Shown here: positions 1-64,000 of the stretch, in pieces
How positions within the stretch are numbered: position 1 is the stretch's first letter
How the letters are laid out: each line of letters opens with the position of its first letter
DNA from: Alteromonadaceae bacterium Bs31
Lineage (GTDB): Bacteria; Pseudomonadota; Gammaproteobacteria; Pseudomonadales; Cellvibrionaceae
NCBI GenBank assembly: GCA_900177435.1
Contig: FXAI01000008.1
Span: forward strand, 50,689-114,688
Length of the DNA stretch: 64,000 nt
Direction: 5' to 3'
The notes under the pieces: generated by a model
Databases searched by the model: none
What the model saw: the letters and a program-made list of their open reading frames with translations, nothing else
What the model was told of the DNA's origin: nothing
Program-made: the position numbers and the translations under genes

Positions 1-615
1 AGAATAGTTTAGCGCGCACTGCAGGTTTAGCGCTAAGCAACATTTGTTGTGTTTTTTTCATGCACACTTTGCTTCTATTGAAACACCTTTCTTCCCCGGT
101 TTATGAGGGTGCCAGGGGAACCGCTATTACCTGCACCGGTATTGGGCAAGCACAACAAGCTTGAACCTTCTCTGTCCCTTCCTTCATCCCCTGACTAGTC
201 CTCGTTCACGGTTGCTGCTACGCAGAAATTAGTGATAGCGATTCATGGTGTCGAGCCTAGCGACTAAGCAGCGCGGGGCCTCGGGTGATGGGCGTCCTTT
301 CTCGCTGGCCAATTATTGTTCAGTTGGTGCGCGCCTGTAATATAAGCTTCATAAATCTGTCTTCGAGCTGTCACAGAAAAACGAAAGTATATGCGCGGCC
401 GGCATGAGGCGCTGCCTTTTGTCGTTTACGGGCAAGAACGGCTGTTTATTCACAGAGCCAGTAGTACTGGCAAGGGCTGTACTTGCTAAGTAAGAGCAAG
501 CGATTTTGTACCGATTTAACACTCTCTTTGGTGCTTTGACCGAAGAGCTATTTTTACGAAATAAAATTTAAGTACATACCTATTAGCAACCTTAATCTTA
601 AAGAGAGTTGAGCTT

Positions 616-2292
616 ATGAAAATTAAAAGTTTAGTTGCCTTGTTTGCAGTTTCTGCTGCCCTGGTTGCTTGCGGCGGCGGTGATATTAATATCGACGCGC
701 AAACCAATGACAACAGTAACGATAACTCGACCAACAATAGCAACAACGTGAATGTTGGTGGCGGTAGCCAAGAAGAATCTACCTGTGCCAGCTACACCAT
801 CGACGACAGCGTCACAGAAGGTTTTTACAACGGTACAGACTGTGTTTACTCCTCCTCTTTCGTAGATATTGATGCGCCTCTGCTTGCAGACGCTACTTTC
901 AAGGCTTTGCCTGGTAGCGGTGTTCACTTGTTTGATGGCAGCTTGGTAGTTGGTCAATCTTACTCCAGTACTGCTGACATGAATTCTGCTGGCATTACCG
1001 AAGGTGGCGATGGCCCTTCTATCACAATTGAAGCCGGCGCTGTACTTGCGTTTGGCGCGGGCGACTTTATTAACATTAACCGTGGCTCTCAGATCAATGC
1101 TATTGGCAGCAAGACTCGTCCAATCATTCTCACTGGTAAGGATGATGTGAATGGTACCTTGTCTAGCCCGGAAGACGACCAAGCCTGGGGTGGTGTAATC
1201 ATTAACGGTTTCGCCGTTAATAACAATTGTGCATATACCGGCAATCGTGGTGAAAGCGGTTTTGCTATGTCGGCTGAATGTTCAAACCTCTTCGAAGGAA
1301 CCGAAGGTATCACGCCAGTTCACAGTGGTGGTGATAACGATGCAGACAACTCTGGTCGCATGGAATATGTGGTGGTTAAGCACGCTGGCTCCGAAGTGGC
1401 GGACGGTAAAGAAATTAATGGTGTAACGTTTAACTCGGTTGGAAACGCGACTGTTGTAAATAACCTGGAAGTTTATTCTTCTTATGACGACGGTATTGAG
1501 TTCTTCGGTGGTGCTGTAGATATCACTAATTATGTTGCCGTTTATGTTCGCGACGACTCCATCGATGTTGACGAAGGGTATATTGGTACGGTTGATACTG
1601 CTTTAGTTATTCAGTCGGAAACCAACGGCAACCACTGTGTAGAGTCTGACGGCCTGGGTGGCTACGGTACTCCAGGTGATGCAGATCGTATCGCACAAGG
1701 TCTTAACTCTGCGGCAACTATTATCAACCTGACCTGTATCGTCTCTCCACAAGCTGAAGGCACTCATGGTGAAGGCGCTGGCTTGCGCATTCGTGAAGCT
1801 CACTTTGCCACGATTCAAAATGCCATTGTTACCACTGCTTATCTGGCTGATGGAAAAACAGAAGATGACGCAAGCGATGATACCGATGGCAACTACTGCC
1901 TGCGTTTAGAAAGTGCAGAAGGTCTTCAGGCTGCTGTTGATGGAGAGCTGATGATTGAAGAATCCATTTTCGCTTGTCATGACCTTAGCAAAGGTGACGA
2001 CCTGCCAGACGGCAACACTCAGGTGCAGTTCCTGCAGGCTTCAAACGATGTGATGCAAACTGCTGTGACAGGCCAGGATCCAACTGCAGGCAGCGAGCCT
2101 AACATTGTAATTCTTGACGGTTTTTACTCTGTACCCCTCGTCGACATGGTTGTGGATGGCAACGTTTCAACCGTCACTCCCGTTGATGGCCGCGCGTATA
2201 TCGGTGCCGTTCTCGCTGCAGAAGACTGGACCACCGATTGGACCTACGGTCTGCACATCGGTAGTCGCGGCCAGGCTCTTTGGTTCGAATAA
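616..2292 (+). CDS. Secreted lipoprotein of unknown function. It is Asp/Gly/Asn-rich and may be a beta-helix or polysaccharide-interacting protein.
   Basis: N-terminus MKIKSLVALFAVSAALVACGGG is a lipoprotein signal with a lipobox-like LVAC. The 558-aa product is very rich in D/G/N/T. It lies directly upstream of and co-oriented with a TonB-dependent receptor. Confidence 0.55.
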   Translation: MKIKSLVALFAVSAALVACGGGDINIDAQTNDNSNDNSTNNSNNVNVGGGSQEESTCASYTIDDSVTEGFYNGTDCVYSSSFVDIDAPLLADATFKALPGSGVHLFDGSLVVGQSYSSTADMNSAGITEGGDGPSITIEAGAVLAFGAGDFININRGSQINAIGSKTRPIILTGKDDVNGTLSSPEDDQAWGGVIINGFAVNNNCAYTGNRGESGFAMSAECSNLFEGTEGITPVHSGGDNDADNSGRMEYVVVKHAGSEVADGKEINGVTFNSVGNATVVNNLEVYSSYDDGIEFFGGAVDITNYVAVYVRDDSIDVDEGYIGTVDTALVIQSETNGNHCVESDGLGGYGTPGDADRIAQGLNSAATIINLTCIVSPQAEGTHGEGAGLRIREAHFATIQNAIVTTAYLADGKTEDDASDDTDGNYCLRLESAEGLQAAVDGELMIEESIFACHDLSKGDDLPDGNTQVQFLQASNDVMQTAVTGQDPTAGSEPNIVILDGFYSVPLVDMVVDGNVSTVTPVDGRAYIGAVLAAEDWTTDWTYGLHIGSRGQALWFE

Positions 2293-2332
2293 TTCTGACC
2301 ACTAAATTTGTACTTAAACATTTGCCGTAATT

Positions 2333-2362
2333 CAGAGGGCGCCTTACGGCGCCCTTTCTATT
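2333..2362 (+). terminator. Weak hairpin (AGGGCGCC-ttac-GGCGCCCT) followed by a T-rich run, between the lipoprotein and receptor genes. It may be an attenuator or partial terminator.
   Basis: Inverted repeat read directly in the sequence; the T-tract is short (tttctatt). Confidence 0.3.
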
Positions 2363-2398
2363 CAAAGGCATCAACTTTAGACACTAGGGTCGGTTTAG

Positions 2399-5107
2399 AT
2401 GAAAAGTAACAGATTAAATCTTGGCGTTTTGCTGGCGGCGTTTCCGTTGAGCGCATTGAGCCTGGCAATTAGCTCCGTAGTTTATGCTCAGGGTGACGGC
2501 AGTACTTACAACGGCCCGGTAAACCCTATGGAAGAGATGGTAGTTCTCGGCCGGGTGAGAAGTGCTGCAACAGATACAATTGTGCAGCGTATGGAAATGG
2601 ACGTAGCGGTTGATATCATTAACGAAGAACAAATAAGCCGTATTGGCGACACCAACGTTGCCGACGCGCTGCAGCGCCTTCCGGGTGTTACTACCGTTGA
2701 TGATAAATTTGTGTATGTGCGAGGTTTGGGTGAGCGTTATTTATCAAGTACTTTGAACGGTGCTATGGTTCCTTCGCCGGACCTTACCCGCAACGTAATT
2801 CCTCTGGATATTTTTCCCACCTCAATTGTAGAGTCACTCTCCGTCCAGAAGGCCTACTCGGCAGATATGTCCGCCAACTTTGGTGGTGGTAGTGTTGATA
2901 TTACTACCAAGGGTATTCCAAACGCTCCTACCTTCGAAATTGAAGTTGGTGTTGGTTCTACTTCTAACGCAGGGGACTTTCTCTCCTACAATGGCGGTGA
3001 TGATGACGTGTGGGGCAAGGATGATGGCACACGAAGTATGTCTCCGGTCATCGATAATGCGCTCGATTTATATCTTGGCGACTTCTCTGAGGATAGCATT
3101 CTTAAAAATGACCCTGGGGTAAGCACTCGCGAAGAGGCTGCGCAAGTTCAAAGAGAGCTTACAACTGAGTTGTACCGGGATTTAACTATTCAGGAAGAAA
3201 GCGGTAGCCCCGATTACGGTGTGAAGGTTAACGGCGGAACCTTACATACCTTTGTTAACGGCATGGAAATAGGGTTTCTTGCTGGTGCCTCCTATATCAA
3301 CAAGTGGCGCAATGAATCGCAAGAGATCAGAAATGTTGCCGATCCAGAAAACCAGGCAAGGTTTAAGTCCTCCAGTACCAATAGTGTTGATATTACGGGT
3401 AACTTGAGTTTTGGCTTTTTGTTTAACGAAGACAACAGTATTGAAACAACCAGCCTCTATATACGTAATACTGATGATGAAACCGCTATTGAAAATATTT
3501 TCAACGAAAACCGTTTAATTTCCGATGGTATTGGCTTTAGGGATTACACCTACGAGTATGAGCAGCGGGAATTAATCGTGAACCAGATTCACGGCAAGCA
3601 TGTACTCACGGAAGAAACACGCGACTCCCTCAATTTGGGTTTCCTCTCCTTCCTGGATGGGCTCTCCGCTGACTGGTACTACTCAGACGCTGAAGTATCC
3701 ACCAAAAAACCGAGCGAAGTGACTTTTGAGGCTGATACCGTGGCGGATAAAGTAAGCGGTGAAGTGCTTAGCTCGACTATTCAGGTAAAACCCAATGTCG
3801 GTAACTATCGTTATACAGACCTGGTGGATTATGTGGATAGCACCGGTGTTGAGTTCGGCTTACCCTTCGAAACAGACTCCCTCGTTATGAGTGTAAAAGG
3901 CGGCTGGGAATACTGGAAGAAAGCGCGTGTTTACGAGCAAATCGAATTTTCAATGGGTATGGATAATGTAGATAGGGATGCTCTGCCGTTGGAGCAGGGG
4001 CCTACAGAAGTATTTTCGGATGATAATGTTCTAAATCCGGATTTCGATTTTTCGATTATTTCCCGTAATACCAATAGCAACAGCTATATTGCTGCGAATA
4101 AACTGAATGCGTATTTTGGTGAGTTTGATGTTACCTGGAATGATTTTGTGCGCGTGACGCTGGGTGGTCGTTGGGAAGATTTTAAACTGGCAACCTTAGA
4201 CTGGAACCCACTGGCTTACGGCAGCTCTTCGCAAATTTCCTATCCGGATGATATTGGAACTCGCTCGGAAGAAGATACCTTTTATACCGCTGCGACTACC
4301 TTGATGTTCAGCGATTTTTGGGCAGAAGATTTCCAGCTGCGATTTAACCTGGCAGAAACAGCAGTGCGGCCGGATTTACGGGAAGTGTCGCCATCGTCTT
4401 TTGAAGACCCGCTTACCGATCTGTTGGTATTTGGGAACCCGGATGTTTTGTCTTCCAGCATTAAGCATTACGATATTCGTGCAGAATGGTTTTTTGGTAA
4501 TGGTAATAACTTCACGTGGTCTGCATTCCATAAAGATGTAACTGACCCCATTGAACTGTTCAGCTTGCCCATCAGTGATGGTGGATTGGCCGCAGAAGTG
4601 GAGAACGGTGAACGTGGTAGCATTACCGGAAGTGAGATAGAAGGCCTGATCAGCTTGGGCAATGTCTTGGATGTGCTTGATCCCTTCTTCTTGCAAGGAA
4701 ACATTACGGTGCTTGAGTCGGAGCTGGAGGTTGGGGACAAGGCAAATGCACCCACCAATCTGAAGCGAGAAATGAATGGAGCTTCGCCCTATTCGGTTAA
4801 CTTTATTGTGGGCTTTGATTCTGCCGACTCAATGCACGCTGCAACGCTTTCCTATAATGTGTTCGGTGAGCGTTTGTTTATTGCTGGTCGAAACGGAGCA
4901 ACGGATATCTATGAAAGCCCGTTCCACTCGCTTAACTTCACCTATTCTTTTTATCCAATTGAGGCATTAACGATTAAGTTAAAGATGAAGAATTTATTGG
5001 ATCAGAGTACTACATACACGCGTGAAGACTATACGGGGGCTGATATGGATATTATCGATATTGATAAAGGCCAGGAATATAGCTTAAGCTTCCAGTATAA
5101 GTACTAA
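2399..5107 (+). CDS. TonB-dependent outer membrane receptor.
   Basis: Signal peptide, then an N-terminal plug region (DTIVQRMEM..., NVADALQRLPGVTT...VRGLGERY...). The 902-aa product has a C-terminal aromatic residue (FQYKY), typical of beta-barrel outer membrane proteins. Confidence 0.9.
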   Translation: MKSNRLNLGVLLAAFPLSALSLAISSVVYAQGDGSTYNGPVNPMEEMVVLGRVRSAATDTIVQRMEMDVAVDIINEEQISRIGDTNVADALQRLPGVTTVDDKFVYVRGLGERYLSSTLNGAMVPSPDLTRNVIPLDIFPTSIVESLSVQKAYSADMSANFGGGSVDITTKGIPNAPTFEIEVGVGSTSNAGDFLSYNGGDDDVWGKDDGTRSMSPVIDNALDLYLGDFSEDSILKNDPGVSTREEAAQVQRELTTELYRDLTIQEESGSPDYGVKVNGGTLHTFVNGMEIGFLAGASYINKWRNESQEIRNVADPENQARFKSSSTNSVDITGNLSFGFLFNEDNSIETTSLYIRNTDDETAIENIFNENRLISDGIGFRDYTYEYEQRELIVNQIHGKHVLTEETRDSLNLGFLSFLDGLSADWYYSDAEVSTKKPSEVTFEADTVADKVSGEVLSSTIQVKPNVGNYRYTDLVDYVDSTGVEFGLPFETDSLVMSVKGGWEYWKKARVYEQIEFSMGMDNVDRDALPLEQGPTEVFSDDNVLNPDFDFSIISRNTNSNSYIAANKLNAYFGEFDVTWNDFVRVTLGGRWEDFKLATLDWNPLAYGSSSQISYPDDIGTRSEEDTFYTAATTLMFSDFWAEDFQLRFNLAETAVRPDLREVSPSSFEDPLTDLLVFGNPDVLSSSIKHYDIRAEWFFGNGNNFTWSAFHKDVTDPIELFSLPISDGGLAAEVENGERGSITGSEIEGLISLGNVLDVLDPFFLQGNITVLESELEVGDKANAPTNLKREMNGASPYSVNFIVGFDSADSMHAATLSYNVFGERLFIAGRNGATDIYESPFHSLNFTYSFYPIEALTIKLKMKNLLDQSTTYTREDYTGADMDIIDIDKGQEYSLSFQYKY

Positions 5108-5118
5108 GCTAAGGTGAA

Positions 5119-5153
5119 CAAAAAAAACCGCGCAAATGCGCGGTTTTTTTTTA
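5119..5153. terminator. Bidirectional rho-independent terminator between two convergent genes.
   Basis: aaaaaaaaCCGCGCAaatGCGCGGttttttttt is a perfect GC-rich stem flanked by an A-tract and a T-tract. Confidence 0.75.
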
Positions 5154-5188
5154 TTTAATCAGAGGTTCCCTAGGCTAAAACAATCGGA

Positions 5189-5989
5189 TTAAGCTGCATT
5201 CGCCGCCGCCAGTGGCTCCTGCGTAGGCTTCATCCACTCAACTTTATCGACAAAGTGCAGCAAGTTCAATTTGCCGGAATAATCTTCAATGAGGGCGGTA
5301 CAGCTCTCAACCCAATCGCCGGTGTTGGCATAGGTAAATCCATCGTGTATATCGAGATCGGCGGAGTGAATATGGCCACATACAACCCCGTCATATCCTT
5401 GTCGGCGAGCTTCTTCTATACACTGTTTTTTGTAGCGCTCTATGGCAGACCTGGCGCCGTGAACATTGCTTTTAATCTGGCCGGCAAGTGAGAAGTAAGG
5501 CCGGCCTGCCAGTTTGCGCAAGCGGTTGCCCCAGCGGTTAAGCCAGAGTAAAAAACAGTAGGCGATATCGCCGGTCATTTTGGTGAGCCAGTCAAACTGC
5601 ATATAAGCGTCCATGGCGTCGCCATGAAGTATCCAGAGCCGTTTACCATTGGCAGACTCGAAAACGTGCTCGTGCATAATTTCGATCGGGCCAAAGGTCT
5701 GGCCATCGAAACGGCGCATAGGGTCATCGTGGTTGCCGGGTATGTAAATAACGCGCGTACCTTTTTCCGCAAGTTCGTACAGCTTCAACAGGAGGTGGTA
5801 GTGTTCCTGGGGCCAGTAGACACGTTTTTTAAGAGACCATAAATCAACAATGTCGCCAACCAGGTACAGTGTTTCGCAACTGATGGAATCCAGGAATGTA
5901 TAGAGGTAGTCTGCCTTACAATCCTTAAAACCAAGGTGTACATCTGAAATCCATACGGTACGAGCATTCACATGCTTTGATACTGACAT
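5189..5989 (-). CDS. Calcineurin-like metallophosphoesterase of the LpxH-like UDP-2,3-diacylglucosamine hydrolase family.
   Basis: Motifs WISDVHLG, LYLVGDIVDLW and IYIPGNHDD. An ATG at 5987-5989 is preceded by a GGAGAAAGG RBS; the longer ORF-track start uses a non-ATG codon. Confidence 0.7.
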   Translation of the reverse strand: MSVSKHVNARTVWISDVHLGFKDCKADYLYTFLDSISCETLYLVGDIVDLWSLKKRVYWPQEHYHLLLKLYELAEKGTRVIYIPGNHDDPMRRFDGQTFGPIEIMHEHVFESANGKRLWILHGDAMDAYMQFDWLTKMTGDIAYCFLLWLNRWGNRLRKLAGRPYFSLAGQIKSNVHGARSAIERYKKQCIEEARRQGYDGVVCGHIHSADLDIHDGFTYANTGDWVESCTALIEDYSGKLNLLHFVDKVEWMKPTQEPLAAANAA

Positions 5990-6200
5990 GCCTTTCTCCG
6001 GATACAAATTAGGTATTCTCAAGGCCTTAGTGTCGTTAATGCAGATGACGGTTTGTTAACAGCAATATTAAGGTTTGGTTAAAGATGAGCGGGGCAGCAG
6101 GCAGGCTTAAACTTAAGCTGCGTAGATCATAAGCGTATGATTGCGCATAGCGATGCATGTGGGCGGCGCTATACCCGCGCCTCCCTTTCTGCCGCTCTTG

Positions 6201-7760
6201 CTATTTCAGCTCAACGACTACGATGGATTTTGCTGGCAAAGTGAGTACCAGCTCTCCTTTATCTGCCTTCGCAGAGAAAGCCTCAGGCTGGATATTTTCA
6301 GGCTTATCAAAGGTATTGTGAGTGTCCATATGCTTTGCCGTAAGAATACTGCCTTGAGCGGTTTTTATAGGCTCATTCGCTTTTACCTTAAGTTTTAGAG
6401 GCTTGCTCGGAAATGGATTTACCAGGGATAACCAGATCTTGCCATCCTTGCTTTCGGCTGCCGAAGCACTTAAGCCGGGAATGCGTTTGTCGTTGCTAGT
6501 GTAGTCGGGGCTGCCGGTAATATTGTATGCCAGAGTTTTCGCATCCTGAAAAGGAATGTACATTTTAAAGGTGTGGTAAGTGGGAGTGAGCAACATTTTT
6601 TCTTTGTCGGTGAGGATCATTGCCTGCAATACATTTACCATCTGTGCGATGTTGCTCATATGAATGCGTTCTGCATATTTGTGAAACACATTTAAATTAA
6701 CGGCTGCTACTACCGCATCACGTAAGGTGTTTTGCTGAAACAAGAAACCTGGGTTATCACCTTCCATGGTGTCGTACCAGGTGCCCCACTCATCAATATA
6801 CAAACCTATTGTTTTGTCCGGGTCATGTTCATCCAATACTGCGATATTGTCTTCGATAAATTTCTCGATTCTTAAGCTCTGCCATAAAGTGCTGAACCAC
6901 TCGTGTTCAGAAAAGTTTAAGGCAGCACCGTGTTTTTCCCAGTTGCCTGTTGGCAATGTGTAGTAGTGGTGGCTTATGGCGTCCATACGCAGGCTCCAGC
7001 TGGGTTTTATATTTTTTACCAGAGTTTCCGTCCAGATGGTCTCAGCTTCCGTGCCGCCACTGGCGATAAGTATGGGACGATTATCCGAAGGGGTTTTGAG
7101 GAAGGTAGCGTAGTGTTTGTATAAATCGCTATAGTACTGGGGAGTCATGTTGCCACCGCAGCCCCAGGACTCGTTGCCAATCGCGAAGTAATGTATTTTC
7201 CAAGGCTTGTCGCGGCCGTTGGCTCGGCGAAGCATCGCCAGGCTAGAGTCGCTGTCTGAAGTCATATATTCAAGCCAGGCAGCCATTTCACGCGGAGTGC
7301 CTGTGCCCAGATTGCCATTGATATAAACCTCTGCCTCCAGCATTTCTGCAAGTTCAAGAAATTCGTGAGTACCAAAAGCGTTGTCGTCGATGACACCGCC
7401 CCACGTGGTATTCACCGTTTTTTTGCGTTGATTGCGGGGACCGATACCATCTTGCCAGTGGTATTCATCGGCAAAACAGCCGCCGGGCCAGCGCAGTAAA
7501 GGCACTTGTAGCTCTTTAAGGGCTTTAAGAACGTCCTTTCGATAACCGTTTTTGTTCGGGATCCTGGACTTTTCTCCTACCCAGATACCTTCGTAAATAC
7601 CTCGGCCGAGGTGCTCCATAAACTGGCCGTATATATTGCGGTGAATAATTGGGCCTGGTTTTTTGGTGTCGATGGTGACAGTGATATGGGGCTCATCCGC
7701 GTGGCAGAGCAAGGCTAGAGTGCAGCACAGTGCAACACCCAGGGTTAATACGTGTTTCAT
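6201..7760 (-). CDS. abfA: Secreted alpha-L-arabinofuranosidase of glycoside hydrolase family 51.
   Basis: Signal peptide MKHVLTLGVALCCTLALLCHA. The catalytic-region sequence reads GQFMEHLGRGIYEGIW...LRWPGGCFADEYHWQDGIGP...YFAIGNESWGCGG. A GAAGG RBS precedes the ATG at 7758-7760. Confidence 0.85.
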   Translation of the reverse strand: MKHVLTLGVALCCTLALLCHADEPHITVTIDTKKPGPIIHRNIYGQFMEHLGRGIYEGIWVGEKSRIPNKNGYRKDVLKALKELQVPLLRWPGGCFADEYHWQDGIGPRNQRKKTVNTTWGGVIDDNAFGTHEFLELAEMLEAEVYINGNLGTGTPREMAAWLEYMTSDSDSSLAMLRRANGRDKPWKIHYFAIGNESWGCGGNMTPQYYSDLYKHYATFLKTPSDNRPILIASGGTEAETIWTETLVKNIKPSWSLRMDAISHHYYTLPTGNWEKHGAALNFSEHEWFSTLWQSLRIEKFIEDNIAVLDEHDPDKTIGLYIDEWGTWYDTMEGDNPGFLFQQNTLRDAVVAAVNLNVFHKYAERIHMSNIAQMVNVLQAMILTDKEKMLLTPTYHTFKMYIPFQDAKTLAYNITGSPDYTSNDKRIPGLSASAAESKDGKIWLSLVNPFPSKPLKLKVKANEPIKTAQGSILTAKHMDTHNTFDKPENIQPEAFSAKADKGELVLTLPAKSIVVVELK

Positions 7761-7785
7761 AGGGGCCTTCTGTATTTTTATGATT

Positions 7786-8331
7786 CTATTCGCACCAGTA
7801 CTCTGCTCGATACAGGCTTTTTGCGCAAATAACTTTGCTATCAAAGTTACCGCTTATACCTCTGCGCAATGATTTAAGCATCCAGGCATCCCTGTGCTTG
7901 TCTGCTATATGATAGGGGGCGCTGAGCCCGAAACGGTACGCAGGCTCAAAGCCGAAACGGGTGTAGTAGCGGGGATCTCCAAGAACGAAGACAATATCTA
8001 TCCCCTGTTCCTCCAGAAGGTGCAAGCCTCTGTGGACCAACGCAGAGCCGCAGCCCTGCTTTTGGTAAGCGGGAACAACAGCCAGAGGGGCGAGTAGAGA
8101 AATTTGCAGCCCGTGTTCACCTTCCAGCTCTGCGTGCGTGAACAGCACGTGGCCCACAGGGGTATCCTGTTTATAGGCCAGCAAGGAGAGTATTGGTGTT
8201 GCACTTGGGTCTGCCAGCAGGTTTTTTGTCAACTCGGCTTCTTCATTGGTTTCGAAGGCGGCTTGCTCAACGCTAACAATGTGCCCGAGCTGCTGCTCAC
8301 CGCCATGAATGATTTGAATGTCGTTATTCAT
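7786..8331 (-). CDS. GNAT family N-acetyltransferase.
   Basis: Acetyl-CoA binding motif QKQGCGSALV...GIDIVFVLGDPRYYTRFGF. In-frame ATG at 8329-8331. Confidence 0.75.
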   Translation of the reverse strand: MNNDIQIIHGGEQQLGHIVSVEQAAFETNEEAELTKNLLADPSATPILSLLAYKQDTPVGHVLFTHAELEGEHGLQISLLAPLAVVPAYQKQGCGSALVHRGLHLLEEQGIDIVFVLGDPRYYTRFGFEPAYRFGLSAPYHIADKHRDAWMLKSLRRGISGNFDSKVICAKSLYRAEYWCE

Positions 8332-8401
8332 TGTGGTTTGCAATCCAAGTTGATGGAAGGAACGTAAACCTATCATACATAAATTTAATGAGTGTTGACC
8401 T

Positions 8402-8956
8402 ATGCTAGGTTTTATTACGCGCCCCCGCTCGCTAAGGATTTTGGCGTTCGTTGCAGGCTTAAGCTTATTGGGTGCTTGCTCATCCCCTGATATTTCCCAA
8501 TACGAAGGTACGCTGCCGCTATTAGATGTAAAGGACTATTTTGACGGTCATTTGAGTGCGCACGGGATAGTAAAAAATCGAGCAGGCAAGGTGATTCGCA
8601 CCTTTAATGCTGATATTACCGCAAGCTGGAGCGAGGAAGGGATAGGCCGCCTACATGAAACCTTTTTATTTAGTGACGGTGAAGAGCAAATCAGGGTGTG
8701 GCAGTTAGTGCCCCTCGGTGATGGCAAGTATCGAGCAAGCGCCAACGATGTCGTTGGTGAGTCTGTGTTGGTTAGTGCAGGCAATGCGCTGTTTTTGAAT
8801 TACATCCTGGAAGTACCCTACAAGGACGGCACTATGCCGCTGCGGGTTGATGATCGCATGTACCTGGTGAATGATCAGATGCTGATAAACGAATCTATTC
8901 TCAAAAAATTTGGTATACGCGTAGCCTCGGTGACCTTAGTTATTGTTAAGCATTAG
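8402..8956 (+). CDS. DUF3833-family lipoprotein.
   Basis: Lipoprotein signal ...LLGACSSP. The conserved stretch LDVKDYFDGHLSAHGIVKNRAGKVIRTFNADI is typical of this family. Confidence 0.55.
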   Translation: MLGFITRPRSLRILAFVAGLSLLGACSSPDISQYEGTLPLLDVKDYFDGHLSAHGIVKNRAGKVIRTFNADITASWSEEGIGRLHETFLFSDGEEQIRVWQLVPLGDGKYRASANDVVGESVLVSAGNALFLNYILEVPYKDGTMPLRVDDRMYLVNDQMLINESILKKFGIRVASVTLVIVKH

Positions 8957-9006
8957 CACACTGCTGCTCACACGGCTTGTGAGCGGAAAAATGCTATTCT
9001 TGTGCA

Positions 9007-9795
9007 ATGCTTATAGACACCCACTGCCACATGGATTTTGCCGCGTTCGACAGCGACCGCAACGCTGTCATCAGCCAGTGCCGGCAGCTTGGGGTGGAGC
9101 AGCTGATCTGCCCAGGCGTGTCGCCACAGCAGTGGCCCAAGCTGGACGCTCTGGCGAAGCGTTATGAGGGGGTGGCTTACGCGGTGGGTATTCATCCCTG
9201 GTTCATATCCTCCTTAGCGGATACTCCTCAGGCTTTCTCCTTAGCGCAATACGATGATCAATTGAAAAACATTGTCGCTGGCCAGCTGCGCTGTGTTGCC
9301 ATTGGTGAATGCGGTCTGGATGCAAAGATCGATGTGCCCTTAGCCCTGCAGCAAGAGGTGCTGGAATGGCATTGTCATCAAGCGCAAGCGCTGCAGCTTC
9401 CTCTGATTGTTCACTGTGTGAAGGCCCATAATGAAATGCTGCAGTGTCTAAATAATTTTCCAGAAGTGAAAGGGGTGATTCATGCCTTCAGCGGCAGTAT
9501 TGAATTGGCGGAAAATTATTGGCAGCGGGGTTTTTTACTGGGTGTTGGTGGCACTATTACCTACGAGCGAGCCTCTAAAACCCGATCTAGCTTGAGCGCT
9601 ATGCCTCTGGAAAGCCTTTTGCTTGAAACGGACGCTCCGGATATGCCTTTGCAAGGTCAGCAGGGGCATCGCAACAGCCCGGTAAACCTGGTGGCGATCG
9701 CACAGCAGCTCGCTCAATTACGAGGCATAAGTGTCGAGGCGGTAGCTGAGGCCACTAGCCGAAACGCCAAGGGCTTATTTGGCAGACTAAGCTAG
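9007..9795 (+). CDS. tatD: TatD family metal-dependent hydrolase (DNase).
   Basis: MLIDTHCHMDF..., GIHPWF, GECGLD and LLETDAPDM motifs. Confidence 0.85.
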   Translation: MLIDTHCHMDFAAFDSDRNAVISQCRQLGVEQLICPGVSPQQWPKLDALAKRYEGVAYAVGIHPWFISSLADTPQAFSLAQYDDQLKNIVAGQLRCVAIGECGLDAKIDVPLALQQEVLEWHCHQAQALQLPLIVHCVKAHNEMLQCLNNFPEVKGVIHAFSGSIELAENYWQRGFLLGVGGTITYERASKTRSSLSAMPLESLLLETDAPDMPLQGQQGHRNSPVNLVAIAQQLAQLRGISVEAVAEATSRNAKGLFGRLS

Positions 9796-9796
9796 T

Positions 9797-10594
9797 TTAT
9801 CCGCTGGCCTTTAAGTAGCGTTCCAGGGCTTTAGCTGCAGCCGCAAAGCCAAAGCTGCCGGTTACCATCACCGAAGAGCCAAAGCCTCCAGCGCAGTCCA
9901 GTTTTACGCCGTCCTGTAAAAATTGCTTGCTGTTGCAAACATTGCCATCCGGTTTTGGGTAAACCATTTGTTCTGTTGAATAGACTGCGTCGATGCGGAA
10001 GCGGCGATTTTTACTGCGCGCAAAATTATGCTTGTGATAGAGAAGGTTGCGCAGTTTGGCTAGCAGCGGGTCACTTTTGGTACAGCCTAAGTCGTCTACG
10101 CTTATTGCAGAGGGGTTTGTTTTTCCCCCCGAAGAGCCACAGGTAACAAGACGCATTTTATTTGCGCTGCAAAAGGCTGCGAGGGCGGCTTTAACATGCA
10201 CAGAGTCGGTAGCGTCCACTACAATATGCTGCTGCTTTGAAATGTAATCTGGAATATTACTGACGGTTAAAAAGTCGTGAATAGTATTTAGCGTTAACTC
10301 AGGGTTGATAGCCTGTAAGCGCTCGCTGATAACCGTGTTTTTTGACTGGCCGATATGCTGTGAGGTGGCGTGAAGCTGACGGTTGGTATTAGTAATACAG
10401 ATATCATCCAGCTCGATAAGAGTTAATTCGCCGATGCCGCTGCGCGCCAGCGCCTCTGCAGCCCAGGTGCCCACTCCCCCTAAGCCAATCACCACAAAGT
10501 GAGCGCGAGCCAGCAAGGGCAGGGCAGAGGCACCGTACAAACGGGCGACACCGCCGAAACGCGCCAAATAATTTTCTGATAATTCTTGAGTCAT
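9797..10594 (-). CDS. tcdA: tRNA threonylcarbamoyladenosine dehydratase (ThiF/MoeB-like E1 fold).
   Basis: Rossmann motif VIGLGGVGTWAAEALARSGIG..., TLIELDDICITNTNRQ. Confidence 0.85.
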   Translation of the reverse strand: MTQELSENYLARFGGVARLYGASALPLLARAHFVVIGLGGVGTWAAEALARSGIGELTLIELDDICITNTNRQLHATSQHIGQSKNTVISERLQAINPELTLNTIHDFLTVSNIPDYISKQQHIVVDATDSVHVKAALAAFCSANKMRLVTCGSSGGKTNPSAISVDDLGCTKSDPLLAKLRNLLYHKHNFARSKNRRFRIDAVYSTEQMVYPKPDGNVCNSKQFLQDGVKLDCAGGFGSSVMVTGSFGFAAAAKALERYLKASG

Positions 10595-10657
10595 TAATGC
10601 TTTCTCGTTAATACTTCGCGCATTATAACCTCCCGCAACGAAATAAGGATGCTGTCA

Positions 10658-12130
10658 ATGGAAGCAAGTGTTCACTCCCTTTTATCTCTGCTTACTTTTC
10701 TGTTCGTGTTTGTCATTGGCTTGCTCATCGCTGTAGCAGTAATACTGTTTCTTATCGATATCAACCAGTCCAAGTCTGCCATCCGCCGCAATTACCCGGT
10801 TATCGGTCGTTTTCGCTATTTATTTGAGCACATGGGGGAATTTTTTCGGCAGTATTTCTTTGCAATGGACAGGGAGGAAATGCCTTTTAACCGGGCTCAG
10901 CGGAGTTGGGTCTATCGCGCGGCAAAGGGGGTAGCAACAGAAATAGCTTTCGGTTCCACCAGGGCGGGTAACACCGTGGGTGACCACCATTTTATGAATT
11001 CTGTTTTCGCCGTGTTAGAGCAGGAAAAAAATACTGAAACGACGATAGCTTTCGGCCCCTACTGTGACAGGCCTTATGTGGCAAAAAGCTTTTTTAATAT
11101 TTCCGGGATGAGTTACGGTGCGCTGTCCAAACCGGCAGTGCAGGCACTCTCTCGGGGAGCGGCGAAGGCCGGGTGCTGGATTAATACCGGTGAGGGCGGA
11201 GTATCTCCCTTTCATCTAGAGGGCGGTGGCGATGTGGTTGCGCAAATTGGAACCGCTAAATATGGCGTAAGAGATGAAAAGGGTGAGTTGAGTGAGGAAA
11301 AACTGATTGGCCTGGCACAAAAACCGCAAATAAAAATGTTCGAAATAAAATTGAGCCAGGGCGCAAAGCCGGGCAAAGGGGGTATTTTACCTGCCGAAAA
11401 AGTAAGTGAAGAAATTGCTGCGATTCGAGGAATTAATAAAGGTGAAGCGTCCATTAGCCCCAACCGCCACCCGGAAATACAAAGCACCCTGGATCTGCTG
11501 AAACTAATAAATCGTGTGCGCCAGGTAACCGGCATTCCAGTAGGGATAAAATTGGTAGTGGGTGACCCGGCCTGGCTTAATGAACTGTGTGAGGAAATAC
11601 TCAAACTGGGAATTGAATCCGCACCGGACTTTATTACCGTAGACAGTGCCGATGGTGGAACGGGGGCCGCACCTCAGCCCTTAATGGATTTTGTGGGTAT
11701 GCGCCTGAAAGAAAGTTTACCTCTACTCGTTGATACACTGAAAAAATATCAGCTAAAAGACCGGGTGAAAGTTGTCGCCTCCGGCAAGCTGGTAAATCCC
11801 GGGCTAGTAGCTCGAGCGCTGGCAACCGGGGCAGATGCGGTGGTAAGTGCACGGGGTTTTATGTTTTCTTTGGGTTGTATTCAGGCAATGCAATGCAATA
11901 AAAACACCTGCCCCACCGGAATAACCACCCACGATAAGCGTTTACAGAAAGGTTTGAATGTGGCGGATAAAGCAGCGAGGGTGGCAAACTACCACAAAAA
12001 AATCGTGCACGATGTGGAAATGATTGCCCATTCCTGTGGCGTGCCACAGGCCACAGAGTTACAGCGACATCATGTGCGGCTGGTGACGGAGGATGGAAAG
12101 TCTAAAAGTTTAGCGGAGCTGTATCCTTGA
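10658..12130 (+). CDS. FMN-binding glutamate synthase family protein (GltB central-domain-like), with an N-terminal transmembrane segment.
   Basis: GEGG..SP, MFEIKLSQGAKPGKGG and VVGDPAW motifs. The ATG at 10658 has a better-spaced RBS (TAAGGA) than the ATG at 10649. Confidence 0.8.
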   Translation: MEASVHSLLSLLTFLFVFVIGLLIAVAVILFLIDINQSKSAIRRNYPVIGRFRYLFEHMGEFFRQYFFAMDREEMPFNRAQRSWVYRAAKGVATEIAFGSTRAGNTVGDHHFMNSVFAVLEQEKNTETTIAFGPYCDRPYVAKSFFNISGMSYGALSKPAVQALSRGAAKAGCWINTGEGGVSPFHLEGGGDVVAQIGTAKYGVRDEKGELSEEKLIGLAQKPQIKMFEIKLSQGAKPGKGGILPAEKVSEEIAAIRGINKGEASISPNRHPEIQSTLDLLKLINRVRQVTGIPVGIKLVVGDPAWLNELCEEILKLGIESAPDFITVDSADGGTGAAPQPLMDFVGMRLKESLPLLVDTLKKYQLKDRVKVVASGKLVNPGLVARALATGADAVVSARGFMFSLGCIQAMQCNKNTCPTGITTHDKRLQKGLNVADKAARVANYHKKIVHDVEMIAHSCGVPQATELQRHHVRLVTEDGKSKSLAELYP

Positions 12131-12135
12131 GGATG

Positions 12136-12164
12136 AAGAAACGCTCCGTATTGGAGCGTTTCTC
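12136..12164. terminator. Bidirectional hairpin terminator between convergent genes.
   Basis: GAAACGCTCC-gtatt-GGAGCGTTTC, a perfect 10-bp stem. Confidence 0.55.
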
Positions 12165-12181
12165 CGATAGAAGTGCTGTCG

Positions 12182-12760
12182 TTAGAACGTAAAGGCTGCA
12201 CCTACCGAAAGCATATCAAAGTCTATATCACCAGTATCAAATATTTCGTATTCTGCTCGAACTGCAAAGGATGAAAACTGGAATTTTGCACCAATACCGT
12301 AAACTGGATCACTGCCAGTTCTTTCTGTAGGTAAGTCGTTCTCTTCGAAAGATAAGTCATTTGCTAAATCTATCCAGCCAAGTTCTGTTTGCCAGGAAGC
12401 CATTCCCGCTTTGGCAAATAGGCCGACCGGACCGAAATTAACGCCGATAAGGCCAAACAGATTCCAGGCATTAGAATTGGTGGACACAATAGCGTTGTCA
12501 GTGATATTTACAGAGGTTTCTCCGAGGTCAACATAAGAGCTCTCCACTGCTAGATCTATGGTAGGAAGCAAGCCAAAGTTATAGCCAGCAAATGCTTTGT
12601 AAGCGAAAGCGTTTTCATCCAGGTCGACGGCAACATCGGAAAAATTTGTACCGGCGTTACCTATTGAAGCACCCAGATAAAATCCGCTGTCATTACCTGC
12701 CTGAGCGGCTAACGAGACGGTGCTGAGTACAATTAGATAGATAATCCTGAAATTGGACAT
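12182..12760 (-). CDS. Outer-membrane beta-barrel protein (OmpA-N/OmpW-like small barrel).
   Basis: Signal peptide MSNFRIIYLIVLSTVSLAAQA, alternating amphipathic beta-strand pattern and a C-terminal ...AAFTF. In-frame ATG at 12758-12760. Confidence 0.6.
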   Translation of the reverse strand: MSNFRIIYLIVLSTVSLAAQAGNDSGFYLGASIGNAGTNFSDVAVDLDENAFAYKAFAGYNFGLLPTIDLAVESSYVDLGETSVNITDNAIVSTNSNAWNLFGLIGVNFGPVGLFAKAGMASWQTELGWIDLANDLSFEENDLPTERTGSDPVYGIGAKFQFSSFAVRAEYEIFDTGDIDFDMLSVGAAFTF

Positions 12761-13001
12761 GATTGTTTCCCTTTTTTTAGAGTTTTTGAAAGTGCTATTC
12801 GTTTTATATTTTTCGTCAATGTGTATAGGGCAGTATACGACTTTGTACCTATGAGAATGTAACAGCCTGTTACCAATACTATTTTTGTAGATATTTCGTC
12901 GAATAGAGAGCGCAGGAGCCGCTGTTGAATGAAGAGAAGCCTGAAATCTCAAGTTAGCAGCTCATAGTTTCTTGCTGGGGTTAATCTATTGACAGCAGGG
13001 G

Positions 13002-15329
13002 CTACTGATAGCGAATATTCACTTTATCCACATTACCGCTTTCATCACTAACCACAATCTGATATTCACCCTTTTGCTTTAACTGCAGGCTTGCCGCATT
13101 CATAGCATAGGCGCTGTGGTGGTAGAGACCGTTTACATACCAGTCTTGCTTTCCTTCGCCGCCACTGGCTTGCAGGGGAATATTCGGCGCGGTACTCATA
13201 TTGACGGGTGACTGGAAAATACTGCCTTCTTCGAGCGCTGTTATTTGCAAGCCGGAAAAGTTAGCCACCAACTGCGAGCAGTTTTCAGATAATGCTGGAA
13301 TTTGTTTGTGGCGGCGATGCTTCTCTGCCAGCCAGGGCTCCAGGGAGGCGGGCCATAGGGCAACTGTGTTTTTTACTCGTTGCTCAGTTTTACAATAGCT
13401 GTGAACCCGCTTGCCTGTATGTGTATCAAGCCAGTAGGTGTAGGGGTTGCCTAGTAGAGAGCCTTGCTGGGTTACCCCAGTGGGGGGCACGGTGTCATCA
13501 ATTATCCAGGCCTTAAGTCGTTTGTGGCAATGTTCTTTTTTCTGCTCACTTTCCAGCGTGCCTAAGGGCCAGCAAATACTTTGTTGTTGGATATTGTCTG
13601 GCTGTTGAATCGCTAAACGTGCATCGGGTAAGTGGTCTGCAATGGCATGCAGCAGCGGGCCAGCGTTGCTCCGCCCGCTGGCCCCGGGGTTGGGTGTTCC
13701 GTCAGGTCTGCCTACCCACACGCCAATGGTGTAGTTTCGGTCTACACCAATTGCCCAGGAGTCTCGAAAGCCATAGCTGGTGCCTGTTTTCCAGGCCATT
13801 TTCTTTGCCATTGCCAGCGAAGAAAATGCGCGCACACTGCCGGGCCTGTCAACGCCTCGCAGAATAGTATGGGTCAACCAGGCGGCCTTCTGGCTAACGA
13901 AAAAACGGGTGGGGGTTTCCCTTGGCTGGCGGGAATATTTTAGTTTATGCACTTGGCCACCGTGTGCAAATAGGCTGTAAGCCTGCACCAGCTGCTCCAG
14001 GCTTGTTCCTGCGCCGCCTAAAATAATTGAGAGGTTGGCTTCATTGTCTGGAATCTGTAATTTCAAACCGGCATTGTGCAACTGAGCATTAAAATTCTTG
14101 GCGCCCACTTTTTCCAGTAAGCTTACTGCAGGAATGTTCAGGGAGCGTTGCAGCGCTTCTGTTGCGCTGACTGGCCCGGCGAAACCGCCGCTGAAATTTC
14201 CCGGTCGATACTCCTGCCAGTTTTGTGGCGTATCGCTTAGCAGAGAGTGTGAGTGGATAAGGCCCTGGTCGAAAGCCAATGCATATAAAAAGGGTTTTAA
14301 GGTGCTGCCCGGTGAGCGAATGGCTTGTACCATGTCCACATGGCCAAAGCGCTCTGGGTTACCAAAATCTGCAGTGCCAATGTAGGAAATAACCTCTTGT
14401 GTACGATTATCGACTACCAGTGCGGCAGCGGAGGTTTTTTCTGCCTGCCCTTCAATATAATATTTTAAATAGTCTTCCAGTGAGCGTTGCAGCTCGCCAT
14501 CGAGCGTACTGCTAATCACACTTTTTAATTGTTTATTTTTTTGCGCTTCACTTATTAATTTTCTAGCCAGCAATGGCGCATGCCTCTCGGGGCTGCGACG
14601 ATGGGCATAAACCGCTTCCAGTTTGGCTTCCTGCACGAGTGCTTCAGGCCAGACATTGAGTTTAACCATTCGTTCGAGCACTTTATCTCTTGCTTGCTGA
14701 GCTTTTTGTGGATGAAGGTCGGGGCGATAACGGGTAGGTGATTGGGGTAAAACCGCCAGCAAGGCGGCTTCCGCGTGGCTTAGTTCACTGGCAGGTTTAT
14801 TTAAATAGGTATAGCTGGCCGCTTGCACCCCTTCTATGGTTCCACCAAAGGGCGCAATATTACAGTAGAGGCTCAGAATTTCTTTCTTGCTTAAATGGAA
14901 TTCCAGCTGAAATGTTCGGAAAATCTGGTACAGCTTGCCGCCAATGGTTTTTGAGTGGGGGTGCAGCAAGCGAGCCACCTGCATAGAAATGGTGGAGCCG
15001 CCGGATACCACTTTGCCATTTTTTAGATTACTGAATGCCGCACGAAAAATGGCCAGAGGGTCAAGGCCAAGGTGGTACCAAAAGCGTCGGTCTTCGTAGG
15101 TAAGCAAGCTGTCCAGGTACAGAGGCGAAATTTCTTCCAGCTCAACGGCGTAGCGCCAGACACCCTTGCTGTCTGGGAAAGCTCGCAGTGGCCGCCCGTC
15201 TCTGTCCACCACTACCCGTGCGAATAAATCGCTTTGGCTCGGCAAGCTTAGTGGTAAAACCCTATCGATAATTAATAGTGCGCTAAGTACAAGGCCAGCA
15301 AAAATGAACGCTGTTTTTATCTTTTTCAT
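13002..15329 (-). CDS. pbpC: Penicillin-binding protein 1C (transglycosylase/transpeptidase).
   Basis: GT51 transglycosylase motifs (EDRRFWYHLG, GGSTISMQ) and transpeptidase motifs (SPGSTLKP). It lies immediately downstream of the alpha-2-macroglobulin gene, matching the conserved yfhM-pbpC pair. Confidence 0.85.
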   Translation of the reverse strand: MKKIKTAFIFAGLVLSALLIIDRVLPLSLPSQSDLFARVVVDRDGRPLRAFPDSKGVWRYAVELEEISPLYLDSLLTYEDRRFWYHLGLDPLAIFRAAFSNLKNGKVVSGGSTISMQVARLLHPHSKTIGGKLYQIFRTFQLEFHLSKKEILSLYCNIAPFGGTIEGVQAASYTYLNKPASELSHAEAALLAVLPQSPTRYRPDLHPQKAQQARDKVLERMVKLNVWPEALVQEAKLEAVYAHRRSPERHAPLLARKLISEAQKNKQLKSVISSTLDGELQRSLEDYLKYYIEGQAEKTSAAALVVDNRTQEVISYIGTADFGNPERFGHVDMVQAIRSPGSTLKPFLYALAFDQGLIHSHSLLSDTPQNWQEYRPGNFSGGFAGPVSATEALQRSLNIPAVSLLEKVGAKNFNAQLHNAGLKLQIPDNEANLSIILGGAGTSLEQLVQAYSLFAHGGQVHKLKYSRQPRETPTRFFVSQKAAWLTHTILRGVDRPGSVRAFSSLAMAKKMAWKTGTSYGFRDSWAIGVDRNYTIGVWVGRPDGTPNPGASGRSNAGPLLHAIADHLPDARLAIQQPDNIQQQSICWPLGTLESEQKKEHCHKRLKAWIIDDTVPPTGVTQQGSLLGNPYTYWLDTHTGKRVHSYCKTEQRVKNTVALWPASLEPWLAEKHRRHKQIPALSENCSQLVANFSGLQITALEEGSIFQSPVNMSTAPNIPLQASGGEGKQDWYVNGLYHHSAYAMNAASLQLKQKGEYQIVVSDESGNVDKVNIRYQ

Positions 15330-15352
15330 TCTTGCTGTTCTATATGCAGCCA

Positions 15353-18300
15353 TTATTCGCTAACCGTAATTTCCGAAACAGTTTCACTGATACCGCGAAT
15401 TTCCGGGCGATACATATCTTCAGCAATAACGGGAGGCACTTTGTAAACACCGGGTGTTACAGCGCGTACAAGAAAGAACAAATGGCTCTCGCTGTAACCA
15501 TTGTGATCTATCGCGGCGACATAGCGATCGTCTCTAAACTCACGGTGTTTAAGCTGAGTACGTTCCAGTAGCGTTGTTACGGTTTCACCTTCGATACGCA
15601 TGCTGTCAAATTTTATGGCATGTTCGAGGTTTTGATTTTCCAGCTCTAGGCCAGCGGGTAGTAAATTAATAACTAGCGCATCGGGCACGCGCTGATCGCT
15701 GCTGATGGAGATATGCACCAGTGCCAAATCCCCGGTTTTAAACCCCTCCGGCTTTATCGCCTTGCCATGTATATCGTACCAGTTGCGCTGTACTTCAATG
15801 CCGTGATTGACTGCTTCTGGCGCTTGCGTGCTGTAGCCATTCACCATTGCGCCCAAATACAGTGTTTGATCGTGTTTGGACTCCAGGCTAAAACCTTGTT
15901 GTAACAGTTTTCCGCCGAGGAATTTTTTCCACGCGCCTTTTGTATCTACCCTTTGCTTAGCCATATCGCCAATTTTCCAATCGGCTTGCCAGCTGCTACC
16001 AAAGCCTGACTCCAAGGCTATACCGGCCATAAACAAAGCGATACGTTCCTGGGTGCTCAACCAGCGACGGTTTTGAATGGCGGTGCGCAGTTGCAGGCCC
16101 AGTTGTAAGGCGGCATCTTCTTCTTTGTTGTGATGAAGTAAGAGGTACATGCTCATGGCAAGGTCGCGCGGTTCGCTGCCGTAGTCGCCCCAATAGCGAT
16201 ATTTTTCTGGGAAGTTAGCAAGTGCTTTACGCAGCGCTTCGTTGCCGTTTTTCTTGTCTCCCATTTTTAGCAGTGCCAGACCCAGGTGAATTTGTGAAAA
16301 GCCGGTGTTGGCATCGTCAAAACGGGTATTGTATAAATTACGCAAGGTGCCCAGCGGTGCGCGATTAATTTGTGCCAGCACATAGGCCGCGTACGCTCGT
16401 GTCGAGAAAGCATAGTGTTTTGGATCGTTCGACCAGCGTTGACGGATAAATGTATTGGAGCTGTTCAAGTAGTACAGCAAGCGCTTTACGGCTTTTTCCA
16501 AGGCTTTGTCGGAGACGTCCATACCCATATTTTTCGCATTTAACAAAAAGTCTGTTGCGTAAACGCTAAGCCAGTGTTCTTCTGGTGAGTCTTTGCCCCA
16601 CAGGCCGAAAGAGCCATTGTTGCGTTGAAAACTTAAAATGCGATCAATGCCCGCCTGAATCATTTCCAAACGTTTACTTTCGTCAAGGGGCTTTAAGCCA
16701 AAGCGAGCCTGGTTTTCCGGCGTGGCGAAAGTGAGTGGCCAGGCTCTGCTGGAGGTTTGTTCCAGGCAGCCATAAGGGTATTGCAGAAGGTTTTTTAACT
16801 GGTTGTTCACTTGTAAGTCGATCATCGGCGACAGGCTGATACTGGCCTGCAAACTTGAAGGAATTGCGCCGGGTAAGCTCTTTTCACTGAGGCTGAAATG
16901 CTCACCGGGTTTTAATAACAGCTGTAGGTTTTCGGTAATTGCCGGGTAGGCCGGGCGTACGCCGAGGGCCCAGCTACGGGTAAAGTTATCGATGTCCTGG
17001 CCGGAAATTTCCGTTTCAATGCGTGCACTGCCATCGAGCCCTATGGCTTCCACTGGGTAAAGCAGCGTTTTCTTTTCTTTCGGCGCGAGGGTAATCGCCT
17101 GTTTTTTCGAATCGAGTTTTAAGGGGGGCTCGCTGGTGGTGTTTATGCTCAGGTTTTGTGTTTGTTCCGTTAGATTCTGCACATCCAAAGCGATGGTACT
17201 TTTGTCGCCCTGGGCGAGGAAGCGAGGCATGGCAATTTCCGCGATGATGGGTGCCGCAACCGTCACTTCGGCCTCTTCGCTGCCAAAACTATGCTCACCA
17301 AATGCCACTGCCATCAAGCGTATTCGACCATTAAAATCTGGCAGGTCGAGCTTTACCGTGGCTTCTCCTTGAGAGTCAAATTCTACCGGGCCATTAAAGA
17401 GTGACACTATTTGCACTTCACTCTGAGGTTTTTTTCCGCCGCGAACAAGGTCTGCATCACCGCCAAAGCGTTGTTGCGCTATTTCCGCCTGGTGAGCTTC
17501 AATAACATCGGCATAAATGTCCTTGGCGTCGACGCTGTAGCGACGTTGGCCGAAAAAATAGTCGAATGGGTCCGGTGTTTCAAAATTGCTGATACTCAGT
17601 ACGCCAACATCCACTGCGGCCAAACTCACTCTGCTTTTTAGACCGGGCTTATCGATAGTTAATTTCGCACTCAGGCTTGTTTGCGGTTGAACTTTCTCGG
17701 GTGCATCAATGCTGATACCGAGTTTGCGCTGCTCTCTATCCAGCGGTAAGTGAATTAAACCCATGGCGCGTTTAGGGGTGGTTTTCTTGCTGTCACCCGA
17801 AGGCTGAACGAGCAGGGCAGAAATGTAAATGTTGTGGCTGCTCCAGCTTTCGTCAATGGGAATGTGTACAGTGCTACCGGCTGCACTCACCGCTAGCTTT
17901 TTACTCCACAAGGGGCGGTCGCTTTCCACTAAAATCAAGGCTTCCCCGTCTGCGGGAGGCAGGATGCGCAGTTGTGCGGTATCAGAACCTTTGTAAGCTG
18001 TTTTATCGAGGGCCAGGTTGACCTTGTCCGGTCTGGCGGCGACTTCGCCACTGGCATTTTTCCAGTCGTAATACCAGTTGTAGCCAACGAAGAAACGGTA
18101 GCTGCTCATAATGTTGTTATCGTTGTTGGTGACTTCCAGGCGATAACGACCCCACTCAACGGGAAAAGAAATAACCGAGGCTTTATCGCCTATGCTGCTT
18201 GTTTCCGTGGCCAGGGGAAATTCTTTTTCACTGTAGTTCCAGTGCCAGCCTCGCTGCTGGTTATACTCCCAAAAATATTGTCTGTCTTCGCGAATAAGGG

Positions 18301-20257
18301 TGGCTTCAACATTACTGGCAGGCTTTAGTATTCCCTTTACTGTGGCGTTCACCAGGTCGAACTTGACCACGGTATTGGGCTCGGGGTTGGTATCCCCAAA
18401 GTGGGGGCGAATACCAATAACGGTTTCTGCAGGCCAGATTAATACCGGGTGGGCACGTGTAACCGGTCGGCCACCGGATTCATAGAGGCTGCCCACAATG
18501 TTCACTTTAAGGGGGGTTTTTACCGCTTGCCATGAAGAGGGTATGTGTAAACTGGCTTTTCCTTCTGCATCTAAAATGATGTCAGGCAGTTCCTGTTGGC
18601 GCTGAAAACGCTCATCCATTAAATTACCGAATTCGAAGCCTTTGAGGCTCGCTATAGCATCGCGCCATTGGCTGACCGCTAGCATAGCGCCAAATTTATT
18701 ATTGCCCGCAGGGGCGCCATAGAGGTATTCACCCAGTACTGAAATATTAAGCGCTTCGTGAGTGCTCAGTACTTCACTGCGCTCCTTTCCTTCTGCCAGG
18801 GTAAGTTTTAAGCGCTCAGGTAAAAATTCTTCAACATTAAATTCATAGCTAACCGGTTTTTCCAGCATGCCGCTCACCACCAGTGTCCATTTTCCGGTTG
18901 GTGCCGCTTGTGGAATATTCCAGCTGTATTGGTAATAGGCAAGCTCATCGCCTTGCCATTTAAAGCTTTTTACCGTGCTGCCTGAAGGGTTGCGGATGTC
19001 GCCGGTAAGCACTGCGTTTTGACCGAGCTTGCCGTCGTGGTTGCGCAGTAGAGCGCTGAATATGGCGGTCTCTCCTGGGCGGTATAAATCTCGCGGTGAG
19101 TATATAAAAAGCTCTGCGGGCAGCTGTGGCCGGCTGCCAAGATCAAATTCGCTTAAATCCAAGGCCGCCTGGGTAAGGTTGAGCACGGTGTATTGGGTTT
19201 TCGTTTTTGCGACCAGTACTTTTGCTGCGTTCAGGTCGCCGTTAAAACTCGCCAGGCCATCGGCGGTGCTGGTATTACTGTGGATAATGTTGTTATCGTT
19301 ATCGTAGATTTCCAGTTCGACATTGCTGAGGGGTTTGCCGCTAGTCAGTGAGCTGGTGTGTATATCCAGTTGGTTTTTATACTGGCGAATATGCAAGCCA
19401 ATATCGGTAATGGAAAACCAGGTGATTTCTCGCTGGTCGTATTCTCCTGCGGCGCGCATCACTGCCAGGTACAAGCCCGGCTCTTTCAGTTCATCAATGT
19501 TGTGTATGTCGATATCGCGTTTTGTGCGAGTGTTCTTTGGGGGGTTGATGTCAAAGCGGGCGCTGTAGGTGAGACTTGCAAAGCTTGTCATGCGGTTTGT
19601 GTACCAGCTTTTGCGGCCATAGCGATTGGCGAACTGAACAAAATCAGTAATTTTTTTGTCGTCGACTCGAAAAAAATCGACATCCACCTGTTTGATATTC
19701 ACGCTAACAATGGGCAGACCGGAGGCATAACCCAGGGGTAATATCATTCCGTCGGAATCGAAGTTAATTGAAGGCCGCAGTGCGCGAGTGGAAAGACGAT
19801 TGTTGCTGCCAGAAAGCAAGGTACTGCCGTTTGCCGCTTTTAAACCGGGGTTAACGGATACCAGGTATTCGCTTTGCGGTTCGGTATTCATAAACCAAAC
19901 CAGTTTTGCATCATCAGCCACCACCCAGGCGCCTTCAACCTTGCTCTGGTCTGCTTGCGTGATAACAAAATAGGACTGAATGTCCTCGCTGGTGTCTACC
20001 TCCGTGGAAAAAGTAACGGCTATGCCGTTTTTGCCACCTTTACTGCGCTCCGATATATCCAATATTTGAATATTTTGCGTATTCGCAGGTTTATTGCCTG
20101 CTGCCTTCGTTTGAGCCGTCTCTTTGCTCTGCGGCTGTGATTGCGTTGCGGTCGGGCTTTGCTGCTCGGTGCGCTGTGCGCCTTCCTGTTTGCTGCAGGC
20201 GATAATGCTAAAACACAATAAGGCGAAAAATAAAAAGGCGAGATAAGGTTTTTGCAT
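15353..20257 (-). CDS. yfhM: Bacterial alpha-2-macroglobulin family lipoprotein (YfhM-like).
   Basis: Lipoprotein signal MQKPYLAFLFFALLCFSIIAC. The thioester motif YPYGCLEQTSS is present. About 1630 aa, paired with pbpC. Confidence 0.9.
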   Translation of the reverse strand: MQKPYLAFLFFALLCFSIIACSKQEGAQRTEQQSPTATQSQPQSKETAQTKAAGNKPANTQNIQILDISERSKGGKNGIAVTFSTEVDTSEDIQSYFVITQADQSKVEGAWVVADDAKLVWFMNTEPQSEYLVSVNPGLKAANGSTLLSGSNNRLSTRALRPSINFDSDGMILPLGYASGLPIVSVNIKQVDVDFFRVDDKKITDFVQFANRYGRKSWYTNRMTSFASLTYSARFDINPPKNTRTKRDIDIHNIDELKEPGLYLAVMRAAGEYDQREITWFSITDIGLHIRQYKNQLDIHTSSLTSGKPLSNVELEIYDNDNNIIHSNTSTADGLASFNGDLNAAKVLVAKTKTQYTVLNLTQAALDLSEFDLGSRPQLPAELFIYSPRDLYRPGETAIFSALLRNHDGKLGQNAVLTGDIRNPSGSTVKSFKWQGDELAYYQYSWNIPQAAPTGKWTLVVSGMLEKPVSYEFNVEEFLPERLKLTLAEGKERSEVLSTHEALNISVLGEYLYGAPAGNNKFGAMLAVSQWRDAIASLKGFEFGNLMDERFQRQQELPDIILDAEGKASLHIPSSWQAVKTPLKVNIVGSLYESGGRPVTRAHPVLIWPAETVIGIRPHFGDTNPEPNTVVKFDLVNATVKGILKPASNVEATLIREDRQYFWEYNQQRGWHWNYSEKEFPLATETSSIGDKASVISFPVEWGRYRLEVTNNDNNIMSSYRFFVGYNWYYDWKNASGEVAARPDKVNLALDKTAYKGSDTAQLRILPPADGEALILVESDRPLWSKKLAVSAAGSTVHIPIDESWSSHNIYISALLVQPSGDSKKTTPKRAMGLIHLPLDREQRKLGISIDAPEKVQPQTSLSAKLTIDKPGLKSRVSLAAVDVGVLSISNFETPDPFDYFFGQRRYSVDAKDIYADVIEAHQAEIAQQRFGGDADLVRGGKKPQSEVQIVSLFNGPVEFDSQGEATVKLDLPDFNGRIRLMAVAFGEHSFGSEEAEVTVAAPIIAEIAMPRFLAQGDKSTIALDVQNLTEQTQNLSINTTSEPPLKLDSKKQAITLAPKEKKTLLYPVEAIGLDGSARIETEISGQDIDNFTRSWALGVRPAYPAITENLQLLLKPGEHFSLSEKSLPGAIPSSLQASISLSPMIDLQVNNQLKNLLQYPYGCLEQTSSRAWPLTFATPENQARFGLKPLDESKRLEMIQAGIDRILSFQRNNGSFGLWGKDSPEEHWLSVYATDFLLNAKNMGMDVSDKALEKAVKRLLYYLNSSNTFIRQRWSNDPKHYAFSTRAYAAYVLAQINRAPLGTLRNLYNTRFDDANTGFSQIHLGLALLKMGDKKNGNEALRKALANFPEKYRYWGDYGSEPRDLAMSMYLLLHHNKEEDAALQLGLQLRTAIQNRRWLSTQERIALFMAGIALESGFGSSWQADWKIGDMAKQRVDTKGAWKKFLGGKLLQQGFSLESKHDQTLYLGAMVNGYSTQAPEAVNHGIEVQRNWYDIHGKAIKPEGFKTGDLALVHISISSDQRVPDALVINLLPAGLELENQNLEHAIKFDSMRIEGETVTTLLERTQLKHREFRDDRYVAAIDHNGYSESHLFFLVRAVTPGVYKVPPVIAEDMYRPEIRGISETVSEITVSE

Positions 20258-20414
20258 GGCTGCACTCCGCTTGCTGGATAAAATCACCGGGACGCGCAGT
20301 CTCCAGCGAAGATGGTTCAATTAGTGTGATCAGGCGCTAGATTACAGCTCGAATGTGGCGTATTCCAGTATGGAAGATGACAGATTATGGCAGCACCAAG
20401 TGAGAGGGGCGGAT

Positions 20415-21599
20415 TTAATCGATGCAGGTTGTACACGCCACCATCACATAGCGGCCTGTGTGCTCGTTGCGGATGGGGCGCGGTTTGGCGTCCAGCGCAC
20501 TCATGGAGCGGTAAAGTTGGTTTTCTTCCTCAATGGTTCTGCGTTCGTGTTCGAAGGGGTAGAGCAAGCCACCCATGCCGCCGCTGGCAATATAGGCTTC
20601 CGGGTTTCTTAAAATAGAGCGTACATGCAGCAATTCATGCAGCAGCGCATCGGCGGGAGAGGCTACACAGTGAGCGAGCTTGTCTTCGCAGCCGCGCTGG
20701 AATTTTAGCCTGGCTCCAAACTGGGGATCGAAAAAAACCTTTGCCGATTCAACATGGAGTTTGCTGCCACTTACCTCGGTGCGGAAGCTGCGTTTTTCAA
20801 AGTGTAGTTGCCAGGCAAGGTTGTCGAGGTTTTCAAACAGCTCAATTACATGGGGAAACTGACTGTAGTAATCAGCCAGGGATTCGAGTTCATAGTTGAT
20901 ATCCTTCGGGTCTTTCATGGAAGGCTGAAAATGGTGTTGCAGCAGCCTCAGTATTGAAAGGCTACTTGCAGAATCTGAAAGCGGCGCGAAGGTTTCCTTG
21001 TGGTTTATCAAGTCCAGCAGGTTTTCATTCATTTCGCCCTCTTCGCTGGTCTGGTGGGCCTGAGGGGATGATAGGTGTAAGCTCTCGGAATAGTCTTCAG
21101 GCTCGCCACTCTCGGCTGCAAGGTTGGCGCTTACCGTCAACAAAAGCACCGGTAGCCATGGCTTGCGTTTTTCGCCCATAACCGCAGCATTTTTTGAGCG
21201 CCGTTCTTCTAGTAGCCTTAGGCGGTTATTGTGAGCAAAACTTTGTAGTTTTGCGAAAGTCTGCTGAGCGGTCTCCTCCAGCCCTACAGGATACACAATA
21301 TGCGGTTGACCATTGATGGTACAGGAGTGCAGGTAAACAGTGCCCGCTTCACTGTGGGCAAGAGCGTTGCCATACAGTTTTTGTGTGGAGATGGTAAAGC
21401 TGGTGTTTTCCATATTATTAAACTTATCCACCACTAATGAGAGCCCATAAGAGATACCCCAAGCATAGCTCAAAATAGCAGTGTTCGATTGTACGATAGC
21501 GAATAGCAGCTTCTGGTTTATATAATTAATAGTTTTGTGAATTGGTACCTGAGTTACACACCCGGGAAGTGGCTCACGGGCGCTGTGCGTTTTATGCAC
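20415..21599 (-). CDS. Hypothetical protein with a C-terminal HExxH (HELLHV) zinc-metallopeptidase-like motif. The start is uncertain; an alternative is the ATG at 21177-21179, giving a 254-aa product that begins with a signal-peptide-like segment.
   Basis: ALLHELLHVRSIL...EHERRTIEEEN. Internal MGEKRKPWLPVLLLTVSANLAA-ESGE resembles a Sec signal peptide. Confidence 0.4.
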   Translation of the reverse strand: MHKTHSAREPLPGCVTQVPIHKTINYINQKLLFAIVQSNTAILSYAWGISYGLSLVVDKFNNMENTSFTISTQKLYGNALAHSEAGTVYLHSCTINGQPHIVYPVGLEETAQQTFAKLQSFAHNNRLRLLEERRSKNAAVMGEKRKPWLPVLLLTVSANLAAESGEPEDYSESLHLSSPQAHQTSEEGEMNENLLDLINHKETFAPLSDSASSLSILRLLQHHFQPSMKDPKDINYELESLADYYSQFPHVIELFENLDNLAWQLHFEKRSFRTEVSGSKLHVESAKVFFDPQFGARLKFQRGCEDKLAHCVASPADALLHELLHVRSILRNPEAYIASGGMGGLLYPFEHERRTIEEENQLYRSMSALDAKPRPIRNEHTGRYVMVACTTCID

Positions 21600-21724
21600 A
21601 AAAGTTGCGAGTGAGGTATGGTTAAGGCTGTGCTGCTAGCTTTGATGTATTCAATGCCTGCATGGCTATTTATTCTACAGAGCAGAAAGTACACTGAGTG
21701 GAAAGAATAAGAGAGGAAGAGTAG

Positions 21725-22108
21725 ATGCTATATAACGCTAAATGTCACTGTGGTGCGGTTCAAGCCGAGGTAGAAGCTCCCGAGCATATAGATTGCTATC
21801 GTTGTAACTGTTCAATGTGCTCCCTTACCGCTTACCTTCACCTCATTGTACCCAAGTCTAAGTTTAAATTACTGCACGGCCAGGACAGCATTGAAAGCTA
21901 TTCTTTTAATACCGGCGTAGCAAAGCATACCTTTTGCAAGCGTTGCGGTATAAAAGTTTTTTACACACCCCGCTCTAATCCGGATGGTTACAGCGTAAAT
22001 GTGCGCTGTTTACATCCCCAGCCACGTTCTATTGGTATTGAAAATTTTGATGGGAACAACTGGGAGGAGAGTGCACATAAGCTGGCCGGCTTAAGTAAAG
22101 AAAATTAA
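21725..22108 (+). CDS. GFA family protein (glutathione-dependent formaldehyde-activating / CENP-V-like zinc domain).
   Basis: Cysteine pattern CHCGAV...CYRCNCSMC...CKRCG. Confidence 0.7.
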   Translation: MLYNAKCHCGAVQAEVEAPEHIDCYRCNCSMCSLTAYLHLIVPKSKFKLLHGQDSIESYSFNTGVAKHTFCKRCGIKVFYTPRSNPDGYSVNVRCLHPQPRSIGIENFDGNNWEESAHKLAGLSKEN

Positions 22109-22125
22109 TCGTTTGAGTTGGCAGT

Positions 22126-22737
22126 ATGTACGAATTTTTTGTTCCAGCAATTTTATTCAGTTTAACCGGAGCGGTAACACCCGGGCCTAACACCATAATG
22201 CTGATGAGTAATTCGCTAAATTACGGCGTGCGTTTAACACTCCCGGCCTATCTGGGAGTGTGCCTGGGCTTCACCATAATGTTTGCGGCCATTGCGCTTG
22301 GTTTAGGTGCCTTGTTTGTTCAGTTTATATGGTTGCACACCCTGGTTAAAATTGTGGGTGGTGTATATCTGCTGTTTCTGGCCTGGAAAATTGCAAACTC
22401 AGGGAGAGTAAAGCTGGGGGCCAGAGAACAAAAACCCATTACTTTTTTTCAGGCAGCGGCTTTTCAGTGGGTAAACCCAAAGGCAGTTTTACTTGTGGTG
22501 GGTTCAGTGGCCACATTCACCAGCCCAGGCGAAAATATTCTTCTACAGTCACTTGTGCTGTGCTTGATTTTCCTGTTCGCAGGTCTAATTGGTATGGCTG
22601 TGTGGGTGGTTTTTGGTTCCTCTATGAGAAGGTTCATTAACACCGATAAAAAAGCCGCTTATTTTAACGGTACTATGGCCGCTTTATTGGTGATTGCCAT
22701 CGTGCCGCTGTTGCTCGTTGGTGTGCCCAGGCCTTAA
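22126..22737 (+). CDS. LysE/RhtB family amino-acid exporter.
   Basis: N-terminal AVTPGPNTIMLMSNS motif and six predicted TM helices over 203 aa. Confidence 0.8.
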   Translation: MYEFFVPAILFSLTGAVTPGPNTIMLMSNSLNYGVRLTLPAYLGVCLGFTIMFAAIALGLGALFVQFIWLHTLVKIVGGVYLLFLAWKIANSGRVKLGAREQKPITFFQAAAFQWVNPKAVLLVVGSVATFTSPGENILLQSLVLCLIFLFAGLIGMAVWVVFGSSMRRFINTDKKAAYFNGTMAALLVIAIVPLLLVGVPRP

Positions 22738-23012
22738 AAGTCGATATCCGGCCCATCGCTATCCCTCTGTTGAGATCTTAGGCTACTTACTAGTGTGCGT
22801 ATGATTTTGAACGGGAGATCGATAATAATTTCTATCAAATCCAAAAGCGGGCTGTCCTTTGAGTTTGGCGGCCACAAGTAGTGTGCAAGAATAAAGGACA
22901 GCGGGCAGATTATAAATACAAAGATATCAAATCCGCTGGCGAGCAGGTCATACAGAGTATAGCAGCCGGTAAAAAAACAAACTATTGAAAGGAATATTCT
23001 TAGCTCGTCCAC
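22734..23012 (-). CDS. Small hypothetical membrane protein.
   Basis: Hydrophobic 92-aa ORF with a 4-bp overlap on the lysE stop. No recognisable family. Confidence 0.25.
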   Translation of the reverse strand: MDELRIFLSIVCFFTGCYTLYDLLASGFDIFVFIICPLSFILAHYLWPPNSKDSPLLDLIEIIIDLPFKIIRTLVSSLRSQQRDSDGPDIDF

Positions 23013-23041
23013 GCCTATGTTTCCTATGATCTTTTTCGCTA

Positions 23042-23221
23042 TTATTTAATGGCCTCTTTTATTTCCTGCATTGCTTTCATCATGTCTTCGTCCAGCTCTG
23101 CGGTATTGATTTTTTTTATAATATTGGAAAGCACGCGTTTCTCGTTGTCGTCCACTACGCCATCGCGTTTTGCAAGTGAAAATAGCTCCCTTAGTTCGCT
23201 TGCATCCAGTTTACCGTCATT
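23042..23221 (-). pseudogene. Possible remnant of a TerB-like (DGxxDxxEL repeat) small protein. The N-terminal part of the called ORF runs into an inverted-repeat element.
   Basis: C-terminal portion reads NDGKLDASELRELFSLAKRDGVVDDNEKRVL..., reminiscent of TerB tandem acidic motifs. There is no plausible ATG or RBS in that region, and the ORF's first 30 codons lie inside the inverted repeat at 23249-23272. Confidence 0.2.
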
Positions 23222-23248
23222 GGCGAAGCAATTGATAGAACGAAAACA

Positions 23249-23523
23249 AAGGAACCTCTGAGTAAGTCCAAAATGTCTCTGCGTGACCTGGAGCGTACAG
23301 GTGCAAGGCAAATTTTGCCGTTAATGGCCTAAAGTCCTTAACAAAAAATTTAACGCCGCAGATGTGCGCTCCAGGCCACGCCCTTCGGGGCTCCACAGGT
23401 TTTCTCTGCTCTGCGTTGAACTTTTTTGACTTAACCCGTTAGGCCTGCAAAAGTTCGTCTTGATCAGAAAAAACCTGTGAAGCCAGAGGCATCTTGGACT
23501 TAATCAGAGGTTCCTTAAGCTCC
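23249..23523. repeat. MITE-like element or long imperfect palindrome of about 270 bp, bounded by 23-bp inverted repeats that extend imperfectly to about 40 bp.
   Basis: aaggaacctctgagtaagtccaa at 23249-23272 and ttggacttaatcagaggttcctt at 23495-23517 are reverse complements with one mismatch. The motif TTAATCAGAGGTTCCyTArGCT also occurs at 5156-5177. Confidence 0.4.
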
Positions 23524-23557
23524 AAGTAGTCTCTGCTTTCTGTCATGTGGCGTTCTC

Positions 23558-24085
23558 CTAGTCAAATTTAGTGTTTATAAAATGTTTAATGTCTGAGCGT
23601 TTGGGGTGCGCATCTACCCATTCTTTAAACGCTTCTACTTTTGAAAAATCGCTCTCTCCAATGATTTTAGAAAAGTGCGCATGCATACTGGACTTTTCTT
23701 TTTGTCGGCGGATATTGCGTTGCCAGGCCTCGGTAAACACCGAAGAGAGTTTCTTATGAAGGTCGAGGGTTTTTACCAGGTCCCACTCACCGGCGTCGAG
23801 CCATACTTCATCGCAGTGAGAGCACAGCTCCAGCCGGTTTTGCGTGTTTACGCCAATACGGTATTTGGTCATCATACCGCTGCATTTAGGGCATTGTTTG
23901 GCACCTGCGGCTTCTTCCGCGAGTTCGGTGTGTATGTCGCTAATTTCGTGGCTGTGCTCAGACCAGAAACGATAGTTCATGAGTGGCAGCAAGGCACCTT
24001 TGCATTTGGGGCAACTTGCAGCTAAAAGCCCATGTTCAAGTTCGCTGGGTTCCAGCTCGGTATTTTTACAGCTACAACATTTCAT
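23558..24085 (-). CDS. Tandem zinc-ribbon protein (two zf-TFIIB-like CxxC...CxxC ribbons plus a C-terminal domain of unknown function).
   Basis: CSCKNT...CPKCKG and CPKCSGMM...CSHCDEVWLDAGEWD, matching the C..C.GvWlD.gEl pattern. Its ATG at 24083-24085 abuts the stop of the upstream PLD-like gene. Confidence 0.6.
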   Translation of the reverse strand: MKCCSCKNTELEPSELEHGLLAASCPKCKGALLPLMNYRFWSEHSHEISDIHTELAEEAAGAKQCPKCSGMMTKYRIGVNTQNRLELCSHCDEVWLDAGEWDLVKTLDLHKKLSSVFTEAWQRNIRRQKEKSSMHAHFSKIIGESDFSKVEAFKEWVDAHPKRSDIKHFINTKFD

Positions 24086-24777
24086 TGTTTGCCTCCGTAT
24101 TTTTCCCAAAGCCCCTCAAAGCAGTTGATAAATTCCCGAACTGCCTTTGGGTGATGAGTGATGAGAATATTTTCCTGGTTTCGTTCACTGGCGCTCCGTG
24201 TCCAGTTAAAGCTCCCGTTAAGTAATATAGCTTTATCGAAAACAGCAAACTTGTGATGCATATGGTTAGTGCTGTTGTCCATTCTTACATCCAAGCCTTG
24301 GCGTATTAATAAGTCGATATCCGAGCCATCATCGTTTGATTTATCGTCATCTGTAATGATGCGTACGTTTATGCCGCGCTTGTGAGCACTGATGAGGGCT
24401 TCGCTGATGCGGTTGTCAGAAATCGTAAACACGCATATATCGATACTGGACTTTGCTTTATGGCAGCTATCCAATATCGCCCTGCGACATTCCTCTCCGG
24501 GGCTGAAGTAGCTTTTAGGTGGCTGTATAGCGGCACTGCCATCCAGTGCCTTAATGCTCCGTTCCAGCCACTGCAGGGCTCGATTCGCTTGTGGGCAGCC
24601 TGTTTCGAATAGGTGATGCCTGAATAAATCGAAGGCACGATTTTTTAAAAATCGTACGTCTTCTTCGTCCAGTGTGGCGGCTAAGTTGCGAAGACTTTGT
24701 TTTTCTTCACCACTCAGGCGGTAGTCTTCAAAGGTTTGTTTTAACGAGTTTTCTAGAGACTGTTTTGATGTGCTCAT
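24082..24777 (-). CDS. Phospholipase-D superfamily protein with a single HKD motif (Nuc-like endonuclease / PLD-like).
   Basis: HKD motif HHKFAVFD...GSFNWT. The N-terminal 90 aa are helical with no signal peptide. A 4-bp ATGA overlap joins it to the upstream rhomboid gene. Confidence 0.75.
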   Translation of the reverse strand: MSTSKQSLENSLKQTFEDYRLSGEEKQSLRNLAATLDEEDVRFLKNRAFDLFRHHLFETGCPQANRALQWLERSIKALDGSAAIQPPKSYFSPGEECRRAILDSCHKAKSSIDICVFTISDNRISEALISAHKRGINVRIITDDDKSNDDGSDIDLLIRQGLDVRMDNSTNHMHHKFAVFDKAILLNGSFNWTRSASERNQENILITHHPKAVREFINCFEGLWEKYGGKQ

Positions 24778-25328
24778 GTTCGCAACTTCTTTCTGGCCAT
24801 TAAGTAGGCACAGAGTACTCCGCTTAGCGCCCCGAATAAATGGGATTCAAAGGATATGCTGGCATCTCCGGGCAGGACGCCGTACACCATACCGCCGTAA
24901 AAAAAAGCCACGAAAACAGCGACGGCAATATTGCCAAAACTTCGCTGAAACCAGGCCATTGCGATAGAAAGGCTCCAAAGGCCGAATATCCAGCCACTGG
25001 CACCTATATGAATAGAAGGGCGCCCGAAAAACCAAACCAGCAGGCCTGTGAGCGTGATGATAAAAAGGCTGCTTTTGACATAGAAGCGAATACCCCGGAG
25101 TAAACACAGGGCGCTGAAGATGCACATGCCAAACAGGTTATTTAGCAAGTGGCCCCAGCTGCCGTGCAGAAACGGAGCGGTAAAAATATATGGCAGGCTG
25201 CGGGCGTCGTGAGGCGTAATGCCATAGTGTAGAAGGCGACCGCTTAATAGTATATTCAGCAGGTGGACGCCCACCATGGCAAGCACCACCCAGCTCAACA
25301 GTTTTACCTTCTCGTCAAAACCTTTCAT
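24774..25328 (-). CDS. Rhomboid family intramembrane serine protease.
   Basis: Six TM helices, GASGWIFG (the GxSG catalytic Ser) and a downstream His in the last helix (HLFGALSG). Confidence 0.75.
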   Translation of the reverse strand: MKGFDEKVKLLSWVVLAMVGVHLLNILLSGRLLHYGITPHDARSLPYIFTAPFLHGSWGHLLNNLFGMCIFSALCLLRGIRFYVKSSLFIITLTGLLVWFFGRPSIHIGASGWIFGLWSLSIAMAWFQRSFGNIAVAVFVAFFYGGMVYGVLPGDASISFESHLFGALSGVLCAYLMARKKLRT

Positions 25329-25339
25329 ATCTGCCTTAA

Positions 25340-28300
25340 CTAAAGCTGTTTGCTTCCTGCCAATTTTTCCAGCGATCGAAGCTGCTCAGATACTTCTGAC
25401 ATTTTATCGTGGGTGCGTAAATCAATTTCCAGCTTTTTGTCCATGCTCCTAACAAGGGGAAATATGCTGTTCTCGATGGTGTCTGCCAGTACTTTGAGTA
25501 ATTGATCTATTCCTGGAACCGGCTGGTTTACCACTTCTACTTTGGGCGCTTCTTTATTGGTATTCGCCAGTGCGAGTGCTTGCAGGCCGTCTGCAAACTT
25601 ACTCAAGGCTGCGCGCAGTAGCTTACGTTCTTTGTCTATGGCTTTAGCTTGTTGCTCGCTGGCCCCGTCTTTTGAGCTATTTTCCGCGCTAGCCGCTAAA
25701 TTGCGAACGCCGCTAACTAGGTCCGCCAGTTGGGCAACTACCTTGCTGCCTGTATCAGTATCATCACCACCCATGGCTTTATTGCGTAGAAAGTCGGCCT
25801 TAATTTGTTGCCAGCGTTGGCTTTGTAGCTCGGTCATATTGCCGCGCAATTCAGCAAGTTTTAGAAGGTTTTCTTCCGCACCTGCTGTGAGCAACTGAGC
25901 TTCGCCCAGGTAGTGGTCTTCAATCAGCTGCATGAGTTCACTCTGGTTCATTACGGCTGATATTTTTTCGCCCATTTTATTCATGTTGCGGTAGCTGCCT
26001 TGTAACTTAAAAGGCGGCTCGTTGCGGTATTTATCTGCCTGTGCGGCAGAAACAATGTATTGCTGATTAATTTTTAGCACCACGTCACGAATTACGTAGA
26101 GCTTTTTAAGCACGTCGACTATTTCGTTAATTTCTGCACCGCTGTATTGGTGGCTTAAATCAGTTGTGGCTACCTCTTTATCGTTAGCCAGATCCATAAG
26201 AAGGTAAACATCTTTAATGTCGCGGGTGGCTAGTGGCGCGAGTACCGGGTTGGAGGTAAGGCTGTTTTCGATATAGCTCATGGCGAACTGCTCGTCCATT
26301 CCGCCGAGGATATCACCCAGGTTATAAATGTCCGCCCTGTTGGCCAACATGTCCGGGATTTTAAATACCTCGCCAGATTCGGTATAGGGGTTACCCGCCA
26401 TGACTACGCAGAACTTTTTGCCTCGCATGTCGTAGGTTTTTGTTTTTCCTTTCCACACGCCTTCAATGCGTCGTGTGCCATCACACAGGGAAATAAACTT
26501 TTGCAGAAACTCGGGGTTGGTATGCTGTATATCATCCAGGTAGAGCATGACGTTATTGCCCATTTCCAGAGATAAATTGAGTTTATGCAGTTCCTGTCGT
26601 GCGGTGGCATTGGGTGCTTGTTCCGGGTCGAGAGATAATACCTCGTGGCCGAGAGAAGGGCAGTTGATCTTCATGAAGATCAAGCCCAAGCGGCTGGCGA
26701 CGTATTCCATCAAGGTGGTTTTACCGTAGCCGGGAGGTGAGATCATCATCAACAGGCCCATGAGGTCCGTTCGCTTATTTTCACCAACGGTTCCCATCTG
26801 CTTGGCGAGGTTGTCCCCAATAATGGGAAGATAGGCTTCGTTGATAAGCCTGTTGCGAACAAAGGAGCTTAAGGGGCGTGCTTTAAATTCTTCAAGCCGT
26901 AAGCTATCTCTTTCGCGATTGACGATGTTTTGTCGAGTTTCCAGATACTCGCGATAGCCGGTAACAAATTCGCTGCGGTGGTGGTTGAGCCTGAGGAAGA
27001 AATCGTCCACGGCGATAGAGAGAACGCGGTTCTCCACCCGCTTATGCTCGCCCATGAGGCCTTCGACACTTAACTCCAGATCGGCCTCTGTCAGCCTTCT
27101 ATCGATGCGCTCATCGGCGTTAATAAGTGCAGCCGCTTCGGGAATGTAGCGTTCGAGATGTTGCAGTTCTTTATCTTTCACCAGCGCGGAAAGCCAGGCG
27201 CAGCTGAGCTTCCAGCGTTCCGCTGGCCAGCCCAGCATTTTTTCCAGGGCCACTTGAAAGCGCCGCCAGCTATCGTCGTCCAGGCTGCGTTTTAGTTCAT
27301 CTGCCAGTTGCCTTGCGTATTTGCTGCCGATAAATTCGGTGCGCTCACGGCCCAACTCCGTAACCAGGTATTCCGCTGCTCGCCGTATTACCAGTGGGCT
27401 TACATTTATGGGGTGAATGCTTATAAACTCTCGCATAGCAGTGTGGACTTCTTCTGCCAGTAGCTCGTGTGCTTCGCCGCTGGTGAAGTGATCGCGCATT
27501 TTTGCTGCAGAAAGGGCACGCTCGGTCCAGGTTTCATAGGTGAGGCGTTTGCTTTTTAGCTGCTCGGATATACGTTGAATATTTGCCCAGAACACCTGCG
27601 CCAGCCCCCGGCTTTTGGGGTCGAAAATCAACAAGTCCGCGGCATCCATTGCGGGTAACAAGCGCTGCAGTATTTTTGCCGCGTCGTGGTCGTGAATGCC
27701 TTTTTCGTAACCCTCTTTGTAGCGAGGGGTGGCGAACTCTCTTACCAGTTTAAGCAGGCTGTTTTCATCCAATAGAGCTTGCGCGAGTACTTGCTGGTTT
27801 AAATTGTCTTCCTGTCGTTCGGCAGCATGAATAATACTGGCGGCGAGATATTCTGCCCGGTAAACGGAATCGCTTTCGGACTCCAGAGTTACCTGCCAAT
27901 AGGGTTGCAGTTCTTTTAGCGCGGGGTCTTCAATGGGTTCAAAGAAATCCGTTCCGGTAAGATGAATGTTCAGGTCGTCACCGCGAGGTAAGATGGTGAG
28001 ATCAAGCTCTTGGGTATTAACGCTGAATTTATGGCGTGGGCCCAGTTTAATAACCGAGCCGCCCCCTTCGTAAATATCTGTTTTATCACGCAGTACACGC
28101 AGCGCCTGTTCTTTTGCTGCTTTAAATTTTGATTCAATATCGTCCGCTTTTACGGCGGAACTGAGTTCACGCAGTTGCTGGATAAATTCACGTATTTTTA
28201 ATACCAGCGCATCGGACGCGAAATAGGTGTTGAGCTTGTCCGCTTCGGTAAACTTGGTGGAGCGTTTTTCTATACTGCTGAGTACTCGATTGGCGGCATC

Positions 28301-30658
28301 GGCAATTGACTGCGCGCGACGTTCCCGATCATCAAGTAAACGTTGCTTATGGGATTCAAAAGTTTCGTAGATCTCCTCCCGCTTGGACATAATATCCGTA
28401 AGAAATTGATCGTACTCACTAAACTGGCTTTCGAGTTCTTCCAGTTGAACTAATAGTCTCGACATCTGCTCGTCGCAGCTCTCTGGCGAATTTGCCATAC
28501 CCAGGGCATTGGTGATGCTTTGGGTAAAGAGCTTAAACTGCGCTGCGAATTCAGCGATAGCTTCCGATGAACCAAGGTTTTTTTGTTTGTGCCGTGCGTC
28601 GGCTTTGCATTGGTTGAGTTTTGCGTACACTTCGGAGATAGCATCTATAATCCGAGTGCGCATTGTGGTGTCTTCAACTTTTAGGGTTGATAGCAGTTCC
28701 GACAGTAAATCCAAACCAGCAGCGGTTTTTTCCACCGTTTCAATAAGCGGGTTAAGCTCTGCAATGGTTGCTACGGTTTCGACGTCTGCATTTATGGTTT
28801 CAATTTTTAGATAGTAAGGCTGTAGCGCGTTCTCATCGGCCAAAAATTCTACCGTTCGTTCACTAAGCTGTTGCTGAGCCTGAGCCAGTTGCTCTTCCAT
28901 TTTACTGATGGCAGCGGTATTAATGTAACGGTAGGATTTTATGGTGGCGAGCTGGCCAGCGTGCTGGCGCAACTCGTCCAATGCCTGCACATAGGCTTCG
29001 GCACTGTCCCAGGATGACGAGCGAATGGTTTCTATCAGTTTTTTGTGTTTTGCTTTTGCGTCGTTTAAGGCTTGGCTGCTTTGTTTGCGTATACTTTCTA
29101 CTTTGGCAAACTCATCGATTGCCAGCTCCGCAGTGGCAGAAACCTCCCGCAGCGTTATTGCGATGGTTTCCAGTCCATCGACCCCTGATTTAGATTCCGC
29201 CACCCAATAGTGATTATCGAAAACTTTTAATGCGGCGTTGGATAGCTCTTCGTAAAGCCGAACGGATACCGATTGATTATCGATAGTGCGGCAAACACTG
29301 AGTAAGTCTGAAATACCGCGTACCAGTGGTGCATTACCAATGCGGCCAAGAAAAGATTGGCTTGCTGGTGCTTTGCTGGCGAATTCGTCACTGATGTAAG
29401 GCGTGTGCCAGATTTGCATGGGGTGAACGCGTGTGGGTTCTTCCTCGGCGGAAAAAATTACCAGCTGGCCTGCGTCTGATAGCGCATAGCCGTGTGCAAA
29501 AATGGGGTTGGCCAGCTTTTTATCAATCATGTTGTAGGCCATCAGGCCCACGATGCCCTCGGCAGGCTCGTAGAAAACATAAAGCACATCTTCACCGTTG
29601 GGTGAGCGAATCATGCGTTTAAAGCGCAAGCCTTCGTGCTCTTCATCGAAAGTTTTGTTTTCTCCGCTTTGCAGGTAATAACCGCCGGGGAAAACAATGC
29701 CATGGTCTTCAGGCAGTTGAACGCAGGAAGCGCCTATGGCGTCTATCCTGTTCACTTCTGCGGTGAGAGTATTAAAAACGAAATAGCGCCATACATCTTC
29801 CCTGTAGGGCAGTATTTTAATAAGAATTAAATCGCCAAGGGCGGCGTAGCAGTATTCAGCATCGTCGATGGATTGCGTTTTATCTTCAACATCTTCGCGA
29901 TAGACTCCCAGGCCATCTTCAGTATTGTTTTCGATTTTAATGGTAAGGTCGCCACCCACGGCTTCTACAAATACCTTGTCTAAAATATTTACATGGGGGT
30001 GCCTGCCGTGAACGGCATCTTCTCGGGTACACTCTGTCCATTCAAAATCATAGGCGGGTGGCAGCTGAATATCTCGTTCACCACGGTTGTCTATATAGTC
30101 TACTTTCTTTCCGTCGGGGGAGACTGCCCAGCGAAAGACTCGGATATCTTCTAGCCGCTCACCAATCTGGAAGCCCATTAACAATTTGCCATTTTTAATG
30201 GTTAGCTCAACCAGCTTGGTATGCTTGTAGTAGCGATAGAGTTCAGTGAAATCCTGAACGAAGCTTCGATTGGCGAGAAAAGAGCTTTCGGTGGCTTGTT
30301 CTTCCAGCTGAAGGTTTTCGTCTTCGCCTTTCAATTTAAACAGGGCGAAAACATCATCCACCAGAGTCTCTTTTTTCAGGCCGATAAAAACGTTGTAGCC
30401 AAAGAGCAGGGTATCACCGACTTGAACGATATCCCGAGCAATACAGTTGTTTTCCGTACGCACGCGAACTCGTGCTGCCACAGCCATTTCTGAGCTGCCG
30501 AATTCACTGAGACGCGCGGCATTTAAATTTCGGGCATGCTGTTCGAGAGTTTCGCCCTGCTCCAGCAAGCGCTTTTTCAATACCTCGTAGGCACCGCCTT
30601 CTGAAACGGCCTTGTCTACCAGGTTTTCTTCATTTTCCTGTTGACGATCTGTCGCCAT
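25340..30658 (-). CDS. Giant 1772-aa protein with an N-terminal globular region, a central region of about 600 aa of coiled-coil, and a C-terminal AAA+ ATPase (MoxR/AAA_5-like) domain followed by a further coiled-coil tail.
   Basis: Walker A SPPGYGKTTL, Walker B VMLYLDDIQ, sensor-1-like VVMAGNPY, and an Arg-finger-like MLANRADIYNLGDI. Long heptad-like stretches (e.g. EEQLAQAQQQLSERTVEFL...). RBS AAGGAAG 4 nt upstream of the ATG at 30658. Confidence 0.7.
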   Translation of the reverse strand: MATDRQQENEENLVDKAVSEGGAYEVLKKRLLEQGETLEQHARNLNAARLSEFGSSEMAVAARVRVRTENNCIARDIVQVGDTLLFGYNVFIGLKKETLVDDVFALFKLKGEDENLQLEEQATESSFLANRSFVQDFTELYRYYKHTKLVELTIKNGKLLMGFQIGERLEDIRVFRWAVSPDGKKVDYIDNRGERDIQLPPAYDFEWTECTREDAVHGRHPHVNILDKVFVEAVGGDLTIKIENNTEDGLGVYREDVEDKTQSIDDAEYCYAALGDLILIKILPYREDVWRYFVFNTLTAEVNRIDAIGASCVQLPEDHGIVFPGGYYLQSGENKTFDEEHEGLRFKRMIRSPNGEDVLYVFYEPAEGIVGLMAYNMIDKKLANPIFAHGYALSDAGQLVIFSAEEEPTRVHPMQIWHTPYISDEFASKAPASQSFLGRIGNAPLVRGISDLLSVCRTIDNQSVSVRLYEELSNAALKVFDNHYWVAESKSGVDGLETIAITLREVSATAELAIDEFAKVESIRKQSSQALNDAKAKHKKLIETIRSSSWDSAEAYVQALDELRQHAGQLATIKSYRYINTAAISKMEEQLAQAQQQLSERTVEFLADENALQPYYLKIETINADVETVATIAELNPLIETVEKTAAGLDLLSELLSTLKVEDTTMRTRIIDAISEVYAKLNQCKADARHKQKNLGSSEAIAEFAAQFKLFTQSITNALGMANSPESCDEQMSRLLVQLEELESQFSEYDQFLTDIMSKREEIYETFESHKQRLLDDRERRAQSIADAANRVLSSIEKRSTKFTEADKLNTYFASDALVLKIREFIQQLRELSSAVKADDIESKFKAAKEQALRVLRDKTDIYEGGGSVIKLGPRHKFSVNTQELDLTILPRGDDLNIHLTGTDFFEPIEDPALKELQPYWQVTLESESDSVYRAEYLAASIIHAAERQEDNLNQQVLAQALLDENSLLKLVREFATPRYKEGYEKGIHDHDAAKILQRLLPAMDAADLLIFDPKSRGLAQVFWANIQRISEQLKSKRLTYETWTERALSAAKMRDHFTSGEAHELLAEEVHTAMREFISIHPINVSPLVIRRAAEYLVTELGRERTEFIGSKYARQLADELKRSLDDDSWRRFQVALEKMLGWPAERWKLSCAWLSALVKDKELQHLERYIPEAAALINADERIDRRLTEADLELSVEGLMGEHKRVENRVLSIAVDDFFLRLNHHRSEFVTGYREYLETRQNIVNRERDSLRLEEFKARPLSSFVRNRLINEAYLPIIGDNLAKQMGTVGENKRTDLMGLLMMISPPGYGKTTLMEYVASRLGLIFMKINCPSLGHEVLSLDPEQAPNATARQELHKLNLSLEMGNNVMLYLDDIQHTNPEFLQKFISLCDGTRRIEGVWKGKTKTYDMRGKKFCVVMAGNPYTESGEVFKIPDMLANRADIYNLGDILGGMDEQFAMSYIENSLTSNPVLAPLATRDIKDVYLLMDLANDKEVATTDLSHQYSGAEINEIVDVLKKLYVIRDVVLKINQQYIVSAAQADKYRNEPPFKLQGSYRNMNKMGEKISAVMNQSELMQLIEDHYLGEAQLLTAGAEENLLKLAELRGNMTELQSQRWQQIKADFLRNKAMGGDDTDTGSKVVAQLADLVSGVRNLAASAENSSKDGASEQQAKAIDKERKLLRAALSKFADGLQALALANTNKEAPKVEVVNQPVPGIDQLLKVLADTIENSIFPLVRSMDKKLEIDLRTHDKMSEVSEQLRSLEKLAGSKQL

Positions 30659-30667
30659 GATTCTTCC

Positions 30668-30889
30668 TTAGCAGTCTGAATGCTCTGCCAGCTCTACATC
30701 AGTTTGTTCGTTGCTTTCCACGGTAAAAAGAGCGCTTGCCAAAAGGCCAGCCAGTAAGCCCGCTCCGGCACCCATTGCGGTACTGCTCAGCACGGAATTA
30801 TTCTTAGTACCGTGTATTGCGCCAAGCCCGGCTCCTATTGCGCTGGCCAGTGGTGTTATCTTTTTTAAAGAAATATCGTTGTCGTCCAT
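30668..30889 (-). CDS. Small glycine-zipper membrane protein (GxxxG/AxxxG repeats), 73 aa.
   Basis: AIGAGLGAIHG and AMGAGAGLLAGLLASA segments. RBS AAGGAAG before the ATG. It ends 10 nt before the giant ATPase gene. Confidence 0.5.
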   Translation of the reverse strand: MDDNDISLKKITPLASAIGAGLGAIHGTKNNSVLSSTAMGAGAGLLAGLLASALFTVESNEQTDVELAEHSDC

Positions 30890-30962
30890 CGTGCTTCCTT
30901 CTGGCTACTCGCCCTCGGTGTTTGTGGCGAGTTAAGAGGTTTTGGATAGCTGTGTCGGTAAC

Positions 30963-30997
30963 AATCAAAAAGCGGTGAAACCAAGGGCTTCACCGCA
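30963..30997 (-). terminator. Rho-independent terminator after the flotillin gene (read on the minus strand).
   Basis: Minus-strand sense GCGGTGAA-gcccttggt-TTCACCGC followed by TTTTTG. It separates the yqiJK-like transcript from the downstream five-gene unit. Confidence 0.55.
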
Positions 30998-31004
30998 AAG
31001 GACA

Positions 31005-32996
31005 TTACTCGGGTTTTACATCTGTTGTGGTGCTGGCCGCCTGGGCGCCTGCAGAGTAGGCCATCACTTTCTCCAAGAGGGTAGAGATGGTTGCGCTCTT
31101 GCCTGCTAGACCGTCTACCGCTTTGCCAATGGACAGAGATTTGGCAAAGTTATCAAAGAAGTGCGCTTCGCCGCCCACGATATCAATATGTGCTTTCTGC
31201 AGCGCGGTTGCCAGAACCTCGGCATTTTCTTTGGCGATTTCTTTGCCGGCTTCAATGGCTGCGATGGCTTCGTTAAAGGCGGTTTCCAGAGTCATGCGGA
31301 ATTCTTCGTGGTCACGAGCCTTATCGCTCATATTGCCCATGGCTTCGAATTTGTCTACAAGACCGTCTGCTTCGGCTTTGAATTGCTCGCGAGTAACCTC
31401 AGCTTTTGCTACGCCGGTTTCGCGTACGGCTTTGGCTTCGGCCTCACCTTTAAAGCCAATAACATTAGCCTCTGCAGTACCTTCTTTCTCCAGGGCCACA
31501 GCTTTTGCTTCTTGCGCTTTCGCTTCTGCTTCACCTTTGGAGGCAATTACACGAGCTTCTGCAACACCTTCCTTCTCCAGTGCGTCGGCTTTGGCTTCCT
31601 GAACCTTGGCCTCAGCAAGGCCGGAGGCGGCTTCTTCTGCCTGAACGCCTTCAGCCATTTTCTTCTTGGCGTCGGCCTCTTTAGCGGCGGCTTCAAGCTC
31701 TGCTTGTGCGAGAACTGTTATTTCCACCGATTTGTGTTTGGCAGCGAGCTCTTTTGCTTCCGCCTCTTTTACAGTTTGAACTTTTTCTTCTTCGGCTTTG
31801 GCTTCTGCTTCCAGAATTTTTACTTGCTTAATACGGTCTGCCTCGGAAACTTCACGAACTTCTTTGATTTTCTCTTCTTCAATGGCAACGGTTTTATCCA
31901 CCACTACACGTTCGCGGATAACGTTGGCAATTTCCTTTTTCTCCACTTCGATGGCTTTTTCTGCTTCAATACGCTGTAGCTCCACCTCTCTTTCGCGGGA
32001 GACGATTTCCAGGTCTTTCGCCCGGGTAACCTTTTCCACCTCAATGACTACTGCACGTTGACGGTTTTGCTCCGCAACCTCAATTTCACGCTGCTGATTT
32101 TCCTCTTGAACTTTTAGGTCCTGATCCACAAGTAAGGTCGCCATATCGGCTTTCTTGCGTTCTTCTTCCTGAATGCGTTTTGTTTCAGCTTCTTCTCGCG
32201 CTTGAATACTCAGGATCTCCCGCTGCTGACGAGCCTCGGCATCGGACTGCTGGCGCTCCAGCTCCAACATGGCTTCAACGGTTTCCACATTTTTCTTTTT
32301 AATGGCCAGCTCTTCGTCGCGCTCGAACACGTTGGTTTGAACGTTTTGTGTGGCAGTAAGCTCGGTGATTTTGCGAATACCTTCGGCGTCGAGGATGTTG
32401 GCTGGGTCGAGAGAGGATTTAGGTGTTTGTTCCAGGTAGTCGATGGCCACGTCTTCCAACGCGTAGCCATTAAGATCATTTCCGATGACCTCAACAATTT
32501 TATCGCGGAACTCTTGCCTGTCTTCAAAAAGCTTAACGAAGTCCAATTGCTTGCCAACTGTTTTTAAGGCTTCTGAAAATTTTGCGTTAAACAATTCATT
32601 GACTGCGTGTTTATCGGACGCTCGATCGGCGCCAAGTGACTTGGCAACCTTTAAGACGTCTTCCGGTGTTTCATTAACGCGCAGATAAAAGGCGACGGTA
32701 ATATCTGCTCGCATATTATCGGCACATATCAGCCCCTCTTTCCCTCGTCGGTCCACTTCAAGGGTGATTAATGATATGCGCATTAATTCCTTTTTGTGTA
32801 TAACCGGCAATATCCATGAGCCAGTAAAAAATACTTTGGGTTTAGTGCTTAGGTCATTTTTAATTAAAGCAACGCCTTGTTCTACCTTTACATAGAAAGC
32901 TTTAAATAGCGCCATTATGCCGAGGATGAATAGGAATAGTACGCCAACGACAATAACTATCATCGTAAATAAAGGCAGATGATCTGGCATAGGCAT
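31005..32996 (-). CDS. yqiK: Flotillin-family protein (SPFH/band-7 domain plus a long Glu/Ala/Lys-rich coiled coil), YqiK-like.
   Basis: N-terminal TM segment, SPFH core (GVALIKND...ITLEVDRRGKEGLICADNMRADITVAFYLRV) and a flotillin-type EA-repeat region with internal ~25-aa tandem repeats. Confidence 0.85.
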   Translation of the reverse strand: MPMPDHLPLFTMIVIVVGVLFLFILGIMALFKAFYVKVEQGVALIKNDLSTKPKVFFTGSWILPVIHKKELMRISLITLEVDRRGKEGLICADNMRADITVAFYLRVNETPEDVLKVAKSLGADRASDKHAVNELFNAKFSEALKTVGKQLDFVKLFEDRQEFRDKIVEVIGNDLNGYALEDVAIDYLEQTPKSSLDPANILDAEGIRKITELTATQNVQTNVFERDEELAIKKKNVETVEAMLELERQQSDAEARQQREILSIQAREEAETKRIQEEERKKADMATLLVDQDLKVQEENQQREIEVAEQNRQRAVVIEVEKVTRAKDLEIVSREREVELQRIEAEKAIEVEKKEIANVIRERVVVDKTVAIEEEKIKEVREVSEADRIKQVKILEAEAKAEEEKVQTVKEAEAKELAAKHKSVEITVLAQAELEAAAKEADAKKKMAEGVQAEEAASGLAEAKVQEAKADALEKEGVAEARVIASKGEAEAKAQEAKAVALEKEGTAEANVIGFKGEAEAKAVRETGVAKAEVTREQFKAEADGLVDKFEAMGNMSDKARDHEEFRMTLETAFNEAIAAIEAGKEIAKENAEVLATALQKAHIDIVGGEAHFFDNFAKSLSIGKAVDGLAGKSATISTLLEKVMAYSAGAQAASTTTDVKPE

Positions 32997-33029
32997 GGTG
33001 AATCTCCTTGTTGATTAATTTAGATTGTG

Positions 33030-33713
33030 TTATTCGCCTTTAAAGTCGCTTTCAGAAACAACTTTATAAAGATTTTCTTCGGCGATGTATTCGAGCAGTA
33101 CAACTCTATCGCCTCGTTTAAATTGTTCTTCTTTGTAAGGCCTGACTTTTACAAGAAGGCCTGCTCCGCCGTCTTCGACGGTGGCTTCGCCAAACTTTTT
33201 GTCAACTCGTCCGGTTCGAACTATGGCTACCTGGCCAACTATGGTTTTCTCCACTTCTTGATTGGCGGCTTGGAAAATGGGGCGTAGTGGTCTGATTACT
33301 GTGGCAGTTATCATCGCTGATACGTAGGCTGTGCCGATAAATACAGGAATAGCTACTAAGAATTTGAGCAGTGCACCAGGTACAAAGGGAAACAGGAAAT
33401 AGACGATTAGAAAGCTGATTACCCAGCCAAGCAGTGCGATTAGAGTAAGTACTATGGTGAGCGGCACCGCGTTGAGACCAAGCTTGAGTAGAAGCCCGGA
33501 CATCACGTTAAGATTACTCATATCATCAAAATTATTGATATCAATATCTTCCGGAATGTCGAAGTCAAGAATGTCGATTTCAACCATACCTAGTACCGCC
33601 AGTGCCCAGTACAGTATGCAGAAAATTAGAAGAACCGTGAAAACAACAGTAGGAAAAGAGGAGCAAATCTCATAGAACGGGTCCATCTTTTCACTGAAAA
33701 ATATTGCAAACAT
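33030..33713 (-). CDS. yqiJ: NfeD-like inner membrane protein (YqiJ-like partner of flotillin) with a C-terminal OB-fold region.
   Basis: Multiple TM helices, then VGQVAIVRTGRVDKKFGEATVEDGGAGLLVKVR. It sits immediately upstream of the flotillin gene, as in yqiJK. Confidence 0.7.
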   Translation of the reverse strand: MFAIFFSEKMDPFYEICSSFPTVVFTVLLIFCILYWALAVLGMVEIDILDFDIPEDIDINNFDDMSNLNVMSGLLLKLGLNAVPLTIVLTLIALLGWVISFLIVYFLFPFVPGALLKFLVAIPVFIGTAYVSAMITATVIRPLRPIFQAANQEVEKTIVGQVAIVRTGRVDKKFGEATVEDGGAGLLVKVRPYKEEQFKRGDRVVLLEYIAEENLYKVVSESDFKGE

Positions 33714-33730
33714 TGGTTCCTCCTATACGG

Positions 33731-34084
33731 TTATTGTTCTTTTATATCGTTCACAGGCGGCGTAGACAGGGCATCCACTATGAGCGCAGTGGCTATCACC
33801 GCGAATATAATACTGCCGGGATAAATGCGTTCAAAGGCGATAGCTGCGGAAGTAAACCAGAGTAAACAGCTAATTGGAATGATGGCGCTCAATATAATGA
33901 TGTCTTCACCCCAAATTTCTGCCAAGCTGCCGCTTATATAGAACACCAAGCCGAGTAAAATTAGCCAGGGTTCGGCGAATAGTGCGCCGAGTACCAGTGC
34001 CGCGATAAGTCCAAGAGAGCGATGCTCAATATATTTCGCTCCATAACCGTCCAATGGGGGGAGTTTAAATCCATAGTGTTTCAT
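33731..34084 (-). CDS. Small integral membrane protein, possibly YjfL/DUF350-like.
   Basis: 117 aa with four hydrophobic helices, positioned after a YjfJ-like PspA gene. The family assignment is by context only. Confidence 0.4.
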   Translation of the reverse strand: MKHYGFKLPPLDGYGAKYIEHRSLGLIAALVLGALFAEPWLILLGLVFYISGSLAEIWGEDIIILSAIIPISCLLWFTSAAIAFERIYPGSIIFAVIATALIVDALSTPPVNDIKEQ

Positions 34085-34197
34085 TCTGCTTCTCCTTTTG
34101 CTTTCTCCTGGAAATTTTTAAATGTGCCATCCGTGGCGTGTTACAGGCCTCCTGCCGTAAATCCCTTTGTTACTTCTCCTTTTCGCCTCCGTGCGAC

Positions 34198-34890
34198 CTA
34201 ATTGCTACTTTTTTTCTTTAATCGTTCCAGTACGTCTGCTGCGCCAGTAGCGGAGGGCGATATACCCGCTTTTTCAAGCTTTTCTTGCAGAGAGTCTTGC
34301 TGGCTTTCCTCTGCAAGTTCGTTGGCTGCTTTCATTTGCGCTGCTTTCAGTGCCTGTTTTTCCTTTATGCGCTCCAGTGAATCCATGGCGGTGCGCAGTT
34401 TGGAATTGGAGCCGCTGTGCCGTTCTGCTACAGCAGATTGAGCGCGCTGTACGCTTTCTGTGGCTTTAACGGTATCTATTTGCTGCTTTAATCGTTTGAT
34501 GTTTTGCTCTGCTGCTTTTATCGCGCGCCTTAAATCGTCGGCACTGCTGGCAAAACCCGTTGCAGCTTCTCCCTCTGTGCGATACTGGTTTTCGAGCGTC
34601 GCTATTTTTTCCGCCACTTCCAGAGCGAGCGCTTGATCATCCTTCTCCAGGGCCTGTACGGCATAGCCTTCATATTCTGTGATGTTCGTTTTTAATTGCG
34701 CGCATTTTTCTTCGGCGAGCTTTTGTCTGGCAATGATGGCCGTTAACCCGTCTCTGGATTGTCTCAGCTCTTCCGTAGCGTCTCGCACTTCCTGATCCAG
34801 TATGCGCAAGGCTTGGCTGTCTAGCACGGCTTCACCCGCTTCGTGGACACCGCCTCGTAAAGCGGTAATCATTTTCGCCCAGATATTCAT
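34198..34890 (-). CDS. PspA/IM30 (Vipp1/ESCRT-III-like) family protein, YjfJ-like.
   Basis: 230-aa all-helical protein. MNIWAKMITALRGG...LRILDQEVRDATEELRQ... matches the YjfJ/PspA N-terminal pattern and length. Confidence 0.8.
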   Translation of the reverse strand: MNIWAKMITALRGGVHEAGEAVLDSQALRILDQEVRDATEELRQSRDGLTAIIARQKLAEEKCAQLKTNITEYEGYAVQALEKDDQALALEVAEKIATLENQYRTEGEAATGFASSADDLRRAIKAAEQNIKRLKQQIDTVKATESVQRAQSAVAERHSGSNSKLRTAMDSLERIKEKQALKAAQMKAANELAEESQQDSLQEKLEKAGISPSATGAADVLERLKKKSSN

Positions 34891-34901
34891 TACATTCTCC
34901 T

Positions 34902-35540
34902 CTATGCCCTGGCATCCAGGGGGGTGGTTAATAAGTTGCTGTACGCTTCCGTTGCGTGGATAACGTTTGCAGCCAAGGTTTCGATTTCGAACAAGATGTT
35001 GGGTATTACAGAGGTGGCGCTCAGTGCACCGAACATCATGTAATAGCTCTTGCCGTCGCTTAGGGTGTCGAGGCTGATGGTGGAGAGCGGGAAGTACTTG
35101 TGAGTACGTAATACCGCGTCATTAAATTTGTTGGGGTCTTCCACATCCCCTGTTGGCCAGAGCACTGCTTCTACTACGATTTGCTCCCCGGCAGCTGTGA
35201 GGAAGAGTGGCAAATCGCCATACTCGCGCATGATGATGTGCAGTGTTGGCTCAACGCCATCAATCAGCTCAATATCGGCGTTGCCACTGGTGAACAGCTC
35301 TTCTTTTTTTAGCTCTTCACAAAGGCTTTCGCTTGACCAGCGCGGCAGGTTGATAGTTGTCATAGGCTTGTCTCCTGTATCCATGATCGGTTTTGGATTG
35401 ATATACCTTAGCTGCTTTTCTATGTTCGCAAGCAACTTGGCGTTCTCCGGGAGTATCCAGACTTCCTTTTTTACCAGGCCCATATCCCGCAGGCGCTGGC
35501 GATACTCTCGTTGGTAATGTGCAGATGACTTTGCTTTCAT
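34902..35540 (-). CDS. Conserved hypothetical protein that is first in the cluster (YjfI-like by position). Its N-terminus is basic and looks like a DNA-binding segment.
   Basis: MKAKSSAHYQREYRQRLRDMGLVKK resembles short basic DNA-binding leaders of small regulators. It is followed by an acidic domain of about 170 aa. The family is uncertain. Confidence 0.4.
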   Translation of the reverse strand: MKAKSSAHYQREYRQRLRDMGLVKKEVWILPENAKLLANIEKQLRYINPKPIMDTGDKPMTTINLPRWSSESLCEELKKEELFTSGNADIELIDGVEPTLHIIMREYGDLPLFLTAAGEQIVVEAVLWPTGDVEDPNKFNDAVLRTHKYFPLSTISLDTLSDGKSYYMMFGALSATSVIPNILFEIETLAANVIHATEAYSNLLTTPLDARA

Positions 35541-35558
35541 GGGTCCTACTCTATTTCA

Positions 35559-35613
35559 TTACATGTGAGATGTAAATAGCTTACATGTAATATATTTTGT
35601 TATTACATGTAAT
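35559..35613. promoter_or_regulatory. Three TTACATGTAA-type palindromic operator-like sites in the divergent promoter region.
   Basis: TTACATgtgagATGTAA at 35559-35575; TTACATGTAA at 35581-35590 and again at 35604-35613, spaced about 22 bp apart, in an AT-rich 145-bp intergenic region between divergent genes. Confidence 0.45.
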
Positions 35614-35826
35614 TTTTTTATAGCGATATTTCGCCTACTTTAAATTTCACACTATTCCACAGCGCTTGTTTGTGAATGGCCGGGGTTGCGCAATGTGCGA
35701 GGGTCACAAAGCCTGCGCTTGCTCGCGGGGGCGTTTTGTTCTGGGATGTCTGTCACTTCATTGCTTCCTTCAATGGCGCATTGTTTGGCTAAAGAAAAGG
35801 GCGTGCTCAGTGGGGTAGCACAGTAT

Positions 35827-38010
35827 ATGACCTTAAAAATAAAAGTATTAAGTCAGCTCGTTATTGTCATTTCTCTCGCCGCTTGTGGCGGTGGTTCCGG
35901 GTCCGCGCTGCCTGTAAATGATAACGGTAGTTCCACTTCGTCATCCAGCAGTTCTTCTTCCAGCTCTTCGGGGGTGAGTTTGCCTGGGCCCGAAGCCGTT
36001 AGTTCCAGTTCATCCGGCAGCTCTGCGGGCAGTGCTAGTTCATCCGGTTCCGGTTCTTCAAGTTCAGGCTCGACCAACAGTACCAGCTCATCATCTTCAA
36101 GCTCAGGCTCGTCCAACAGTACCAGCTCATCATCTTCAAGCTCAGGCTCGTCCAACAGTACCAGCTCATCATCTTCAAGCTCAAGCTCGTCCAGCAGTGC
36201 CAGTTCGTCATCTTCAAGCTCAAGTACTTCGTCTTCCGGTGGCGTAAGGGCATGCAGCGTCGGTTCTGGTGTAACCCGGTGGGCGGATAGTTGCGCTGCT
36301 CAAGCCACGAGCTGTGTGGCGGGAGAGTGGAGGGCGCCTAAGGATGGAGGCGACACAAATGCGCCGCTGCGGATGGAATCTGAACATTTTGCTATTTACT
36401 GGCCGGAGGGTACCTCAATTACCGAGGCGGATGCTGAACTTGCCGCGAATACTTTGGAGGGGATATGGGACAAGTACTTTGGGGCTCCCCTGTTTTTCCC
36501 GGAGCCATACTGCAGTTCAAGTGAAAAATGGAAGGCAGCGGTGCATTTTGATGATGATTTCCCGCTTTGGGGTGGGGGTTGGGCCCGTAACGGCATTGAT
36601 TATATGGGCATGTGGATAGGCCCGGGTGCCGCCAAGGATGCCTGGGGTTTGGCCCATGAATTTATGCATGGGGTGCAGTCTACCACGCAGGGTTTTTCGG
36701 GTTGTGGTGAGGCGGGCTGCTGGATTTATGAGAGCCACGCCAACTGGATGCCACACCAGATTTACCGAGATGATGTGCATTGCTCGGAAATGTTGGTGAA
36801 TGCACCGCACCTTTACTATGGCTCTAGCCGAAATCGCTATTGTAATTGGCAGTTTTTTGAATTTTTAAAAGACAAGCATTGCCCCTCTGCGGTTAATGAG
36901 ATGTGGTCTTACGATGCGCCTCCGAATGAGCGGGACCCCTGGCAGAAGCTAATGCTGAGCCGGGGTTGGGATATTGAAACCCTCAATGATCTTTTTGGTG
37001 AGTGGGCTATGCACAATGTTACCTGGGATTATCGAAACCCGGATGGCACTGATCAGGGAGAGGTTTATCGCCAAAAATATGGCCGCATAAATGAACCGCC
37101 CGGGCCCAGAACCGAGCGTCGCCTGAGGTTGGCGCAGGTGGAAAACCTTGATGAGCATTGGGCTGAGAACCGCCGCTTTGTTTCTCCATTTTACTGGGCT
37201 CCTCAGCGCTGGGGCTATAACCTTGTTCGGCTCTATCCAGAGCGGGGTGCCAGTAGCGTGACCGTTCGCTTTAGAGGCGTTGTTCAGCCCAGTGCGAATT
37301 CCGGGTGGCGCTGGGGCTTGGTGGCTACGAATGGCAGTCTTACGGCTCCTCAGTACAGTGAGTTGCAGGCTGGCGCCGAGGGTGAGCTCTCTTTTTGTAT
37401 TGATGGCGATGAAGAGCTGTATTTGGTTGTTCTTGCCGCCCCCACGCTGTACCAGCCGATTTCCTGGGATAGGGAGGCGGACGGTCAGGCTTATCCGTCT
37501 ATTTATCGCTACCCTTACATGATCGAGCTGCAGGGTGCCTGGCCCCAGGGTTTTGAGGGCGGGCAGCGCAGTGCCTGCCCTGCGGGCACGGTGCGGCACA
37601 GTAACGGTGGTGGTTGTGCTCCAGCAGCAACAGCAGCAACTGTATATGTGGGGCCGTACGCAAAGATTCTTGGTGGCGAGGTATCGGGTGATGCACGCAT
37701 TGAAGATCATGCCACTGTTGTTAGTGGTACGGTGAGTGGCGGTACCGTTGGTGCTCTGAGTTTAATTGGTGTGGAGAATCGGGCCAGCTTTAATGTCATC
37801 GATAAGGCCGTGGTTCAGTCTGTTTTTTATCCTCTCGGTTGGTTTGCGAATGATCTCACCGCCAGTGGCGATGCCCGACTTCTTGGGGACTTGGAGGTGC
37901 ATTCCTCCAAGTCTGCCAATACTCATTACGGGCTGGTCAGTGATGAGGGGCTTGGTGTGCCATACGCGGATGAGCTAACTGTCGAGCCACCCTATCAATG
38001 GCGCGACTAG
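35827..38010 (+). CDS. Secreted lipoprotein with a long poly-serine linker and a C-terminal HExxH zinc-metallopeptidase-like domain.
   Basis: Lipoprotein signal MTLKIKVLSQLVIVISLAACGGG, about 100 aa of Ser-rich linker, then GLAHEFMHGVQSTTQ. The ORF-track start at 35686 adds 47 non-signal residues and is less likely. Confidence 0.65.
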   Translation: MTLKIKVLSQLVIVISLAACGGGSGSALPVNDNGSSTSSSSSSSSSSSGVSLPGPEAVSSSSSGSSAGSASSSGSGSSSSGSTNSTSSSSSSSGSSNSTSSSSSSSGSSNSTSSSSSSSSSSSSASSSSSSSSTSSSGGVRACSVGSGVTRWADSCAAQATSCVAGEWRAPKDGGDTNAPLRMESEHFAIYWPEGTSITEADAELAANTLEGIWDKYFGAPLFFPEPYCSSSEKWKAAVHFDDDFPLWGGGWARNGIDYMGMWIGPGAAKDAWGLAHEFMHGVQSTTQGFSGCGEAGCWIYESHANWMPHQIYRDDVHCSEMLVNAPHLYYGSSRNRYCNWQFFEFLKDKHCPSAVNEMWSYDAPPNERDPWQKLMLSRGWDIETLNDLFGEWAMHNVTWDYRNPDGTDQGEVYRQKYGRINEPPGPRTERRLRLAQVENLDEHWAENRRFVSPFYWAPQRWGYNLVRLYPERGASSVTVRFRGVVQPSANSGWRWGLVATNGSLTAPQYSELQAGAEGELSFCIDGDEELYLVVLAAPTLYQPISWDREADGQAYPSIYRYPYMIELQGAWPQGFEGGQRSACPAGTVRHSNGGGCAPAATAATVYVGPYAKILGGEVSGDARIEDHATVVSGTVSGGTVGALSLIGVENRASFNVIDKAVVQSVFYPLGWFANDLTASGDARLLGDLEVHSSKSANTHYGLVSDEGLGVPYADELTVEPPYQWRD
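36061..36216 (+). repeat. Perfect 39-bp tandem repeat with three identical units and one degenerate unit, encoding SSGSSNSTSSSSS within the poly-Ser linker.
   Basis: agctcaggctcgtccaacagtaccagctcatcatcttca is repeated identically at 36100-36138 and 36139-36177. The first unit (36061-36099) differs at two positions and the fourth is degenerate. Confidence 0.85.
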
Positions 38011-38079
38011 CAATGGCGGGGGCAGTGCGGACGACTATAAACGTTGGCGCTCTGCCTCTTGGGCCTTGGCAGGTAAGCG

Positions 38080-39465
38080 CTACTCGCCGAACTCCACGGC
38101 AACGCGATTGTTTCTGCTTGCAGCGGCATTCCACTCGGCTGCGCTGAGATAGCGGGTCATTGTGGGGTATTCGTAGCGGGGTTCTTCGAGCCCGCTGGTG
38201 AGCACGTCCACCTCGATAGTGCCTTCCTTGAGAGGAGCTGCATTTTGCTCGAAATTCATATACGGCAGGCTTAAGTAGTCGCCCACCGAAAAATCCTGAT
38301 CAAGGTCTGACAGCAGTGTGCAATCCTGGGCCGGGCTTGCCGGGTCTGCAAGTTGCCAATTGCCAGCGCTGTCTGTTTCCAGGCAGAAGTTGCCAAAATG
38401 AATGTTAAGCGCCAGGTTTCCGCTGAAGCCGGCGCTCGCAAGGCGGTAAACAAGATTGCTCACTTTCAGCATCTGTTGCTCGTCTAAAGGCAGCGCGTTG
38501 AAAGCAAATTGCATGTCGGCTTCCAGTGCCCAGCTGATTGTGCTCATCAGGCCCCAGTTGTTTTGGGGTGTCAGGCCTGGAGATTTGATGGAGCCGAGGC
38601 TCTCGGTAAGCGATGAGATAAGTTGCTGGTTGTTGGTGTTAAGATTCACCAGCTCATCGTAATCGTCATTAATTTGTTTTAGTTCATTCTTGGTACTAAA
38701 CAGTTCGTAGGCCAGCAGGGCCAAGCCGAGGAAGATTAAAAATAATAGTGAGCTGGAGACGAAAGCGCTGCGGCGCTGTTCGGCATTCATTTCTGCGTTT
38801 ACCACGGATAGCGGTACATCACCAACGGTTGCTTCTTTCTCGCTGGTTTTTTCCATTTCTGCGCTAAGGCGCCTGACGATAAAGCGTGAGTTGTCTGTGA
38901 TTTGCTGGCGCACGTCTGAAACATGCATTTCAAACAGCCTTGCAACCTGAGAGCGAACTTGTTCCAGAGACGCATCTTCAGGCTCCTGGGGGGCGGCAGG
39001 AGCAGCTACTTCGGGTGGCTTGGGCGTATCGTGTTCTGGTGGCTGAGGGTCTATTTCTGTACTGTCTTGTTGTTGCGGTGTTTCTGATTTTTTTCTGGGT
39101 ACAATCTTCAGGCTGGAAAGTGCACGTTCCAGGCTGGAGGGCTTTATGACTTCTTTGGAGAGAATATCAAGAGCCCCCAGCGCGCGCGCCTGGCCCACAT
39201 AAACATCGCCTTTTTGTGCGGTGTACATAATCACCGGAATCATGGCGGTATTGGCGTTGGCTTTGATTATTTTCAGCGCTTCGAAGCCATCCATACCCTC
39301 CATGTGGTGATCCATGAAGATCACTGCTGGTGTTCGGTAGGTGAGGTAGCCTAAAGCTTCTTCAGCACTGAAGGCAGCGTCGACAATAAGATCGTAGCGA
39401 GATAGCATCTTTTTGAGACGAAGCTGCGCTGTTTTGGAGTCGTCGACCACCAGTACTCGTTGCAT
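38080..39465 (-). CDS. Hybrid protein with an N-terminal receiver (REC) domain, a Pro-rich linker, a single TM helix and an extracytoplasmic domain of about 220 aa of unknown function.
   Basis: REC motifs VLVVDDS, IFMDHHMEGMDG and the T/K of VIMYTAQKGD. Linker PQPPEHDTPKPPEVAAPAAPQEP, TM helix FVSSSLLFLIFLGLALLAY, and a C-terminal ...NNRVAVEFGE. Confidence 0.65.
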   Translation of the reverse strand: MQRVLVVDDSKTAQLRLKKMLSRYDLIVDAAFSAEEALGYLTYRTPAVIFMDHHMEGMDGFEALKIIKANANTAMIPVIMYTAQKGDVYVGQARALGALDILSKEVIKPSSLERALSSLKIVPRKKSETPQQQDSTEIDPQPPEHDTPKPPEVAAPAAPQEPEDASLEQVRSQVARLFEMHVSDVRQQITDNSRFIVRRLSAEMEKTSEKEATVGDVPLSVVNAEMNAEQRRSAFVSSSLLFLIFLGLALLAYELFSTKNELKQINDDYDELVNLNTNNQQLISSLTESLGSIKSPGLTPQNNWGLMSTISWALEADMQFAFNALPLDEQQMLKVSNLVYRLASAGFSGNLALNIHFGNFCLETDSAGNWQLADPASPAQDCTLLSDLDQDFSVGDYLSLPYMNFEQNAAPLKEGTIEVDVLTSGLEEPRYEYPTMTRYLSAAEWNAAASRNNRVAVEFGE

Positions 39466-39775
39466 GTGTGTTGGGCCTTGTTATTTTATAGTTTATCTGG
39501 AGCTAAATGCGGCGATTATGCAGCTAATTTAATCAATCTTGCCCCCTTGATGCTAGTGGTAAAGGGGATTAATGTGAGCTTGTTGTAGCTTTTTAGCTTC
39601 AAGCGTCGGCAATATTTACAGTCGCTGTAATCTTGTGCTGGACCTCCTGCTTGTATCGCAGCTGCAAATAAGCCCATGCTGTTTAGAGTGTAGAATATAC
39701 CGCAGCGAAAAAACCAAGTGTTACTGCGGTCTTTCTACAATTCATTCTTACTTATGCTACTACCTCGTACCTCGC

Positions 39776-41032
39776 ATGCTAGAGCTTACAGAACATACCA
39801 GTAACAACCGTCAGCGCATTCTCAGTCGAATTCTGGTTTTGCGGGTAATTGCTCTGCTTGTAGCCTTGGCTGTGCTGTTGGGCTTCCAGTTCTATTTGCA
39901 GCGTGAGCTTAATTATAGCTTGCTCTACAGCATCGCAGTCATGGTGTTAATTTACACGGTATTTACCTTGCTGCGGTTGAGGAGAAGCAAGCCCGTTACG
40001 GATATCGAGCTGTTTGTCCATTTGCTAATGGATGGCATTATTTTATTGGTGCTGGTTTTTTATTCTGGCAGGGCCAGTAATCCATTCATTTATTACTTAC
40101 TGGTATTGGTTGCAATAAGTGCGGCCATATTCAATGGCAGGCTCGCATGGAGTTTTGCCGCTCTGTCGGTATTCGCTTACACCGCTCTTTTGTATGTTGA
40201 TATCGGTGCTCACCTTCATCATATGTTTACTGATTTCCAGTTGCATCTGGTAGGCATGTGGGTCAATTTTGTGGGTAGCACTATGCTAATCAGTTATTTC
40301 GTTTCTACATTGGCAACGGCCCTGCGGGATAGGGAAGTACGTCTGGCTAAAGCCAGGGAGGCAACGCTTAAAAACGAACAGTTAATTGGCATCGGTGCTT
40401 TGGCTGCGTCTACAATGCATGCGCTTGGTACACCATTATCTACCATGGCGGTTACCCTCAGTGAGCTTAAACACGATCAGGTACTTGATAGTGAAAATGC
40501 AGATCTACTGCTTTCTCAAATTGAGCGATGCAAACAGACAATGGGTAAGCTCGCTCTTATTGCAGAGAGTAAAAAGCCGGACGCCCAGATAGCTTTTGTG
40601 GGTGATCTAATAGAAGAGTTGGAAGAGCACTATCATCTGCTTTGCCCCAGAATTATGCCGTGCTATGACATAGAAGGCAGCGCTCGAGATAAAGCGGTGA
40701 ATGAAAGTGTGCTCCTGCTTTATGCCTTAATCAACCTGGTTGATAATTCTATTCGAGCAGCCAAAGCGGAAGTGCTGGTAAAGGTTGCGGTGCAGGAAGA
40801 TGTGCTGATAATCACCATCGTCGATGACGGCCCTGGTGTTCCCGCTGAAATGTTGGAAGATTTTGGCAAGCCAAATTTTTCCAGGCAAAACGGTGGTTTG
40901 GGTATTGGCGTTTTTTTGGCGAATACCACTTTGGAGAAGCTGGACGGTAGTATTGTTTTGTTTAACCCCCAAGAGAGCAGGAGCGGGAAAACAACGGTTG
41001 TTGTGGAGCTGCCCTTAGTCAAAAATGAGTGA
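39776..41032 (+). CDS. regB: Membrane sensor histidine kinase, RegB/PrrB/ActS-like.
   Basis: Five to six N-terminal TM helices, H-box ASTMHALGTPLS and an HATPase_c region (LINLVDNSIRA...DDGPGV...GGLGIG). Start taken at the ATG at 39776; the 8-bp overlap with the downstream regulator suggests coupling. Confidence 0.7.
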   Translation: MLELTEHTSNNRQRILSRILVLRVIALLVALAVLLGFQFYLQRELNYSLLYSIAVMVLIYTVFTLLRLRRSKPVTDIELFVHLLMDGIILLVLVFYSGRASNPFIYYLLVLVAISAAIFNGRLAWSFAALSVFAYTALLYVDIGAHLHHMFTDFQLHLVGMWVNFVGSTMLISYFVSTLATALRDREVRLAKAREATLKNEQLIGIGALAASTMHALGTPLSTMAVTLSELKHDQVLDSENADLLLSQIERCKQTMGKLALIAESKKPDAQIAFVGDLIEELEEHYHLLCPRIMPCYDIEGSARDKAVNESVLLLYALINLVDNSIRAAKAEVLVKVAVQEDVLIITIVDDGPGVPAEMLEDFGKPNFSRQNGGLGIGVFLANTTLEKLDGSIVLFNPQESRSGKTTVVVELPLVKNE

Positions 41033-41561
41033 TAAAAAATTATTTTATTTAGAAGACGATGAAGTGCTGGCACAGGTGAGTTGCAGAGCTTTGCAAAAGC
41101 GTGGTTACGCTGTATCGCACTTTCTAAGCCTCGCCGACGCTGAGGTTTGCGGTAATTTGGCGGGTTTTCAGTTCGCCTTGCTGGACTTAAAGCTGGGAGA
41201 TGGCAATTCGTTACCCTTGATCGACCGCTTGCATCAGGCAAATAGCAATATGAATATTGTCGTGCTCACCGCTTATGCCAGTATTGCCACAGCCGTGCAG
41301 GCAGTTAAAAGTGGGGCCGCCAATTATCTCGCCAAGCCCGCCACAATAGACGAAGTAGTACGTGCCTTTGAGGGGCAAGTGAGTGAGGCGGAAAATGTAG
41401 AAGAGCTGAACGATGAGATGTCGCTGCGTCGCAGGGAGTGGGAAACCATTCAGGCTGCACTTGCTGCTAACAATGGCAATGTGTCGGCCACCGCCCGACA
41501 GCTCAAAATGCATCGTCGAACATTGCAGCGAAAGTTACAGAAAAAGCCCGTTAGTGAATAA
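41025..41561 (+). CDS. regA: Response regulator of the RegA/PrrA/ActR family (REC domain plus Fis-type HTH).
   Basis: REC motifs (YLEDDE, ALLDLKLGDG) and the highly characteristic C-terminal ...ATARQLKMHRRTLQRKLQKKP. Confidence 0.8.
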   Translation: MSDKKLFYLEDDEVLAQVSCRALQKRGYAVSHFLSLADAEVCGNLAGFQFALLDLKLGDGNSLPLIDRLHQANSNMNIVVLTAYASIATAVQAVKSGAANYLAKPATIDEVVRAFEGQVSEAENVEELNDEMSLRRREWETIQAALAANNGNVSATARQLKMHRRTLQRKLQKKPVSE

Positions 41562-41679
41562 CGCCAGTCTTTGCGCCGAACCAGGCCTCATCTTTTTTTA
41601 CCAAGTTTGTCATAGATATACCTTATAGCCATGTAAGATGCAGCCTTCCCGCTATGCGAAGGCCAGGAAGCGCTGAGTA

Positions 41680-43023
41680 ATGAAATCCAAATTTACCGAA
41701 GGCTCTATATTTCGTCATGTTTGCGTGATGACATTTGCCTCTACTGCGGGTTTGCTTTCCCTGTTTTTTGTGGATCTGGTGGATATGTACTGGCTTAGCC
41801 TGCTGGGAGTAGTAGAGCTGGCCGCTGCGATCGGCTATGCAGGTTCCATTCTGTTTTTTACCCTGTCTCTTTCTATTGGCCTTTCCATTGGGTGCGGGGC
41901 CTTGGTCTCACAGTCCGTTGGGCGAGGGCAGGTCGATGAGACCAGCGCTTTAGTGGGCAACCTTTTTACCATCATTTTTTCTATTACTTTACCGGTATCC
42001 CTTGCGGTACTTTTTGCAAAAAAATGGTTGCTTACTGTGCTGGGGGCAAGTGGGCCTGCTCATGAATATGCCAGCGCCTATCTGCAAATAATTTTACCCA
42101 GTTTACCCTTATTAGGTTTAGCGATGGCCGGTGGAGGGGTTTTGCGTGCGCTTGGTAACGCCAAGGAGGCAATGTATTTAACCTTGCTGGGCGGGTTTGT
42201 AAATGCGGTGCTGGACCCGGTTTTTATCTTTGGTTTGGGCTGGGGGATAGAAGGCGCAGCAGTGGCTTCAGTGTTTGCGCGTATTGCGATGCTTCTGTAT
42301 GGGATTTATCGTATAGCCCTGGTGTATCAACTGATTCAATGGCCAGTGTGGCGCCGCATGGCGGCTGATGCCCAAGAGTATTTTTCTACCGCGCTTCCTG
42401 CCGTACTTACCAATCTGGCAACGCCAATTGGTGTTGCCTACGTTACCGCGATGATGGCGCAGTTTGGCGATAGCGCCGTAGCGGGTAACGCAATTATTTC
42501 AAAAGTACAGCCTTTGGCTTTCGCGGGGCTGTTTGCACTTTCTGCTTCCATTGGGCCGATTGCGGGACAGAATTTTGGCGCTAGAAATTTTGATCGCGTA
42601 TTGGAGACCTTGTACAGCAGTATTAAATTTATCGCCCTCTATTCCGCAGTGGCTTGCCTTGTGATGTTTTTACTGGTTGATCTTCTGGTGGTGGCATTTA
42701 AGGCAAAAGATGAAGCAGAGCAATTGATTCGATGGTTCTGTTATGGTTTAAGCAGTATGTTCTTTTTTGGCGGTATTACCTTTTGCACCAATGCCTTGTT
42801 TAACAATCTTCGCATGGCTCACTGGGCAACCATATTCAACTTCTCAAAAGCAACAATTTTTACCATGCCATTCGTTTTAGTGGGTGCAAAATGGGGCGGT
42901 CCGGTTGGTATAATGGTGGGATTGTATATTGGTGCTGCGTTGGTGGCGGTAGCAGGCTTGGTTATGGCGTATTACAAAATTTCCCGCTTAGGGGCGATGG
43001 AGCAATCCGCAAACGTTTCTTAA
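41680..43023 (+). CDS. MATE family multidrug/sodium efflux transporter.
   Basis: 447 aa with 12 predicted TM helices and a MATE-like duplicated topology. Confidence 0.8.
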   Translation: MKSKFTEGSIFRHVCVMTFASTAGLLSLFFVDLVDMYWLSLLGVVELAAAIGYAGSILFFTLSLSIGLSIGCGALVSQSVGRGQVDETSALVGNLFTIIFSITLPVSLAVLFAKKWLLTVLGASGPAHEYASAYLQIILPSLPLLGLAMAGGGVLRALGNAKEAMYLTLLGGFVNAVLDPVFIFGLGWGIEGAAVASVFARIAMLLYGIYRIALVYQLIQWPVWRRMAADAQEYFSTALPAVLTNLATPIGVAYVTAMMAQFGDSAVAGNAIISKVQPLAFAGLFALSASIGPIAGQNFGARNFDRVLETLYSSIKFIALYSAVACLVMFLLVDLLVVAFKAKDEAEQLIRWFCYGLSSMFFFGGITFCTNALFNNLRMAHWATIFNFSKATIFTMPFVLVGAKWGGPVGIMVGLYIGAALVAVAGLVMAYYKISRLGAMEQSANVS

Positions 43024-43137
43024 GCTTGTGAATAAATAGATCATCCTGAGCAGTTAATGCGCCGCCCTTATCCTCTGAGTTTGTGCGGATGCAGGCCAGT
43101 ACTCAATTATTACGATGAAACTTTAACGGAGAATACC

Positions 43138-43872
43138 ATGAACAAAAACGTCTTGAATTTCACGGCAATAGCGCTGTTTGGCCTATGTGCTCCACTGGCA
43201 GTTAATGCCGGCTCCTATCAGGGCGAACTGAATGCCACGCTCGCCAATGTAGACGTGGATGGTGGAAGCAGCGAAAACCTTTGGGGCATAGGTGGTGAGT
43301 TTTATTTTGCTCCGGTAAACACAGAGGGGCATCCTCTGGCTGAAGCGGCATATCTTGAGTGGGCTTCGGGCGTTCATGCAAGTTATGTCAGTCAGGATGG
43401 CGGCGATGTATCCTCCACCAATATAGGTGCGAAGGGTTATATTCCCAACTCCATTATATATCTCGGCGCAGATTACACCCGCGTTGATTATGATAATGGG
43501 GATAGCAATACTTGGTCTTTTACCGGTGGCGTTCGGCTGATTGAAAACCTGCTATTAACGACCACCTACAACGACGATACCGGTTACGACCTAAACGTAA
43601 GCGCTAAATATGTCGCAAAAATTTCAGGTAATCAGGCAGTTAATATCTACGGTAGTTTTGTCAACGACGACAACAATAGCTTTACGCTAGGTGGCGATTA
43701 TTACTTTACGCCGAAAACAGGTGTGGGCGTTAAAATTGATGATTATGGTTCCACCAGCGATTATACCTTTAATGTCAGCCACTTTTTTACCGAGGAGCTC
43801 TACTTGCGTGGGTTTTACACCAGTGGTGAATACAGTGATACCTTTGGCCTTAAGGGCGGCTGGCGCTTCTGA
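43138..43872 (+). CDS. Small outer-membrane beta-barrel protein (porin-like).
   Basis: Signal peptide MNKNVLNFTAIALFGLCAPLAVNA, alternating beta-strand pattern and a C-terminal GGWRF. RBS GGAGA before the ATG at 43138. Confidence 0.55.
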   Translation: MNKNVLNFTAIALFGLCAPLAVNAGSYQGELNATLANVDVDGGSSENLWGIGGEFYFAPVNTEGHPLAEAAYLEWASGVHASYVSQDGGDVSSTNIGAKGYIPNSIIYLGADYTRVDYDNGDSNTWSFTGGVRLIENLLLTTTYNDDTGYDLNVSAKYVAKISGNQAVNIYGSFVNDDNNSFTLGGDYYFTPKTGVGVKIDDYGSTSDYTFNVSHFFTEELYLRGFYTSGEYSDTFGLKGGWRF

Positions 43873-43906
43873 TTTTGAGGCAGTTTTTAATCCTTTTGGG
43901 GATTAC

Positions 43907-43937
43907 AAGGGGCTGCTTATGCAGCCCTTATTTTTTG
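43907..43937 (+). terminator. Rho-independent terminator after the outer-membrane protein gene.
   Basis: AGGGGCTGC-ttat-GCAGCCCTT followed by ATTTTTTGTT. Confidence 0.6.
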
Positions 43938-44632
43938 TTGACCCGAGCCATTAATTCTTCTGCGCTTTCTTTTCGCTCTGAATAGCGATCAACTAAGTAA
44001 TCTTTTTTATCTCGCAGCAGCAAGGTGAATTTTACCAGCTCTTCCATAACGTCCACGATACGGTCGTAGTAAGCTGAGGGCTTCATCCGGTCGTTATCAT
44101 CAAATTCCAGCCAGGCTTTGGCGACAGAGGATTGGTTGGGGATAGTGAACATCCTCATCCAGCGGCCCAATATGCGCAGTTGATTGACCGCGTTAAAACT
44201 TTGCGAGCCACCACATACTTGCATTACTGCCAGTGTTTTTCCCTGGCTAGGGCGAACTGCACCCAGAGAAAGTGGTATCCAGTCAATTTGGGATTTCATT
44301 ACTCCAGTCATCGCGCCATGGCGCTCGGGTGAGCACCACACCATTCCATCGCTCCACTGAACAAGCTCACGCAGCTCTTGAACTTTTGCGTGCTCTGCAT
44401 CGCTGTCGTCAGGTAAAGGCAATCCAGAAGGGTTAAATGTGCGGGTTTGCGCTCCGAATTGCTGGAGGATTCTTGCGGCTTCCTCGGTGGCCAGTCGGCT
44501 AAAAGATCGGCTTCTTAAAGAACCGTAAAGCAACAGTATTTTCACCGGAGCCTGGTTCTCATTGTCTAAGCTCAGTTTTTCTTTTGCTATGGGCGTAAGT
44601 GCGTCTTTTACAATATTGGGCAGTTCTTTCAT
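43928..44632 (-). CDS. arsH: ArsH, an NADPH-dependent FMN reductase associated with arsenic resistance.
   Basis: [17 protein letters not shown]... flavodoxin-like NADPH:FMN reductase motif. Last gene of the arsR-arsC-acr3 operon. Confidence 0.8.
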
Positions 44633-45649
44633 TTATTCAAACCAGTGTCTGGTGCGGTTGGCAAAGGCGACTAGGGAGAGCATTACAGGTACCTCTACCA
44701 GTACACCAACAACGGTTGCCAGTGCTGCGCCAGATTGTAAGCCGAACAAGGAAATTGCAACGGCCACCGCGAGCTCAAAAAAGTTGGATGTGCCGATCAT
44801 GCAGGCGGGGGCGGCAATATTGTGAGGTAGCCGCATTTTTTTTGCCAGAAAATAGGCAATAGCAAATATACCGTAGGTTTGGATGAGTAGCGGGATGGCG
44901 ATTAATACGATGGTTGAAGGTTGAGCCAGAATGGTTTTGGCTTGAAAGCCGAAAAGCAATACCACGGTTGCCAGCAAACCAATAATGGACCAAGGTTTTA
45001 AGAGCTGCAGGAAATGATTTAAGCGCTCATGATTGTCTCTGCGGTCGAGTACTTTACGGGTAAGAGCGCCGGCGATTAGTGGCAGCAGCACATAGAGCAC
45101 AACAGATAAAAGTAAGGTTTCCCAGGGCACTTGGATGTCACTGATCCCCAGCAAAAATGCAGCGATAGGGGCAAAGGCAAAAATCATGATGACATCGTTT
45201 ACGGAAACCTGGACCAGAGTGTAGTTGGGGTCGCCTTTGGTGAGTTGGCTCCACACGAACACCATTGCCGTACACGGAGCTACCCCAAGCAGGATCATGC
45301 CTGCGATATATTCGGAAGCGCTAGCGGGGTCGACAAAATCAGCAAATAAAACCTTGAAGAACAGCCAGCCCAGAGCTGCCATGGTGAAGGGTTTAATCAG
45401 CCAGTTAATTACCAGAGTAAGTACAAGTCCCTTAGGCTTTTTACCGATATCTTTGATGGATGAGAAATCCACCTGAATCATCATCGGGTAAATCATTACC
45501 CAGATAAAAATCGCTACCGGTAAATTCACATGAGCGTATTCCAGTTTTGCGAAGAATTCAAAAACGCCAGGAAAGAAATAGCCAAGAAATACGCCTGCGA
45601 GAATACACAGGCCAACCCATACAGAGAGTAAGCGCTCGAATATTCCCAT
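44633..45649 (-). CDS. acr3: ACR3-family arsenite efflux permease.
   Basis: N-terminus [20 protein letters not shown]..., 10 TM helices over 338 aa. Confidence 0.85.
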
Positions 45650-46122
45650 TAGTTCTGCTCCCCTATGCGCTCTAGAGCCTGTTTAAGTTCTACCTCACTC
45701 ATGTTCTCAAGGTCCAACGCCAACATCGCCTTTACTCTCTGTTCGATAGTCGCCATTACAGCATAAAAAGCAGATTTTATTTCCTGTTCTGTTCCTTCGA
45801 GCTTTGATGGGTCGGGCAGGCCCCAGTGAACTTGTATGCTCTTGCCAAACCATACCGGGCAGGTTTCTTTTGCGGCACTGTCGCATACGGTAAACACCAC
45901 GTCTGGTTCGAAAGCTTCGTGTTCATCCCAGGACTGGCTTATCAAGCCTTCTGTGGAAATACCCTTTTCCTGTAAGTACTGAATGGAACGTGGATGAACC
46001 TCGCCGACGGGCGAACTTCCGGCGCTGCGCGCTTCCAGTTTGCCCTTGCCTAAGTGATTACTAATTGCCTCGCCGAGAATACTTCGACAGCGGTTATGGG
46101 TGCAGATATATAAAATTTTCAT
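45649..46122 (-). CDS. arsC: Arsenate reductase of the LMW protein-tyrosine-phosphatase (thioredoxin-coupled) family.
   Basis: [17 protein letters not shown] is a CX5R P-loop. Confidence 0.85.
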
Positions 46123-46149
46123 TGGCGACTCCTGATCAAATTCTGGGGC

Positions 46150-46485
46150 TTACTGGCAGCGTTGCGGGCGGTGCTTCATGGTTTGTAGTTTTTGCCGCAA
46201 GGTTTTGAGGCGTAAAGCGTCGGCTTGCGCGGCGGATTCAATATGTTCAGCAGCCCATTGGGGGAGCTCAGTGCTCAGCTGGTAGAAAACCCAGCGCTCC
46301 TGTCTTCTGTCACGCAGCACACCGCATTCACGCAGTTGGGCAAGGTGGCGGGATATCTTGGGCTGACTTAGCGACATGGCCTCCATCAATTCGCACACAC
46401 AAAGTTCGTTTTCCAGGAAAATGAGCTGAGTACAAACGAGCCTTGTCTCGTCGGACAGGCATTTGTAGAGCGTTAGAGGTGTCAT
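46150..46485 (-). CDS. arsR: ArsR/SmtB family metalloregulatory repressor.
   Basis: HTH ...ELCVCELMEAMSLSQPKISRHLAQLRECGVL with the ELCVCDL-type metal-binding site. Confidence 0.85.
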   Translation of the reverse strand: MTPLTLYKCLSDETRLVCTQLIFLENELCVCELMEAMSLSQPKISRHLAQLRECGVLRDRRQERWVFYQLSTELPQWAAEHIESAAQADALRLKTLRQKLQTMKHRPQRCQ

Positions 46486-46529
46486 GTAATGTGCTGTTTG
46501 CTGGCTTGGCGCATATAGTATGGGTCAAA

Positions 46530-46541
46530 GCATATATATGC
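46530..46541. promoter_or_regulatory. Perfect palindrome GCATATATATGC in the arsR promoter region; a candidate ArsR operator or -10 region.
   Basis: Read directly in the sequence. It lies 45 nt upstream of the arsR start, and a second dyad CATAtagTATG is at 46512-46522. Confidence 0.3.
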
Positions 46542-46662
46542 AAATTCATATGTGTTAAATTTTAAAGCCACTCGGTTCTGGATAAATCACTGAAGTAGTT
46601 GATAATTAGTAGAGCTTTTCGAGCATAGAAATAATAAAGTCCCAGATCACGGAGGCCGCGCC

Positions 46663-47589
46663 ATGTCCCAATGTGCATTCATTACCCATTCAATTTGCGC
46701 CAAGCACGACATGGGCGATGGCCACCCGGAATGCCCCGAGCGCCTGGCGGCGATTAATGATGCACTTATCAGCGCGCGGCTGATGGACTTTCTACAGGTA
46801 CACGATGCTCAGCTTGCTGAAGATCGACATCTTGCACGGGCACATACCGCCGAGCACATTGCTTTAGTTCGCCAGCTTGCACCCGAGCAGGGAGACGTAG
46901 CCTTAGACGCAGACACCAGTATGAACCGCTATTCTCTCGAGGCCGCATTGCGGGCTGCCGGTGCAGTGGTGCAGGCTTGTGATATGGTGATGGCCGGGCA
47001 GGTTAAGTCTGCTTTTTGCGCAGTTCGACCACCGGGGCATCATGCAGAGTACGATCGTGCGATGGGCTTTTGCATCTTCAATAATATTGCCGTGGGGGCT
47101 TATCATGCTCTGGAGGAGCATGGCTTGGAACGTGTGGTCATCGTTGATTTCGATGTGCATCACGGTAATGGTACCGAGCATATCTTTGCCGACGAAAAGC
47201 GTGTTTTGCTATGTTCTTCCTATCAGCATCCCTTTTTCCCATACAGCTATGGCCCTTCAATAGCAGGCCAAAGAATTAATGTGCCCTTAAATGCTGGTAG
47301 TGGCAGTGAGGAATTTCGAGCCGCTGTTGTTGAGCAGTGGTTGCCTGCTATTGAGCAATTCGAGCCGCAAATGATATTTTTTTCCGCTGGTTTCGATGCC
47401 CACCGCATGGACCCGCTGGCTAATCTTCACTGGAGTGAAGAAGATTTTGGCTGGGTAACTGCAGAAGTGAAAAAACTGGCCAACAGGCATAGTGCGGGAC
47501 GCATTGTTTCTTCTCTGGAGGGTGGCTACGACTTGCACGCTCTGGGGGTGTCGACGGTCGCGCATATTTCCGCCTTGCTTGGCCTATAG
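46663..47589 (+). CDS. Histone-deacetylase-family (arginase/deacetylase fold) protein, acetoin-utilisation AcuC / acetylpolyamine-amidohydrolase-like.
   Basis: FCAVRPPGHHAE, IVDFDVHHGNGT, SLEGGYD motifs. Confidence 0.8.
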   Translation: MSQCAFITHSICAKHDMGDGHPECPERLAAINDALISARLMDFLQVHDAQLAEDRHLARAHTAEHIALVRQLAPEQGDVALDADTSMNRYSLEAALRAAGAVVQACDMVMAGQVKSAFCAVRPPGHHAEYDRAMGFCIFNNIAVGAYHALEEHGLERVVIVDFDVHHGNGTEHIFADEKRVLLCSSYQHPFFPYSYGPSIAGQRINVPLNAGSGSEEFRAAVVEQWLPAIEQFEPQMIFFSAGFDAHRMDPLANLHWSEEDFGWVTAEVKKLANRHSAGRIVSSLEGGYDLHALGVSTVAHISALLGL

Positions 47590-47679
47590 GATTTCTCCCT
47601 TCATAAAACCAGATTGCTTTTATCTGCGTATAACTAAGTTGAGCTTACATTGCGCCGTAAGCGGTTTTGGAGGCAATTG

Positions 47680-48096
47680 ATGTTATCTATTTATTACGAC
47701 AGCCAATGTCCGCTGTGTGTTTCTGAAATGAAATCTCTTAAAAAAAGAGATGAGCACGGAGTGATATTGCTGGAAGATCTTCATGAGCCTGAATTTGCAC
47801 TGCGCCACCCAGGGATAGAAATAACTAAAGCACTGCAAGTGCTGCACGGAGCCACCAGCGATGGCAAGATGCTTTTGGGGCTCGATGTCAGTGCCTATGC
47901 TTGGAAAGCTGTTGCACCGAAAAGCTTCAATAGCCGATTATTCGGCCTGCTTAGGTCACGATATTTTAGGGGGATTTCGGATTTGGCTTACCGGTTTTTC
48001 GCTCGGCATCGCTACACTATTTCCTTTGTTTTTACAGGGAAAAAGCGTTGCGAGCGGTGCATAATTGCAAGGGCTGCTCAAAAAGATTGCCAGTAG
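47680..48096 (+). CDS. DCC-family thiol-disulfide oxidoreductase (DUF393).
   Basis: MLSIYYDSQCPLCVSEM is the CPLC motif. A GGAGG RBS precedes the ATG at 47680. Confidence 0.7.
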   Translation: MLSIYYDSQCPLCVSEMKSLKKRDEHGVILLEDLHEPEFALRHPGIEITKALQVLHGATSDGKMLLGLDVSAYAWKAVAPKSFNSRLFGLLRSRYFRGISDLAYRFFARHRYTISFVFTGKKRCERCIIARAAQKDCQ

Positions 48097-48221
48097 TGCA
48101 CCGCTTCTTTGAGACCCTATACTCCTTTCACGCAAATACAGGCGCGTATTACACATAATTTTATTAGGCTATTCGTTATACTCGAACAATAATATAGCGG
48201 CCATGGGCGCGGGGGAGCAAG

Positions 48222-49457
48222 GTGCACAACGCAACGCAAGAGGCATATTCCAGGGTTCGTAATCAAACTCGGTTGTTGGTAGAAGGGCTGAGCCCGGAAG
48301 ATATGGCTGCCCAGTCCATGGCGGATGCCAGCCCCGCAAAATGGCATTTGGCTCATACCACGTGGTTCTTCGAAACATTTATTCTTATTCCCCACTTTCC
48401 TTCCTATAAACCATTTAGCGAGCAGTTCCAGATACTATTTAATTCCTATTATGAATCTGTAGGGGAGCGACACCCCAGGCCCCAACGAGGCTTGCTCACC
48501 CGTCCGGGCTTGGACACTGTGTTGGAGTATCGTAACTACGTCGATCGCTTTATGGATAAAATTACTGACGATGAGCGTAAAGAGATAGCCGATTTGGTCT
48601 GTGTTGGTTTGCATCACGAGATGCAGCACCAGGAGCTGTTGCTAACGGACATCCTGCACCTTTTTTCAAATAACCCATTGTTCCCTGCGGCCATGGAGAA
48701 AAATGAAACAAGGCCTGCGGCGAATAGTGCTGCACTGCAGATGCACAGCTTTGATGGCGGCTTAATTGAAATTGGTGCGCTACAGCAAGGCTTTAGCTAC
48801 GATAACGAAAGACCCAGGCACAGCACTTTCCTCAACCCCTTTAGATTGGCGAATCGCTTGGTAAGTAATGAAGAGTGGTTGGAATTTATCGCTGATGGTG
48901 GCTATACAAATAGCCTTCTTTGGTTGTCTGATGGCTGGGCTACCTGTTTGCGTGAACGATGGTATGCGCCCTTGTACTGGCGAGAGCAAGAACGAGGCTG
49001 GATGCACTTTGGTTTGGATGGCTTGAAGCCGCTGGATCTGCATGCGCCGGTTTGTCACATAAGTTACTACGAAGCAGACGCCTTTGCGCGCTGGAGTGGC
49101 AAGCGTCTGCCTCGAGAGCAAGAGTGGGAAATGTGCGCAGCGGAGCAACAAATACAGGGTAACTTTTTAGAGGCGGCTAATTGGAGGCCGCTGGCAGCAA
49201 GCAGCATGAGCAATACTCAACAGCTTTACGGCGACGTGTGGGAATGGACCCAAAGCCCCTATTCCGCCTATCCCGGATTTAAAGCTGAAATGGGTGCTTT
49301 GGGTGAATATAACGGCAAATTTATGGCCAACCAGTTCGTATTGCGTGGTGGTTCTTGTGCCACGCCCATCAAGCAAATGCGCAACTCCTACCGAAACTTT
49401 TTTTACCCTCACCAGCGATGGCAGTTTAGCGGCTTACGCCTTGCTGAAGACTGCTAA
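48222..49457 (+). CDS. egtB: Ergothioneine biosynthesis sulfoxide synthase EgtB (DinB-like domain plus FGE-sulfatase domain).
   Basis: HLAHTTWFFETF (DinB_2 His), then an FGE-like C-terminal region (GDVWEWT, RGGS). GTG start. Confidence 0.8.
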   Translation: MHNATQEAYSRVRNQTRLLVEGLSPEDMAAQSMADASPAKWHLAHTTWFFETFILIPHFPSYKPFSEQFQILFNSYYESVGERHPRPQRGLLTRPGLDTVLEYRNYVDRFMDKITDDERKEIADLVCVGLHHEMQHQELLLTDILHLFSNNPLFPAAMEKNETRPAANSAALQMHSFDGGLIEIGALQQGFSYDNERPRHSTFLNPFRLANRLVSNEEWLEFIADGGYTNSLLWLSDGWATCLRERWYAPLYWREQERGWMHFGLDGLKPLDLHAPVCHISYYEADAFARWSGKRLPREQEWEMCAAEQQIQGNFLEAANWRPLAASSMSNTQQLYGDVWEWTQSPYSAYPGFKAEMGALGEYNGKFMANQFVLRGGSCATPIKQMRNSYRNFFYPHQRWQFSGLRLAEDC

Positions 49458-49503
49458 ATACTCCGGAAAACATTTCTCCCCAAGCCCACATTAAGGAGCA
49501 AAC

Positions 49504-50463
49504 ATGCCTACCAGTGCAGCTAGAAAACAATATGATGCGGATGCCTTCGAAAGTGAATTCGAAACGGACGTTGTTGACGGTTTAACTCGGGCAGATAAAC
49601 AATTGTCGCCAAAATATTTTTACGACGAGCAGGGCTCTCGTTTTTTTGATCAAATTTGTGAGTTGGACGAGTACTACCCTTACAAAACGGAGCTTCGCTT
49701 ATTGCCGCTGGTGGCCAGAGACCTGAGTCGTATCTTGAAAGATGATTACTCCGTTATAGAGTTCGGTGCTGGCTCTTTGTTAAAAATAAGGCCAATTCTA
49801 GATTGGCTGCGAGGTGTGAGGCAATTTCTACCCATCGATATTTCAGGTGAGCATCTGCGCGATGCCTGTGCAAGTCTCGCTGTGGATTACGCTCATATAG
49901 ATATTCGTCCAGTGGAAGGGGATTTTACCCAAGAGGTGGAGTTGGGTAAAACTGTTGGTAAGCGTCTGGGGTTTTTCCCCGGTTCTACTATCGGCAATTT
50001 TACGCCGCAGCAGGCCAGGGATTTTCTTGCTACGGCTAAACAAACTTTGGGGCGGGACAGTTATATTATTATTGGTGTGGACACTAAAAAATCTACTCAG
50101 ATACTTCATCGAGCGTATAACGATGCCGCTGGCATTACCGCCAAGTTTAATTTAAATATTCTTCATCGAATAAACCGGGAACTGAGCGGTAATATCCCGG
50201 TGGAACGTTTTGAGCACTATGCCCATTACGATACGCAGGCAGGCTGTATAAAAATGCATTTAGTCAGTTTGGATAAGCAGCAATGTCGCGTGGCAGGGGA
50301 GGATATTCACTTCGCTAAAGGGGAGAGTATCCACACAGAAAGCTCTTACAAATATCGCCCGGATGAGTTCATAGCACTGGCTGCGTCAGCGGGATGGGAT
50401 TGCGAAAAAGAATGGCTGGCGGAGGGCGAGTTGTTCAGTATGTTTTTGTTTAAGAGTGAGTAG
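49504..50463 (+). CDS. egtD: L-histidine N-alpha-methyltransferase EgtD.
   Basis: YFYDEQGSRFFDQICELDEYYPYKTE..., IEFGAGS SAM motif. Confidence 0.85.
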   Translation: MPTSAARKQYDADAFESEFETDVVDGLTRADKQLSPKYFYDEQGSRFFDQICELDEYYPYKTELRLLPLVARDLSRILKDDYSVIEFGAGSLLKIRPILDWLRGVRQFLPIDISGEHLRDACASLAVDYAHIDIRPVEGDFTQEVELGKTVGKRLGFFPGSTIGNFTPQQARDFLATAKQTLGRDSYIIIGVDTKKSTQILHRAYNDAAGITAKFNLNILHRINRELSGNIPVERFEHYAHYDTQAGCIKMHLVSLDKQQCRVAGEDIHFAKGESIHTESSYKYRPDEFIALAASAGWDCEKEWLAEGELFSMFLFKSE

Positions 50464-51262
50464 GGCCATTAAGCCACAGTGCTGGATACGAACCTTTTTT
50501 GATAGGCTCAGCCTTGGTAATGTTCATGCGCTTTTCTGTGGCCATAGCGCACAAGCTATTTTGCAATGGTCGAAAAAACATCCGCTGTATATTGCCATTG
50601 AGATGGGAGAGAATACAGCTCCGCCGCAAGTACGCTTCTATCAAAATGGTTATGAAGTTCGCCGTTGCGGGTCTGGGAATATTGCTGTGGCCGCTTATCT
50701 TGAAAACACCTTCGGTCCGTCTTCATCTGTCCTCATTAAAGCCTCCTCAGAATCTATAACGCTGAACATGCATGGTTCGGGGCTGTATGGTTATAGCGCT
50801 CAGACACTACCCCAATACCCTTTACGGCAAGCGTCCTTTTGGCGCAATGTTTTATCGTGTAAATGTGTACATGGAGCATACGCTGGCGGGCCTAGAGACT
50901 ATGTTGTTTTGGAAGTAGAGGATGAGCAAAGCCTGTGTGCATTAAAGCCTTCCTTAAAGTTGCTAAAACAATATTCAGGCCGAGCACTGATAGCAAGCGC
51001 CAAAGCTGGCGGCGACTGTAACTATGTGCTGAGGTACTTTGCACCCCAGTATGGAAACAACGAAGACCGTGCGACGGGCTCTGCTAACATACAACTGCTG
51101 CGCTATTGGTTTAACCGAGGCTTGCATGGAAAGCTAAAGGCCCGACAGCTGTCTGAGGGTGGCGGGGCGTTTTATGGACAGTTCTTGAAAAATGGCGCTC
51201 AGTTATGGGGGCGAGCCAGGATTGAATCCGCGCCTGATGTACGCAAATACCGGGCGGTCTAA
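50456..51262 (+). CDS. PhzF-family isomerase-like protein.
   Basis: GTG start overlapping the egtD stop. The N-terminal FFDRLSLGNVHALF is comparable to the PhzF AFTDRPFGGNPAAV; the rest has a PhzF-like size and Gly pattern. Confidence 0.5.
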   Translation: MSRAIKPQCWIRTFFDRLSLGNVHALFCGHSAQAILQWSKKHPLYIAIEMGENTAPPQVRFYQNGYEVRRCGSGNIAVAAYLENTFGPSSSVLIKASSESITLNMHGSGLYGYSAQTLPQYPLRQASFWRNVLSCKCVHGAYAGGPRDYVVLEVEDEQSLCALKPSLKLLKQYSGRALIASAKAGGDCNYVLRYFAPQYGNNEDRATGSANIQLLRYWFNRGLHGKLKARQLSEGGGAFYGQFLKNGAQLWGRARIESAPDVRKYRAV

Positions 51263-51470
51263 AGCCTAACTAACTGGTCATACAAGGCAGCTTTGACACC
51301 GACAACATGCGCTATAGTAAACCCGAGGCGTTCATGCACCAGACCATGTGCCAGCCTCGGAGCGGGTCCTCATACTGTGACCGGGCCATGGCCCTGATGG
51401 CAGACCGGCAGCCCATGGTTCCCTCCGCCTGGGGCTGAGGGTATACTTAAGCCTCGGAAGGAGACTGTAA

Positions 51471-51851
51471 ATGGCGCAAACAACTTTTGCTAATTCAAGG
51501 GGCATTGCTCACAAGGGCAGTGGTGGTATGAGTATTGTTTTCCCGGATGTGTGTAAAACACCTACTCCCGGTGGGCCTGTGCCTATTCCTTATCCAAATA
51601 TTGGCAAGGCCTCGGATACATCTAAAGGCCCCAAATCAGTGAAAGTGGACAAGAAAATGCCTATGGTGAAAGGCGCTCAGTATTCTCGCAGTGCCGGAGA
51701 CGAGGCGGGCACCCTTAAAGGGGTTGTCAGTAGCGATCAGATGGGCGTTTGTGAATTTATGATGTATTCCTTTGACATAAAGTTTGAAGGTAAGAACGTT
51801 TGCCGCATGGGTGACCCACTGTTTCATAATAAAAAGAATATCATGGGCTGA
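51471..51851 (+). CDS. Standalone PAAR-like DUF4150 domain protein.
   Basis: Highly characteristic FPDVCKTPTPGGPVPIPYPN motif. 126 aa with no extension or toxin domain. Confidence 0.6.
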   Translation: MAQTTFANSRGIAHKGSGGMSIVFPDVCKTPTPGGPVPIPYPNIGKASDTSKGPKSVKVDKKMPMVKGAQYSRSAGDEAGTLKGVVSSDQMGVCEFMMYSFDIKFEGKNVCRMGDPLFHNKKNIMG

Positions 51852-52018
51852 CGAAAAGCCTTCGTACACCCTTTGACAATAGATGCCTGTGGGCTAAACA
51901 CCTTTTTTGATACTTATTGATCATTCAAGAGGGTAAGCCAAATAATATGGACAGGGCCAGGGCTAATTCCGCTACAATATTGCCCCTCCAAAGAACCTTC
52001 TCTAAGTAAGCGATAGCT

Positions 52019-53425
52019 ATGAAAAGCATATGTATAGGCTTGTGGGCCTTTTTTCTTTGCAATACCGCCAACGCCTCCTTGATATCAGCCTATTTTAAAG
52101 ACGAAGACGGGCATACCAAGTGGCAGCATGTGGCTAACTTTTCTGGATCGGTGTTAATCACGCTGCTGTCCATCACCCTTATTTCGCTTTTTTTCAGCTA
52201 CAGAAATACACGTCGTGCGAATCGTGCCTTGAATGAAATCCGCATGGGGCTGGAAGACCGGGTACAAGAAAGAACGGCAACCCTGGCAGAGGCCAATAAG
52301 GCTTTGGAAGGTGAGATAAACGAGCATCGCGAAACCATGTCCCGCCTGCAAACGTCGCAAGGTTATATAAAAAGCATTGTAGACTCCATGCCGCTGATGT
52401 TGATCGGCTTAAATGAAAATATGGAAATCACCCAGTGGAATAGCTCGTCTGAAAATACCACCGGGGCTAAGCGCGAGCAGGTACTGGGAAAAAATTTGTG
52501 GGAGGCCTATCCCACCATCACGCTATCACCTGAACAAATTCAAGACGTACTGAAAAACAAGTCCACCACAACTATCAAGCACAGCCAGCGCGGTCAGTAT
52601 TATTTTGATATGACCCTCTATTCCCTGCAGGGTAACAGCGATGTGGGTATTGTGATTTTGCTTGAAGATGTTACCAAACGCGTTAAAGCAGAAAATCGTT
52701 TAATTGAACTGGATAAAATGGCATCCATGGGGGAGCTTGCCGCGACAATGGCTATTGATGTTGGCGCCCCCCTGCAAAATATAATGCAAAGCCTAAAGTG
52801 TTTGCAGACCCCAGTGGAGAAAATTGAAAAAGAGAATTTTCAGCAATGCATAAGCAGTGCCCTGGAGAATGGTCAGCAAGCGGATGCCATCATGCAGAAC
52901 CTTGTGGCCTTTTCGCAGAGCCAGGGTGGCGACTTACAGCTTGCATCTATTCCAGAGATTTTAGATCACACTATAGAGCTTGCAGACCGGGTTTTATCCA
53001 ATGCGGCGGGCTTAAAATTTCGAGACGTGACCTTGGAAAAAGATTATCAGGGAAGTGTCAGTAGAGTTCCTTGCCAAAAAGCTGAACTCCAGCAGGTATT
53101 TTTAGGTATTTTTCGCCATGCTATCCACGCGCTTGGCGAGTGCGGGCGCGAAGATTTTGTGCCAACGATTTCCGTGAGCGTAAACGAATTTTATGATGCC
53201 ATTTGGATTAAGGTTAACCACAATGGCAAGGGCTTGACTGCGGAAGAGCAGCAAACCATTTTTGAGCCTTTCTTTCTTAATGATACTTCGCCTAAAGTTA
53301 ATACCGCCATGCAGCGTTTGTCATTCGCTCATTTTGTAGTGACTGAGCATCATCACGGCCACATGGCGGTTACTTCAGATGTTGATGTGGGAACTACATT
53401 TCACGTTCAGATGCAGCTACGTTAG
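52019..53425 (+). CDS. Membrane-anchored PAS-domain sensor kinase-like protein with a degenerate H-box (no phospho-acceptor His) and a degenerate G2 box; a probable pseudo-kinase.
   Basis: Signal/TM segments, PAS (IVDSMPLMLIGLNENMEITQWN...), dimerisation region ASMGELAATMAIDVGAPLQ with the His replaced, and a C-terminal IFEPFF...GTTFHVQMQL that lacks the GxGLGL box. Confidence 0.6.
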   Translation: MKSICIGLWAFFLCNTANASLISAYFKDEDGHTKWQHVANFSGSVLITLLSITLISLFFSYRNTRRANRALNEIRMGLEDRVQERTATLAEANKALEGEINEHRETMSRLQTSQGYIKSIVDSMPLMLIGLNENMEITQWNSSSENTTGAKREQVLGKNLWEAYPTITLSPEQIQDVLKNKSTTTIKHSQRGQYYFDMTLYSLQGNSDVGIVILLEDVTKRVKAENRLIELDKMASMGELAATMAIDVGAPLQNIMQSLKCLQTPVEKIEKENFQQCISSALENGQQADAIMQNLVAFSQSQGGDLQLASIPEILDHTIELADRVLSNAAGLKFRDVTLEKDYQGSVSRVPCQKAELQQVFLGIFRHAIHALGECGREDFVPTISVSVNEFYDAIWIKVNHNGKGLTAEEQQTIFEPFFLNDTSPKVNTAMQRLSFAHFVVTEHHHGHMAVTSDVDVGTTFHVQMQLR

Positions 53426-54104
53426 CCGCCTCTTTATTCTCAACGATTTTACTAGGGTGATACGGGCCGGCTGGAAAGCGTGTGTTGTCCAGTATAAAAA
53501 CCTCTTGCACAGCTTGCTCGGCCAGCGGGCGGTAATCGGGAAATGCCCGTTCCATTGCCGCTGAAATAGCACTGCCAAGCAGTTGTGCCAGAACACTGTT
53601 GGTTTCCATATTATTATTTTCGTTAGAAGACTTATCTACACGCTTTGTGGCGTTCCAAATTTCCTCCCCACTGCTGGTAACCAGTTTGAATTTGAGCTCA
53701 ATGCCCGTGGTAGAGTCGATAACCACATACTGGGTATCCCACTGTTCCACCGTTACGTATAGAACCGCGTTAGCACCAAACATTGAGGCCAGCTTTGACG
53801 TTTGCATGGAGTGAACATCGGCTGCTTCATAGAGCCCCTCGTGTTCCAATACAAACTTAACCGTATTTACCGGGAATACGTAGTAGCCTTCGTCAGCCAA
53901 AACCGTTGGAAGTACGCTCAGCATTGTTCCCGGTGCATAAATATTCACACTGCGATTCACGCCGGGTACAACAAGGATCGAGCGAATGCCTGCTGCGTCG
54001 AAGCTGTCTTGATAAGGGTTTTTATGCTGAGTGCTGGTTTCGCAAGCTGAAAGTACAACGATCAGGGTTAGCGAAACAGCATAGCGAAATATTTTAAGGT
54101 CCAC
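53394..54104 (-). CDS. DUF799-family lipoprotein (partner in CsgG-like/DUF4810/DUF799 clusters).
   Basis: Lipoprotein signal LIVVLSAC. The call rests on size and position, as last gene after the CsgG-like and DUF4810 genes. Confidence 0.5.
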   Translation of the reverse strand: MDLKIFRYAVSLTLIVVLSACETSTQHKNPYQDSFDAAGIRSILVVPGVNRSVNIYAPGTMLSVLPTVLADEGYYVFPVNTVKFVLEHEGLYEAADVHSMQTSKLASMFGANAVLYVTVEQWDTQYVVIDSTTGIELKFKLVTSSGEEIWNATKRVDKSSNENNNMETNSVLAQLLGSAISAAMERAFPDYRPLAEQAVQEVFILDNTRFPAGPYHPSKIVENKEAANVAASEREM

Positions 54105-54450
54105 TGTTAGTTCGTCCCTGTAAATTAGTGATCAATGCTGACATAAAGTCGCGGCTTTCGGGCCAGGCCTCGTACTCTTTTTGGTAATAAATGACGGCGC
54201 TTGTTGAATCCCCTGCCTCCAAAAAATAGGTGCCCACCTCCGCGTATAAGCCGGGGGGCACGACCGCTTCCTGTTTCTCAAGGTTTTCGATATGTGTTAC
54301 CAGGCGCGCACGAATTTTGGAATGCTCAGCCGGCTCCTGATAGTAGTGGTAGAGGCCGTCCGAGTAGTTGCCCCACTTATACCGGGTGCTTTGCGTGGTA
54401 CAGCCCACCACGCAAAGCAATATTAAAGAAAGGGAGAGTAGTTTTATCAT
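54094..54450 (-). CDS. DUF4810-family lipoprotein.
   Basis: MIKLLSLSLILLCVVGCTTQ lipobox. 118 aa with a TPR-like helical C-terminus (YYQKEYEAWPESRDFM). Confidence 0.5.
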   Translation of the reverse strand: MIKLLSLSLILLCVVGCTTQSTRYKWGNYSDGLYHYYQEPAEHSKIRARLVTHIENLEKQEAVVPPGLYAEVGTYFLEAGDSTSAVIYYQKEYEAWPESRDFMSALITNLQGRTNSGP

Positions 54451-54785
54451 GGAATTTGCAGCGCTTTAACTGCCCCATCGCCTAAGTAAATTTTAGTTTG
54501 AAGTACCGTTTCACCGTTAAGCTTTAATTCAACCACATGGCTGCCGCTGAGAACTCTTAGCGCAGCCACACCGGTAAGGTACTGGTCTGCTGTTCCCATT
54601 GCCAGCCCGTCAACATACACGGCATAAGCTGAGCCGGCTTGTGTTTCATTAAGCGGAGTGAATGAAATAGCGGGACGTAAATCTACTGTCTCTTCCATTG
54701 TGGTGGGTTGTTTTACGCAAGCACTGGTAAGCATTAGCAGAGCAGAACAACAACACAATAGGATAATTCGGATAAAAGTTTTCAT
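54447..54785 (-). CDS. Small lipoprotein of unknown function.
   Basis: MKTFIRIILLCCCSALLMLTSAC lipobox. 4-bp overlaps with both neighbours. Confidence 0.45.
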   Translation of the reverse strand: MKTFIRIILLCCCSALLMLTSACVKQPTTMEETVDLRPAISFTPLNETQAGSAYAVYVDGLAMGTADQYLTGVAALRVLSGSHVVELKLNGETVLQTKIYLGDGAVKALQIP

Positions 54786-55768
54786 TATTTGCTCTCCTGT
54801 ATCACTAACTGGCTTGGCTTGTACTGGGAAATATTTCCGCTGAGGATTTCAACAACGCTGCCTTCGTCGGCTTCGGTGCTGCCGAACATGGATACCACTT
54901 TTACTCGAGCTATTTTTTTGCCGGGTAGCTGAATGTTAAAGCCGGTTTGTGCGGATTTAACCGTCTTTCCTCGTAGTAGTACATCGAACTCCATGCCGGG
55001 TTTCACGCCCTGACTTTTACCGCCTCCCATAAATATAACACCGTCTTCAATGGCGAGAATATTCGACTGCCAGGGTGTACTTGCCAGTAGTTGTGTAAAT
55101 TCATTTACGGCTTCTGCAATGGCTATGGAGATGGCCCGATCGTTAATGGCCGCATCGTAATCGGCTTTTGAGCCAAAACCGGCGACGTTAACATTTTCGA
55201 TAGAGGCTTCCCCTGCACCACTGAATGCAGCAGAAACTTGTGCGGTGGTAGCATCCACCAGGCGTAAATCTACTTTCGCATAGGCTGTTTGCTTTTTACT
55301 GGAAGAAAGAAAGCCAGACTCGCCAGTAGTTCTTCGTCCAAATTCGGTCAGGGAGCCAAGCAGTAGGGCGTCCACGCCAACCAGGTTCAGTTCCTGGCCT
55401 GTAAGTGCGGCTTCATCCTGTAAGCGGGCAATGTCGGGCCTTTCAAAGACTAAAAAATTACCTGATTCGGTCAGTGCTTTGGAAAGCATATCGGTAACTT
55501 GCTTACCAAGAACATCATCATGGTTGTCGCGCAGCAGGCTTTTACCATGCAGTGTCTCATTAGAGACTCTGCCCAGCGCCACCTTGCGCTTGAGATTTAA
55601 TTGTTGTGTCTGTGTTTGCTCCAAAGCCTGTTGCTGAGCTTGCCGTTGTTCTTCCAGGGAGTAACTGCTTTCCTTTTTCTCAACGGGGGGTGACTGGCTG
55701 GCGCAGCCGGCGAATACCAGAGCACAACAAGCGAGTGCTACAGGTGTTGCGAGTGACTGTATTTTCAT
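54785..55768 (-). CDS. CsgG-family (curli-secretion-channel-like) outer-membrane lipoprotein.
   Basis: Lipobox VFAGCAS, then VALGRVSNETLHGK...GKQVTDMLSKALTESGNFLVFERPD, a typical CsgG N-terminal core. Confidence 0.75.
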   Translation of the reverse strand: MKIQSLATPVALACCALVFAGCASQSPPVEKKESSYSLEEQRQAQQQALEQTQTQQLNLKRKVALGRVSNETLHGKSLLRDNHDDVLGKQVTDMLSKALTESGNFLVFERPDIARLQDEAALTGQELNLVGVDALLLGSLTEFGRRTTGESGFLSSSKKQTAYAKVDLRLVDATTAQVSAAFSGAGEASIENVNVAGFGSKADYDAAINDRAISIAIAEAVNEFTQLLASTPWQSNILAIEDGVIFMGGGKSQGVKPGMEFDVLLRGKTVKSAQTGFNIQLPGKKIARVKVVSMFGSTEADEGSVVEILSGNISQYKPSQLVIQESK

Positions 55769-55955
55769 AGCTGGTTCCTTTAGTAGTTAAGCTAATTATC
55801 GTCCGCATTGTTTGAATGCTACGTGAATACCTTAGTGCAATGAATGGTTATTGTGTGTTTTGAAGTGTTAATTGCCAGTTACAAACTGAAACGAAACAGT
55901 GCCTGAAGGCTCAGGCACTGTAGCAGCAAGGGGAAGGAACAAGTAGTATGCGCAG

Positions 55956-57989
55956 CTAGGTGGCTAGCTCGGCAACCTGATAGTCCTTGCTCATGGTTTG
56001 TTGTATGTTAATTGGCACTGGCTCATAGTGGCTAAATTCGATGGTAAAGGAGCCTTTACCGCCTGTCATGGATTTTATCCTAGACTGGTAATCGAACAAT
56101 TCAGCCAGGGGTAGTATTGCTGAAATGTGCACGCGCTGCTTGGTACTGGGTATCGCATTGGTAACAATACCTCGGTGTGAGGAAATATCGCCGGTAATGT
56201 CACCCATAGCCTCCTCGGGAGCCATCACCTCAGCGTTTACCATTGGTTCCAATATCACTGGCACCGCTTTACTCACCGCTTCTATAAAGGCTTTTCGGCC
56301 TGCTGCAACGAAAGCAATCTCTTTGGAGTCCACCGCATGATGTTTGCCATCGTACACACTAACCCGGAGATCTTGCATGGCAAACCCCGCTATGGCGCCT
56401 TCGAGCAGTAGTTGACGAACGCCTTTCTCCACAGCCGGTATAAATTGCCCCGGAATTACGCCGCCGACGATTTTGTTAACAAATTCAAAACCCTCCCCTC
56501 GCGGCAGCGGCTCGACTTCAAGAAATACCTCTCCGAACTGGCCCGCTCCACCACTTTGCTTTTTATGTCGGGCGTGGCCCTTGGCCGGCTGGGTAATCGT
56601 TTCGCGGTAGTCGATGCTCGGTGGCGAGGTTTTTACCGCAACATTGAAAATGCTCTCCATTTTCTCCAGGGCAATTCGCATATGGAATTCACCAACACCG
56701 TGTAACACGGTTTCATTTAAGTTGATGCGGTGTTCAACACGCAGGCTGGGGTCTTCTGCGGCAAGCTTTTTTAGCGCCTCAGATAACTTTTGCTCATCGC
56801 CACGTCGAGTCGTCTGCACAGCAAGGCCATACATTGGTGCAGGAAAGTCCAGTGATTTCAGGTGGATATGATCGTCTTCATGTGAATCGTGTAGCACCGA
56901 GTCGAATTCAATTTCGTCAATTTTGGCGATAGCACAAATATCACCGGGTAACGCGCTGTCTATTTCCTCTCTCTGTGCACCTTGAACCTTGTAGAGGTGG
57001 CTTACCTTGAAAGCTTTGCGTCCATCGCCTATGAACAGCTGGCTGTCGGGTTTGATCTCTCCCTGGTGTACCCGCATAAGCGCGAGGCGCCCCATAAAGG
57101 GATCTACAGATACTTTAAAAACATGGGCAAGAATATGGTCTTCTGCTTTTTCTGAAAGCTCAACAGGCGCATCGCCTTTTAAAAATAACGGGGTATTGCC
57201 TTCGAGGGGGTTGGGCATGAGCTCAGTAAGTATTCTAACCAGTTCCGGGATACCGGTGCCTTCGCGAGCAGAGACAAAACAGATGGGAATGAGGTGTTGG
57301 CTGCGAAGGGCTTTTTCAAAAGGGTCGTGCAGCTGCTTGGGCTGTAACTCTTCTCCCTGCTCTAGGTATAAGGCCATGAGATCCTCGTCCACCTCCACAA
57401 CCTGATCGACCAGTGCGTCGTGGGCCTGGCTTACACTGCAGAACTCGGTATCGGTTTTTTGCGGCGCAAAGTAGCAGTCTACTATCGACTCGTGGCCCGG
57501 AACCGGCAGGTTTAGCGGTAGGCATTCTCCTCCGAATTGCTGTTGCAGAGCTAATATAAGTTCGCTCAGGTCGTAATCTGCTGCATCTATTTTATTGATG
57601 ATTATCAGGCGGCACTTGTCTCGTTTTTTGGCAATGTTCATCATGCGTTCTGTAACCATTTCAATGCCAGTTTGTGCATCGATAATCACTGCTACGCTCT
57701 CTACCGCAGGAAGGACACTGATACTGCGCCCAATAAAATCCGGGTAGCCCGGTGTATCTAGCAAGTTCACATGTACATTGTTGTGAGTGAAGCTGCACAC
57801 GCTAGTTTCTACAGAATGTTGAAGTTGTTTGGATTGAGTATCGTGATCTGTGACGGTGGTGCCCCGTGCGATTTCTCCCAGTGTGTTAATGGTTCCGCAC
57901 TCAAACAGCAGTCGCTCGATAAGGCTGGTTTTACCGCAACCAGTGTGCCCTGTAAAAGCGATATTTCTGATAGATTCAGTCGTAGTCAT
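55956..57989 (-). CDS. Elongation factor G-like translational GTPase (EF-G paralog).
   Basis: G1 AFTGHTGCGKTS, G3 DTPGYPDF, G4 NKID; EF-G domain II-V layout over 677 aa. Confidence 0.85.
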   Translation of the reverse strand: MTTTESIRNIAFTGHTGCGKTSLIERLLFECGTINTLGEIARGTTVTDHDTQSKQLQHSVETSVCSFTHNNVHVNLLDTPGYPDFIGRSISVLPAVESVAVIIDAQTGIEMVTERMMNIAKKRDKCRLIIINKIDAADYDLSELILALQQQFGGECLPLNLPVPGHESIVDCYFAPQKTDTEFCSVSQAHDALVDQVVEVDEDLMALYLEQGEELQPKQLHDPFEKALRSQHLIPICFVSAREGTGIPELVRILTELMPNPLEGNTPLFLKGDAPVELSEKAEDHILAHVFKVSVDPFMGRLALMRVHQGEIKPDSQLFIGDGRKAFKVSHLYKVQGAQREEIDSALPGDICAIAKIDEIEFDSVLHDSHEDDHIHLKSLDFPAPMYGLAVQTTRRGDEQKLSEALKKLAAEDPSLRVEHRINLNETVLHGVGEFHMRIALEKMESIFNVAVKTSPPSIDYRETITQPAKGHARHKKQSGGAGQFGEVFLEVEPLPRGEGFEFVNKIVGGVIPGQFIPAVEKGVRQLLLEGAIAGFAMQDLRVSVYDGKHHAVDSKEIAFVAAGRKAFIEAVSKAVPVILEPMVNAEVMAPEEAMGDITGDISSHRGIVTNAIPSTKQRVHISAILPLAELFDYQSRIKSMTGGKGSFTIEFSHYEPVPINIQQTMSKDYQVAELAT

Positions 57990-58356
57990 GACTTAGCCCT
58001 GCCTCTTTTCTTATGTATTCCTTCCCAGTTTGACTGATTCATATTTGTTCAGGTTGATAAATATCAAAGGTGTTAGCGGGCTGTGGCGCGTGTCTCCGCA
58101 TGGTGGTGTACTGGAAAAAAATGGAGGTTGGTAAATTTGATGAACTGGTGGTGAGAATTACTATTTATATTTGTGAAAATTATTGAACAGCCGCCGTTAG
58201 CGGCAGGTCCTTCTAAATAATATCTATAAAAATCAATAGGATAGGATATTTTTAAAAGTTGGCACAGTTCCTGATATGTCTCCTGCGTATCAGTAAATAT
58301 TAAATGGCCGCACAGCGGTTACAACGTTCTTTAGGAAATTTTATCAGGAGATCATC

Positions 58357-58638
58357 ATGAGCAAACTATTTACACACATCGTCTTTACCCTTGCTGTTTC
58401 CACCATTGCTGCCTTGAGCACCAGTGCCATTGCGGATGAAAAAGTTCAGCAGGTTTCAGCCAACGATAGCATCGAAAATTACACTGCAGAGCTGCTTCCG
58501 ATGGTACAGCGAAAACTTAATGAATTTGATGCGGAAATTGAGACAGTGAAGGTAGAGCGAGTAATAAAAACCGAAAAACTTTCAGTTGAAAAGCCTCTTG
58601 CAGGCAGTAGCGACGAAAGCCTTTGGGCTTTTAACTAG
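58357..58638 (+). CDS. Small secreted protein, paralog 1.
   Basis: Signal peptide MSKLFTHIVFTLAVSTIAALSTSAIA. It shares ELLPxxQxKLxxFDxEIxxVxVE with the next ORF. Confidence 0.45.
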   Translation: MSKLFTHIVFTLAVSTIAALSTSAIADEKVQQVSANDSIENYTAELLPMVQRKLNEFDAEIETVKVERVIKTEKLSVEKPLAGSSDESLWAFN

Positions 58639-58661
58639 TCGCAGCTTAAAAAACAGGGAAA

Positions 58662-58904
58662 ATGGAGAAAATTATGAGTAAGTTTATTTCTAACACTATT
58701 TTTGTTGTATTTGTGTCTGCATGGCTTGTTAGCGGCGTGAGCGCAGACGAAGGGAGCACACAAGTCGAGGCCGACAATTTGAACCCCTTCTCTGTAGATT
58801 TGCTACCGGTTGCTCAAAGCAAGCTTAGTGATTTTGAGCGAGAAATTGATCGGGTAGGTGTAGAGCAAGATTCAGAAAAACAGGAGAACTCTCGCAAAGA
58901 CTAG
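58662..58904 (+). CDS. Small secreted protein, paralog 2.
   Basis: Signal peptide MSKFISNTIFVVFVSAWLVSGVSA. Conserved DLLPVAQSKLSDFEREIDRVGVEQ. Confidence 0.45.
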   Translation: MEKIMSKFISNTIFVVFVSAWLVSGVSADEGSTQVEADNLNPFSVDLLPVAQSKLSDFEREIDRVGVEQDSEKQENSRKD

Positions 58905-59004
58905 CGGAAGGTATTCGTTACCTTGTTGCGAGGGGTGTTGAGTAAACTGCTCCGTTGGCGTTGTGTTACTATAGTGAATCTATGGTAGTTCAGCGCCTTT
59001 TTTT

Positions 59005-60438
59005 ATGTGTAGGAAAACAGTTCTTTTTTTAATTTTATTTGCTCCGCTGTTTAGCTTGGCGCAAGGTTCAGGTTCGTTTGAGAGATGGCAGTCCGTAAGT
59101 CTTGCAGATAATAAAATTGGACACCGCTGGTTAAATATAGAATACAGAGAAAGACAAGTAGTAAGTCACCAAGTGCTCGAAATTGAAACCAAAGTTCCGG
59201 GTGAGCCCGTCAGGAAATCTACAATCACTCTTGAATATATCGAAACACTTAGCGGTGAACCGGTAGCTATAAATAAAAAAGTAGAGTCTGAATCGGCAAA
59301 CTATCTGATGCAGGCGCGTGTGGCTGGGGCAGTGCTGAAGGTTAAATTAAAAAGCGGTGGCAAGGTAAAGTCAGAGCGCTTTGCTATACCCGATAACTTT
59401 ATAATGCCACGGGGGCTGCAGAAAAGGCTGCTTGCACACAAGGGAAATGATAAACAACTTGAATACTCCAATTGGAGTTTCAGTAAAATGGGCTTTGAAA
59501 AAAATCATATCACTTGGCGAGAGGAGCGGCTCACCGGATATTCTTCGGTACACTGGCGTATAGATAAACGCAAAGAGAATATACTCGAGCCTACCGTATT
59601 GTATGCCGATGAACAATTTACTGTATTGCGCGAAGTATCTCGCGTTACCGGCAAGGACTTTGTTATAGAAACCTGTGATAAAGCCTGTGCGCTTTCGGCC
59701 GCAATTCCACTAAAAAATGTCTACAGCCAGTTGGTGCGCTCACCATATAGAATTCCTGACGCAGTTTTAAAAAGAAGAATTCGCTATACCCTGCGCAGTG
59801 ATTACCCGTTGAGCCTGCCACAAACCTTCGAGCAAAAAGTACGTGTTACCCCGGAAGGTGTCCAGGTAGAGGTTTGCAGTGATTGCGGCGCAGAGTCGGC
59901 GCCGGCGCCGCTCGAGCTGGAGAACGCGCTTCAAAACAGTTTCTGGCTAGATTACACAGATGCAGCGCTGCAAAAGCAGTTGGGGAAATTATTTTCAGAT
60001 CCACTGCCGCCTGCTGAAAAAGTAATGACGCGTCTGGAAACGTTTGTGTCACGGCACATGAAAAAAGGGCCGGTAAATTACTCTGGTTACGCTCCTGCCT
60101 CGGAGGCCTTCAAAAGTCGAAGTGGTGATTGTACCGAGCAGGCGCTACTGCTGGCGGCAATGGGGCGTGCTGCCGGGGTGCCCACCCGAGTCGCAGTGGG
60201 TTTGGCGTATTCTAACGAACGTTTTTATGGCCGCTCTCATGTCTTCGTGCCGCATGCCTGGGTTCAAGCCTGGGTAGGGGACAAATGGAAGAGTTTTGAT
60301 AGTGGTATGGAAGGTTTTACTTCCGGCCATATCGCTCTGGGGCTGAGCGATGGAGAGCAGGGAAAGTATATGGAGATAATGCAACAGCTGCACGCCTTGG
60401 AAATATCCTCAGCAGCGCAGCTGAAAACGAAGAAGTAG
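59005..60438 (+). CDS. Secreted transglutaminase-like cysteine-protease-superfamily protein.
   Basis: Signal peptide MCRKTVLFLILFAPLFSLAQG. Catalytic-triad context SGDCTEQALLLAAMGRAAGVPTR...HAWVQAW...FDSG. Confidence 0.7.
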   Translation: MCRKTVLFLILFAPLFSLAQGSGSFERWQSVSLADNKIGHRWLNIEYRERQVVSHQVLEIETKVPGEPVRKSTITLEYIETLSGEPVAINKKVESESANYLMQARVAGAVLKVKLKSGGKVKSERFAIPDNFIMPRGLQKRLLAHKGNDKQLEYSNWSFSKMGFEKNHITWREERLTGYSSVHWRIDKRKENILEPTVLYADEQFTVLREVSRVTGKDFVIETCDKACALSAAIPLKNVYSQLVRSPYRIPDAVLKRRIRYTLRSDYPLSLPQTFEQKVRVTPEGVQVEVCSDCGAESAPAPLELENALQNSFWLDYTDAALQKQLGKLFSDPLPPAEKVMTRLETFVSRHMKKGPVNYSGYAPASEAFKSRSGDCTEQALLLAAMGRAAGVPTRVAVGLAYSNERFYGRSHVFVPHAWVQAWVGDKWKSFDSGMEGFTSGHIALGLSDGEQGKYMEIMQQLHALEISSAAQLKTKK

Positions 60439-60442
60439 AGAT

Positions 60443-60643
60443 TTATTCTTCGATAACGGGAAGTTCTTCCAGAGCTTGCTCGTCAGCGGCTTCAATATCG
60501 GCAGCTTCGCCGGCATCGCGGCTCTTAACAGCACCCATGACAGTCATTTCTTCGATCTGTTGAGTTGCATCTTCGGCAAAAACACTTGCGGAACCTAGGG
60601 TCAAGCAAAACGCAAGAAGGCATAGTGCAGCAGATTTAAACAT
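60443..60643 (-). CDS. Small acidic secreted protein (66 aa).
   Basis: Signal peptide MFKSAALCLLAFCLTLGSASVFA, followed by a highly acidic 40-aa tail. Confidence 0.35.
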   Translation of the reverse strand: MFKSAALCLLAFCLTLGSASVFAEDATQQIEEMTVMGAVKSRDAGEAADIEAADEQALEELPVIEE

Positions 60644-60944
60644 AAATTCTCCTCGCCTGGCAGGGCGTAAATTTGGTCGTATACAGCAAGATAGTGACTA
60701 CCTCAGCAAGTAAAATTTTGGTGAGGTAAGTGTCCGCAAAAAATGGCGAAACGGGCTAATTAATGCCTTGGAGCCTTGTTTCGCAGTAAATACAATTAAC
60801 CTGTAAATCTTTTAACATCTGTTTGTTACTAAAAAATGACTCTATTGTTACCTTTGTGTTACAGCTATGTGACAAGCCCGAGGCTCGGGCTTTGTGCACA
60901 AACCTGGGCAGCATAAGCGCGGGTTTATACATAAAAGTGTCATA

Positions 60945-62132
60945 ATGGGGCGGTGTAATGCGGGGCCAACCGAAGGGATAAGCGTTTTGTTATTTGCCAT
61001 TTACCTTAGTTTTCTTCAGTGCTTTTTATTCGCAGGCCGTCTTTGCCCTTCGCTGCCGCTGGCGGGAAAGAGGAAGATACCCTTGCGTCTATTGATCTTC
61101 CTTGCTGTTTGGTTGCTCTCTGGGCTACTTGCCTTGCTGCATGCCATCGGGTTTGTATTTGATGAACTGCTTTTCTGGCGATATCGCAATATTCGGGTAA
61201 AAGCCACATTTATTGTGGGTATTCCTCGCAGTGGCACCACCTGGCTACACAGGGTAATGGCGGCGGACAAGCGCTATACCAGTCTCACCTTGTGGGAGAG
61301 TATATTGGCGCCGTCCATTTCTGAACGCTACTTCTACAGTGCTATGGCTCGTCTGCTTAGCCCTCTTGGCAGCGCGGCAGGGGCGGTTTCGGCAAAGCTG
61401 CTGGCTAACTTCGACGCCATCCACGCACTTCGTTTGAATGAGCCAGAAGAGGATTTCCTGTTGTTCGCGCCTGTTCATGGCTGCTTTCTAGGTGTATTGC
61501 TTTGCCCTGAGTCTCCGTACTACTGGCAGTTTGCCTACTTCGACCAGCAACTGTCTGTGCGGCTCAGGCGGGCTTACATGAGCTACTATCAGCGTTGCCT
61601 TCAGAAGCATTTATTCTTCCACGGCGCAAATAGACAACTTCTTAGCAAGAATCCTTCGTTTACCCCCATGATTGAATCTCTGCGTAAGCAATTCCCAGAT
61701 GCCTCCTTTATTGCATGCGTGCGCAACCCTCAGGAGGCTGTTGCAAGCCAGTTAAGTTCGCTTCAACCAGCGATGAAATTCTTGGGCTACAACCAGTTGA
61801 GTAAGAGCTTCTGCTCCCAGCTTACGCAAATGCTCAGGCACTATTATCAGGAGATTGCATTGAAGCGGCGGAGGGAACTGATAATTGTAGATTTCGTGGA
61901 GCTTTGCGATCATCTGGAAGACTTGCTCATCGCTATCTATCGCAAAATGGAGCAGCCCATTAGTGAAGAGTATGCATTGGAGCTGAAACGATTCTCTGAT
62001 AAAGGGCGACGTTACAAGAGTAAGCACACGTATAAGTTGGAGCAATTTGGACTAAAAGAAAACGAGATCAGCACAAAGTTTAAAGCTTGCTGGCCCTTTG
62101 ACACATCAATAATGAAAACAATAAAACCGTGA
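60945..62132 (+). CDS. Sulfotransferase-family protein with an N-terminal membrane anchor.
   Basis: GIPRSGTTWLHRVM is the 5'-PSB P-loop of sulfotransferases. TM helices precede it. The start is uncertain (60894 or 60945). Confidence 0.6.
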   Translation: MGRCNAGPTEGISVLLFAIYLSFLQCFLFAGRLCPSLPLAGKRKIPLRLLIFLAVWLLSGLLALLHAIGFVFDELLFWRYRNIRVKATFIVGIPRSGTTWLHRVMAADKRYTSLTLWESILAPSISERYFYSAMARLLSPLGSAAGAVSAKLLANFDAIHALRLNEPEEDFLLFAPVHGCFLGVLLCPESPYYWQFAYFDQQLSVRLRRAYMSYYQRCLQKHLFFHGANRQLLSKNPSFTPMIESLRKQFPDASFIACVRNPQEAVASQLSSLQPAMKFLGYNQLSKSFCSQLTQMLRHYYQEIALKRRRELIIVDFVELCDHLEDLLIAIYRKMEQPISEEYALELKRFSDKGRRYKSKHTYKLEQFGLKENEISTKFKACWPFDTSIMKTIKP

Positions 62133-63280
62133 AAATGAGTGATGCCAATAGTGACGATAATCCACATTCTGTAAATTCGATTAGCCGGCTTGAAAACCTG
62201 AACGTTGCGATTATTTCCGATGCAGCTCCGGGGCGAAATGGCGTAGGCACTTTTTATGCGGATCTGTTGCAGCACCTGGAGAGCCGAGTTAAACGCATCA
62301 AGCTGCTGTGCCCAACCATAGAAAAGAATGGTAAGTGGAATGCGGGCTTAGTACTGCCTTTGCCGGGTGATGCTACGCAAAAACTCTGTATGCCTAACCC
62401 CTTTTCCCTTCAGCGCCAGTTAGGTGAGATTAAACCAGATATTGTAATTTTGGCCACGCCGGGCGTTTATGGTTTGTTAGGGGCTTTTCTCGCTGGCAGG
62501 ATGAAAATTCCTGCCATTGCCGGTTTTCACACATCCTTTGAGGAATTGACACGCCTGTATTGGAACAACAGTGCAGCTGGCCAGGTGGTACACAGTTATT
62601 TTAAAGTATCCAATAATTACCTGTTTAAAAGTTGCCGCCTTGTGCTCGCTAACTCTGAAGCAATGGTACAGCAGGCAGAGCAGTTAAATGCGCCGGCAAC
62701 GGAACTCATCAGTACACTTATTTCCCCCCTGTTTACGGACACACCGTTGCGACCCTACGCTGGCGAGTTTAAGCGTGTGTTGTTTGCCGGACGTCTGGCG
62801 CCAGAAAAAAACATCGATACCATTATTCAGGCTGCAGAGAAAATGCCCCAAGTAGCGTTCTCTTTTGCCGGTGATGGCCCCCTGCGGGAGCAGCTGGATA
62901 GTGCCGCTAACTCCCATAAAAATATTAAAACACTGGGGTGGTTGAATCGAGATAAGCTAAGGGAGCAAATTGACCAGCATGATTGTCTGGTTTTGCCCTC
63001 GCATTTTGAGTCCTTTGGTACCATTGCGCTTGAAGCTATGGCTCGACAACGCTTAGTGGTGGTTTCTTCCCATTGCGGGATTGCGGATTCGCCGGCACAT
63101 TCTGACGGTCTCTATATAATGAATAATGCAAGCCTGCACGCTGTGCTCGAAAACATTGCAGCGCAATCGCCAGAGCTGCGTATATTGAAAGCGAAAATTG
63201 CGTTGAAAATTACTCAGGCCCTTAACGAAAAGAGCTTGAATCATTGGTCTGAAGTATTCTGCCGCATTATCTCTCGGTAG
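62129..63280 (+). CDS. GT4-family glycosyltransferase.
   Basis: C-terminal EX7E-like region LPSHFESFGTIALEAMA. 4-bp overlap with the sulfotransferase gene. Confidence 0.75.
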   Translation: MKMSDANSDDNPHSVNSISRLENLNVAIISDAAPGRNGVGTFYADLLQHLESRVKRIKLLCPTIEKNGKWNAGLVLPLPGDATQKLCMPNPFSLQRQLGEIKPDIVILATPGVYGLLGAFLAGRMKIPAIAGFHTSFEELTRLYWNNSAAGQVVHSYFKVSNNYLFKSCRLVLANSEAMVQQAEQLNAPATELISTLISPLFTDTPLRPYAGEFKRVLFAGRLAPEKNIDTIIQAAEKMPQVAFSFAGDGPLREQLDSAANSHKNIKTLGWLNRDKLREQIDQHDCLVLPSHFESFGTIALEAMARQRLVVVSSHCGIADSPAHSDGLYIMNNASLHAVLENIAAQSPELRILKAKIALKITQALNEKSLNHWSEVFCRIISR

Positions 63281-63291
63281 GTGGAGGTTGA

Positions 63292-63984
63292 GTGCACGCA
63301 CTGGTTTCCATTCATGATGTTGCGCCTTCAACGCTCTGTCATGTAAACAGGATTATCGAACGGCTGCCTGCAGCCTGTTTAACAAACTTGGTGTTGTTAA
63401 TAATTCCCGGTAATAAATGGAGCCCCAAAGATATTACTCACTTGAGGCGATGGCAAGAGCGAGGCTTCATTCTCGCAGGGCATGGCTGGCTGCATCACTG
63501 TGAGCAGGTGCGTGGCTGGTACCACCAACTGCATTCCGCGCTTCTGTCTCGAAAGGTGGCCGAGCATCTGATGCTTAATGAGCACCAGATTGCGGAGCTA
63601 CTTAACAAAAATTATGATTGGTTTGCCCGGAACAAGCTGGATGCGCCGAATTATTATGTGCCGCCAGCCTGGGCCATGGGCAGTGTGAGCGCAAAAACTC
63701 TAGGCGAGAGCCCGTTTCACTATTTTGAAACAAGCTTGGGGATACTCAATGCACACTCTGGACGCTTAAAGAAGCTTCCCTTAAGTGGTTTTGAGGCAGA
63801 CAACGCTTTTAGAACCGTATCGCTGAGGTGTTGGAACTACTTAAACGTTCATGCTGCCTCTGCAGGTAGACCTCTTCGTATTGGTATTCACCCCTACGAC
63901 GATAATTTGCAACTCGCCAGGCCAATGTGGCAGCTGCTGAGCAAGGTTACACACAATTGGCACTATTCTGCGGTGTTCGATTAG
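63292..63984 (+). CDS. Putative polysaccharide-deacetylase-like (DUF2334/NodB-fold-like) protein.
   Basis: SIHDVAP...IIPGNKW...GHGWLH pattern. Weak family call. Confidence 0.35.
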   Translation: MHALVSIHDVAPSTLCHVNRIIERLPAACLTNLVLLIIPGNKWSPKDITHLRRWQERGFILAGHGWLHHCEQVRGWYHQLHSALLSRKVAEHLMLNEHQIAELLNKNYDWFARNKLDAPNYYVPPAWAMGSVSAKTLGESPFHYFETSLGILNAHSGRLKKLPLSGFEADNAFRTVSLRCWNYLNVHAASAGRPLRIGIHPYDDNLQLARPMWQLLSKVTHNWHYSAVFD

Positions 63985-64000
63985 GCGCGTGTGCGTGCGT

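Follow-up and report, generated by a model that had tools for sequence, protein, structure and literature searches.

The five minus-strand genes at positions 23558 to 30889 of a 64,000-nucleotide stretch of DNA from Alteromonadaceae bacterium Bs31 (the window) probably constitute the distal part of the PspA–flotillin–AAA+ envelope-stress cluster described by Ravi et al. (2024, mSystems, PMC11237479), of which bacABCDEF in Pseudomonas aeruginosa is the counterpart. The products would form an ATP-driven SPFH/PspA membrane-remodelling machine whose mechanism we infer. The window cluster is an accessory-extended version of this described membrane-stress cluster and not a new anti-phage system. The initial annotation had treated the five genes as a whole unit; this unit was drawn too small, since the only partners shared across phyla sit upstream of the terminator that precedes it.

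All five open reading frames, with the domains first named for them, are present where they had been annotated (table 1). They belong to a co-directional cluster of approximately 12.5 kb on the minus strand that runs from 35540 to 23042 and contains eleven genes. The first half encodes, in order, a YjfI/BacA-like protein (DUF2170), PspA, a small transmembrane protein, a YqiJ/NfeD-like protein and a YqiK-type flotillin; after the terminator follow the genes for a Gly-zipper peptide, a giant ATPase, a rhomboid, a PLD protein, a double zinc-ribbon protein and a small TerB-like protein that is disrupted here. Read from the sequence, the first two junctions of the five-gene unit are gaps of 9 nt and 11 nt, and the last two are both ATGA overlaps. 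Of these, the first ATGA overlap had been described correctly, and the remaining junctions (annotated as 10 nt, 12 nt and a stop abutting an ATG) required minor correction. The zinc-ribbon reading frame as listed begins at an upstream TTG (24109). Co-transcription of the cluster would fit this spacing, although the terminator at 30996-30972 may attenuate it.

Table 1. Features of the cluster in order of transcription, in positions of the window
Feature	Position	Strand	Basis or description
Operator-like array: two TTACATGTAA palindromes 22 nt apart and one variant	35558-35612	-	Upstream of the first gene
YjfI/BacA-like protein, DUF2170 (CesT/Tir-like) with conserved 67-aa N-terminal extension	34902-35540	-	Pfam DUF2170, E 1.7e-48, residues 68-202
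PspA/IM30, YjfJ-type, ESCRT-III-fold family	34198-34890	-	Pfam PspA_IM30, E 2e-46
117-aa hydrophobic protein	33731-34084	-	No Pfam match
YqiJ/YuaF (NfeD-like) membrane protein, core partner	33030-33713	-	hhalign against E. coli YqiJ
Flotillin/YqiK-type SPFH protein (TM, band-7, coiled coil), core partner	31005-32996	-	hhalign against E. coli YqiK
Intrinsic-terminator-like hairpin between the flotillin and Gly-zipper genes	30972-30996	-	11 pairs, 7 G-C, then TTTTTGATT
Gly/Ala-rich mini-protein	30668-30889	-	73 aa ORF
Giant ATPase	25340-30658	-	1772 aa ORF
Rhomboid	24774-25328	-	184 aa ORF
PLD protein	24082-24777	-	231 aa ORF
Double zinc-ribbon protein	23558-24085	-	175 aa counted from ATG
Small gene of ~80 aa, first 10 codons (MTESRDYLEL), severed by insertion	23517-23546	-	Alignment with intact gene L043:17110-17352
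MITE-like element, 268 bp, nested repeats, inserted in the small gene	23249-23516		33-nt terminal inverted repeats
Rest of the split small gene (CFRSINCFANDGKLDASELRELF...)	23042-23248	-	Weakly TerB/EF-hand-like

The neighbourhood reported by Ravi et al. (2024, PMC11237479) joins a CesT/Tir–PspA pair, a multi-TM YqiJ/YuaF protein with a C-terminal OB-like domain, a band-7/flotillin protein and an ATPase composed of a beta-propeller, a coiled coil and an AAA+ domain; a PLD protein is optional in some Proteobacteria and an abbreviated trio is widespread. The gene set, the gene order and the ATPase architecture are the same in the window and were all reproduced in this analysis, which identified a DUF2170–PspA pair, a YqiJ-type protein, a flotillin and an ATPase with beta-propeller, coiled coil and AAA+ module. 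The five genes had been thought to match no described operon, a view that does not hold given this study and the P. aeruginosa counterpart. No description of the double zinc-ribbon, Gly-zipper and TerB-like genes, the TTACATGTAA operator or the YjfI N-terminal extension was found in Ravi et al. (2024), a rhomboid is mentioned neither in its text nor in its supplement, and the rhomboid link was not met elsewhere in the literature consulted. That study is computational only and takes the mechanism no further than “chaperone-like / membrane dynamics”.

The bacABCDEF genes of P. aeruginosa (PA3732-PA3727, the “biofilm-associated cluster”) are expressed as one transcript and BacA acts negatively, with BacB-F up 6- to 13-fold in a bacA mutant (PMC10948618). 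BacA contains DUF2170 and BacB resembles PspA, and the RT-PCR primers used on the cluster encode GLILKV (YqiJ-like), RIIEVI and EGDFFN (flotillin) and TENNCIA (residues 68-74 of the giant). PA3728 is listed as an “ATPase”. The bac cluster contains six genes as opposed to eleven in the window, and its phenotypes (biofilm, rhamnolipid, virulence) stem from a pathogen whereas the host here is a marine polysaccharide degrader. A sigma-54 promoter has been proposed in P. aeruginosa but no -24/-12 site resembling TGGCACG-N4-TTGCW was found on the minus strand at 35541-35700 with up to three mismatches, a stretch that carries the TTACATGTAA array instead; the sigma-54 site is a regulatory detail and not a defining feature of the PspA–flotillin–AAA+ neighbourhood.

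Parts of the cluster are also recognizable in other systems. The Escherichia coli yqiJK and yjfIJ(KLMC) operons encode homologous YqiK flotillin, YqiJ, YjfI and YjfJ/PspA proteins, but the giant ATPase, rhomboid and PLD genes are not adjacent to yqiJK in E. coli K-12; the plasmid pQBR103 joins yqiJK-type and yjfIJ-type operons with the giant. The pspA-ydjGHI (samGHI) operon of Bacillus subtilis combines PspA with an SPFH protein, which recruits PspA to the membrane, and with a two-zinc-ribbon protein that can be likened, by description, to the zinc-ribbon gene in the window. This operon lacks the AAA+ ATPase, rhomboid and PLD genes, and YdjH is a TPM-domain protein.

Two of the upstream proteins could be recognized only by profile–profile comparison with E. 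coli YqiK and YqiJ. The flotillin alone gave no Pfam match even at E = 10, and when the giant and the flotillin were searched against PDB sequences, as well as in alignment-profile searches, only non-significant matches were returned. Using hhalign, the flotillin aligned with YqiK over 413 columns (probability 99.9%, E 9.6e-34) and the YqiJ-like protein with YqiJ (probability 91%, E 1e-6); the latter also has a weak Pfam YqiJ_N match (E 0.046). Flotillin identity across phyla ranges from 43% to 84%. The DUF2170 gene is located directly before the pspA gene with 11 nt between them, and homologues of the 117-aa hydrophobic protein are confined to the closest relatives (loci L004, L043, and L045).

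The YqiJ-like and flotillin genes are located directly upstream of the giant in 32 out of 32 non-Sorangium loci with upstream sequence. These loci span the Gammaproteobacteria, non-Sorangium Myxococcota, Planctomycetota, Actinomycetota, and Deinococcota (at least five phyla). As judged from gene neighborhoods, the comparison shows that the ancient, invariant module consists of the YqiJ-like protein, the flotillin and the giant, that the PspA/YjfI pair was added in the Gammaproteobacteria, where PspA is conserved upstream of the trio, and that the rhomboid, PLD, zinc-ribbon and small proteins are facultative yet recurrent add-ons. The PspA/YjfI pair accompanies the trio in one Bacteroidota genome as well (Ravi et al. 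2024, PMC11237479). The rhomboid, PLD, double zinc-ribbon, Gly-zipper and small TerB-like genes are lineage-restricted accessories which can be linked to the system because they reappear in varying places within it (Vibrio, Halomonas, Arenicella, pQBR103, and a TARA contig). The functional linkage first suggested for the five genes is thus borne out, as the rhomboid, PLD and zinc-ribbon genes adjoin the giant elsewhere with order or orientation sometimes changed; the giant does not always travel with these three genes, the constant partners being the YqiJ-like protein and the flotillin. No flotillin gene was located within 10 kb of the giant in 12 out of 18 Sorangium loci, which counts against the preferred explanation.

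Pfam assigns DUF3686 (E 1e-207, residues 38-484), DUF7902 (610-693) and AAA_5/AAA (1303-1430; AAA_5 with 26.3 bits against a cut-off of 22) to the giant, which is organized into a helical hairpin, the beta-propeller-like DUF3686, a long helical region (DUF7902), a single MoxR-like AAA+ module and a helical tail. Foldseek identified propellers in the model of the N-terminal part, and its top matches for the AAA+ model were CbbQ and NorQ (E about 6e-5). The mean pLDDT of the AAA+ model is 68.6, a value that also counts against the preferred explanation. The Walker A (SPPGYGKTT), Walker B (YLDDIQH) and sensor-1 (MAGNPYTE) motifs are invariant across 13 taxa, and the mean identity over the 12 other taxa (from the Pseudomonadota, Myxococcota, Actinomycetota, Planctomycetota, and Deinococcota) is 80% in the AAA core and 54% in the propeller; on this measure, the giant is under strong purifying selection. 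The DUF3686 domain forms only 741 clusters at 50% identity. The giant shares with the MoxR class (RavA, CbbQ, NorQ) the Walker A, Walker B and sensor-1 elements, an AAA_5-type sequence and structure, and a GNP...PDMLxNR motif layout of the same type. It differs from this class in the fusion of the AAA+ module to ~1250 residues of propeller and helical arm and in a Walker B motif with DD rather than DE, and the VWA gene expected beside a MoxR-type ATPase was absent from the Pfam assignments of the neighbours in the window and six annotated relatives.

The 73-aa mini-protein is Gly/Ala-rich with two helices and matches Gly-zipper_YMGG below threshold (16.9 vs 28.9 bits); homologues occupy the same position in loci L001-L003, L043, L046, and L047. 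The rhomboid is a minimal serine protease with six transmembrane segments (Pfam Rhomboid, E 5e-18, 66 bits against a cut-off of 22.6) and the motifs HGSWGHLLNN (HxxxxHxxxN of TM2), GASG (the GxSG serine of TM4) and SFESH (the histidine of TM6) are conserved in 12 orthologues. In pQBR103 the rhomboid gene follows pspA. Assignment as a rhombosortase (TIGR03902) was rejected (33.4 bits against an equivalog cut-off of 84). The PLD protein is cytoplasmic, with a single HKD motif in a Nuc-type fold (PLDc_2, E 6e-32, 110.7 bits) and a conserved N-terminal helical domain of ~95 aa. One HxK(x4)D(x6)GSxN motif within a PLD fold of ~150 aa places it in the superfamily, and this motif (HHKFAVFD...NGSFNWT) is conserved in seven aligned sequences (the window protein and six homologues). 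The gene is located directly after the giant in Vibrio campbellii and within the cluster in T. haidensis and the TARA contig. PLD genes that stand alone in unrelated contexts (Hahella, Saezia) are a further observation against the preferred explanation. Among narrower families, NucT (best model 68 bits against an equivalog cut-off of 211) and DrmC (NCBIfam, 36 against 133) were rejected, as were the DpdK and cardiolipin-synthase equivalogs (far under cut-off). The zinc-ribbon protein carries two TFIIB-type stretches (Zn_ribbon_TFIIB) and a conserved helical tail and belongs to a small family of 32 matches, at least 11 of which are on contigs equal in length to giant-bearing ones.

The terminator ahead of the five genes is real, as annotated, and is the top-scoring site within 22700-36000. 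In this genome, such a strong terminator might divide the cluster into two transcription units, and this too counts against the preferred explanation. An alternative is that two independent units abut, a PspA–flotillin operon that stops at the terminator and, beyond it, an operon of unrelated function with the giant, rhomboid, PLD and zinc-ribbon genes. The 115-nt gap between the flotillin and Gly-zipper genes and the strong terminator there agree with this alternative, as do the terminator-like hairpins at the equivalent site of several other gammaproteobacterial loci (seen in only some relatives and not universal, based on a crude terminator scan) and the many Sorangium genomes in which the giant has no flotillin gene nearby. 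However, flotillin–giant adjacency is kept across at least five phyla, often with gaps of 9-40 nt, RT-PCR in P. aeruginosa detected read-through from bacD to bacE, and internal terminators are commonly used in operons to fix subunit ratios, with scaffold proteins made in excess over motor proteins. Two unrelated units are thus unlikely.

A second alternative, put forward first in the initial annotation, is an anti-phage defence or conflict module in which the ATPase senses infection and the PLD protein (as nuclease or phospholipase) and the rhomboid are effectors that kill or arrest the cell. The PLD protein weakly resembles DrmC, DpdK and Mko proteins (PADLOC, NCBIfam), PA3728-PA3732 are up-regulated in phage-infected P. 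aeruginosa and one giant-bearing copy is carried by the megaplasmid pQBR103. The PADLOC 2.0 matches are restricted to the PLD protein (DrmC, DpdK, and MkoC; best E 5e-10) and fall far below the family cut-offs, with none for the giant, rhomboid, zinc-ribbon protein and mini-protein, and no copy was found in the phage collection. Eight of the ten listed plasmid records are replicons of 1.7-11.9 Mb (chromid- or chromosome-sized) or megaplasmids of 390-560 kb and two are 4-Mb Proteus records. Defence genes evolve fast and are patchy, whereas the AAA core retains 80% identity between phyla and the PspA/flotillin synteny is stable; the putative effectors, PLD and rhomboid, are missing from most loci. 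Induction by phage is expected of an envelope-stress response, and the induced P. aeruginosa genes have indeed been termed “phage shock proteins”. A role in defence is therefore very unlikely, and the joint presence of ATPase, protease and nuclease-fold genes does not by itself make a cluster a defence system. The gene context instead favors the membrane-remodelling machinery that had been offered as the other reading.

It is highly improbable that the cluster is a DNA-repair machine, as suggested by database names of giant homologues (“DNA repair ATPase”, and “ATPase involved in DNA repair” in Pfam), by the below-cut-off NucT nucleases as best NCBIfam matches of a PLD protein that would be a Nuc-type nuclease, and by zinc ribbons that would bind nucleic acid (JGI gives some homologues the name “Zn-finger nucleic acid-binding protein”), since searches of the giant revealed no domain of the nuclease, helicase, SMC or DNA-binding kind, its invariant neighbours are membrane proteins, no repair gene is conserved nearby and the name has no traceable experimental basis, DUF3686 being unmentioned in the literature searched. 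The misleading name “DNA repair ATPase” is hereby corrected.

Members of the PspA/Vipp1 family are homologues of ESCRT-III in bacteria, and large membrane cages are built by SPFH/flotillin proteins. SPFH scaffolds gather intramembrane or AAA proteases, as in HflK/C–FtsH and the mitochondrial SLP2–PARL–YME1L complex, in which PARL is a rhomboid. These protease hubs, and ESCRT-III/Vps4 with its membrane polymer and dedicated AAA+ remodeller, serve as working analogies only: a pspA gene is present in the cluster, but Vps4 and FtsH belong to the classical AAA clade, whereas the AAA+ module of the giant is MoxR-like, and no MIT domain was detected in it. To our knowledge, the disassembly of flotillin cages is unsettled. 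Equally, the control of assembly in PspA homologues without an associated AAA ATPase is stated to be unknown (Ravi et al. 2024, PMC11237479). The giant (1600-1900 aa) is a strong, testable candidate for such a remodeller because it adjoins the flotillin in at least five phyla and its motor is ~80% identical; the added rhomboid, PLD, double zinc-ribbon and small membrane peptides suggest concrete substrates and partners.

Beyond gene linkage, we infer every step of the mechanism. The flotillin and its NfeD-like partner would form an SPFH scaffold or cage at the inner membrane, to which PspA, an ESCRT-III-fold polymer, would be recruited to seal or remodel the stressed membrane. The giant may oligomerize through its single AAA+ module, with the propellers as binding heads on long helical arms, and use ATP for the assembly, disassembly or recycling of flotillin and/or PspA polymers, by analogy a Vps4-like task carried out by a MoxR-class motor. 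The rhomboid may process a transmembrane component within the microdomain, candidates being the Gly/Ala-rich mini-protein and YqiJ. The putative PLD would edit an anionic phospholipid, nucleic acid being a less likely substrate, and the zinc-ribbon protein may be an adaptor comparable to YdjG/SamG of B. subtilis. A more specific proposal is tentative: the giant could be a dedicated ATP-driven remodeller of flotillin cages and/or PspA polymers, the counterpart of Vps4 that PspA systems seemed to lack, extended in marine Gammaproteobacteria to a unit for membrane repair by a rhomboid that cleaves the mini-protein or YqiJ and by a cytoplasmic PLD acting on cardiolipin or phosphatidylglycerol, both of them editing the microdomain in its proteins and lipids, and autoregulated by a YjfI protein with an acquired DNA-binding N-terminus that recognizes TTACATGTAA.

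In 11 related gammaproteobacterial loci, pQBR103 among them, one to three copies of the TTACATGTAA 10-mer immediately precede the YjfI-like gene. The YjfI extension (KSSAxYQREYRxRLRxxGLVKKExW) is kept in relatives and missing from paralogues, displays only a weak MazE-like match (E 0.12) and co-occurs with the operator. In view of this co-occurrence, the TTACATGTAA boxes are probably the binding site of the extension, through which the cluster would be autoregulated.

The inverted-repeat element annotated at the end of the five-gene unit is real but sits within a sixth gene, and its proposed role as the boundary of a mobile island was rejected, as it is a small insertion that splits a gene of ~80 aa intact in relatives, among them the 89%-identical L043. 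Its 33-nt arms (23249-23281 and 23484-23516) are 91% complementary and the element is single-copy within the window. Intact orthologues of the split gene show sub-threshold Pfam TerB and EF-hand matches, and in S. degradans the small TerB-like orthologue is located upstream of the giant.

The gene cluster around the giant ATPase is larger than the five-gene unit originally delimited, and the partners of the giant across lineages are the gene pair that precedes the terminator. In an initial comparison, every ORF of 41 genome loci with relatives of the giant was compared with the genes of the window, and the only families common across lineages were the giant, a 227-aa protein and a 663-aa protein. 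The latter two have no significant Pfam match; profile–profile comparison identified the 663-aa protein as a homologue of the Escherichia coli flotillin YqiK (probability 99.9%, E 1e-33) and the 227-aa protein as a homologue of YqiJ, the NfeD-like partner of YqiK (probability 91%). Further loci were added after the first 41 for the adjacency count. The YqiJ-like and flotillin genes are located directly 5' of the giant in all non-Sorangium loci that have upstream sequence (32/32), spanning Gammaproteobacteria, other Myxococcota, Planctomycetota, Actinomycetota, and Deinococcota. The flotillin–giant link is loosened in Sorangium, where the flotillin gene is adjacent to the giant in one of 18 loci, 4–7 kb away in five, and not found within 10 kb in twelve. 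Within the Gammaproteobacteria, DUF2170 (YjfI) and PspA/IM30 genes precede this trio. Two contigs binned as "Flavobacteriales" (L003) and "Lentisphaeria" (L007) MAGs carry giants 70–73% identical to the gammaproteobacterial protein of the window in an unchanged gene order, probably owing to mis-binning, or else to recent transfer.

Features of the window (cluster genes on the minus strand)
Feature	Position	Content
TTACATGTAA palindromes	35558-35612	two plus one variant, immediately 5' of the first cluster gene
YjfI (DUF2170) and PspA/IM30 genes	34198-35540	
YqiJ-like gene	33030-33713	227 aa
Flotillin gene	31005-32996	663 aa
Terminator	30996-30972	
Mini-protein gene	30668-30889	73 aa; Gly-zipper (Pfam, sub-threshold match only)
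Giant ATPase gene	25340-30658	1772 aa; Pfam DUF3686 (E 1e-207, residues 38-484), DUF7902 (610-693), AAA_5/AAA (1303-1430)
Rhomboid gene	24774-25328	184 aa; Pfam Rhomboid
PLD gene	24082-24777	231 aa; Pfam PLDc_2
Zinc-ribbon gene	23558-24085	175 aa; Pfam Zn_ribbon_TFIIB, two stretches
Split small gene	23517-23546 and 23042-23248	flanks of the insertion
MITE-like element	23249-23516	268-bp insertion by alignment with the 89%-identical relative; 33-nt terminal inverted repeats plus nested repeats
LysE and GFA genes	21725-22737	other strand
Alpha-2-macroglobulin and PBP1C-type genes	13002-20320	1655 aa and 783 aa; minus strand, adjacent

The initial annotation recognized no described operon, but this neighborhood had already been reported: a CesT/Tir (YjfI)–PspA dyad is joined by three more genes, a YqiJ/YuaF protein among them, with PLD as an extra member in some Proteobacteria, and the abbreviated trio occurs widely (Ravi et al. 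2024, PMC11237479). In Pseudomonas aeruginosa the bacABCDEF genes (PA3732–PA3727), the first two of which encode DUF2170 and PspA-like proteins, form a single transcript, and BacB–F increase 6- to 13-fold on disruption of bacA (PMC10948618). The published bac RT-PCR primers encode the peptides GLILKV, RIIEVI, EGDFFN, and TENNCIA, which in comparison with our alignments correspond to motifs conserved in the YqiJ-like protein, in the flotillin and, at residues 68–74, in the giant; this equates the trio with BacC, BacD, and BacE. Published data list PA3728 as an "ATPase" and describe PA3728–32 as "phage shock proteins" induced during phage infection. The window cluster is a variant of a gene neighborhood known so far from comparative genomics, a variant enriched in rhomboid, PLD, double zinc-ribbon, and small proteins. 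Neither Ravi et al. (PMC11237479) nor Popp et al. mention the rhomboid.

All five ORFs of the original unit were recovered at the coordinates first given, and Pfam agrees with the domains assigned to the giant, rhomboid, PLD, and zinc-ribbon proteins. Direct reading of the sequence bears out their tight packing, with junctions of 9 nt, 11 nt, ATGA, and ATGA, in order, that differ slightly from the first figures. The terminator noted upstream of these genes is present and is the top-scoring site of the region. It may split transcription in this genome; flotillin–giant adjacency across phyla and the P. aeruginosa RT-PCR (PMC10948618) nevertheless argue for one functional system.

The predicted model of residues 1–520 of the giant (pLDDT 79.7) consists of a helical hairpin, approximately 30 beta-strands at residues 59–418, and further helices. 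The predicted AAA+ region (pLDDT 68.6) has its best structural matches in the MoxR-class proteins CbbQ and NorQ, followed by MCM and RuvB; no gene for a VWA partner is present. Mean identity to the window giant among 12 other taxa of five phyla is 80% in the AAA core and 54% in the propeller, and the Walker A (SPPGYGKTT), Walker B (YLDDIQH), and MAGNPYTE...PDMLxNRAD motifs are invariant in the giants compared. The DUF3686 domain forms only 741 clusters at 50% identity, indicating a slowly evolving family of full-length proteins (1600–1900 aa). Homologues of the giant number more than 6000.

The accessory genes vary in position. In Agarilytica, Saccharophagus, Teredinibacter, and one TARA contig the rhomboid gene is located 3' of the giant. 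A Marinagarivorans MAG carries it on the opposite strand, and in plasmid pQBR103 it comes immediately after PspA. PLD directly follows the giant in Vibrio campbellii, lies within the cluster in the 89%-identical relative, Teredinibacter haidensis, and the TARA contig, and occurs alone, outside the cluster, in Hahella and Saezia. In Agarilytica, Motiliproteus, and others the zinc-ribbon gene lies downstream; Halomonas has it in convergent orientation, and in Arenicella it is divergent and sits upstream of YjfI. Its family is small (32 matches, at least 11 on contigs size-matched to giant-bearing contigs). A gene for a small, weakly TerB/EF-hand-like protein of ~80 aa usually follows the zinc-ribbon gene, but in S. 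degradans it is placed ahead of the giant. Homologues conserve the catalytic or metal-binding motifs of the rhomboid, PLD, and first zinc ribbon. Linkage that recurs despite such shuffling speaks for a functional connection with the cluster, of which these genes are genuine, though accessory, members. By inspection, the PLD lacks a signal peptide; its relatives are called "cardiolipin hydrolase" by some sources, but the family models that fit it best, all scoring below cut-off, are those of nucleases.

Several loci displayed further arrangements. The zinc-ribbon gene of T. haidensis (L047:10708-11231) appears as two overlapping ORFs, each matching half of the protein, which suggests a frameshift due either to a pseudogene or to a sequencing error. 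In pQBR103, a Pseudomonas fluorescens megaplasmid (NC_009444.1 83395-102942), ten annotated genes in one co-directional array combine a yjfIJ-KLMC-type operon (DUF2491, DUF350, DUF1190, and glutathionylspermidine-synthase-like genes) with the YqiJ–flotillin–giant trio. Directly 3' of the cluster, the closest relative, which is 89% identical (L043:17819-21693), carries another YjfI–PspA pair, with YjfI in its short form, together with Ion_trans_2, DUF2491, DUF350, and DUF1190 genes; the LysE and GFA genes occupy this position in the window.

The inverted repeat downstream of the five genes exists; its suggested role as a mobile boundary was rejected by alignment with the 89%-identical relative, which places it inside the cluster as an insertion after codon 10 of the small TerB/EF-hand-like gene (MTESRDYLEL, insertion, CFRSINCFANDGKLD...). 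The gene is uninterrupted in relatives (L043:17110-17352), and the element is single-copy in the 64-kb window.

In 11 related loci (L001-L005, L009, L027, L043, L045, L046, and pQBR103, L050) the exact TTACATGTAA 10-mer precedes the YjfI-like gene, with 1–3 copies per site spaced ~22–25 nt apart directly 5' of the first gene. The boxes accompany a conserved 60–70-aa N-terminal extension of YjfI (KSSAxYQREYRxRLRxxGLVKKExW). No boxes were found upstream of the YjfI paralogue without the extension, and the 10-mer has no copy in the Thiodiazotropha locus, where YjfI also lacks it. Judged by sequence, the boxes and the extension look like an autoregulatory operator and a putative DNA-binding domain, which fits BacA as a negative regulator (PMC10948618). 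A sigma-54 promoter was proposed for P. aeruginosa bacA, whereas no sigma-54 site was found ahead of the window cluster.

The gene context suggests machinery for envelope stress or membrane remodelling. Of the two roles considered in the initial annotation, membrane remodelling is retained and anti-phage defence is disfavoured: PADLOC matches only the PLD, and weakly, no phage-borne copies were found, the giant is extremely conserved, and most loci lack the putative effectors. No basis could be traced for the database name "DNA repair ATPase". Membrane-remodelling machinery of this kind would combine an SPFH scaffold and an NfeD-like partner with a PspA polymer under a CesT-like regulator and with a remodeller driven by ATP; by analogy with Vps4/ESCRT-III, we infer that the giant may be the motor acting on flotillin and/or PspA. 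SPFH proteins form hubs with proteases, as in HflK/C–FtsH and SLP2–PARL–YME1L, which the rhomboid near an SPFH gene parallels, and the co-encoded Gly/Ala-rich mini-protein is a plausible candidate substrate of the rhomboid. The double zinc-ribbon protein recalls YdjG/SamG of the Bacillus subtilis pspA-ydjGHI operon (PMC11237479). The system is an attractive, testable candidate for a bacterial flotillin/PspA remodeller, but its existence and architecture had been published before.

Elsewhere in the window, the stop of the alpha-2-macroglobulin gene overlaps the start of the PBP1C-type penicillin-binding protein gene by one base. Bacterial alpha-2-macroglobulin and PBP1C are the usual periplasmic defence pair, and the pair appears unrelated to the cluster.

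Follow-up and report, generated by a model that had tools for sequence, protein, structure and literature searches.

In Pseudomonas aeruginosa, the operon bacABCDEF (PA3732-PA3727, or PA14_16140-16200) encodes, in this order, a DUF2170 protein (BacA), a PspA-like protein (BacB), a short NfeD protein (BacC), an SPFH/flotillin protein (BacD), a giant ATPase and a phospholipase D (PLD) family protein, the last two of which would correspond to BacE and BacF on the basis of locus-tag order. The genes bacA to bacF are co-transcribed, as revealed by RT-PCR spanning the bacD-bacE junction, and BacB to BacF are increased 6- to 13-fold in a bacA mutant (PMC10948618). Osmotic shock induces PA3731 (PMC2587700), and phage infection raises PA3728-PA3732 together (PMC12041424). 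PA14_16160 has been described as a short NfeD protein and PA14_16180 as an SPFH protein, and a paFlo3 mutant of P. aeruginosa manifested mild phenotypes only (PMC13086221). Ravi et al. (2024) defined an operon class consisting of CesT/Tir-PspA, TM-Band-7-flotillin, a beta-propeller AAA+ ATPase and YqiJ/YuaF, with or without an HKD phospholipase D, and found abbreviated flotillin-YqiJ(-ATPase) operons to be more widespread (PMC11237479), in agreement with our locus counts.

The window analysed here, a stretch of 64,000 nt, carries a cluster with the same gene order as the bac operon and with all components of the published class in the same association. The linkage of these genes is thus already published, and the idea put forward in the initial annotation is not new; our comparison adds the route by which the first gene probably turns the cluster off. 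The host of the cluster is a Cellvibrionaceae-like marine gammaproteobacterium.

Gene content of the cluster

Ten minus-strand open reading frames (g1 to g10 in gene order) occupy positions 23558-35540, exactly as initially annotated. The intergenic gaps measure, in gene order, 11, 113, 17, 33, 115, 9 and 11 nt and are followed by two 4-nt ATGA overlaps, one between g8 and g9 and, if g10 starts at ATG 24085, another between g9 and g10. The GC content of the cluster is similar to that of its surroundings. The family assignments of the initial annotation held for nine of the ten genes and failed for g3, and its placement of the cluster end at 23558 was not borne out, given that an eleventh conserved gene, encoding a TerB-like protein, starts at 23546. 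All genes described below lie on the minus strand.

The first gene, g1 (34902-35540), encodes a BacA-type DUF2170 protein of 212 amino acids (Pfam DUF2170, E = 1.7e-48) that scored 313.9 bits against the NCBIfam BacA equivalog, for which the cut-off is 300. It consists of a basic N-terminal domain of approximately 45 residues, a variable linker and a CesT/Tir-like domain, and its match to PDB entry 8q8o is limited to residues 68-204. The N-terminal domain is highly conserved in the alignment of BacA proteins. MazE-like was the top Pfam family for this domain in 14 of 22 members, with weak matches that stayed under the gathering score (best E = 0.002), and the AlphaFold2 model of g1 showed moderate confidence in this region (pLDDT of about 50-70). 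The sub-threshold Pfam similarity suggests that the N-terminal domain of BacA may bind DNA. The adjacent gene, g2 (34198-34890), encodes a YjfJ/BacB-like member of the PspA/IM30 family within the ESCRT-III superfamily (230 amino acids; Pfam PspA_IM30, E = 2e-46), with 36% identity to Escherichia coli YjfJ (E = 1.7e-36).

A lineage-specific small membrane protein of 117 amino acids is encoded by g3 (33731-34084). Its initial labelling as YjfL-like (DUF350) was rejected: Pfam gave no match at E ≤ 10, and neither BLAST nor phmmer aligned the protein with YjfL. A search of 80 loci for g3 homologues found none; g3 of the close relative L083 shares 75% amino acid identity, with 48 synonymous and 29 non-synonymous codon differences. 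The next two genes, both missed by Pfam, encode the counterparts of BacC and BacD/PaFlo3. The product of g4 (33030-33713; 227 amino acids) is a short NfeD/YqiJ-like protein that aligned with E. coli YqiJ in hhalign (probability of 94%, E = 1.5e-7), and its translation, read by eye, contains three hydrophobic segments that we take to be transmembrane helices, together with a C-terminal soluble domain. That of g5 (31005-32996; 663 amino acids) is a YqiK-like flotillin/SPFH protein with 28% identity to E. coli YqiK over 483 residues in BLASTP (E = 1e-44), a hydrophobic N-terminal segment likewise taken by eye to be a transmembrane helix, and a long coiled coil. Just 3′ of the flotillin stop codon, at 30972-30996 on the same strand, lies a strong terminator-like hairpin with an 11-bp stem (seven GC pairs) followed by TTTTT, noted initially as the terminator between the flotillin and glycine-zipper genes. 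A comparable hairpin follows the flotillin gene in only 17 of 77 loci, and the structure probably terminates transcription in part or attenuates it.

The counterpart of PA3728, g7 (25340-30658), encodes a giant ATPase of 1772 amino acids (Pfam DUF3686, E = 1e-207; DUF7902; AAA_5/AAA) belonging to a family of at least 6479 clusters. An N-terminal helix is followed by a beta-propeller (residues about 59-418), by helical bundles that resemble spectrin repeats in the model (about 424-700), and by a MoxR/AAA_5-like AAA+ module (about 1290-1480) with approximately 90% conservation, and the protein ends in a C-terminal tail. The AlphaFold2 model of residues 1-700 had a pLDDT of 84.9, and fold searches with it returned generic propellers and helical bundles only. 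Sequence and profile searches of the PDB for a relative of g7 found none.

A small glycine-zipper membrane protein of 73 amino acids is encoded by g6 (30668-30889; weak Gly-zipper_YMGG match, E = 0.005), a lineage-specific gene carried among the relatives only by loci L013 and L083. The product of g8 (24774-25328; 184 amino acids; Pfam Rhomboid, E = 5e-18) is a rhomboid intramembrane serine protease whose residues H55, H60, N64, GxS111G and H163 are invariant in 28 of 28 orthologues. That of g9 (24082-24777; 231 amino acids; Pfam PLDc_2, E = 6e-32), probably corresponding to BacF/PA3727, is a single-HKD PLD-family hydrolase whose HxK...D and GSxN motifs are invariant in 25-26 of 26 orthologues, and no signal peptide or transmembrane segment was apparent by eye in its translation. 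The predicted catalytic motifs of both enzymes are intact. The initial designation of the PLD protein as a nuclease was not supported, and that label is unproven. A double zinc-ribbon protein (175 amino acids from ATG 24085; two stretches matching Pfam Zn_ribbon_TFIIB) with conserved cysteines and a conserved W-D-GE motif is encoded by g10 (23558-24085); the zinc-ribbon gene of locus L076 occupies a different position, still within the cluster. The eleventh gene (23042-23546; coding segments 23517-23546 and 23042-23248; approximately 78 amino acids) was detected by tblastn with a family designated f8 (E = 7e-24), and its product weakly matches TerB/DUF533. It is split by a MITE-like insertion of 268 bp with 33-nt terminal inverted repeats (23249-23516). 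L083 has no such insertion at the orthologous site, and its copy of the gene is intact (80 amino acids).

Promoter and operators

Sequence reading and a promoter scan identified a promoter/operator region upstream of g1 (35541-35612, minus strand). It contains three palindromic operators in 22-bp phase, TTACATGTAA at 35603-35612 and 35581-35590 and TCACATGTAA at 35559-35568, and the core 8-mer occurs once more in the whole 64 kb. The –35 element is TTTACA (35571-35576), and the –10 element, TAGAGT (35548-35553), ends 7 nt upstream of the start ATG (35540). The same layout is retained in L083, a relative with 89% identity. The repeated palindromes had been noted initially, and they are real and conserved: in about 40 genomes, pairs of YACATGTR sites flank the –35 element of a σ70-type promoter with a –10 element ending 6-7 nt upstream of the start codon. 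The paired sites are spaced 21-26 bp apart, near –48 and –26 relative to the ATG. Within the 130 nt that precede bacA homologues, YACATGTR reaches a density of 13.9 per kb, compared with 0.01 per kb over the remaining 1.8 Mb. The pattern TTGnnn-(16-18)-TAnnnT ending 6-7 nt before the ATG was found at 32 of 41 loci; given this position of the –10 element, the mRNA is predicted to be leaderless. A search of the promoter region of g1 for a sigma54-like match found none.

The operators occur only with BacA forms that bear the conserved basic N-terminal domain, and they are absent upstream of the short DUF2170 genes that lack it, namely E. coli yjfI, a second DUF2170 gene of L083, and that of L077. 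These sequence features suggest that BacA is a two-domain autorepressor translated from a leaderless mRNA, although a regulator other than BacA could bind the palindromes.

Conservation and alternative explanations

We compared the cluster with loci from 80 genomes that encode the giant DUF3686/AAA+ ATPase; these loci, the best-matching ones at 51% identity or more, are mostly from Gammaproteobacteria and phylogenetically non-independent, and the denominators below are testable loci. A flotillin-like gene (48-81% identity) lies directly upstream of the ATPase gene in 70 of 70 loci, an NfeD/YqiJ-like gene upstream in 67 of 70, and a DUF2170-PspA pair in 51 of 69. Downstream are genes for rhomboid (28/73), PLD (32/73) and zinc-ribbon (15/73) proteins, and the TerB-like family occurs within the cluster in 22 of 67 loci. 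The invariant core is thus NfeD, flotillin and ATPase, with the DUF2170-PspA pair and the rhomboid, PLD and zinc-ribbon genes as facultative additions. Accessory genes shift position yet remain within the cluster, other loci contain further membrane-themed accessories (MscS-like channels and TelA), all eleven genes are intact in L083, the closest relative, and the neighbouring gene families recur across Pseudomonas species. Comparative genomics, suggested initially as a check, therefore indicates that the juxtaposition is conserved, functional and non-coincidental, and the cluster is a real, widespread bacterial arrangement uniting membrane-repair proteins with a giant ATPase. We estimate a probability of approximately 0.7 that the region functions as a single conserved unit, orthologous to the envelope-stress operon bac (PA3732-PA3727) of P. 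aeruginosa and carrying additional lineage-specific genes. This explanation rests on homology, gene order, the invariant core, operator and promoter geometry, and intact catalytic motifs.

It is unlikely that the cluster comprises two syntenic but independently regulated units, with g1-g5 forming a stress-inducible PspA/flotillin operon that ends at the hairpin and g6-g10 having a distinct role. The strength of the hairpin at 30972-30996 and the non-coding gap of 65-240 nt that is usual between the flotillin and ATPase genes of relatives would fit such an arrangement, whereas the rarity of the hairpin among loci, the flotillin-ATPase adjacency in all 70, and the P. aeruginosa data, in which RT-PCR crosses bacD-bacE and downstream and upstream proteins rise together in the bacA mutant (PMC10948618), argue against it. 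Downstream of the hairpin, the scan found no convincing promoter; the sole consensus match is inside g6, and such sites are no commoner than in shuffled sequence. The initial split between PspA/flotillin genes and ATPase/protease/PLD genes is unnatural, given that the conserved core spans both halves. A DNA-repair function for the giant protein, with the PLD protein as its nuclease partner and the membrane genes adjacent by chance, is highly improbable. It derives from the Pfam description of DUF3686 as "ATPase involved in DNA repair" and from the NCBI name "DNA repair ATPase" for homologues, but the literature searched yielded no mention of DUF3686, Pfam detected no DNA-binding or nuclease-associated domain in the ATPase, and in the 80 loci its gene is always linked to membrane proteins and never found among repair genes, the recurrent accessories being membrane or stress proteins (MscS-like channels, TelA, TerB-like protein and rhomboid).

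The initial annotation had proposed a membrane-stress or envelope-defence island, but neither the term island nor a role in defence was supported. In an anti-phage or abortive-infection system, infection would be sensed by the ATPase, with the PLD nuclease and the rhomboid as effectors, and PspA and flotillin would shield the host membrane. Large ATPase-plus-nuclease pairs are common among defence systems, and the PLD protein weakly matches the DrmC, DpdK, MkoC and NucT models, but these matches fall far below equivalog cut-offs (68 versus 211 bits), and no PADLOC model matches the ATPase or the other genes beyond generic PLD or coiled-coil similarity. The PLD gene is present in only 32 of 73 loci, whereas flotillin and NfeD are near-constant; the ATPase is 51-89% identical across orders and the flanking families recur in Pseudomonas, a pattern that differs from the patchiness and rapid evolution of defence genes; the GC content is not unusual; and a search for relatives on viral contigs found none. 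The increase in PA3728-PA3732 in phage-infected P. aeruginosa (PMC12041424) is in keeping with defence, but Psp-type genes are classically phage-induced via membrane stress. A defence function is, on balance, quite unlikely.

Proposed mechanism

For a bac-like envelope-stress operon, we propose that BacA acts as a dimeric autorepressor whose MazE-like basic N-terminal domain would bind two or three YACATGTR palindromes, so placed that the bound sites would bracket the –35 element and fill the spacer of the σ70 promoter of the putatively leaderless mRNA. Its CesT-like domain may respond to the state of a partner protein, most probably the neighbouring PspA, with recruitment of PspA to damaged membrane lifting repression in a partner switch that would follow the logic of PspA-PspF. 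The ESCRT-III-like PspA would seal or remodel the damaged inner membrane, and the flotillin/NfeD pair may build a membrane-embedded SPFH scaffold or cage. The giant soluble ATPase might act directly on this assembly, in its assembly, remodelling or client extraction, on the model of FtsH within HflK/C or of Vps4 on ESCRT-III; physical contact between the ATPase and flotillin is suggested by gene linkage. The rhomboid, PLD, double zinc-ribbon and TerB-like proteins would be facultative accessories that process membrane proteins or lipids or serve as adaptors, and the hairpin after the flotillin gene may lower expression of the enzymatic genes relative to that of the structural genes.

Comparison with known systems

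The Pseudomonas paraeruginosa locus (L031) shares 43-67% identity with the cluster, and the P. aeruginosa bac operon has the same operator pair upstream of bacA. Relative to that operon, the window adds g3 and the glycine-zipper, rhomboid, double zinc-ribbon and (disrupted) TerB-like genes. Published work on P. aeruginosa was done with a 16-kDa BacA and put forward a sigma54 promoter, whereas our comparison points to a protein of about 206-212 amino acids and a σ70, leaderless promoter. The description of the operon class (PMC11237479) makes no mention of the rhomboid, the TerB-like protein, a putative N-terminal DNA-binding domain of the DUF2170 protein, or the operator.

The E. coli pairs yqiJK and yjfIJ are homologous to g4/g5 and g1/g2, respectively, but they are unlinked, and a DUF3686 ATPase is missing from E. 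coli. There is no operator upstream of yjfI, whose product is a short form without the N-terminal domain, and yjfIJ runs into the polyamine-related genes yjfKLMC, which are absent from the cluster. In Bacillus subtilis, pspA-ydjGHI (samGHI) combines PspA with an SPFH protein that ties it to the membrane (PMC8581546), and YdjG, the double zinc-ribbon member of this system (PMC11237479), parallels g10. The B. subtilis system has other regulators, no giant ATPase and no NfeD, and its components are analogous, not orthologous.

HflK/C-FtsH and the mitochondrial SLP2-PARL-YME1L complex also combine an SPFH scaffold with an AAA+ ATPase, together with a rhomboid protease in the mitochondrial case. 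The likeness is one of parts only, given that g7 is MoxR-like rather than FtsH-like, with no detectable protease domain or transmembrane segment. The classical Psp system (PspF/sigma54-pspABCDE) likewise places a PspA-family effector under negative feedback and is induced by envelope stress and phage. The cluster lacks PspF, PspB, PspC and a sigma54 promoter, and its regulation apparently operates through a repressor rather than through activator sequestration.

Gene content of the cluster

ORF calling in the window showed that positions 23558–35540 are filled by ten minus-strand ORFs (g1 to g10), which are separated by gaps of 11, 113, 17, 33, 115, 9, and 11 nt, the last two junctions being 4-nt ATGA overlaps. 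The product of g1 contains a DUF2170 domain (Pfam) and matched the NCBIfam equivalog NF050185, "biofilm formation regulator BacA," over its full length (residues 1–205) with a score of 313.9 bits (cut-off, 300); residues 68–204 were covered by PDB entry 8q8o (E = 2e-43). The g2 product is a PspA/IM30 protein (PF04012, E = 2e-46) with 54% identity by tblastn to its homologue in the Pseudomonas paraeruginosa locus L031, and g1 and g2 matched YjfI and YjfJ of Escherichia coli with identities of 35% and 36%, respectively. No family was assigned by Pfam to g4 or g5; a profile of g4 orthologues aligned with YqiJ (hhalign, 94%, E = 1.5e-7), and g5 showed 28% identity to E. coli YqiK over 483 amino acids (BLASTP, E = 1e-44). 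The remaining genes encode a glycine-zipper protein (g6, a weak match), a giant ATPase of 1772 amino acids with DUF3686, DUF7902, and an AAA_5/AAA module (g7), a rhomboid (g8), a single-HKD PLD (g9), and a protein with two TFIIB-type zinc ribbons (g10). The g7 product is 100% identical to protein P0001, in keeping with Alteromonadaceae bacterium Bs31 as the source of the window. An Rfam scan of 22.5–36.5 kb yielded only chance-level matches, located on a hairpin inside the MITE-like insertion described below.

The third gene had been labeled YjfL-like in the initial annotation. This label is wrong, given that g3 has no DUF350 match in Pfam and no similarity to E. coli YjfL. Neither g3 nor g6 has a homologue by tblastn in the 80 loci analyzed below, except for a similar glycine-zipper ORF in one of them (L013). 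Both are carried by the closest relative, L083, whose ATPase is 89% identical to that of the window. The g3 sequences of the window and L083 differ by 48 synonymous versus 29 non-synonymous codons, and the substitution pattern is typical of real genes. Identity of g6 with BacE of P. aeruginosa was ruled out, the glycine-zipper gene being confined to the closest relatives; its position is occupied by a TerB-like gene in many Pseudomonas species and by nothing in L031.

Toward lower coordinates, there is another envelope-protection gene pair a few kilobases from the cluster, in which an alpha-2-macroglobulin gene (1655 aa, with all MG/TED domains) is directly followed by a gene for a PBP1C-type penicillin-binding protein (783 aa; both within 13002–20320, minus strand). 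A 394-aa ORF without a Pfam family (20415–21599, minus strand) separates the macroglobulin gene from the cluster. On the other side, a DUF6055 gene (774 aa; 35686–38010, plus strand) separates the cluster from a response-regulator gene (38080–39465), whose 461-aa product has a receiver domain and no recognizable output domain and is 74% identical to its orthologue in L083. In L083, nothing separates the regulator gene from bacA, which it precedes in the same orientation, and the DUF6055 gene therefore seems to reflect an insertion or loss at this site. Genes for a divergent PilS-like histidine kinase with six TM segments and a short regulator (39635–41561) adjoin the response-regulator gene.

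Conservation of the linkage

One genome per species was scanned, and 80 loci encoding an ATPase relative with 51–70% identity were collected; these loci are the best matches and are related to one another, coming mostly from Gammaproteobacteria together with some Lampropedia, one zetaproteobacterium, and Longimicrobium. The ten window proteins were used as tblastn queries against this set. All counts come from tblastn, since a crude longest-ORF caller yielded antisense shadow ORFs where loci were GC-rich. A flotillin-like gene was found directly upstream of the ATPase gene on the same strand in 70 of 70 testable loci, and an NfeD-like gene upstream in 67 of 70; the DUF2170 and PspA pair was upstream in 51 of 69. 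Downstream of the ATPase gene, rhomboid, PLD, and double zinc-ribbon genes were present in 28, 32, and 15 of 73 testable loci, respectively. In most of the remaining loci, the ATPase gene is separated from the NfeD and flotillin genes by an insertion. On the basis of these counts, the natural core of the cluster is NfeD–flotillin–ATPase, with the PspA pair and the enzymes being frequent yet optional additions. The cluster had been described as a PspA/flotillin half joined to an ATPase/rhomboid/PLD half; the adjacency is conserved, but the division does not hold, since the core straddles both halves.

The optional genes change place but stay within the cluster. In one locus (L076), the flotillin and ATPase genes have the zinc-ribbon gene between them, and in two others (L046 and L069), the rhomboid gene lies upstream of NfeD. 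Such mobility inside the cluster argues for function rather than inertia.

Operator and promoter upstream of bacA

The palindromes described 5' of g1 were confirmed, with three being present, and their conservation extends well past L083, the close relative. The 130-nt stretches upstream of 51 bacA homologues contain 92 copies of the 8-mer YACATGTR (13.9 per kb), compared with 18 copies in the other 1.8 Mb of the loci (0.01 per kb), and all pairs spaced by 15–30 nt in the 80 loci are just upstream of a bacA homologue. The spacing within pairs is 21–26 bp, at fixed positions of approximately –48 and –26 relative to the ATG. A TTGA(C/T) motif sits between the two palindromes and TAnnnT follows the proximal one, with a spacing of 16–18 nt, and in 32 of 41 loci the end of the –10 element is 6 or 7 nt away from the ATG. 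The window promoter is TTTACA-17-TAGAGT, 7 nt, ATG. A Shine-Dalgarno sequence is usually absent before these ATGs, all of which open a long bacA ORF downstream of the conserved promoter. The simplest reading of these sequences would be a sigma70 promoter that gives rise to a leaderless bacA mRNA, with operators positioned to block RNA polymerase. A sigma54 promoter upstream of g1 was rejected, with no match to TGGCAC-N5-TTGC being found at 35541–35760 with up to 2 mismatches.

BacA as a candidate autorepressor

BacA homologues consist of an N-terminal domain, a variable linker, and a CesT-like domain. Structure 8q8o corresponds only to the CesT-like part of g1. The N-terminal domain is basic, highly conserved, and approximately 45 amino acids long (KSSAHYQREYRxRLREQGLVKKEVWILPENA..L...EK.LR). 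The MazE-like family PF11455 was its top Pfam match in 14 of 22 members, with a best E value of 0.002 and all scores below the 22-bit cut-off, and its profile yielded no match in PDB. A monomer AlphaFold2 model showed a helix, a low-confidence segment, and a second helix (pLDDT of 47–72), as might be expected if folding of the domain required dimerization.

The operator and the N-terminal domain co-occur: The operator is absent where the DUF2170 gene is short and lacks this domain, as for E. coli yjfI, the second DUF2170 gene of L083, and the homologue in locus L077. Given this co-occurrence and the published de-repression in a bacA mutant, in which BacB to BacF were increased 6- to 13-fold (PMC10948618), we infer that BacA, the product of the first gene of the cluster, is probably an autorepressor that binds YACATGTR sites as its defined operator. 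The chaperone-like domain might serve as the signal input, with the adjacent PspA as the obvious candidate partner. Co-transcription and negative control by BacA have been shown only for PA14 (PMC10948618); in the window, they are predicted from the tight spacing, the two 4-nt overlaps, and the conserved operator, alongside a hairpin after g5.

PA3732 has been treated as a 16-kDa protein (PMC2587700), and the RpoN site proposed "upstream of PA3732" therefore probably falls within the true coding region. Our results suggest that a truncated BacA and the wrong promoter have been used in existing work on P. aeruginosa.

The giant ATPase and the accessory enzymes

The ATPase family evolves slowly and is large, with no fewer than 6479 clusters at 90% identity; conservation of the AAA+ block is approximately 90% in a set of sequences from Xanthomonadales and Longimicrobium, among others. 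The family is found in pathogens, P. aeruginosa, Stenotrophomonas, and Xanthomonas among them. The AAA+ module (AAA_5/AAA at residues 1303–1430) is of the MoxR/AAA_5 type according to Pfam. The AlphaFold2 model contains a helix (residues 23–53), a beta-rich domain (59–418), and helical bundles (424–700), and the Foldseek matches of the model were beta-propellers. No mention of DUF3686 was found in the literature searched. The database name "DNA repair ATPase," for which this analysis found no support, is probably misleading. Given that the ATPase is invariably linked to flotillin and NfeD and only facultatively to PspA, its action may be placed on the SPFH assembly. The ATPases of Longimicrobium (Gemmatimonadota; locus L063, proteins P0241–P0258) share 66–77% identity with those of Lysobacteraceae and other Xanthomonadales, which suggests that the cluster has been transferred horizontally from one phylum to another.

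In the rhomboid, S111 (GxSG), H163 (TM6), and H55, H60, and N64 (the H..H...N motif of TM2) are invariant in 28 of 28 orthologues. In the PLD (g9, 24082–24777, minus strand), H174, K176, and D181 (HxK(x)4D) as well as G188-S-F-N191 (GSxN) are invariant in 25 to 26 of 26 orthologues. No signal peptide or TM segment was seen in the PLD, and its similarity to NucT and DrmC is far below their cut-offs. With its Nuc-like single-HKD motifs, it is a predicted HKD hydrolase, whose substrate might be either nucleic acid or phospholipid. In other loci, the rhomboid and PLD genes downstream of the ATPase gene are replaced by those for MscS-like mechanosensitive channels, for TelA, or for a PHA_gran_rgn small protein (L017, 15710–16873; L023, 15763–16599; L066, 16035–17132; L040, 7144–7422). 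These proteins fit a membrane-stress theme better than they do defense or repair.

An interrupted eleventh gene

A recurrent family of approximately 79-aa proteins (consensus MxExRDYLEMTFRSIxCFAxDGKLD...) with weak TerB/DUF533 matches was found within the cluster in 22 of 67 loci. In the window, the corresponding TerB-like gene starts at an ATG at 23546 on the minus strand, 12 nt past the g10 stop codon, and begins with MTESRDYLEL. It is interrupted by 268 bp (23249–23516), beyond which the same reading frame picks up again (CFRSINCFANDGKLD...) and continues as far as 23042, so that the cluster reaches this position. The gene is intact at the same place in L083, where the orthologous site lacks the element. 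The 268-bp element has 33-nt terminal inverted repeats that are 91% complementary and internal hairpins, and its insertion is precise relative to L083; it is present in one copy within the 64-kb window, and its target-site duplication is ambiguous. As judged from these sequences, the last gene of the cluster is inactivated in the window by a MITE-like element. On visual inspection, the extension at the N-terminus of the PLD (residues 1–95, ...DYRLSGEEKQSLRNLAATLDEEDVRFLKNRAFDL...) is like the DGxL-x-x-E-helix repeats of the TerB-like protein, a likeness that hints at a shared adaptor module.

Alternative explanations and a proposed function

The arrangement described in the initial annotation is real, with corrections to the identity of g3, the eleventh gene, and the location of the core. 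Coincidental adjacency of its parts is excluded by the neighborhood comparison, with the flotillin gene directly upstream of the ATPase gene in every testable locus and NfeD in nearly all. The two parts could be regulated independently at most in a weak sense, through attenuation at a hairpin. The terminator proposed after the flotillin gene does correspond to a real hairpin (30972–30996), but such a hairpin is present in only 17 of 77 loci and a conserved terminator is therefore not a feature of the family.

The cluster had also been proposed to be an envelope-defense island, and this is unlikely. PADLOC 2.0 returned no match for the ATPase, which is the signature protein, or for the rhomboid, flotillin, NfeD, and zinc-ribbon proteins; its PLD matches were to the generic PLD domain only, and its PspA matches were coiled-coil noise. 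GC content is ordinary, and the same flanking gene families recur across Pseudomonas species. No ATPase relatives were found on viral contigs, a result that also ruled out a phage origin. The idea of a coordinated membrane-stress unit is supported by the comparison, though it was already in the literature.

A more novel reading, to which we would give roughly one chance in four, is that the cluster encodes an SPFH hub analogous to the mitochondrial SLP2-PARL-YME1L assembly together with BacA as a previously unrecognized kind of regulator. A flotillin/NfeD cage would dock a propeller-and-helical-rod AAA+ remodeler, a rhomboid protease, and a cardiolipin-type PLD. BacA would join, in one protein, a MazE-like DNA-binding domain and a type-III-chaperone-like sensor domain, and would repress the leaderless sigma70 promoter until the ESCRT-III-like PspA is called to a damaged membrane. 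If this hub reading is true, both the 16-kDa annotation of BacA and the sigma54 model for P. aeruginosa would need to be revised. Concrete handles are provided by the invariable partnership of the ATPase with flotillin and NfeD, not PspA, and by an accessory set that also takes in rhomboid, double zinc-ribbon, and TerB-like proteins; with these and a candidate autorepressor with a defined operator, the system is directly testable.

Comparison with known systems

The arrangement has already been published, and linkage of the cluster as such is not new. Macé et al. (2008) named PA3729–PA3732 the "bac" cluster and likened PA3731 to PspA (PMC2587700). In the work of Wallart et al. (2024), RT-PCR placed the six genes PA14_16140–16200 in one operon, and the structure of CesT-like BacA was solved (PMC10948618). 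A 2026 study described PA14_16160 as a short NfeD and PA14_16180 as an SPFH protein (PMC13086221), PA3728 has been given as an "ATPase" (PMC8190622), and PA3728–PA3732 were induced in phage-infected cells (PMC12041424). The papers cited here on the bac operon and its class make no mention of the rhomboid, of the TerB-like gene, or of DNA binding by the DUF2170 protein.

The window differs from the classical Psp regulon in that its cluster is without PspB, PspC, and PspF domains and without a sigma54 match. In operons of the E. coli yjfIJKLMC type, DUF2170 and PspA genes are followed by those for YjfL (DUF350), DUF2491, DUF1190, and ATP-grasp proteins, which the window lacks; tblastn with YjfK, YjfL, and YjfM yielded no match in the window. 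Immediately after its bac-type cluster, L083 carries a second, different DUF2170-PspA operon of the yjfIJ type (17819–21693), with K+ channel, DUF2491, DUF350, and DUF1190 genes and a 129-aa DUF2170 protein without the YACATGTR operator; the window has no counterpart of this operon.

The P. aeruginosa-type bac operon, in contrast, recurs in the window in the order BacA-type DUF2170, PspA/IM30, short NfeD, and SPFH/flotillin, with the ATPase gene immediately downstream of the flotillin gene and then PLD. P. paraeruginosa L031 aligns with the window gene for gene, with identities of 43% for NfeD, 67% for flotillin, 59% for the ATPase, and 47% for PLD. Ravi et al. (2024) defined an operon class comprising CesT/Tir-PspA, TM-Band-7-flotillin, a coiled coil/beta-propeller AAA+ ATPase, YqiJ/YuaF, and sometimes an HKD phospholipase D, and found PspA-less flotillin-YqiJ(-ATPase) operons to be more widespread (PMC11237479). 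[quoted passage not shown] The window cluster joins this known operon class, and what is added here beyond the literature is the conserved operator, the predicted leaderless promoter, a BacA N-terminal domain that had been overlooked, and a broader set of accessory genes.

Follow-up and report, generated by a model that had tools for sequence, protein, structure and literature searches.

The window (the whole stretch of 64,000 nucleotides analysed here) encodes a predicted cytoplasmic single-HKD phosphodiesterase of the PLD6/MitoPLD-Nuc clade, hereafter the PLD, whose gene appears to be the last widely conserved member of an operon with the order BacA (DUF2170), PspA, YqiJ-like, flotillin and AAA+ (DUF3686). 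By sequence and gene order it is the ortholog of BacF of the bac/PspA envelope-stress operon, a cluster that is already known (PMC10948618, PMC11237479), and we are highly confident of both its identity and its membership of the operon. The best reading of its role, to which we assign a probability of roughly 0.45, is that of a membrane-proximal phosphodiesterase within a PspA/flotillin remodelling system, with lipid probably being acted on. The enzyme belongs to a known family, and an HKD hydrolase in the CesT/Tir-PspA-flotillin-AAA+ class of PspA operon was reported earlier by Ravi et al. 2024 (PMC11237479); the papers on BacF (PMC2587700, PMC10948618) list it only as a 'hypothetical protein', with its PLD nature unnamed. 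The features of the region are collected in Table 1.

Table 1. Positions in the window of the PLD gene, the neighbouring genes and associated elements.
Feature	Position	Strand	Basis
Single-HKD PLD-superfamily phosphodiesterase, BacF ortholog, PLD6/MitoPLD-like, 231 aa	24082..24777	(-)	Pfam PLDc_2, AF2, Foldseek
HKD catalytic motif, H174-H-K176-FAVFD181-KAILLN-G188-S-F-N191-W-T	24199..24258	(-)	sequence reading and alignment
N-terminal four-helix domain of the PLD, family-specific, residues 1-90	24508..24777	(-)	25 homologs and AF2
Small TerB/EF-hand-like gene at the cluster end, 78 aa if intact, interrupted here by a 268-bp insertion	23042..23546	(-)	homologs
Protein of 175 aa with two zinc ribbons (zf-TFIIB type) and a C-terminal three-helix region	23558..24085	(-)	Pfam Zn_ribbon_TFIIB
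Minimal six-TM rhomboid intramembrane serine protease, 184 aa	24774..25328	(-)	Pfam Rhomboid, E 5.4e-18
Giant AAA+ ATPase, BacE ortholog, 1772 aa (DUF3686 + DUF7902 + AAA_5)	25340..30658	(-)	Pfam
Small ORF for a 73-aa glycine-zipper membrane protein, 9 nt before the AAA+ start	30668..30889	(-)	sequence reading
Terminator-like hairpin, 11-bp stem with 7 GC, then TTTTTG, just 3' of the flotillin-like gene	30972..30996	(-)	consensus scan only
Flotillin/YqiK-like membrane scaffold, BacD ortholog, 663 aa	31005..32996	(-)	source names and literature
YqiJ/YuaF-like multi-TM protein, BacC ortholog, 227 aa	33030..33713	(-)	YqiJ_N, weak, E 0.046; literature
PspA/IM30 family protein, BacB ortholog, 230 aa	34198..34890	(-)	Pfam PspA_IM30, E 2e-46
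DUF2170/CesT-Tir-like protein, BacA ortholog, first operon gene, 212 aa	34902..35540	(-)	Pfam DUF2170, E 1.7e-48

The PLD had been read in an earlier note, from the sequence alone, as a single-HKD Nuc/PLD6-like protein, and this is borne out. There is a significant match to Pfam PLDc_2 (110.7 bits against a cutoff of 27, E 5.8e-32) in a single stretch covering residues 105-224, giving one HKD domain per chain with a profile score over the curated threshold. The motif reads H174-x-K176-x4-D181-x6-G188-S189-F-N191-W-T, as in HxK(x)4D(x)6GSxN, and its residues are invariant in an alignment of 25 homologs, together with N200, E202 and N203. The AF2 model (mean pLDDT 90.9) has the PLD alpha/beta fold, and Foldseek returns the Zucchini/PLD6 structures 4ggk and 4ggj as best matches, followed by Nuc (1byr) and NucT (6ehi), with E 1.4e-14 and a target-normalised TMt of 0.81 for 4ggk and E 4e-13 and a TMt of 0.83 for 1byr. 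A profile search of the PDB places MitoPLD/PLD6 first (E 3.5e-41, 144 bits), above all other PDB chains, with Drosophila Zucchini at 96 bits, Nuc at 81 and NucT at 57; the identity to MitoPLD/PLD6 is 43% across the 115 aa of the catalytic core. The family matches of the PLD, the rhomboid and the zinc-ribbon protein are all strong and far beyond chance.

The catalytic domain is preceded by about 90 residues that had been described as a helical extension with no signal peptide, and both points hold. The AF2 model resolves this segment into four helices (residues 5-16, 23-35, 38-59 and 64-79), it is conserved in the 25 homologs (L12, D18, E25, N46, F49, W70 and L71), and neither the alignment nor the model contains a hydrophobic leader or membrane-binding segment in the PLD N-terminus. 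A phmmer search with this domain against 1.84 billion representatives gives 51 matches, all N-terminal and all in proteins of <=286 aa; the 12 that were fetched all belong to the PLD family, whether whole or in truncated or frameshifted form, and no other architecture with the domain was found among these representatives. We found no Pfam family for it, and an hhalign comparison with the small TerB/EF-hand-like protein of the operon is weak (probability 8%).

The PLD gene lies in a tight minus-strand array in the order DUF2170/BacA, PspA, YqiJ-like, flotillin-like, DUF3686 AAA+, rhomboid, PLD and zinc-ribbon, with intergenic gaps of -4 to 33 nt apart from two exceptions. The rhomboid and zinc-ribbon neighbours were recognised in the earlier note, but the upstream genes, from DUF2170/BacA through PspA, the YqiJ-like and flotillin genes to the DUF3686 AAA+ gene, were missed. 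The BacA homolog scores 313.9 bits against the NCBIfam 'biofilm formation regulator BacA' equivalog (cutoff 300). No sigma-54 site is present upstream of it within one mismatch, and matches to the sigma-54 consensus across the window are no commoner than chance. An Rfam scan of the 22.5-36 kb part of the window identifies no RNA family. The YqiJ/YuaF-like gene keeps its position in 51 of the 80 genomes or loci with a close PLD homolog that make up our neighbourhood sample, which is anchored on the PLD. Homologs of the 663-aa flotillin-like protein are named 'flotillin family protein' or 'YqiK, Band7/PHB/SPFH' at NCBI; Pfam gives nothing for it even at E 10, single-sequence and profile searches reveal no PDB relative, and an hhalign comparison with a verified Band_7 protein is collinear and weak (E 0.008, probability 5%). 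Because its own sequence tests are weak, the flotillin identity leans on the source names and on Ravi et al.

The giant AAA+ protein, whose gene ends 11 nt before the start of the rhomboid gene, matches DUF3686 (E 1e-207), DUF7902 (E 4e-28) and AAA_5 (E 8e-6); a PDB search with it gave no match and a literature search on DUF3686 gave no papers. Immediately upstream, the small glycine-zipper membrane ORF has a weak match to Gly-zipper_YMGG (E 0.005) and no homolog in the 80 loci, and is lineage-specific. The hairpin that follows the flotillin-like gene is possibly an internal attenuator, which would give two levels of expression within the operon.

The published bacE/bacF RT-PCR primers (Wallart) match a P. 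aeruginosa contig (L082) exactly; the forward primer falls in the 3' end of the DUF3686 AAA+ gene and the reverse primer spans the start of the PLD coding sequence (codons for MDFDGLD). The primers map only the bacE/bacF junction, the genes being named from its flanks, and from the exact match at this junction we take bacE to be the AAA+ gene (DUF3686/DUF7902, 1746 aa) and bacF to be the PLD gene. The PLD at the BacF position in L082 and that of the window share 51% identity, and the N-terminal domain is common to both. In P. aeruginosa bacA-F are co-transcribed, and a bacA mutant has BacE up 8.9-fold and BacF up 6.1-fold (PMC10948618). A literature search on PA3727 returned only a typo or unrelated studies.

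Within the sample, the AAA+ gene is directly upstream of the PLD gene, or of its rhomboid, in 57 of the 80 loci, and these AAA+-PLD clusters span Pseudomonas, Cellvibrio, Lysobacter and Oceanospirillales. In the locus view the other 23 (~29%) have the PLD away from the AAA+ cluster, about 20 of them standing alone and three with a rhomboid only; among the stand-alone homologs are one from a betaproteobacterium and one on a planctomycete-like contig. Since these 23 homologs do not lie beside the AAA+ cluster, the PLD would seem to have no strict need for the operon.

The 4-bp overlap with the rhomboid gene that had been recorded previously is present, the stop codon of the rhomboid gene and the start codon of the PLD gene sharing ATGA (...CGAACATGAGCACA...). 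The rhomboid residues H55, H60 and N64 (TM2 HxxxxHxxxN), G109-A-S111-G (TM4 GxSG) and H163 (TM6) are conserved in 50 homologs, and the protease looks active; it does not reach the rhombosortase model (33 bits against a cutoff of 84). It adjoins the PLD in 49/80 loci, in three different contexts, and is located between the AAA+ and PLD genes in 46 of the 57 AAA+-PLD clusters, and this adjacency across loci supports a functional link between the two proteins. Two genomes of Cellvibrionaceae have the PLD-rhomboid pair beside genes for NfeD and an SPFH/Band_7 protein (E 4e-39), which replace the bac cluster. A literature search on the combination of rhomboid, flotillin and NfeD found none.

A second ATGA joins the stop codon of the PLD gene to the zinc-ribbon ATG (...AAACAATGAAATGT...), and because of this overlap we place the zinc-ribbon start at ATG 24085 and not at the TTG (24109) given by the ORF finder; the 175 aa read from ATG 24085 are identical to the deposited SMF47313.1. 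The coupling of the two genes was correctly noted as a tight junction, although they overlap rather than abut. The duplicated zf-TFIIB ribbons are likewise recovered, with a Pfam Zn_ribbon_TFIIB match (E 8e-8) in two stretches. This is a small family (32 matches) in which eight Cys, DEAWLDxGEW and FTDAWQRNIR are conserved; the AF2 model has a pLDDT of 80, and a PDB fold search with it gives nothing significant. The gene is present in 13 of the 57 AAA+-PLD clusters and absent from 44, can precede or follow the PLD, and is carried by the Motiliproteus cluster with neither PLD nor rhomboid. This distribution speaks against the suggestion that the zinc-ribbon protein is a nucleic-acid-sensing subunit of the PLD, and indicates that it belongs to the cluster, not to the PLD. 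Homologs of the small TerB/EF-hand-like gene (78-79 aa) are found in 25 of the 57 clusters, and in the window its ORF is restored once 23249-23516 is removed in silico; the TerB and EF-hand Pfam matches of its product are sub-threshold. The zinc-ribbon and TerB/EF-hand-like proteins are probably lineage-restricted accessories of the cluster.

Judging from its family, the PLD would act as a homodimer, with one active site formed out of two HKD motifs, and would cleave phosphodiesters via a phospho-histidine intermediate. The N-terminal four-helix domain may replace the membrane anchor of MitoPLD and could bind the enzyme to partners on the cytoplasmic side of the inner membrane, the co-inherited rhomboid being the most plausible of them. 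There the PLD might hydrolyse an anionic phospholipid (cardiolipin or PG) to phosphatidic acid, and lipid composition and curvature would then be altered at the sites of PspA and flotillin assembly and of their remodelling by the AAA+ protein. MitoPLD has been reported to convert cardiolipin to phosphatidic acid (PMC7072634). The membrane context for this reading is provided by the bac neighbours and by the NfeD-SPFH loci that carry the PLD-rhomboid pair. Taken by itself, lipid as the substrate stands at somewhat below even odds; the lipid activity of PLD6 is disputed, and comparison of charge and pI is uninformative as a discriminator, the catalytic domain being mildly acidic (median pI 6.4) with neither lipid nor nucleic acid favoured.

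A different possibility, which we consider rather unlikely, is that the PLD is a Nuc/Zucchini-type nuclease, working in the cytoplasm on or close to the membrane to cut RNA or DNA as an output or housekeeping arm of the PspA/flotillin stress response. The solved members of the clade are deposited as nucleases (Zucchini, Nuc and NucT), and to our knowledge all of the biochemically characterised single-HKD homodimers except MitoPLD are nucleases (Nuc, NucT, BfiI and Zucchini). The top NCBIfam matches of the PLD are also NucT models, but these fall far under the cutoff (68 against 211 bits), and the conserved neighbours are all membrane or membrane-remodelling proteins, none of them nucleic-acid-binding; the 'DNA repair' associated with DUF3686 is a Pfam title only, without PDB support. 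PLD-family enzymes earlier assigned to the nucleases may also act on lipids, as the title of PMC12055030 has it for PLD3/4.

The reading suggested by the earlier note, in which the PLD would be a phage-defence or toxin effector, stoichiometric with the rhomboid and sensed or restrained by the double zinc-ribbon protein, is one that we regard as highly improbable. PspA systems do react to phage-inflicted envelope damage, there are ATGA overlaps at both ends of the PLD gene, and the PLD domain resembles the DrmC, DpdK and MkoC models (E 1e-9 to 1e-10). However, the NCBIfam scores are 36.4 bits against a cutoff of 133 for DrmC and 35.7 against 100 for DpdK, the PADLOC matches are limited to the generic PLD core, and none of eight neighbouring proteins matches a PADLOC defence model, bar coiled-coil noise on PspA. 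Furthermore, the position and gene order within what is a known bac operon are constant in gammaproteobacteria of several orders, a pattern typical of core genes rather than defence islands, the PLD is also found alone among ordinary metabolic genes, and the distribution of the zinc-ribbon gene given above does not fit a dedicated partner. With the PADLOC and NCBIfam matches of the PLD generic and sub-threshold, the defence-system reading is rejected, and the gene at 24082-24777 does not count as a candidate for defence or toxin function. That the PLD is a housekeeping enzyme of phospholipid synthesis, resembling cardiolipin, PS or PGP synthases, has next to no probability, since the deposited name that suggests it ('Phosphatidylserine/phosphatidylglycerophosphate/cardiolipin synthases and related enzymes') is a generic COG1502 label, the fold search ranks E. 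coli PssA no higher than 47th, and the PLD, at 231 aa and without a TM segment, has a single HKD in one PLDc_2 stretch, whereas enzymes of the Cls and Pss types have two HKD domains per chain.

The bac/PspA operon influences biofilm formation, rhamnolipid production, swarming and virulence in P. aeruginosa, and we know of no enzyme with known activity in it. BacF as predicted here would be a PLD6-like phosphodiesterase with its catalytic residues intact, in an operon that otherwise reads as a catalogue of hypothetical proteins. In most gammaproteobacteria it is accompanied by the active-looking rhomboid, and the rhomboid-PLD pair is also tied to the separate NfeD-SPFH operon. It is, moreover, a bacterial protein with 43% identity to an animal enzyme for which cardiolipin versus piRNA precursors as the substrate has been argued for more than 10 years. 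In its fullest form, the membrane reading would make the BacF-type enzyme a lipid-remodelling cardiolipin/PG hydrolase, recruited via its N-terminal domain to the rhomboid in a PspA-flotillin-AAA+ membrane repair or remodelling machine, and the nearest prokaryotic relative of MitoPLD/PLD6; that all of this holds together is distinctly unlikely. If true, the bacterial set of SPFH protein, rhomboid, AAA+ and PLD6-like enzyme would be a counterpart of the mitochondrial SLP2-PARL-AAA+/MitoPLD machinery, and a tractable system in which to decide between lipid and RNA as the substrate of PLD6-type enzymes.

The closest of the known systems is that of P. aeruginosa, in which BacF (PA14_16200/PA3727) is the product of the last gene of bacABCDEF (Mace 2008, PMC2587700; Wallart 2024, PMC10948618). 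As in the window, bacF comes right after the DUF3686 AAA+ gene (BacE) in a DUF2170-PspA-YqiJ-like-flotillin-AAA+ cluster, and its product has an N-terminal four-helix domain and one HKD domain. Unlike the window, L082 has a 19-nt gap and no rhomboid between bacE and bacF, and no zinc-ribbon or TerB-like gene is seen in the contig; a sigma-54 promoter has been proposed for the P. aeruginosa bac genes, whereas none was found in the window. The word rhomboid has 0 occurrences in the text of Ravi et al. 2024 (PMC11237479), in contrast to the 46 of 57 clusters with a rhomboid here, and the double zinc-ribbon and TerB/EF-hand-like proteins are not mentioned there as operon members.

Mammalian MitoPLD/PLD6 and Drosophila Zucchini (4GGJ, 9LKX, 4GEL) have, like the PLD, one HKD per chain and a common fold, and for both MitoPLD/PLD6 and the PLD a cytosol-facing membrane surface is the actual or predicted site of action; the reported substrate of PLD6 is ssRNA and/or cardiolipin. 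MitoPLD/PLD6 has an N-terminal transmembrane anchor, whereas the PLD has a soluble or amphipathic four-helix domain found in the bacterial family only, and it lacks the piRNA-pathway context of MitoPLD and Zucchini. Because the N-terminal TM anchor is missing, we consider the PLD to be the nearest bacterial-type relative and not a PLD6 ortholog. Nuc (1BYR) and NucT (6EHI) share with it the single-HKD homodimer-type PLD fold and a similar core size, but Nuc (plasmid) and NucT (periplasmic) are far more distant than PLD6 (81 and 57 against 144 bits); they are secreted, whereas the PLD has no signal peptide and an extra N-terminal domain. The AAA+ component of the mitochondrial SLP2-PARL-YME1L (SPY) complex is an FtsH-type protease, as against the DUF3686/AAA_5 giant of the window. 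What the bacterial set, known from its genes, would have in common with SPY and MitoPLD is the parts list alone: an SPFH scaffold, a rhomboid, an AAA+ protein and a PLD6-type enzyme, which in mitochondria are associated with cardiolipin-rich membranes.

The phospholipase-D-family (PLD) protein has an intact single-HKD catalytic core. Pfam PLDc_2 matches it in a single stretch, residues 105-224 (E 5.8e-32; 110.7 bits, where the cutoff is 27), and the HKD motif can be read in the sequence as H174-H-K176-FAVFD181-KAILLN-G188-S-F-N191-W-T; none of the motif residues varies among 25 aligned homologues, nor do N200, E202 and N203, and the domain assignment of an earlier note, made from the sequence alone, is correct. 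The N-terminal ~90 residues are conserved too (L12, D18, E25, N46, F49, W70 and L71 in the same alignment) and are modelled by AlphaFold2 as four helices (mean pLDDT of the model 90.9). They lack a hydrophobic leader, as expected of the helical extension without signal peptide described in that note, and with neither signal peptide nor transmembrane segment the protein is predicted to be cytoplasmic. A Pfam search gave no family for this N-terminal domain, and a search of 1.84 billion representatives placed it solely at the N-terminus of short proteins; all twelve matches fetched and read (12/12) are the same PLD family or truncated versions.

The PLD gene is a member of an operon. With the rhomboid and zinc-ribbon genes it lies at the tail end of a compact cluster on the minus strand, the upstream part of which lay outside the view of the earlier note. 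The first gene encodes a DUF2170 protein that scores 313.9 bits on the NCBIfam equivalog model 'biofilm formation regulator BacA' (cutoff 300) and the second PspA/IM30 (E 2e-46); a short ORF with no Pfam or NCBIfam match and no counterpart at the same position in 80 related loci separates these from the gene for a multi-TM protein of 227 aa that weakly matches YqiJ_N. The flotillin-like gene and a 1772-aa AAA+ ATPase (DUF3686, E 1e-207, with DUF7902 and AAA_5) follow, and then the rhomboid, PLD, zinc-ribbon and small TerB/EF-hand-like genes. Intergenic gaps are -4 to 33 nt, except for two of about 115 nt.

Coordinates of the PLD gene, neighbouring features in the window and compared loci from other genomes
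Feature	Source	Coordinates	Strand	Length	Remarks
PLD	Window	24082-24777	-	231 aa	Pfam PLDc_2
ORF between PspA and YqiJ-like genes	Window	33731-34084	-	117 aa	Lineage-specific
Flotillin-like protein	Window	31005-32996		663 aa	Named flotillin/YqiK by NCBI sources
Terminator-like hairpin	Window	30972-30996	-		11-bp stem, 7 GC, then TTTTTG
Glycine-zipper membrane ORF	Window	30668-30889	-	73 aa	9 nt upstream of AAA+ start
Small TerB/EF-hand-like gene	Window	23042-23546	-		Last in cluster, split by insertion
Insertion	Window	23249-23516		268 bp	Splits small TerB/EF-hand-like gene
Rhomboid-PLD pair by itself	L013	6926-8199
PLD-rhomboid-NfeD-Band_7	L078	9983-12682			Gene order, Pfam-confirmed
PLD-rhomboid-NfeD-Band_7	L080	9983-12716			Gene order, Pfam-confirmed
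YqiJ-like, flotillin-like, AAA+, zinc-ribbon; no PLD/rhomboid	L083 (Motiliproteus sp.)	1716-10558

Several other features of the cluster can be described. Conservation of the flotillin-like protein is very high: alignment columns average 77% identity across orders, and the best-scoring 120 of 7,988 scored matches are all at least 75% identical. Sequence searches with it nevertheless hit neither a Pfam model at E 10 nor a PDB chain. Nine nucleotides past its gene, within the otherwise tight operon, is a strong hairpin that could be an attenuator lowering expression of the AAA+-rhomboid-PLD block. The glycine-zipper ORF, below the 110-aa cutoff of the window's ORF list, has a weak Gly-zipper_YMGG match and no homologue among the 80 loci. 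Upstream of the BacA homologue (35545-35615, minus strand), three TTACATGTAA-type palindromes, which may be an operator, overlap a sigma-70-like promoter match; this region has no sigma-54 consensus, whereas the P. aeruginosa proposal has one. By eye, the N-terminus of the BacA homologue, SAHYQREYRQRLRDMGLVKKEVWIL, looks like a ribbon-helix-helix motif.

Of 57 clusters, 25 contain the terminal TerB/EF-hand-like gene, which takes three different positions in them. The insertion within the window copy of the gene has terminal inverted repeats of 23 bp, AAGGAACCTCTGA[T/G]TAAGTCCAA (chance expectation 0), and excising exactly 268 bp gives back an unbroken ORF of 78 aa matching its homologues; the insertion looks like a MITE, of which no second copy was found within the window.

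The 80 loci come from a search of genomes with the PLD alignment and represent Pseudomonas, Cellvibrio, Lysobacter/Marilutibacter, Hahella, Oceanospirillales and others; the window proteins were mapped onto them by tblastn. In 57 of them PLD comes immediately after the DUF3686 AAA+ gene, and upstream stand the flotillin-like, YqiJ-like, PspA and DUF2170 genes in conserved order. The other 23 homologues are away from the AAA+ cluster, about 20 alone among unrelated genes (including a betaproteobacterium and a planctomycete-like contig) and three with the rhomboid only (L013, L078 and L080). The last two, both Cellvibrionaceae genomes, have a stomatin-type NfeD-Band_7 operon (E 6e-9 and 4e-39) in place of the bac cluster. 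The rhomboid, whose gene overlaps that of PLD by ATGA as had been noted, has a Pfam match of E 5e-18 and retains H55/H60/N64, S111 and H163; it sits between AAA+ and PLD in 46 of the 57 clusters. To judge from the sequences, PLD is co-inherited with a rhomboid that keeps the full catalytic set, and this widespread pairing is an addition of the present analysis.

The zinc-ribbon protein was previously suggested as a possible nucleic-acid-sensing or regulatory subunit for PLD, a proposal that is not supported. The predicted close coupling is present, although the genes do not merely abut; the PLD stop and zinc-ribbon start overlap as ATGA, which places the start at ATG 24085 and gives a 175-aa product identical to the deposited SMF47313.1. 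The expected duplicated ribbons are also found (Zn_ribbon_TFIIB, E 8e-8, two stretches). However, the family is small (32 matches), the gene is in just 13 of the 57 clusters, before PLD in some and after it in others, and in Motiliproteus it directly follows AAA+ with no PLD or rhomboid within 20 kb, so that the protein does not depend on PLD. It thus appears to be a lineage-restricted accessory of the cluster, a demotion that the present analysis adds; according to Ravi et al. (2024, PMC11237479), other PspA operons repeatedly include proteins with a double zinc ribbon, for example B. subtilis YdjG.

The closest structurally determined relative of PLD is mammalian MitoPLD/PLD6 (PDB profile search, E 3.5e-41, 144 bits; 43% identity over 115 residues), followed by Drosophila Zucchini (96 bits), Nuc (81) and NucT (57), and Foldseek with the PLD model ranks PLD6 first, then Nuc and NucT. 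A membrane anchor is a defining feature of PLD6 and is absent here, and we therefore treat PLD as its nearest relative rather than an ortholog; scores to the NCBIfam NucT equivalog models are far under threshold. We tentatively favour action on lipid (probability roughly 0.4), since the conserved partners are without exception membrane proteins or proteins that remodel membranes, the PLD-rhomboid pair has an independent link to an operon of SPFH and NfeD genes, and for MitoPLD/PLD6, the closest relative to have been characterised, conversion of cardiolipin to phosphatidic acid is reported (PMC7072634). The enzyme would act as a homodimer by a phospho-histidine mechanism, recruited to the membrane by its N-terminal domain, with an anionic phospholipid as substrate. 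That PLD is instead a nuclease is somewhat less likely, albeit with precedent: to our knowledge, almost every single-HKD dimer that has been characterised is an enzyme that cleaves nucleic acid. Net charge does not distinguish between lipid and nucleic acid as substrate. The phage-defence or toxin effector suggested in the earlier note is very improbable, with matches to the DrmC, DpdK and MkoC models all far below threshold.

The window cluster corresponds to the bac locus of P. aeruginosa, described as pa3729-pa3732 (Mace et al. 2008, PMC2587700) and extended by RT-PCR to bacABCDEF (Wallart et al. 2024, PMC10948618); BacE and BacF, raised 8.9-fold and 6.1-fold in a bacA mutant (PMC10948618), are given just as hypothetical proteins in both papers. 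The published bacE/bacF reverse primer translates to MDFDGLD, the typical N-terminus of Pseudomonas PLD homologues, and a P. aeruginosa-like contig (L082) has exact matches for both bacE/bacF junction primers and one bacD/bacE primer. There a DUF3686 AAA+ gene (1746 aa) has the forward junction primer in its 3' end, and the reverse primer spans the opening codons of a PLDc_2 gene. These positions identify BacE as the AAA+ and BacF as PLD, identifications added here together with the PLD6-like affinity of the BacF-type enzyme. On L082 (6273-7189) the junction primers are 176 bp apart, versus a 501-bp product in the paper's table, and the PLD ORF diverges past '...SASVNNEE', probably through a frameshift or assembly error.

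The PLD finding lends itself to clear experimental follow-ups. The operon is already known and its PLD component already in print: Ravi et al. (2024, PMC11237479) classed it as CesT/Tir-PspA with a TM-band-7-flotillin, YqiJ/YuaF and a novel AAA+ containing coiled-coil and beta-propeller, to which an HKD hydrolase is added in some Proteobacteria, and nowhere mention a rhomboid in their text. The P. aeruginosa bac operon has no rhomboid between bacE and bacF, whereas the window cluster does.
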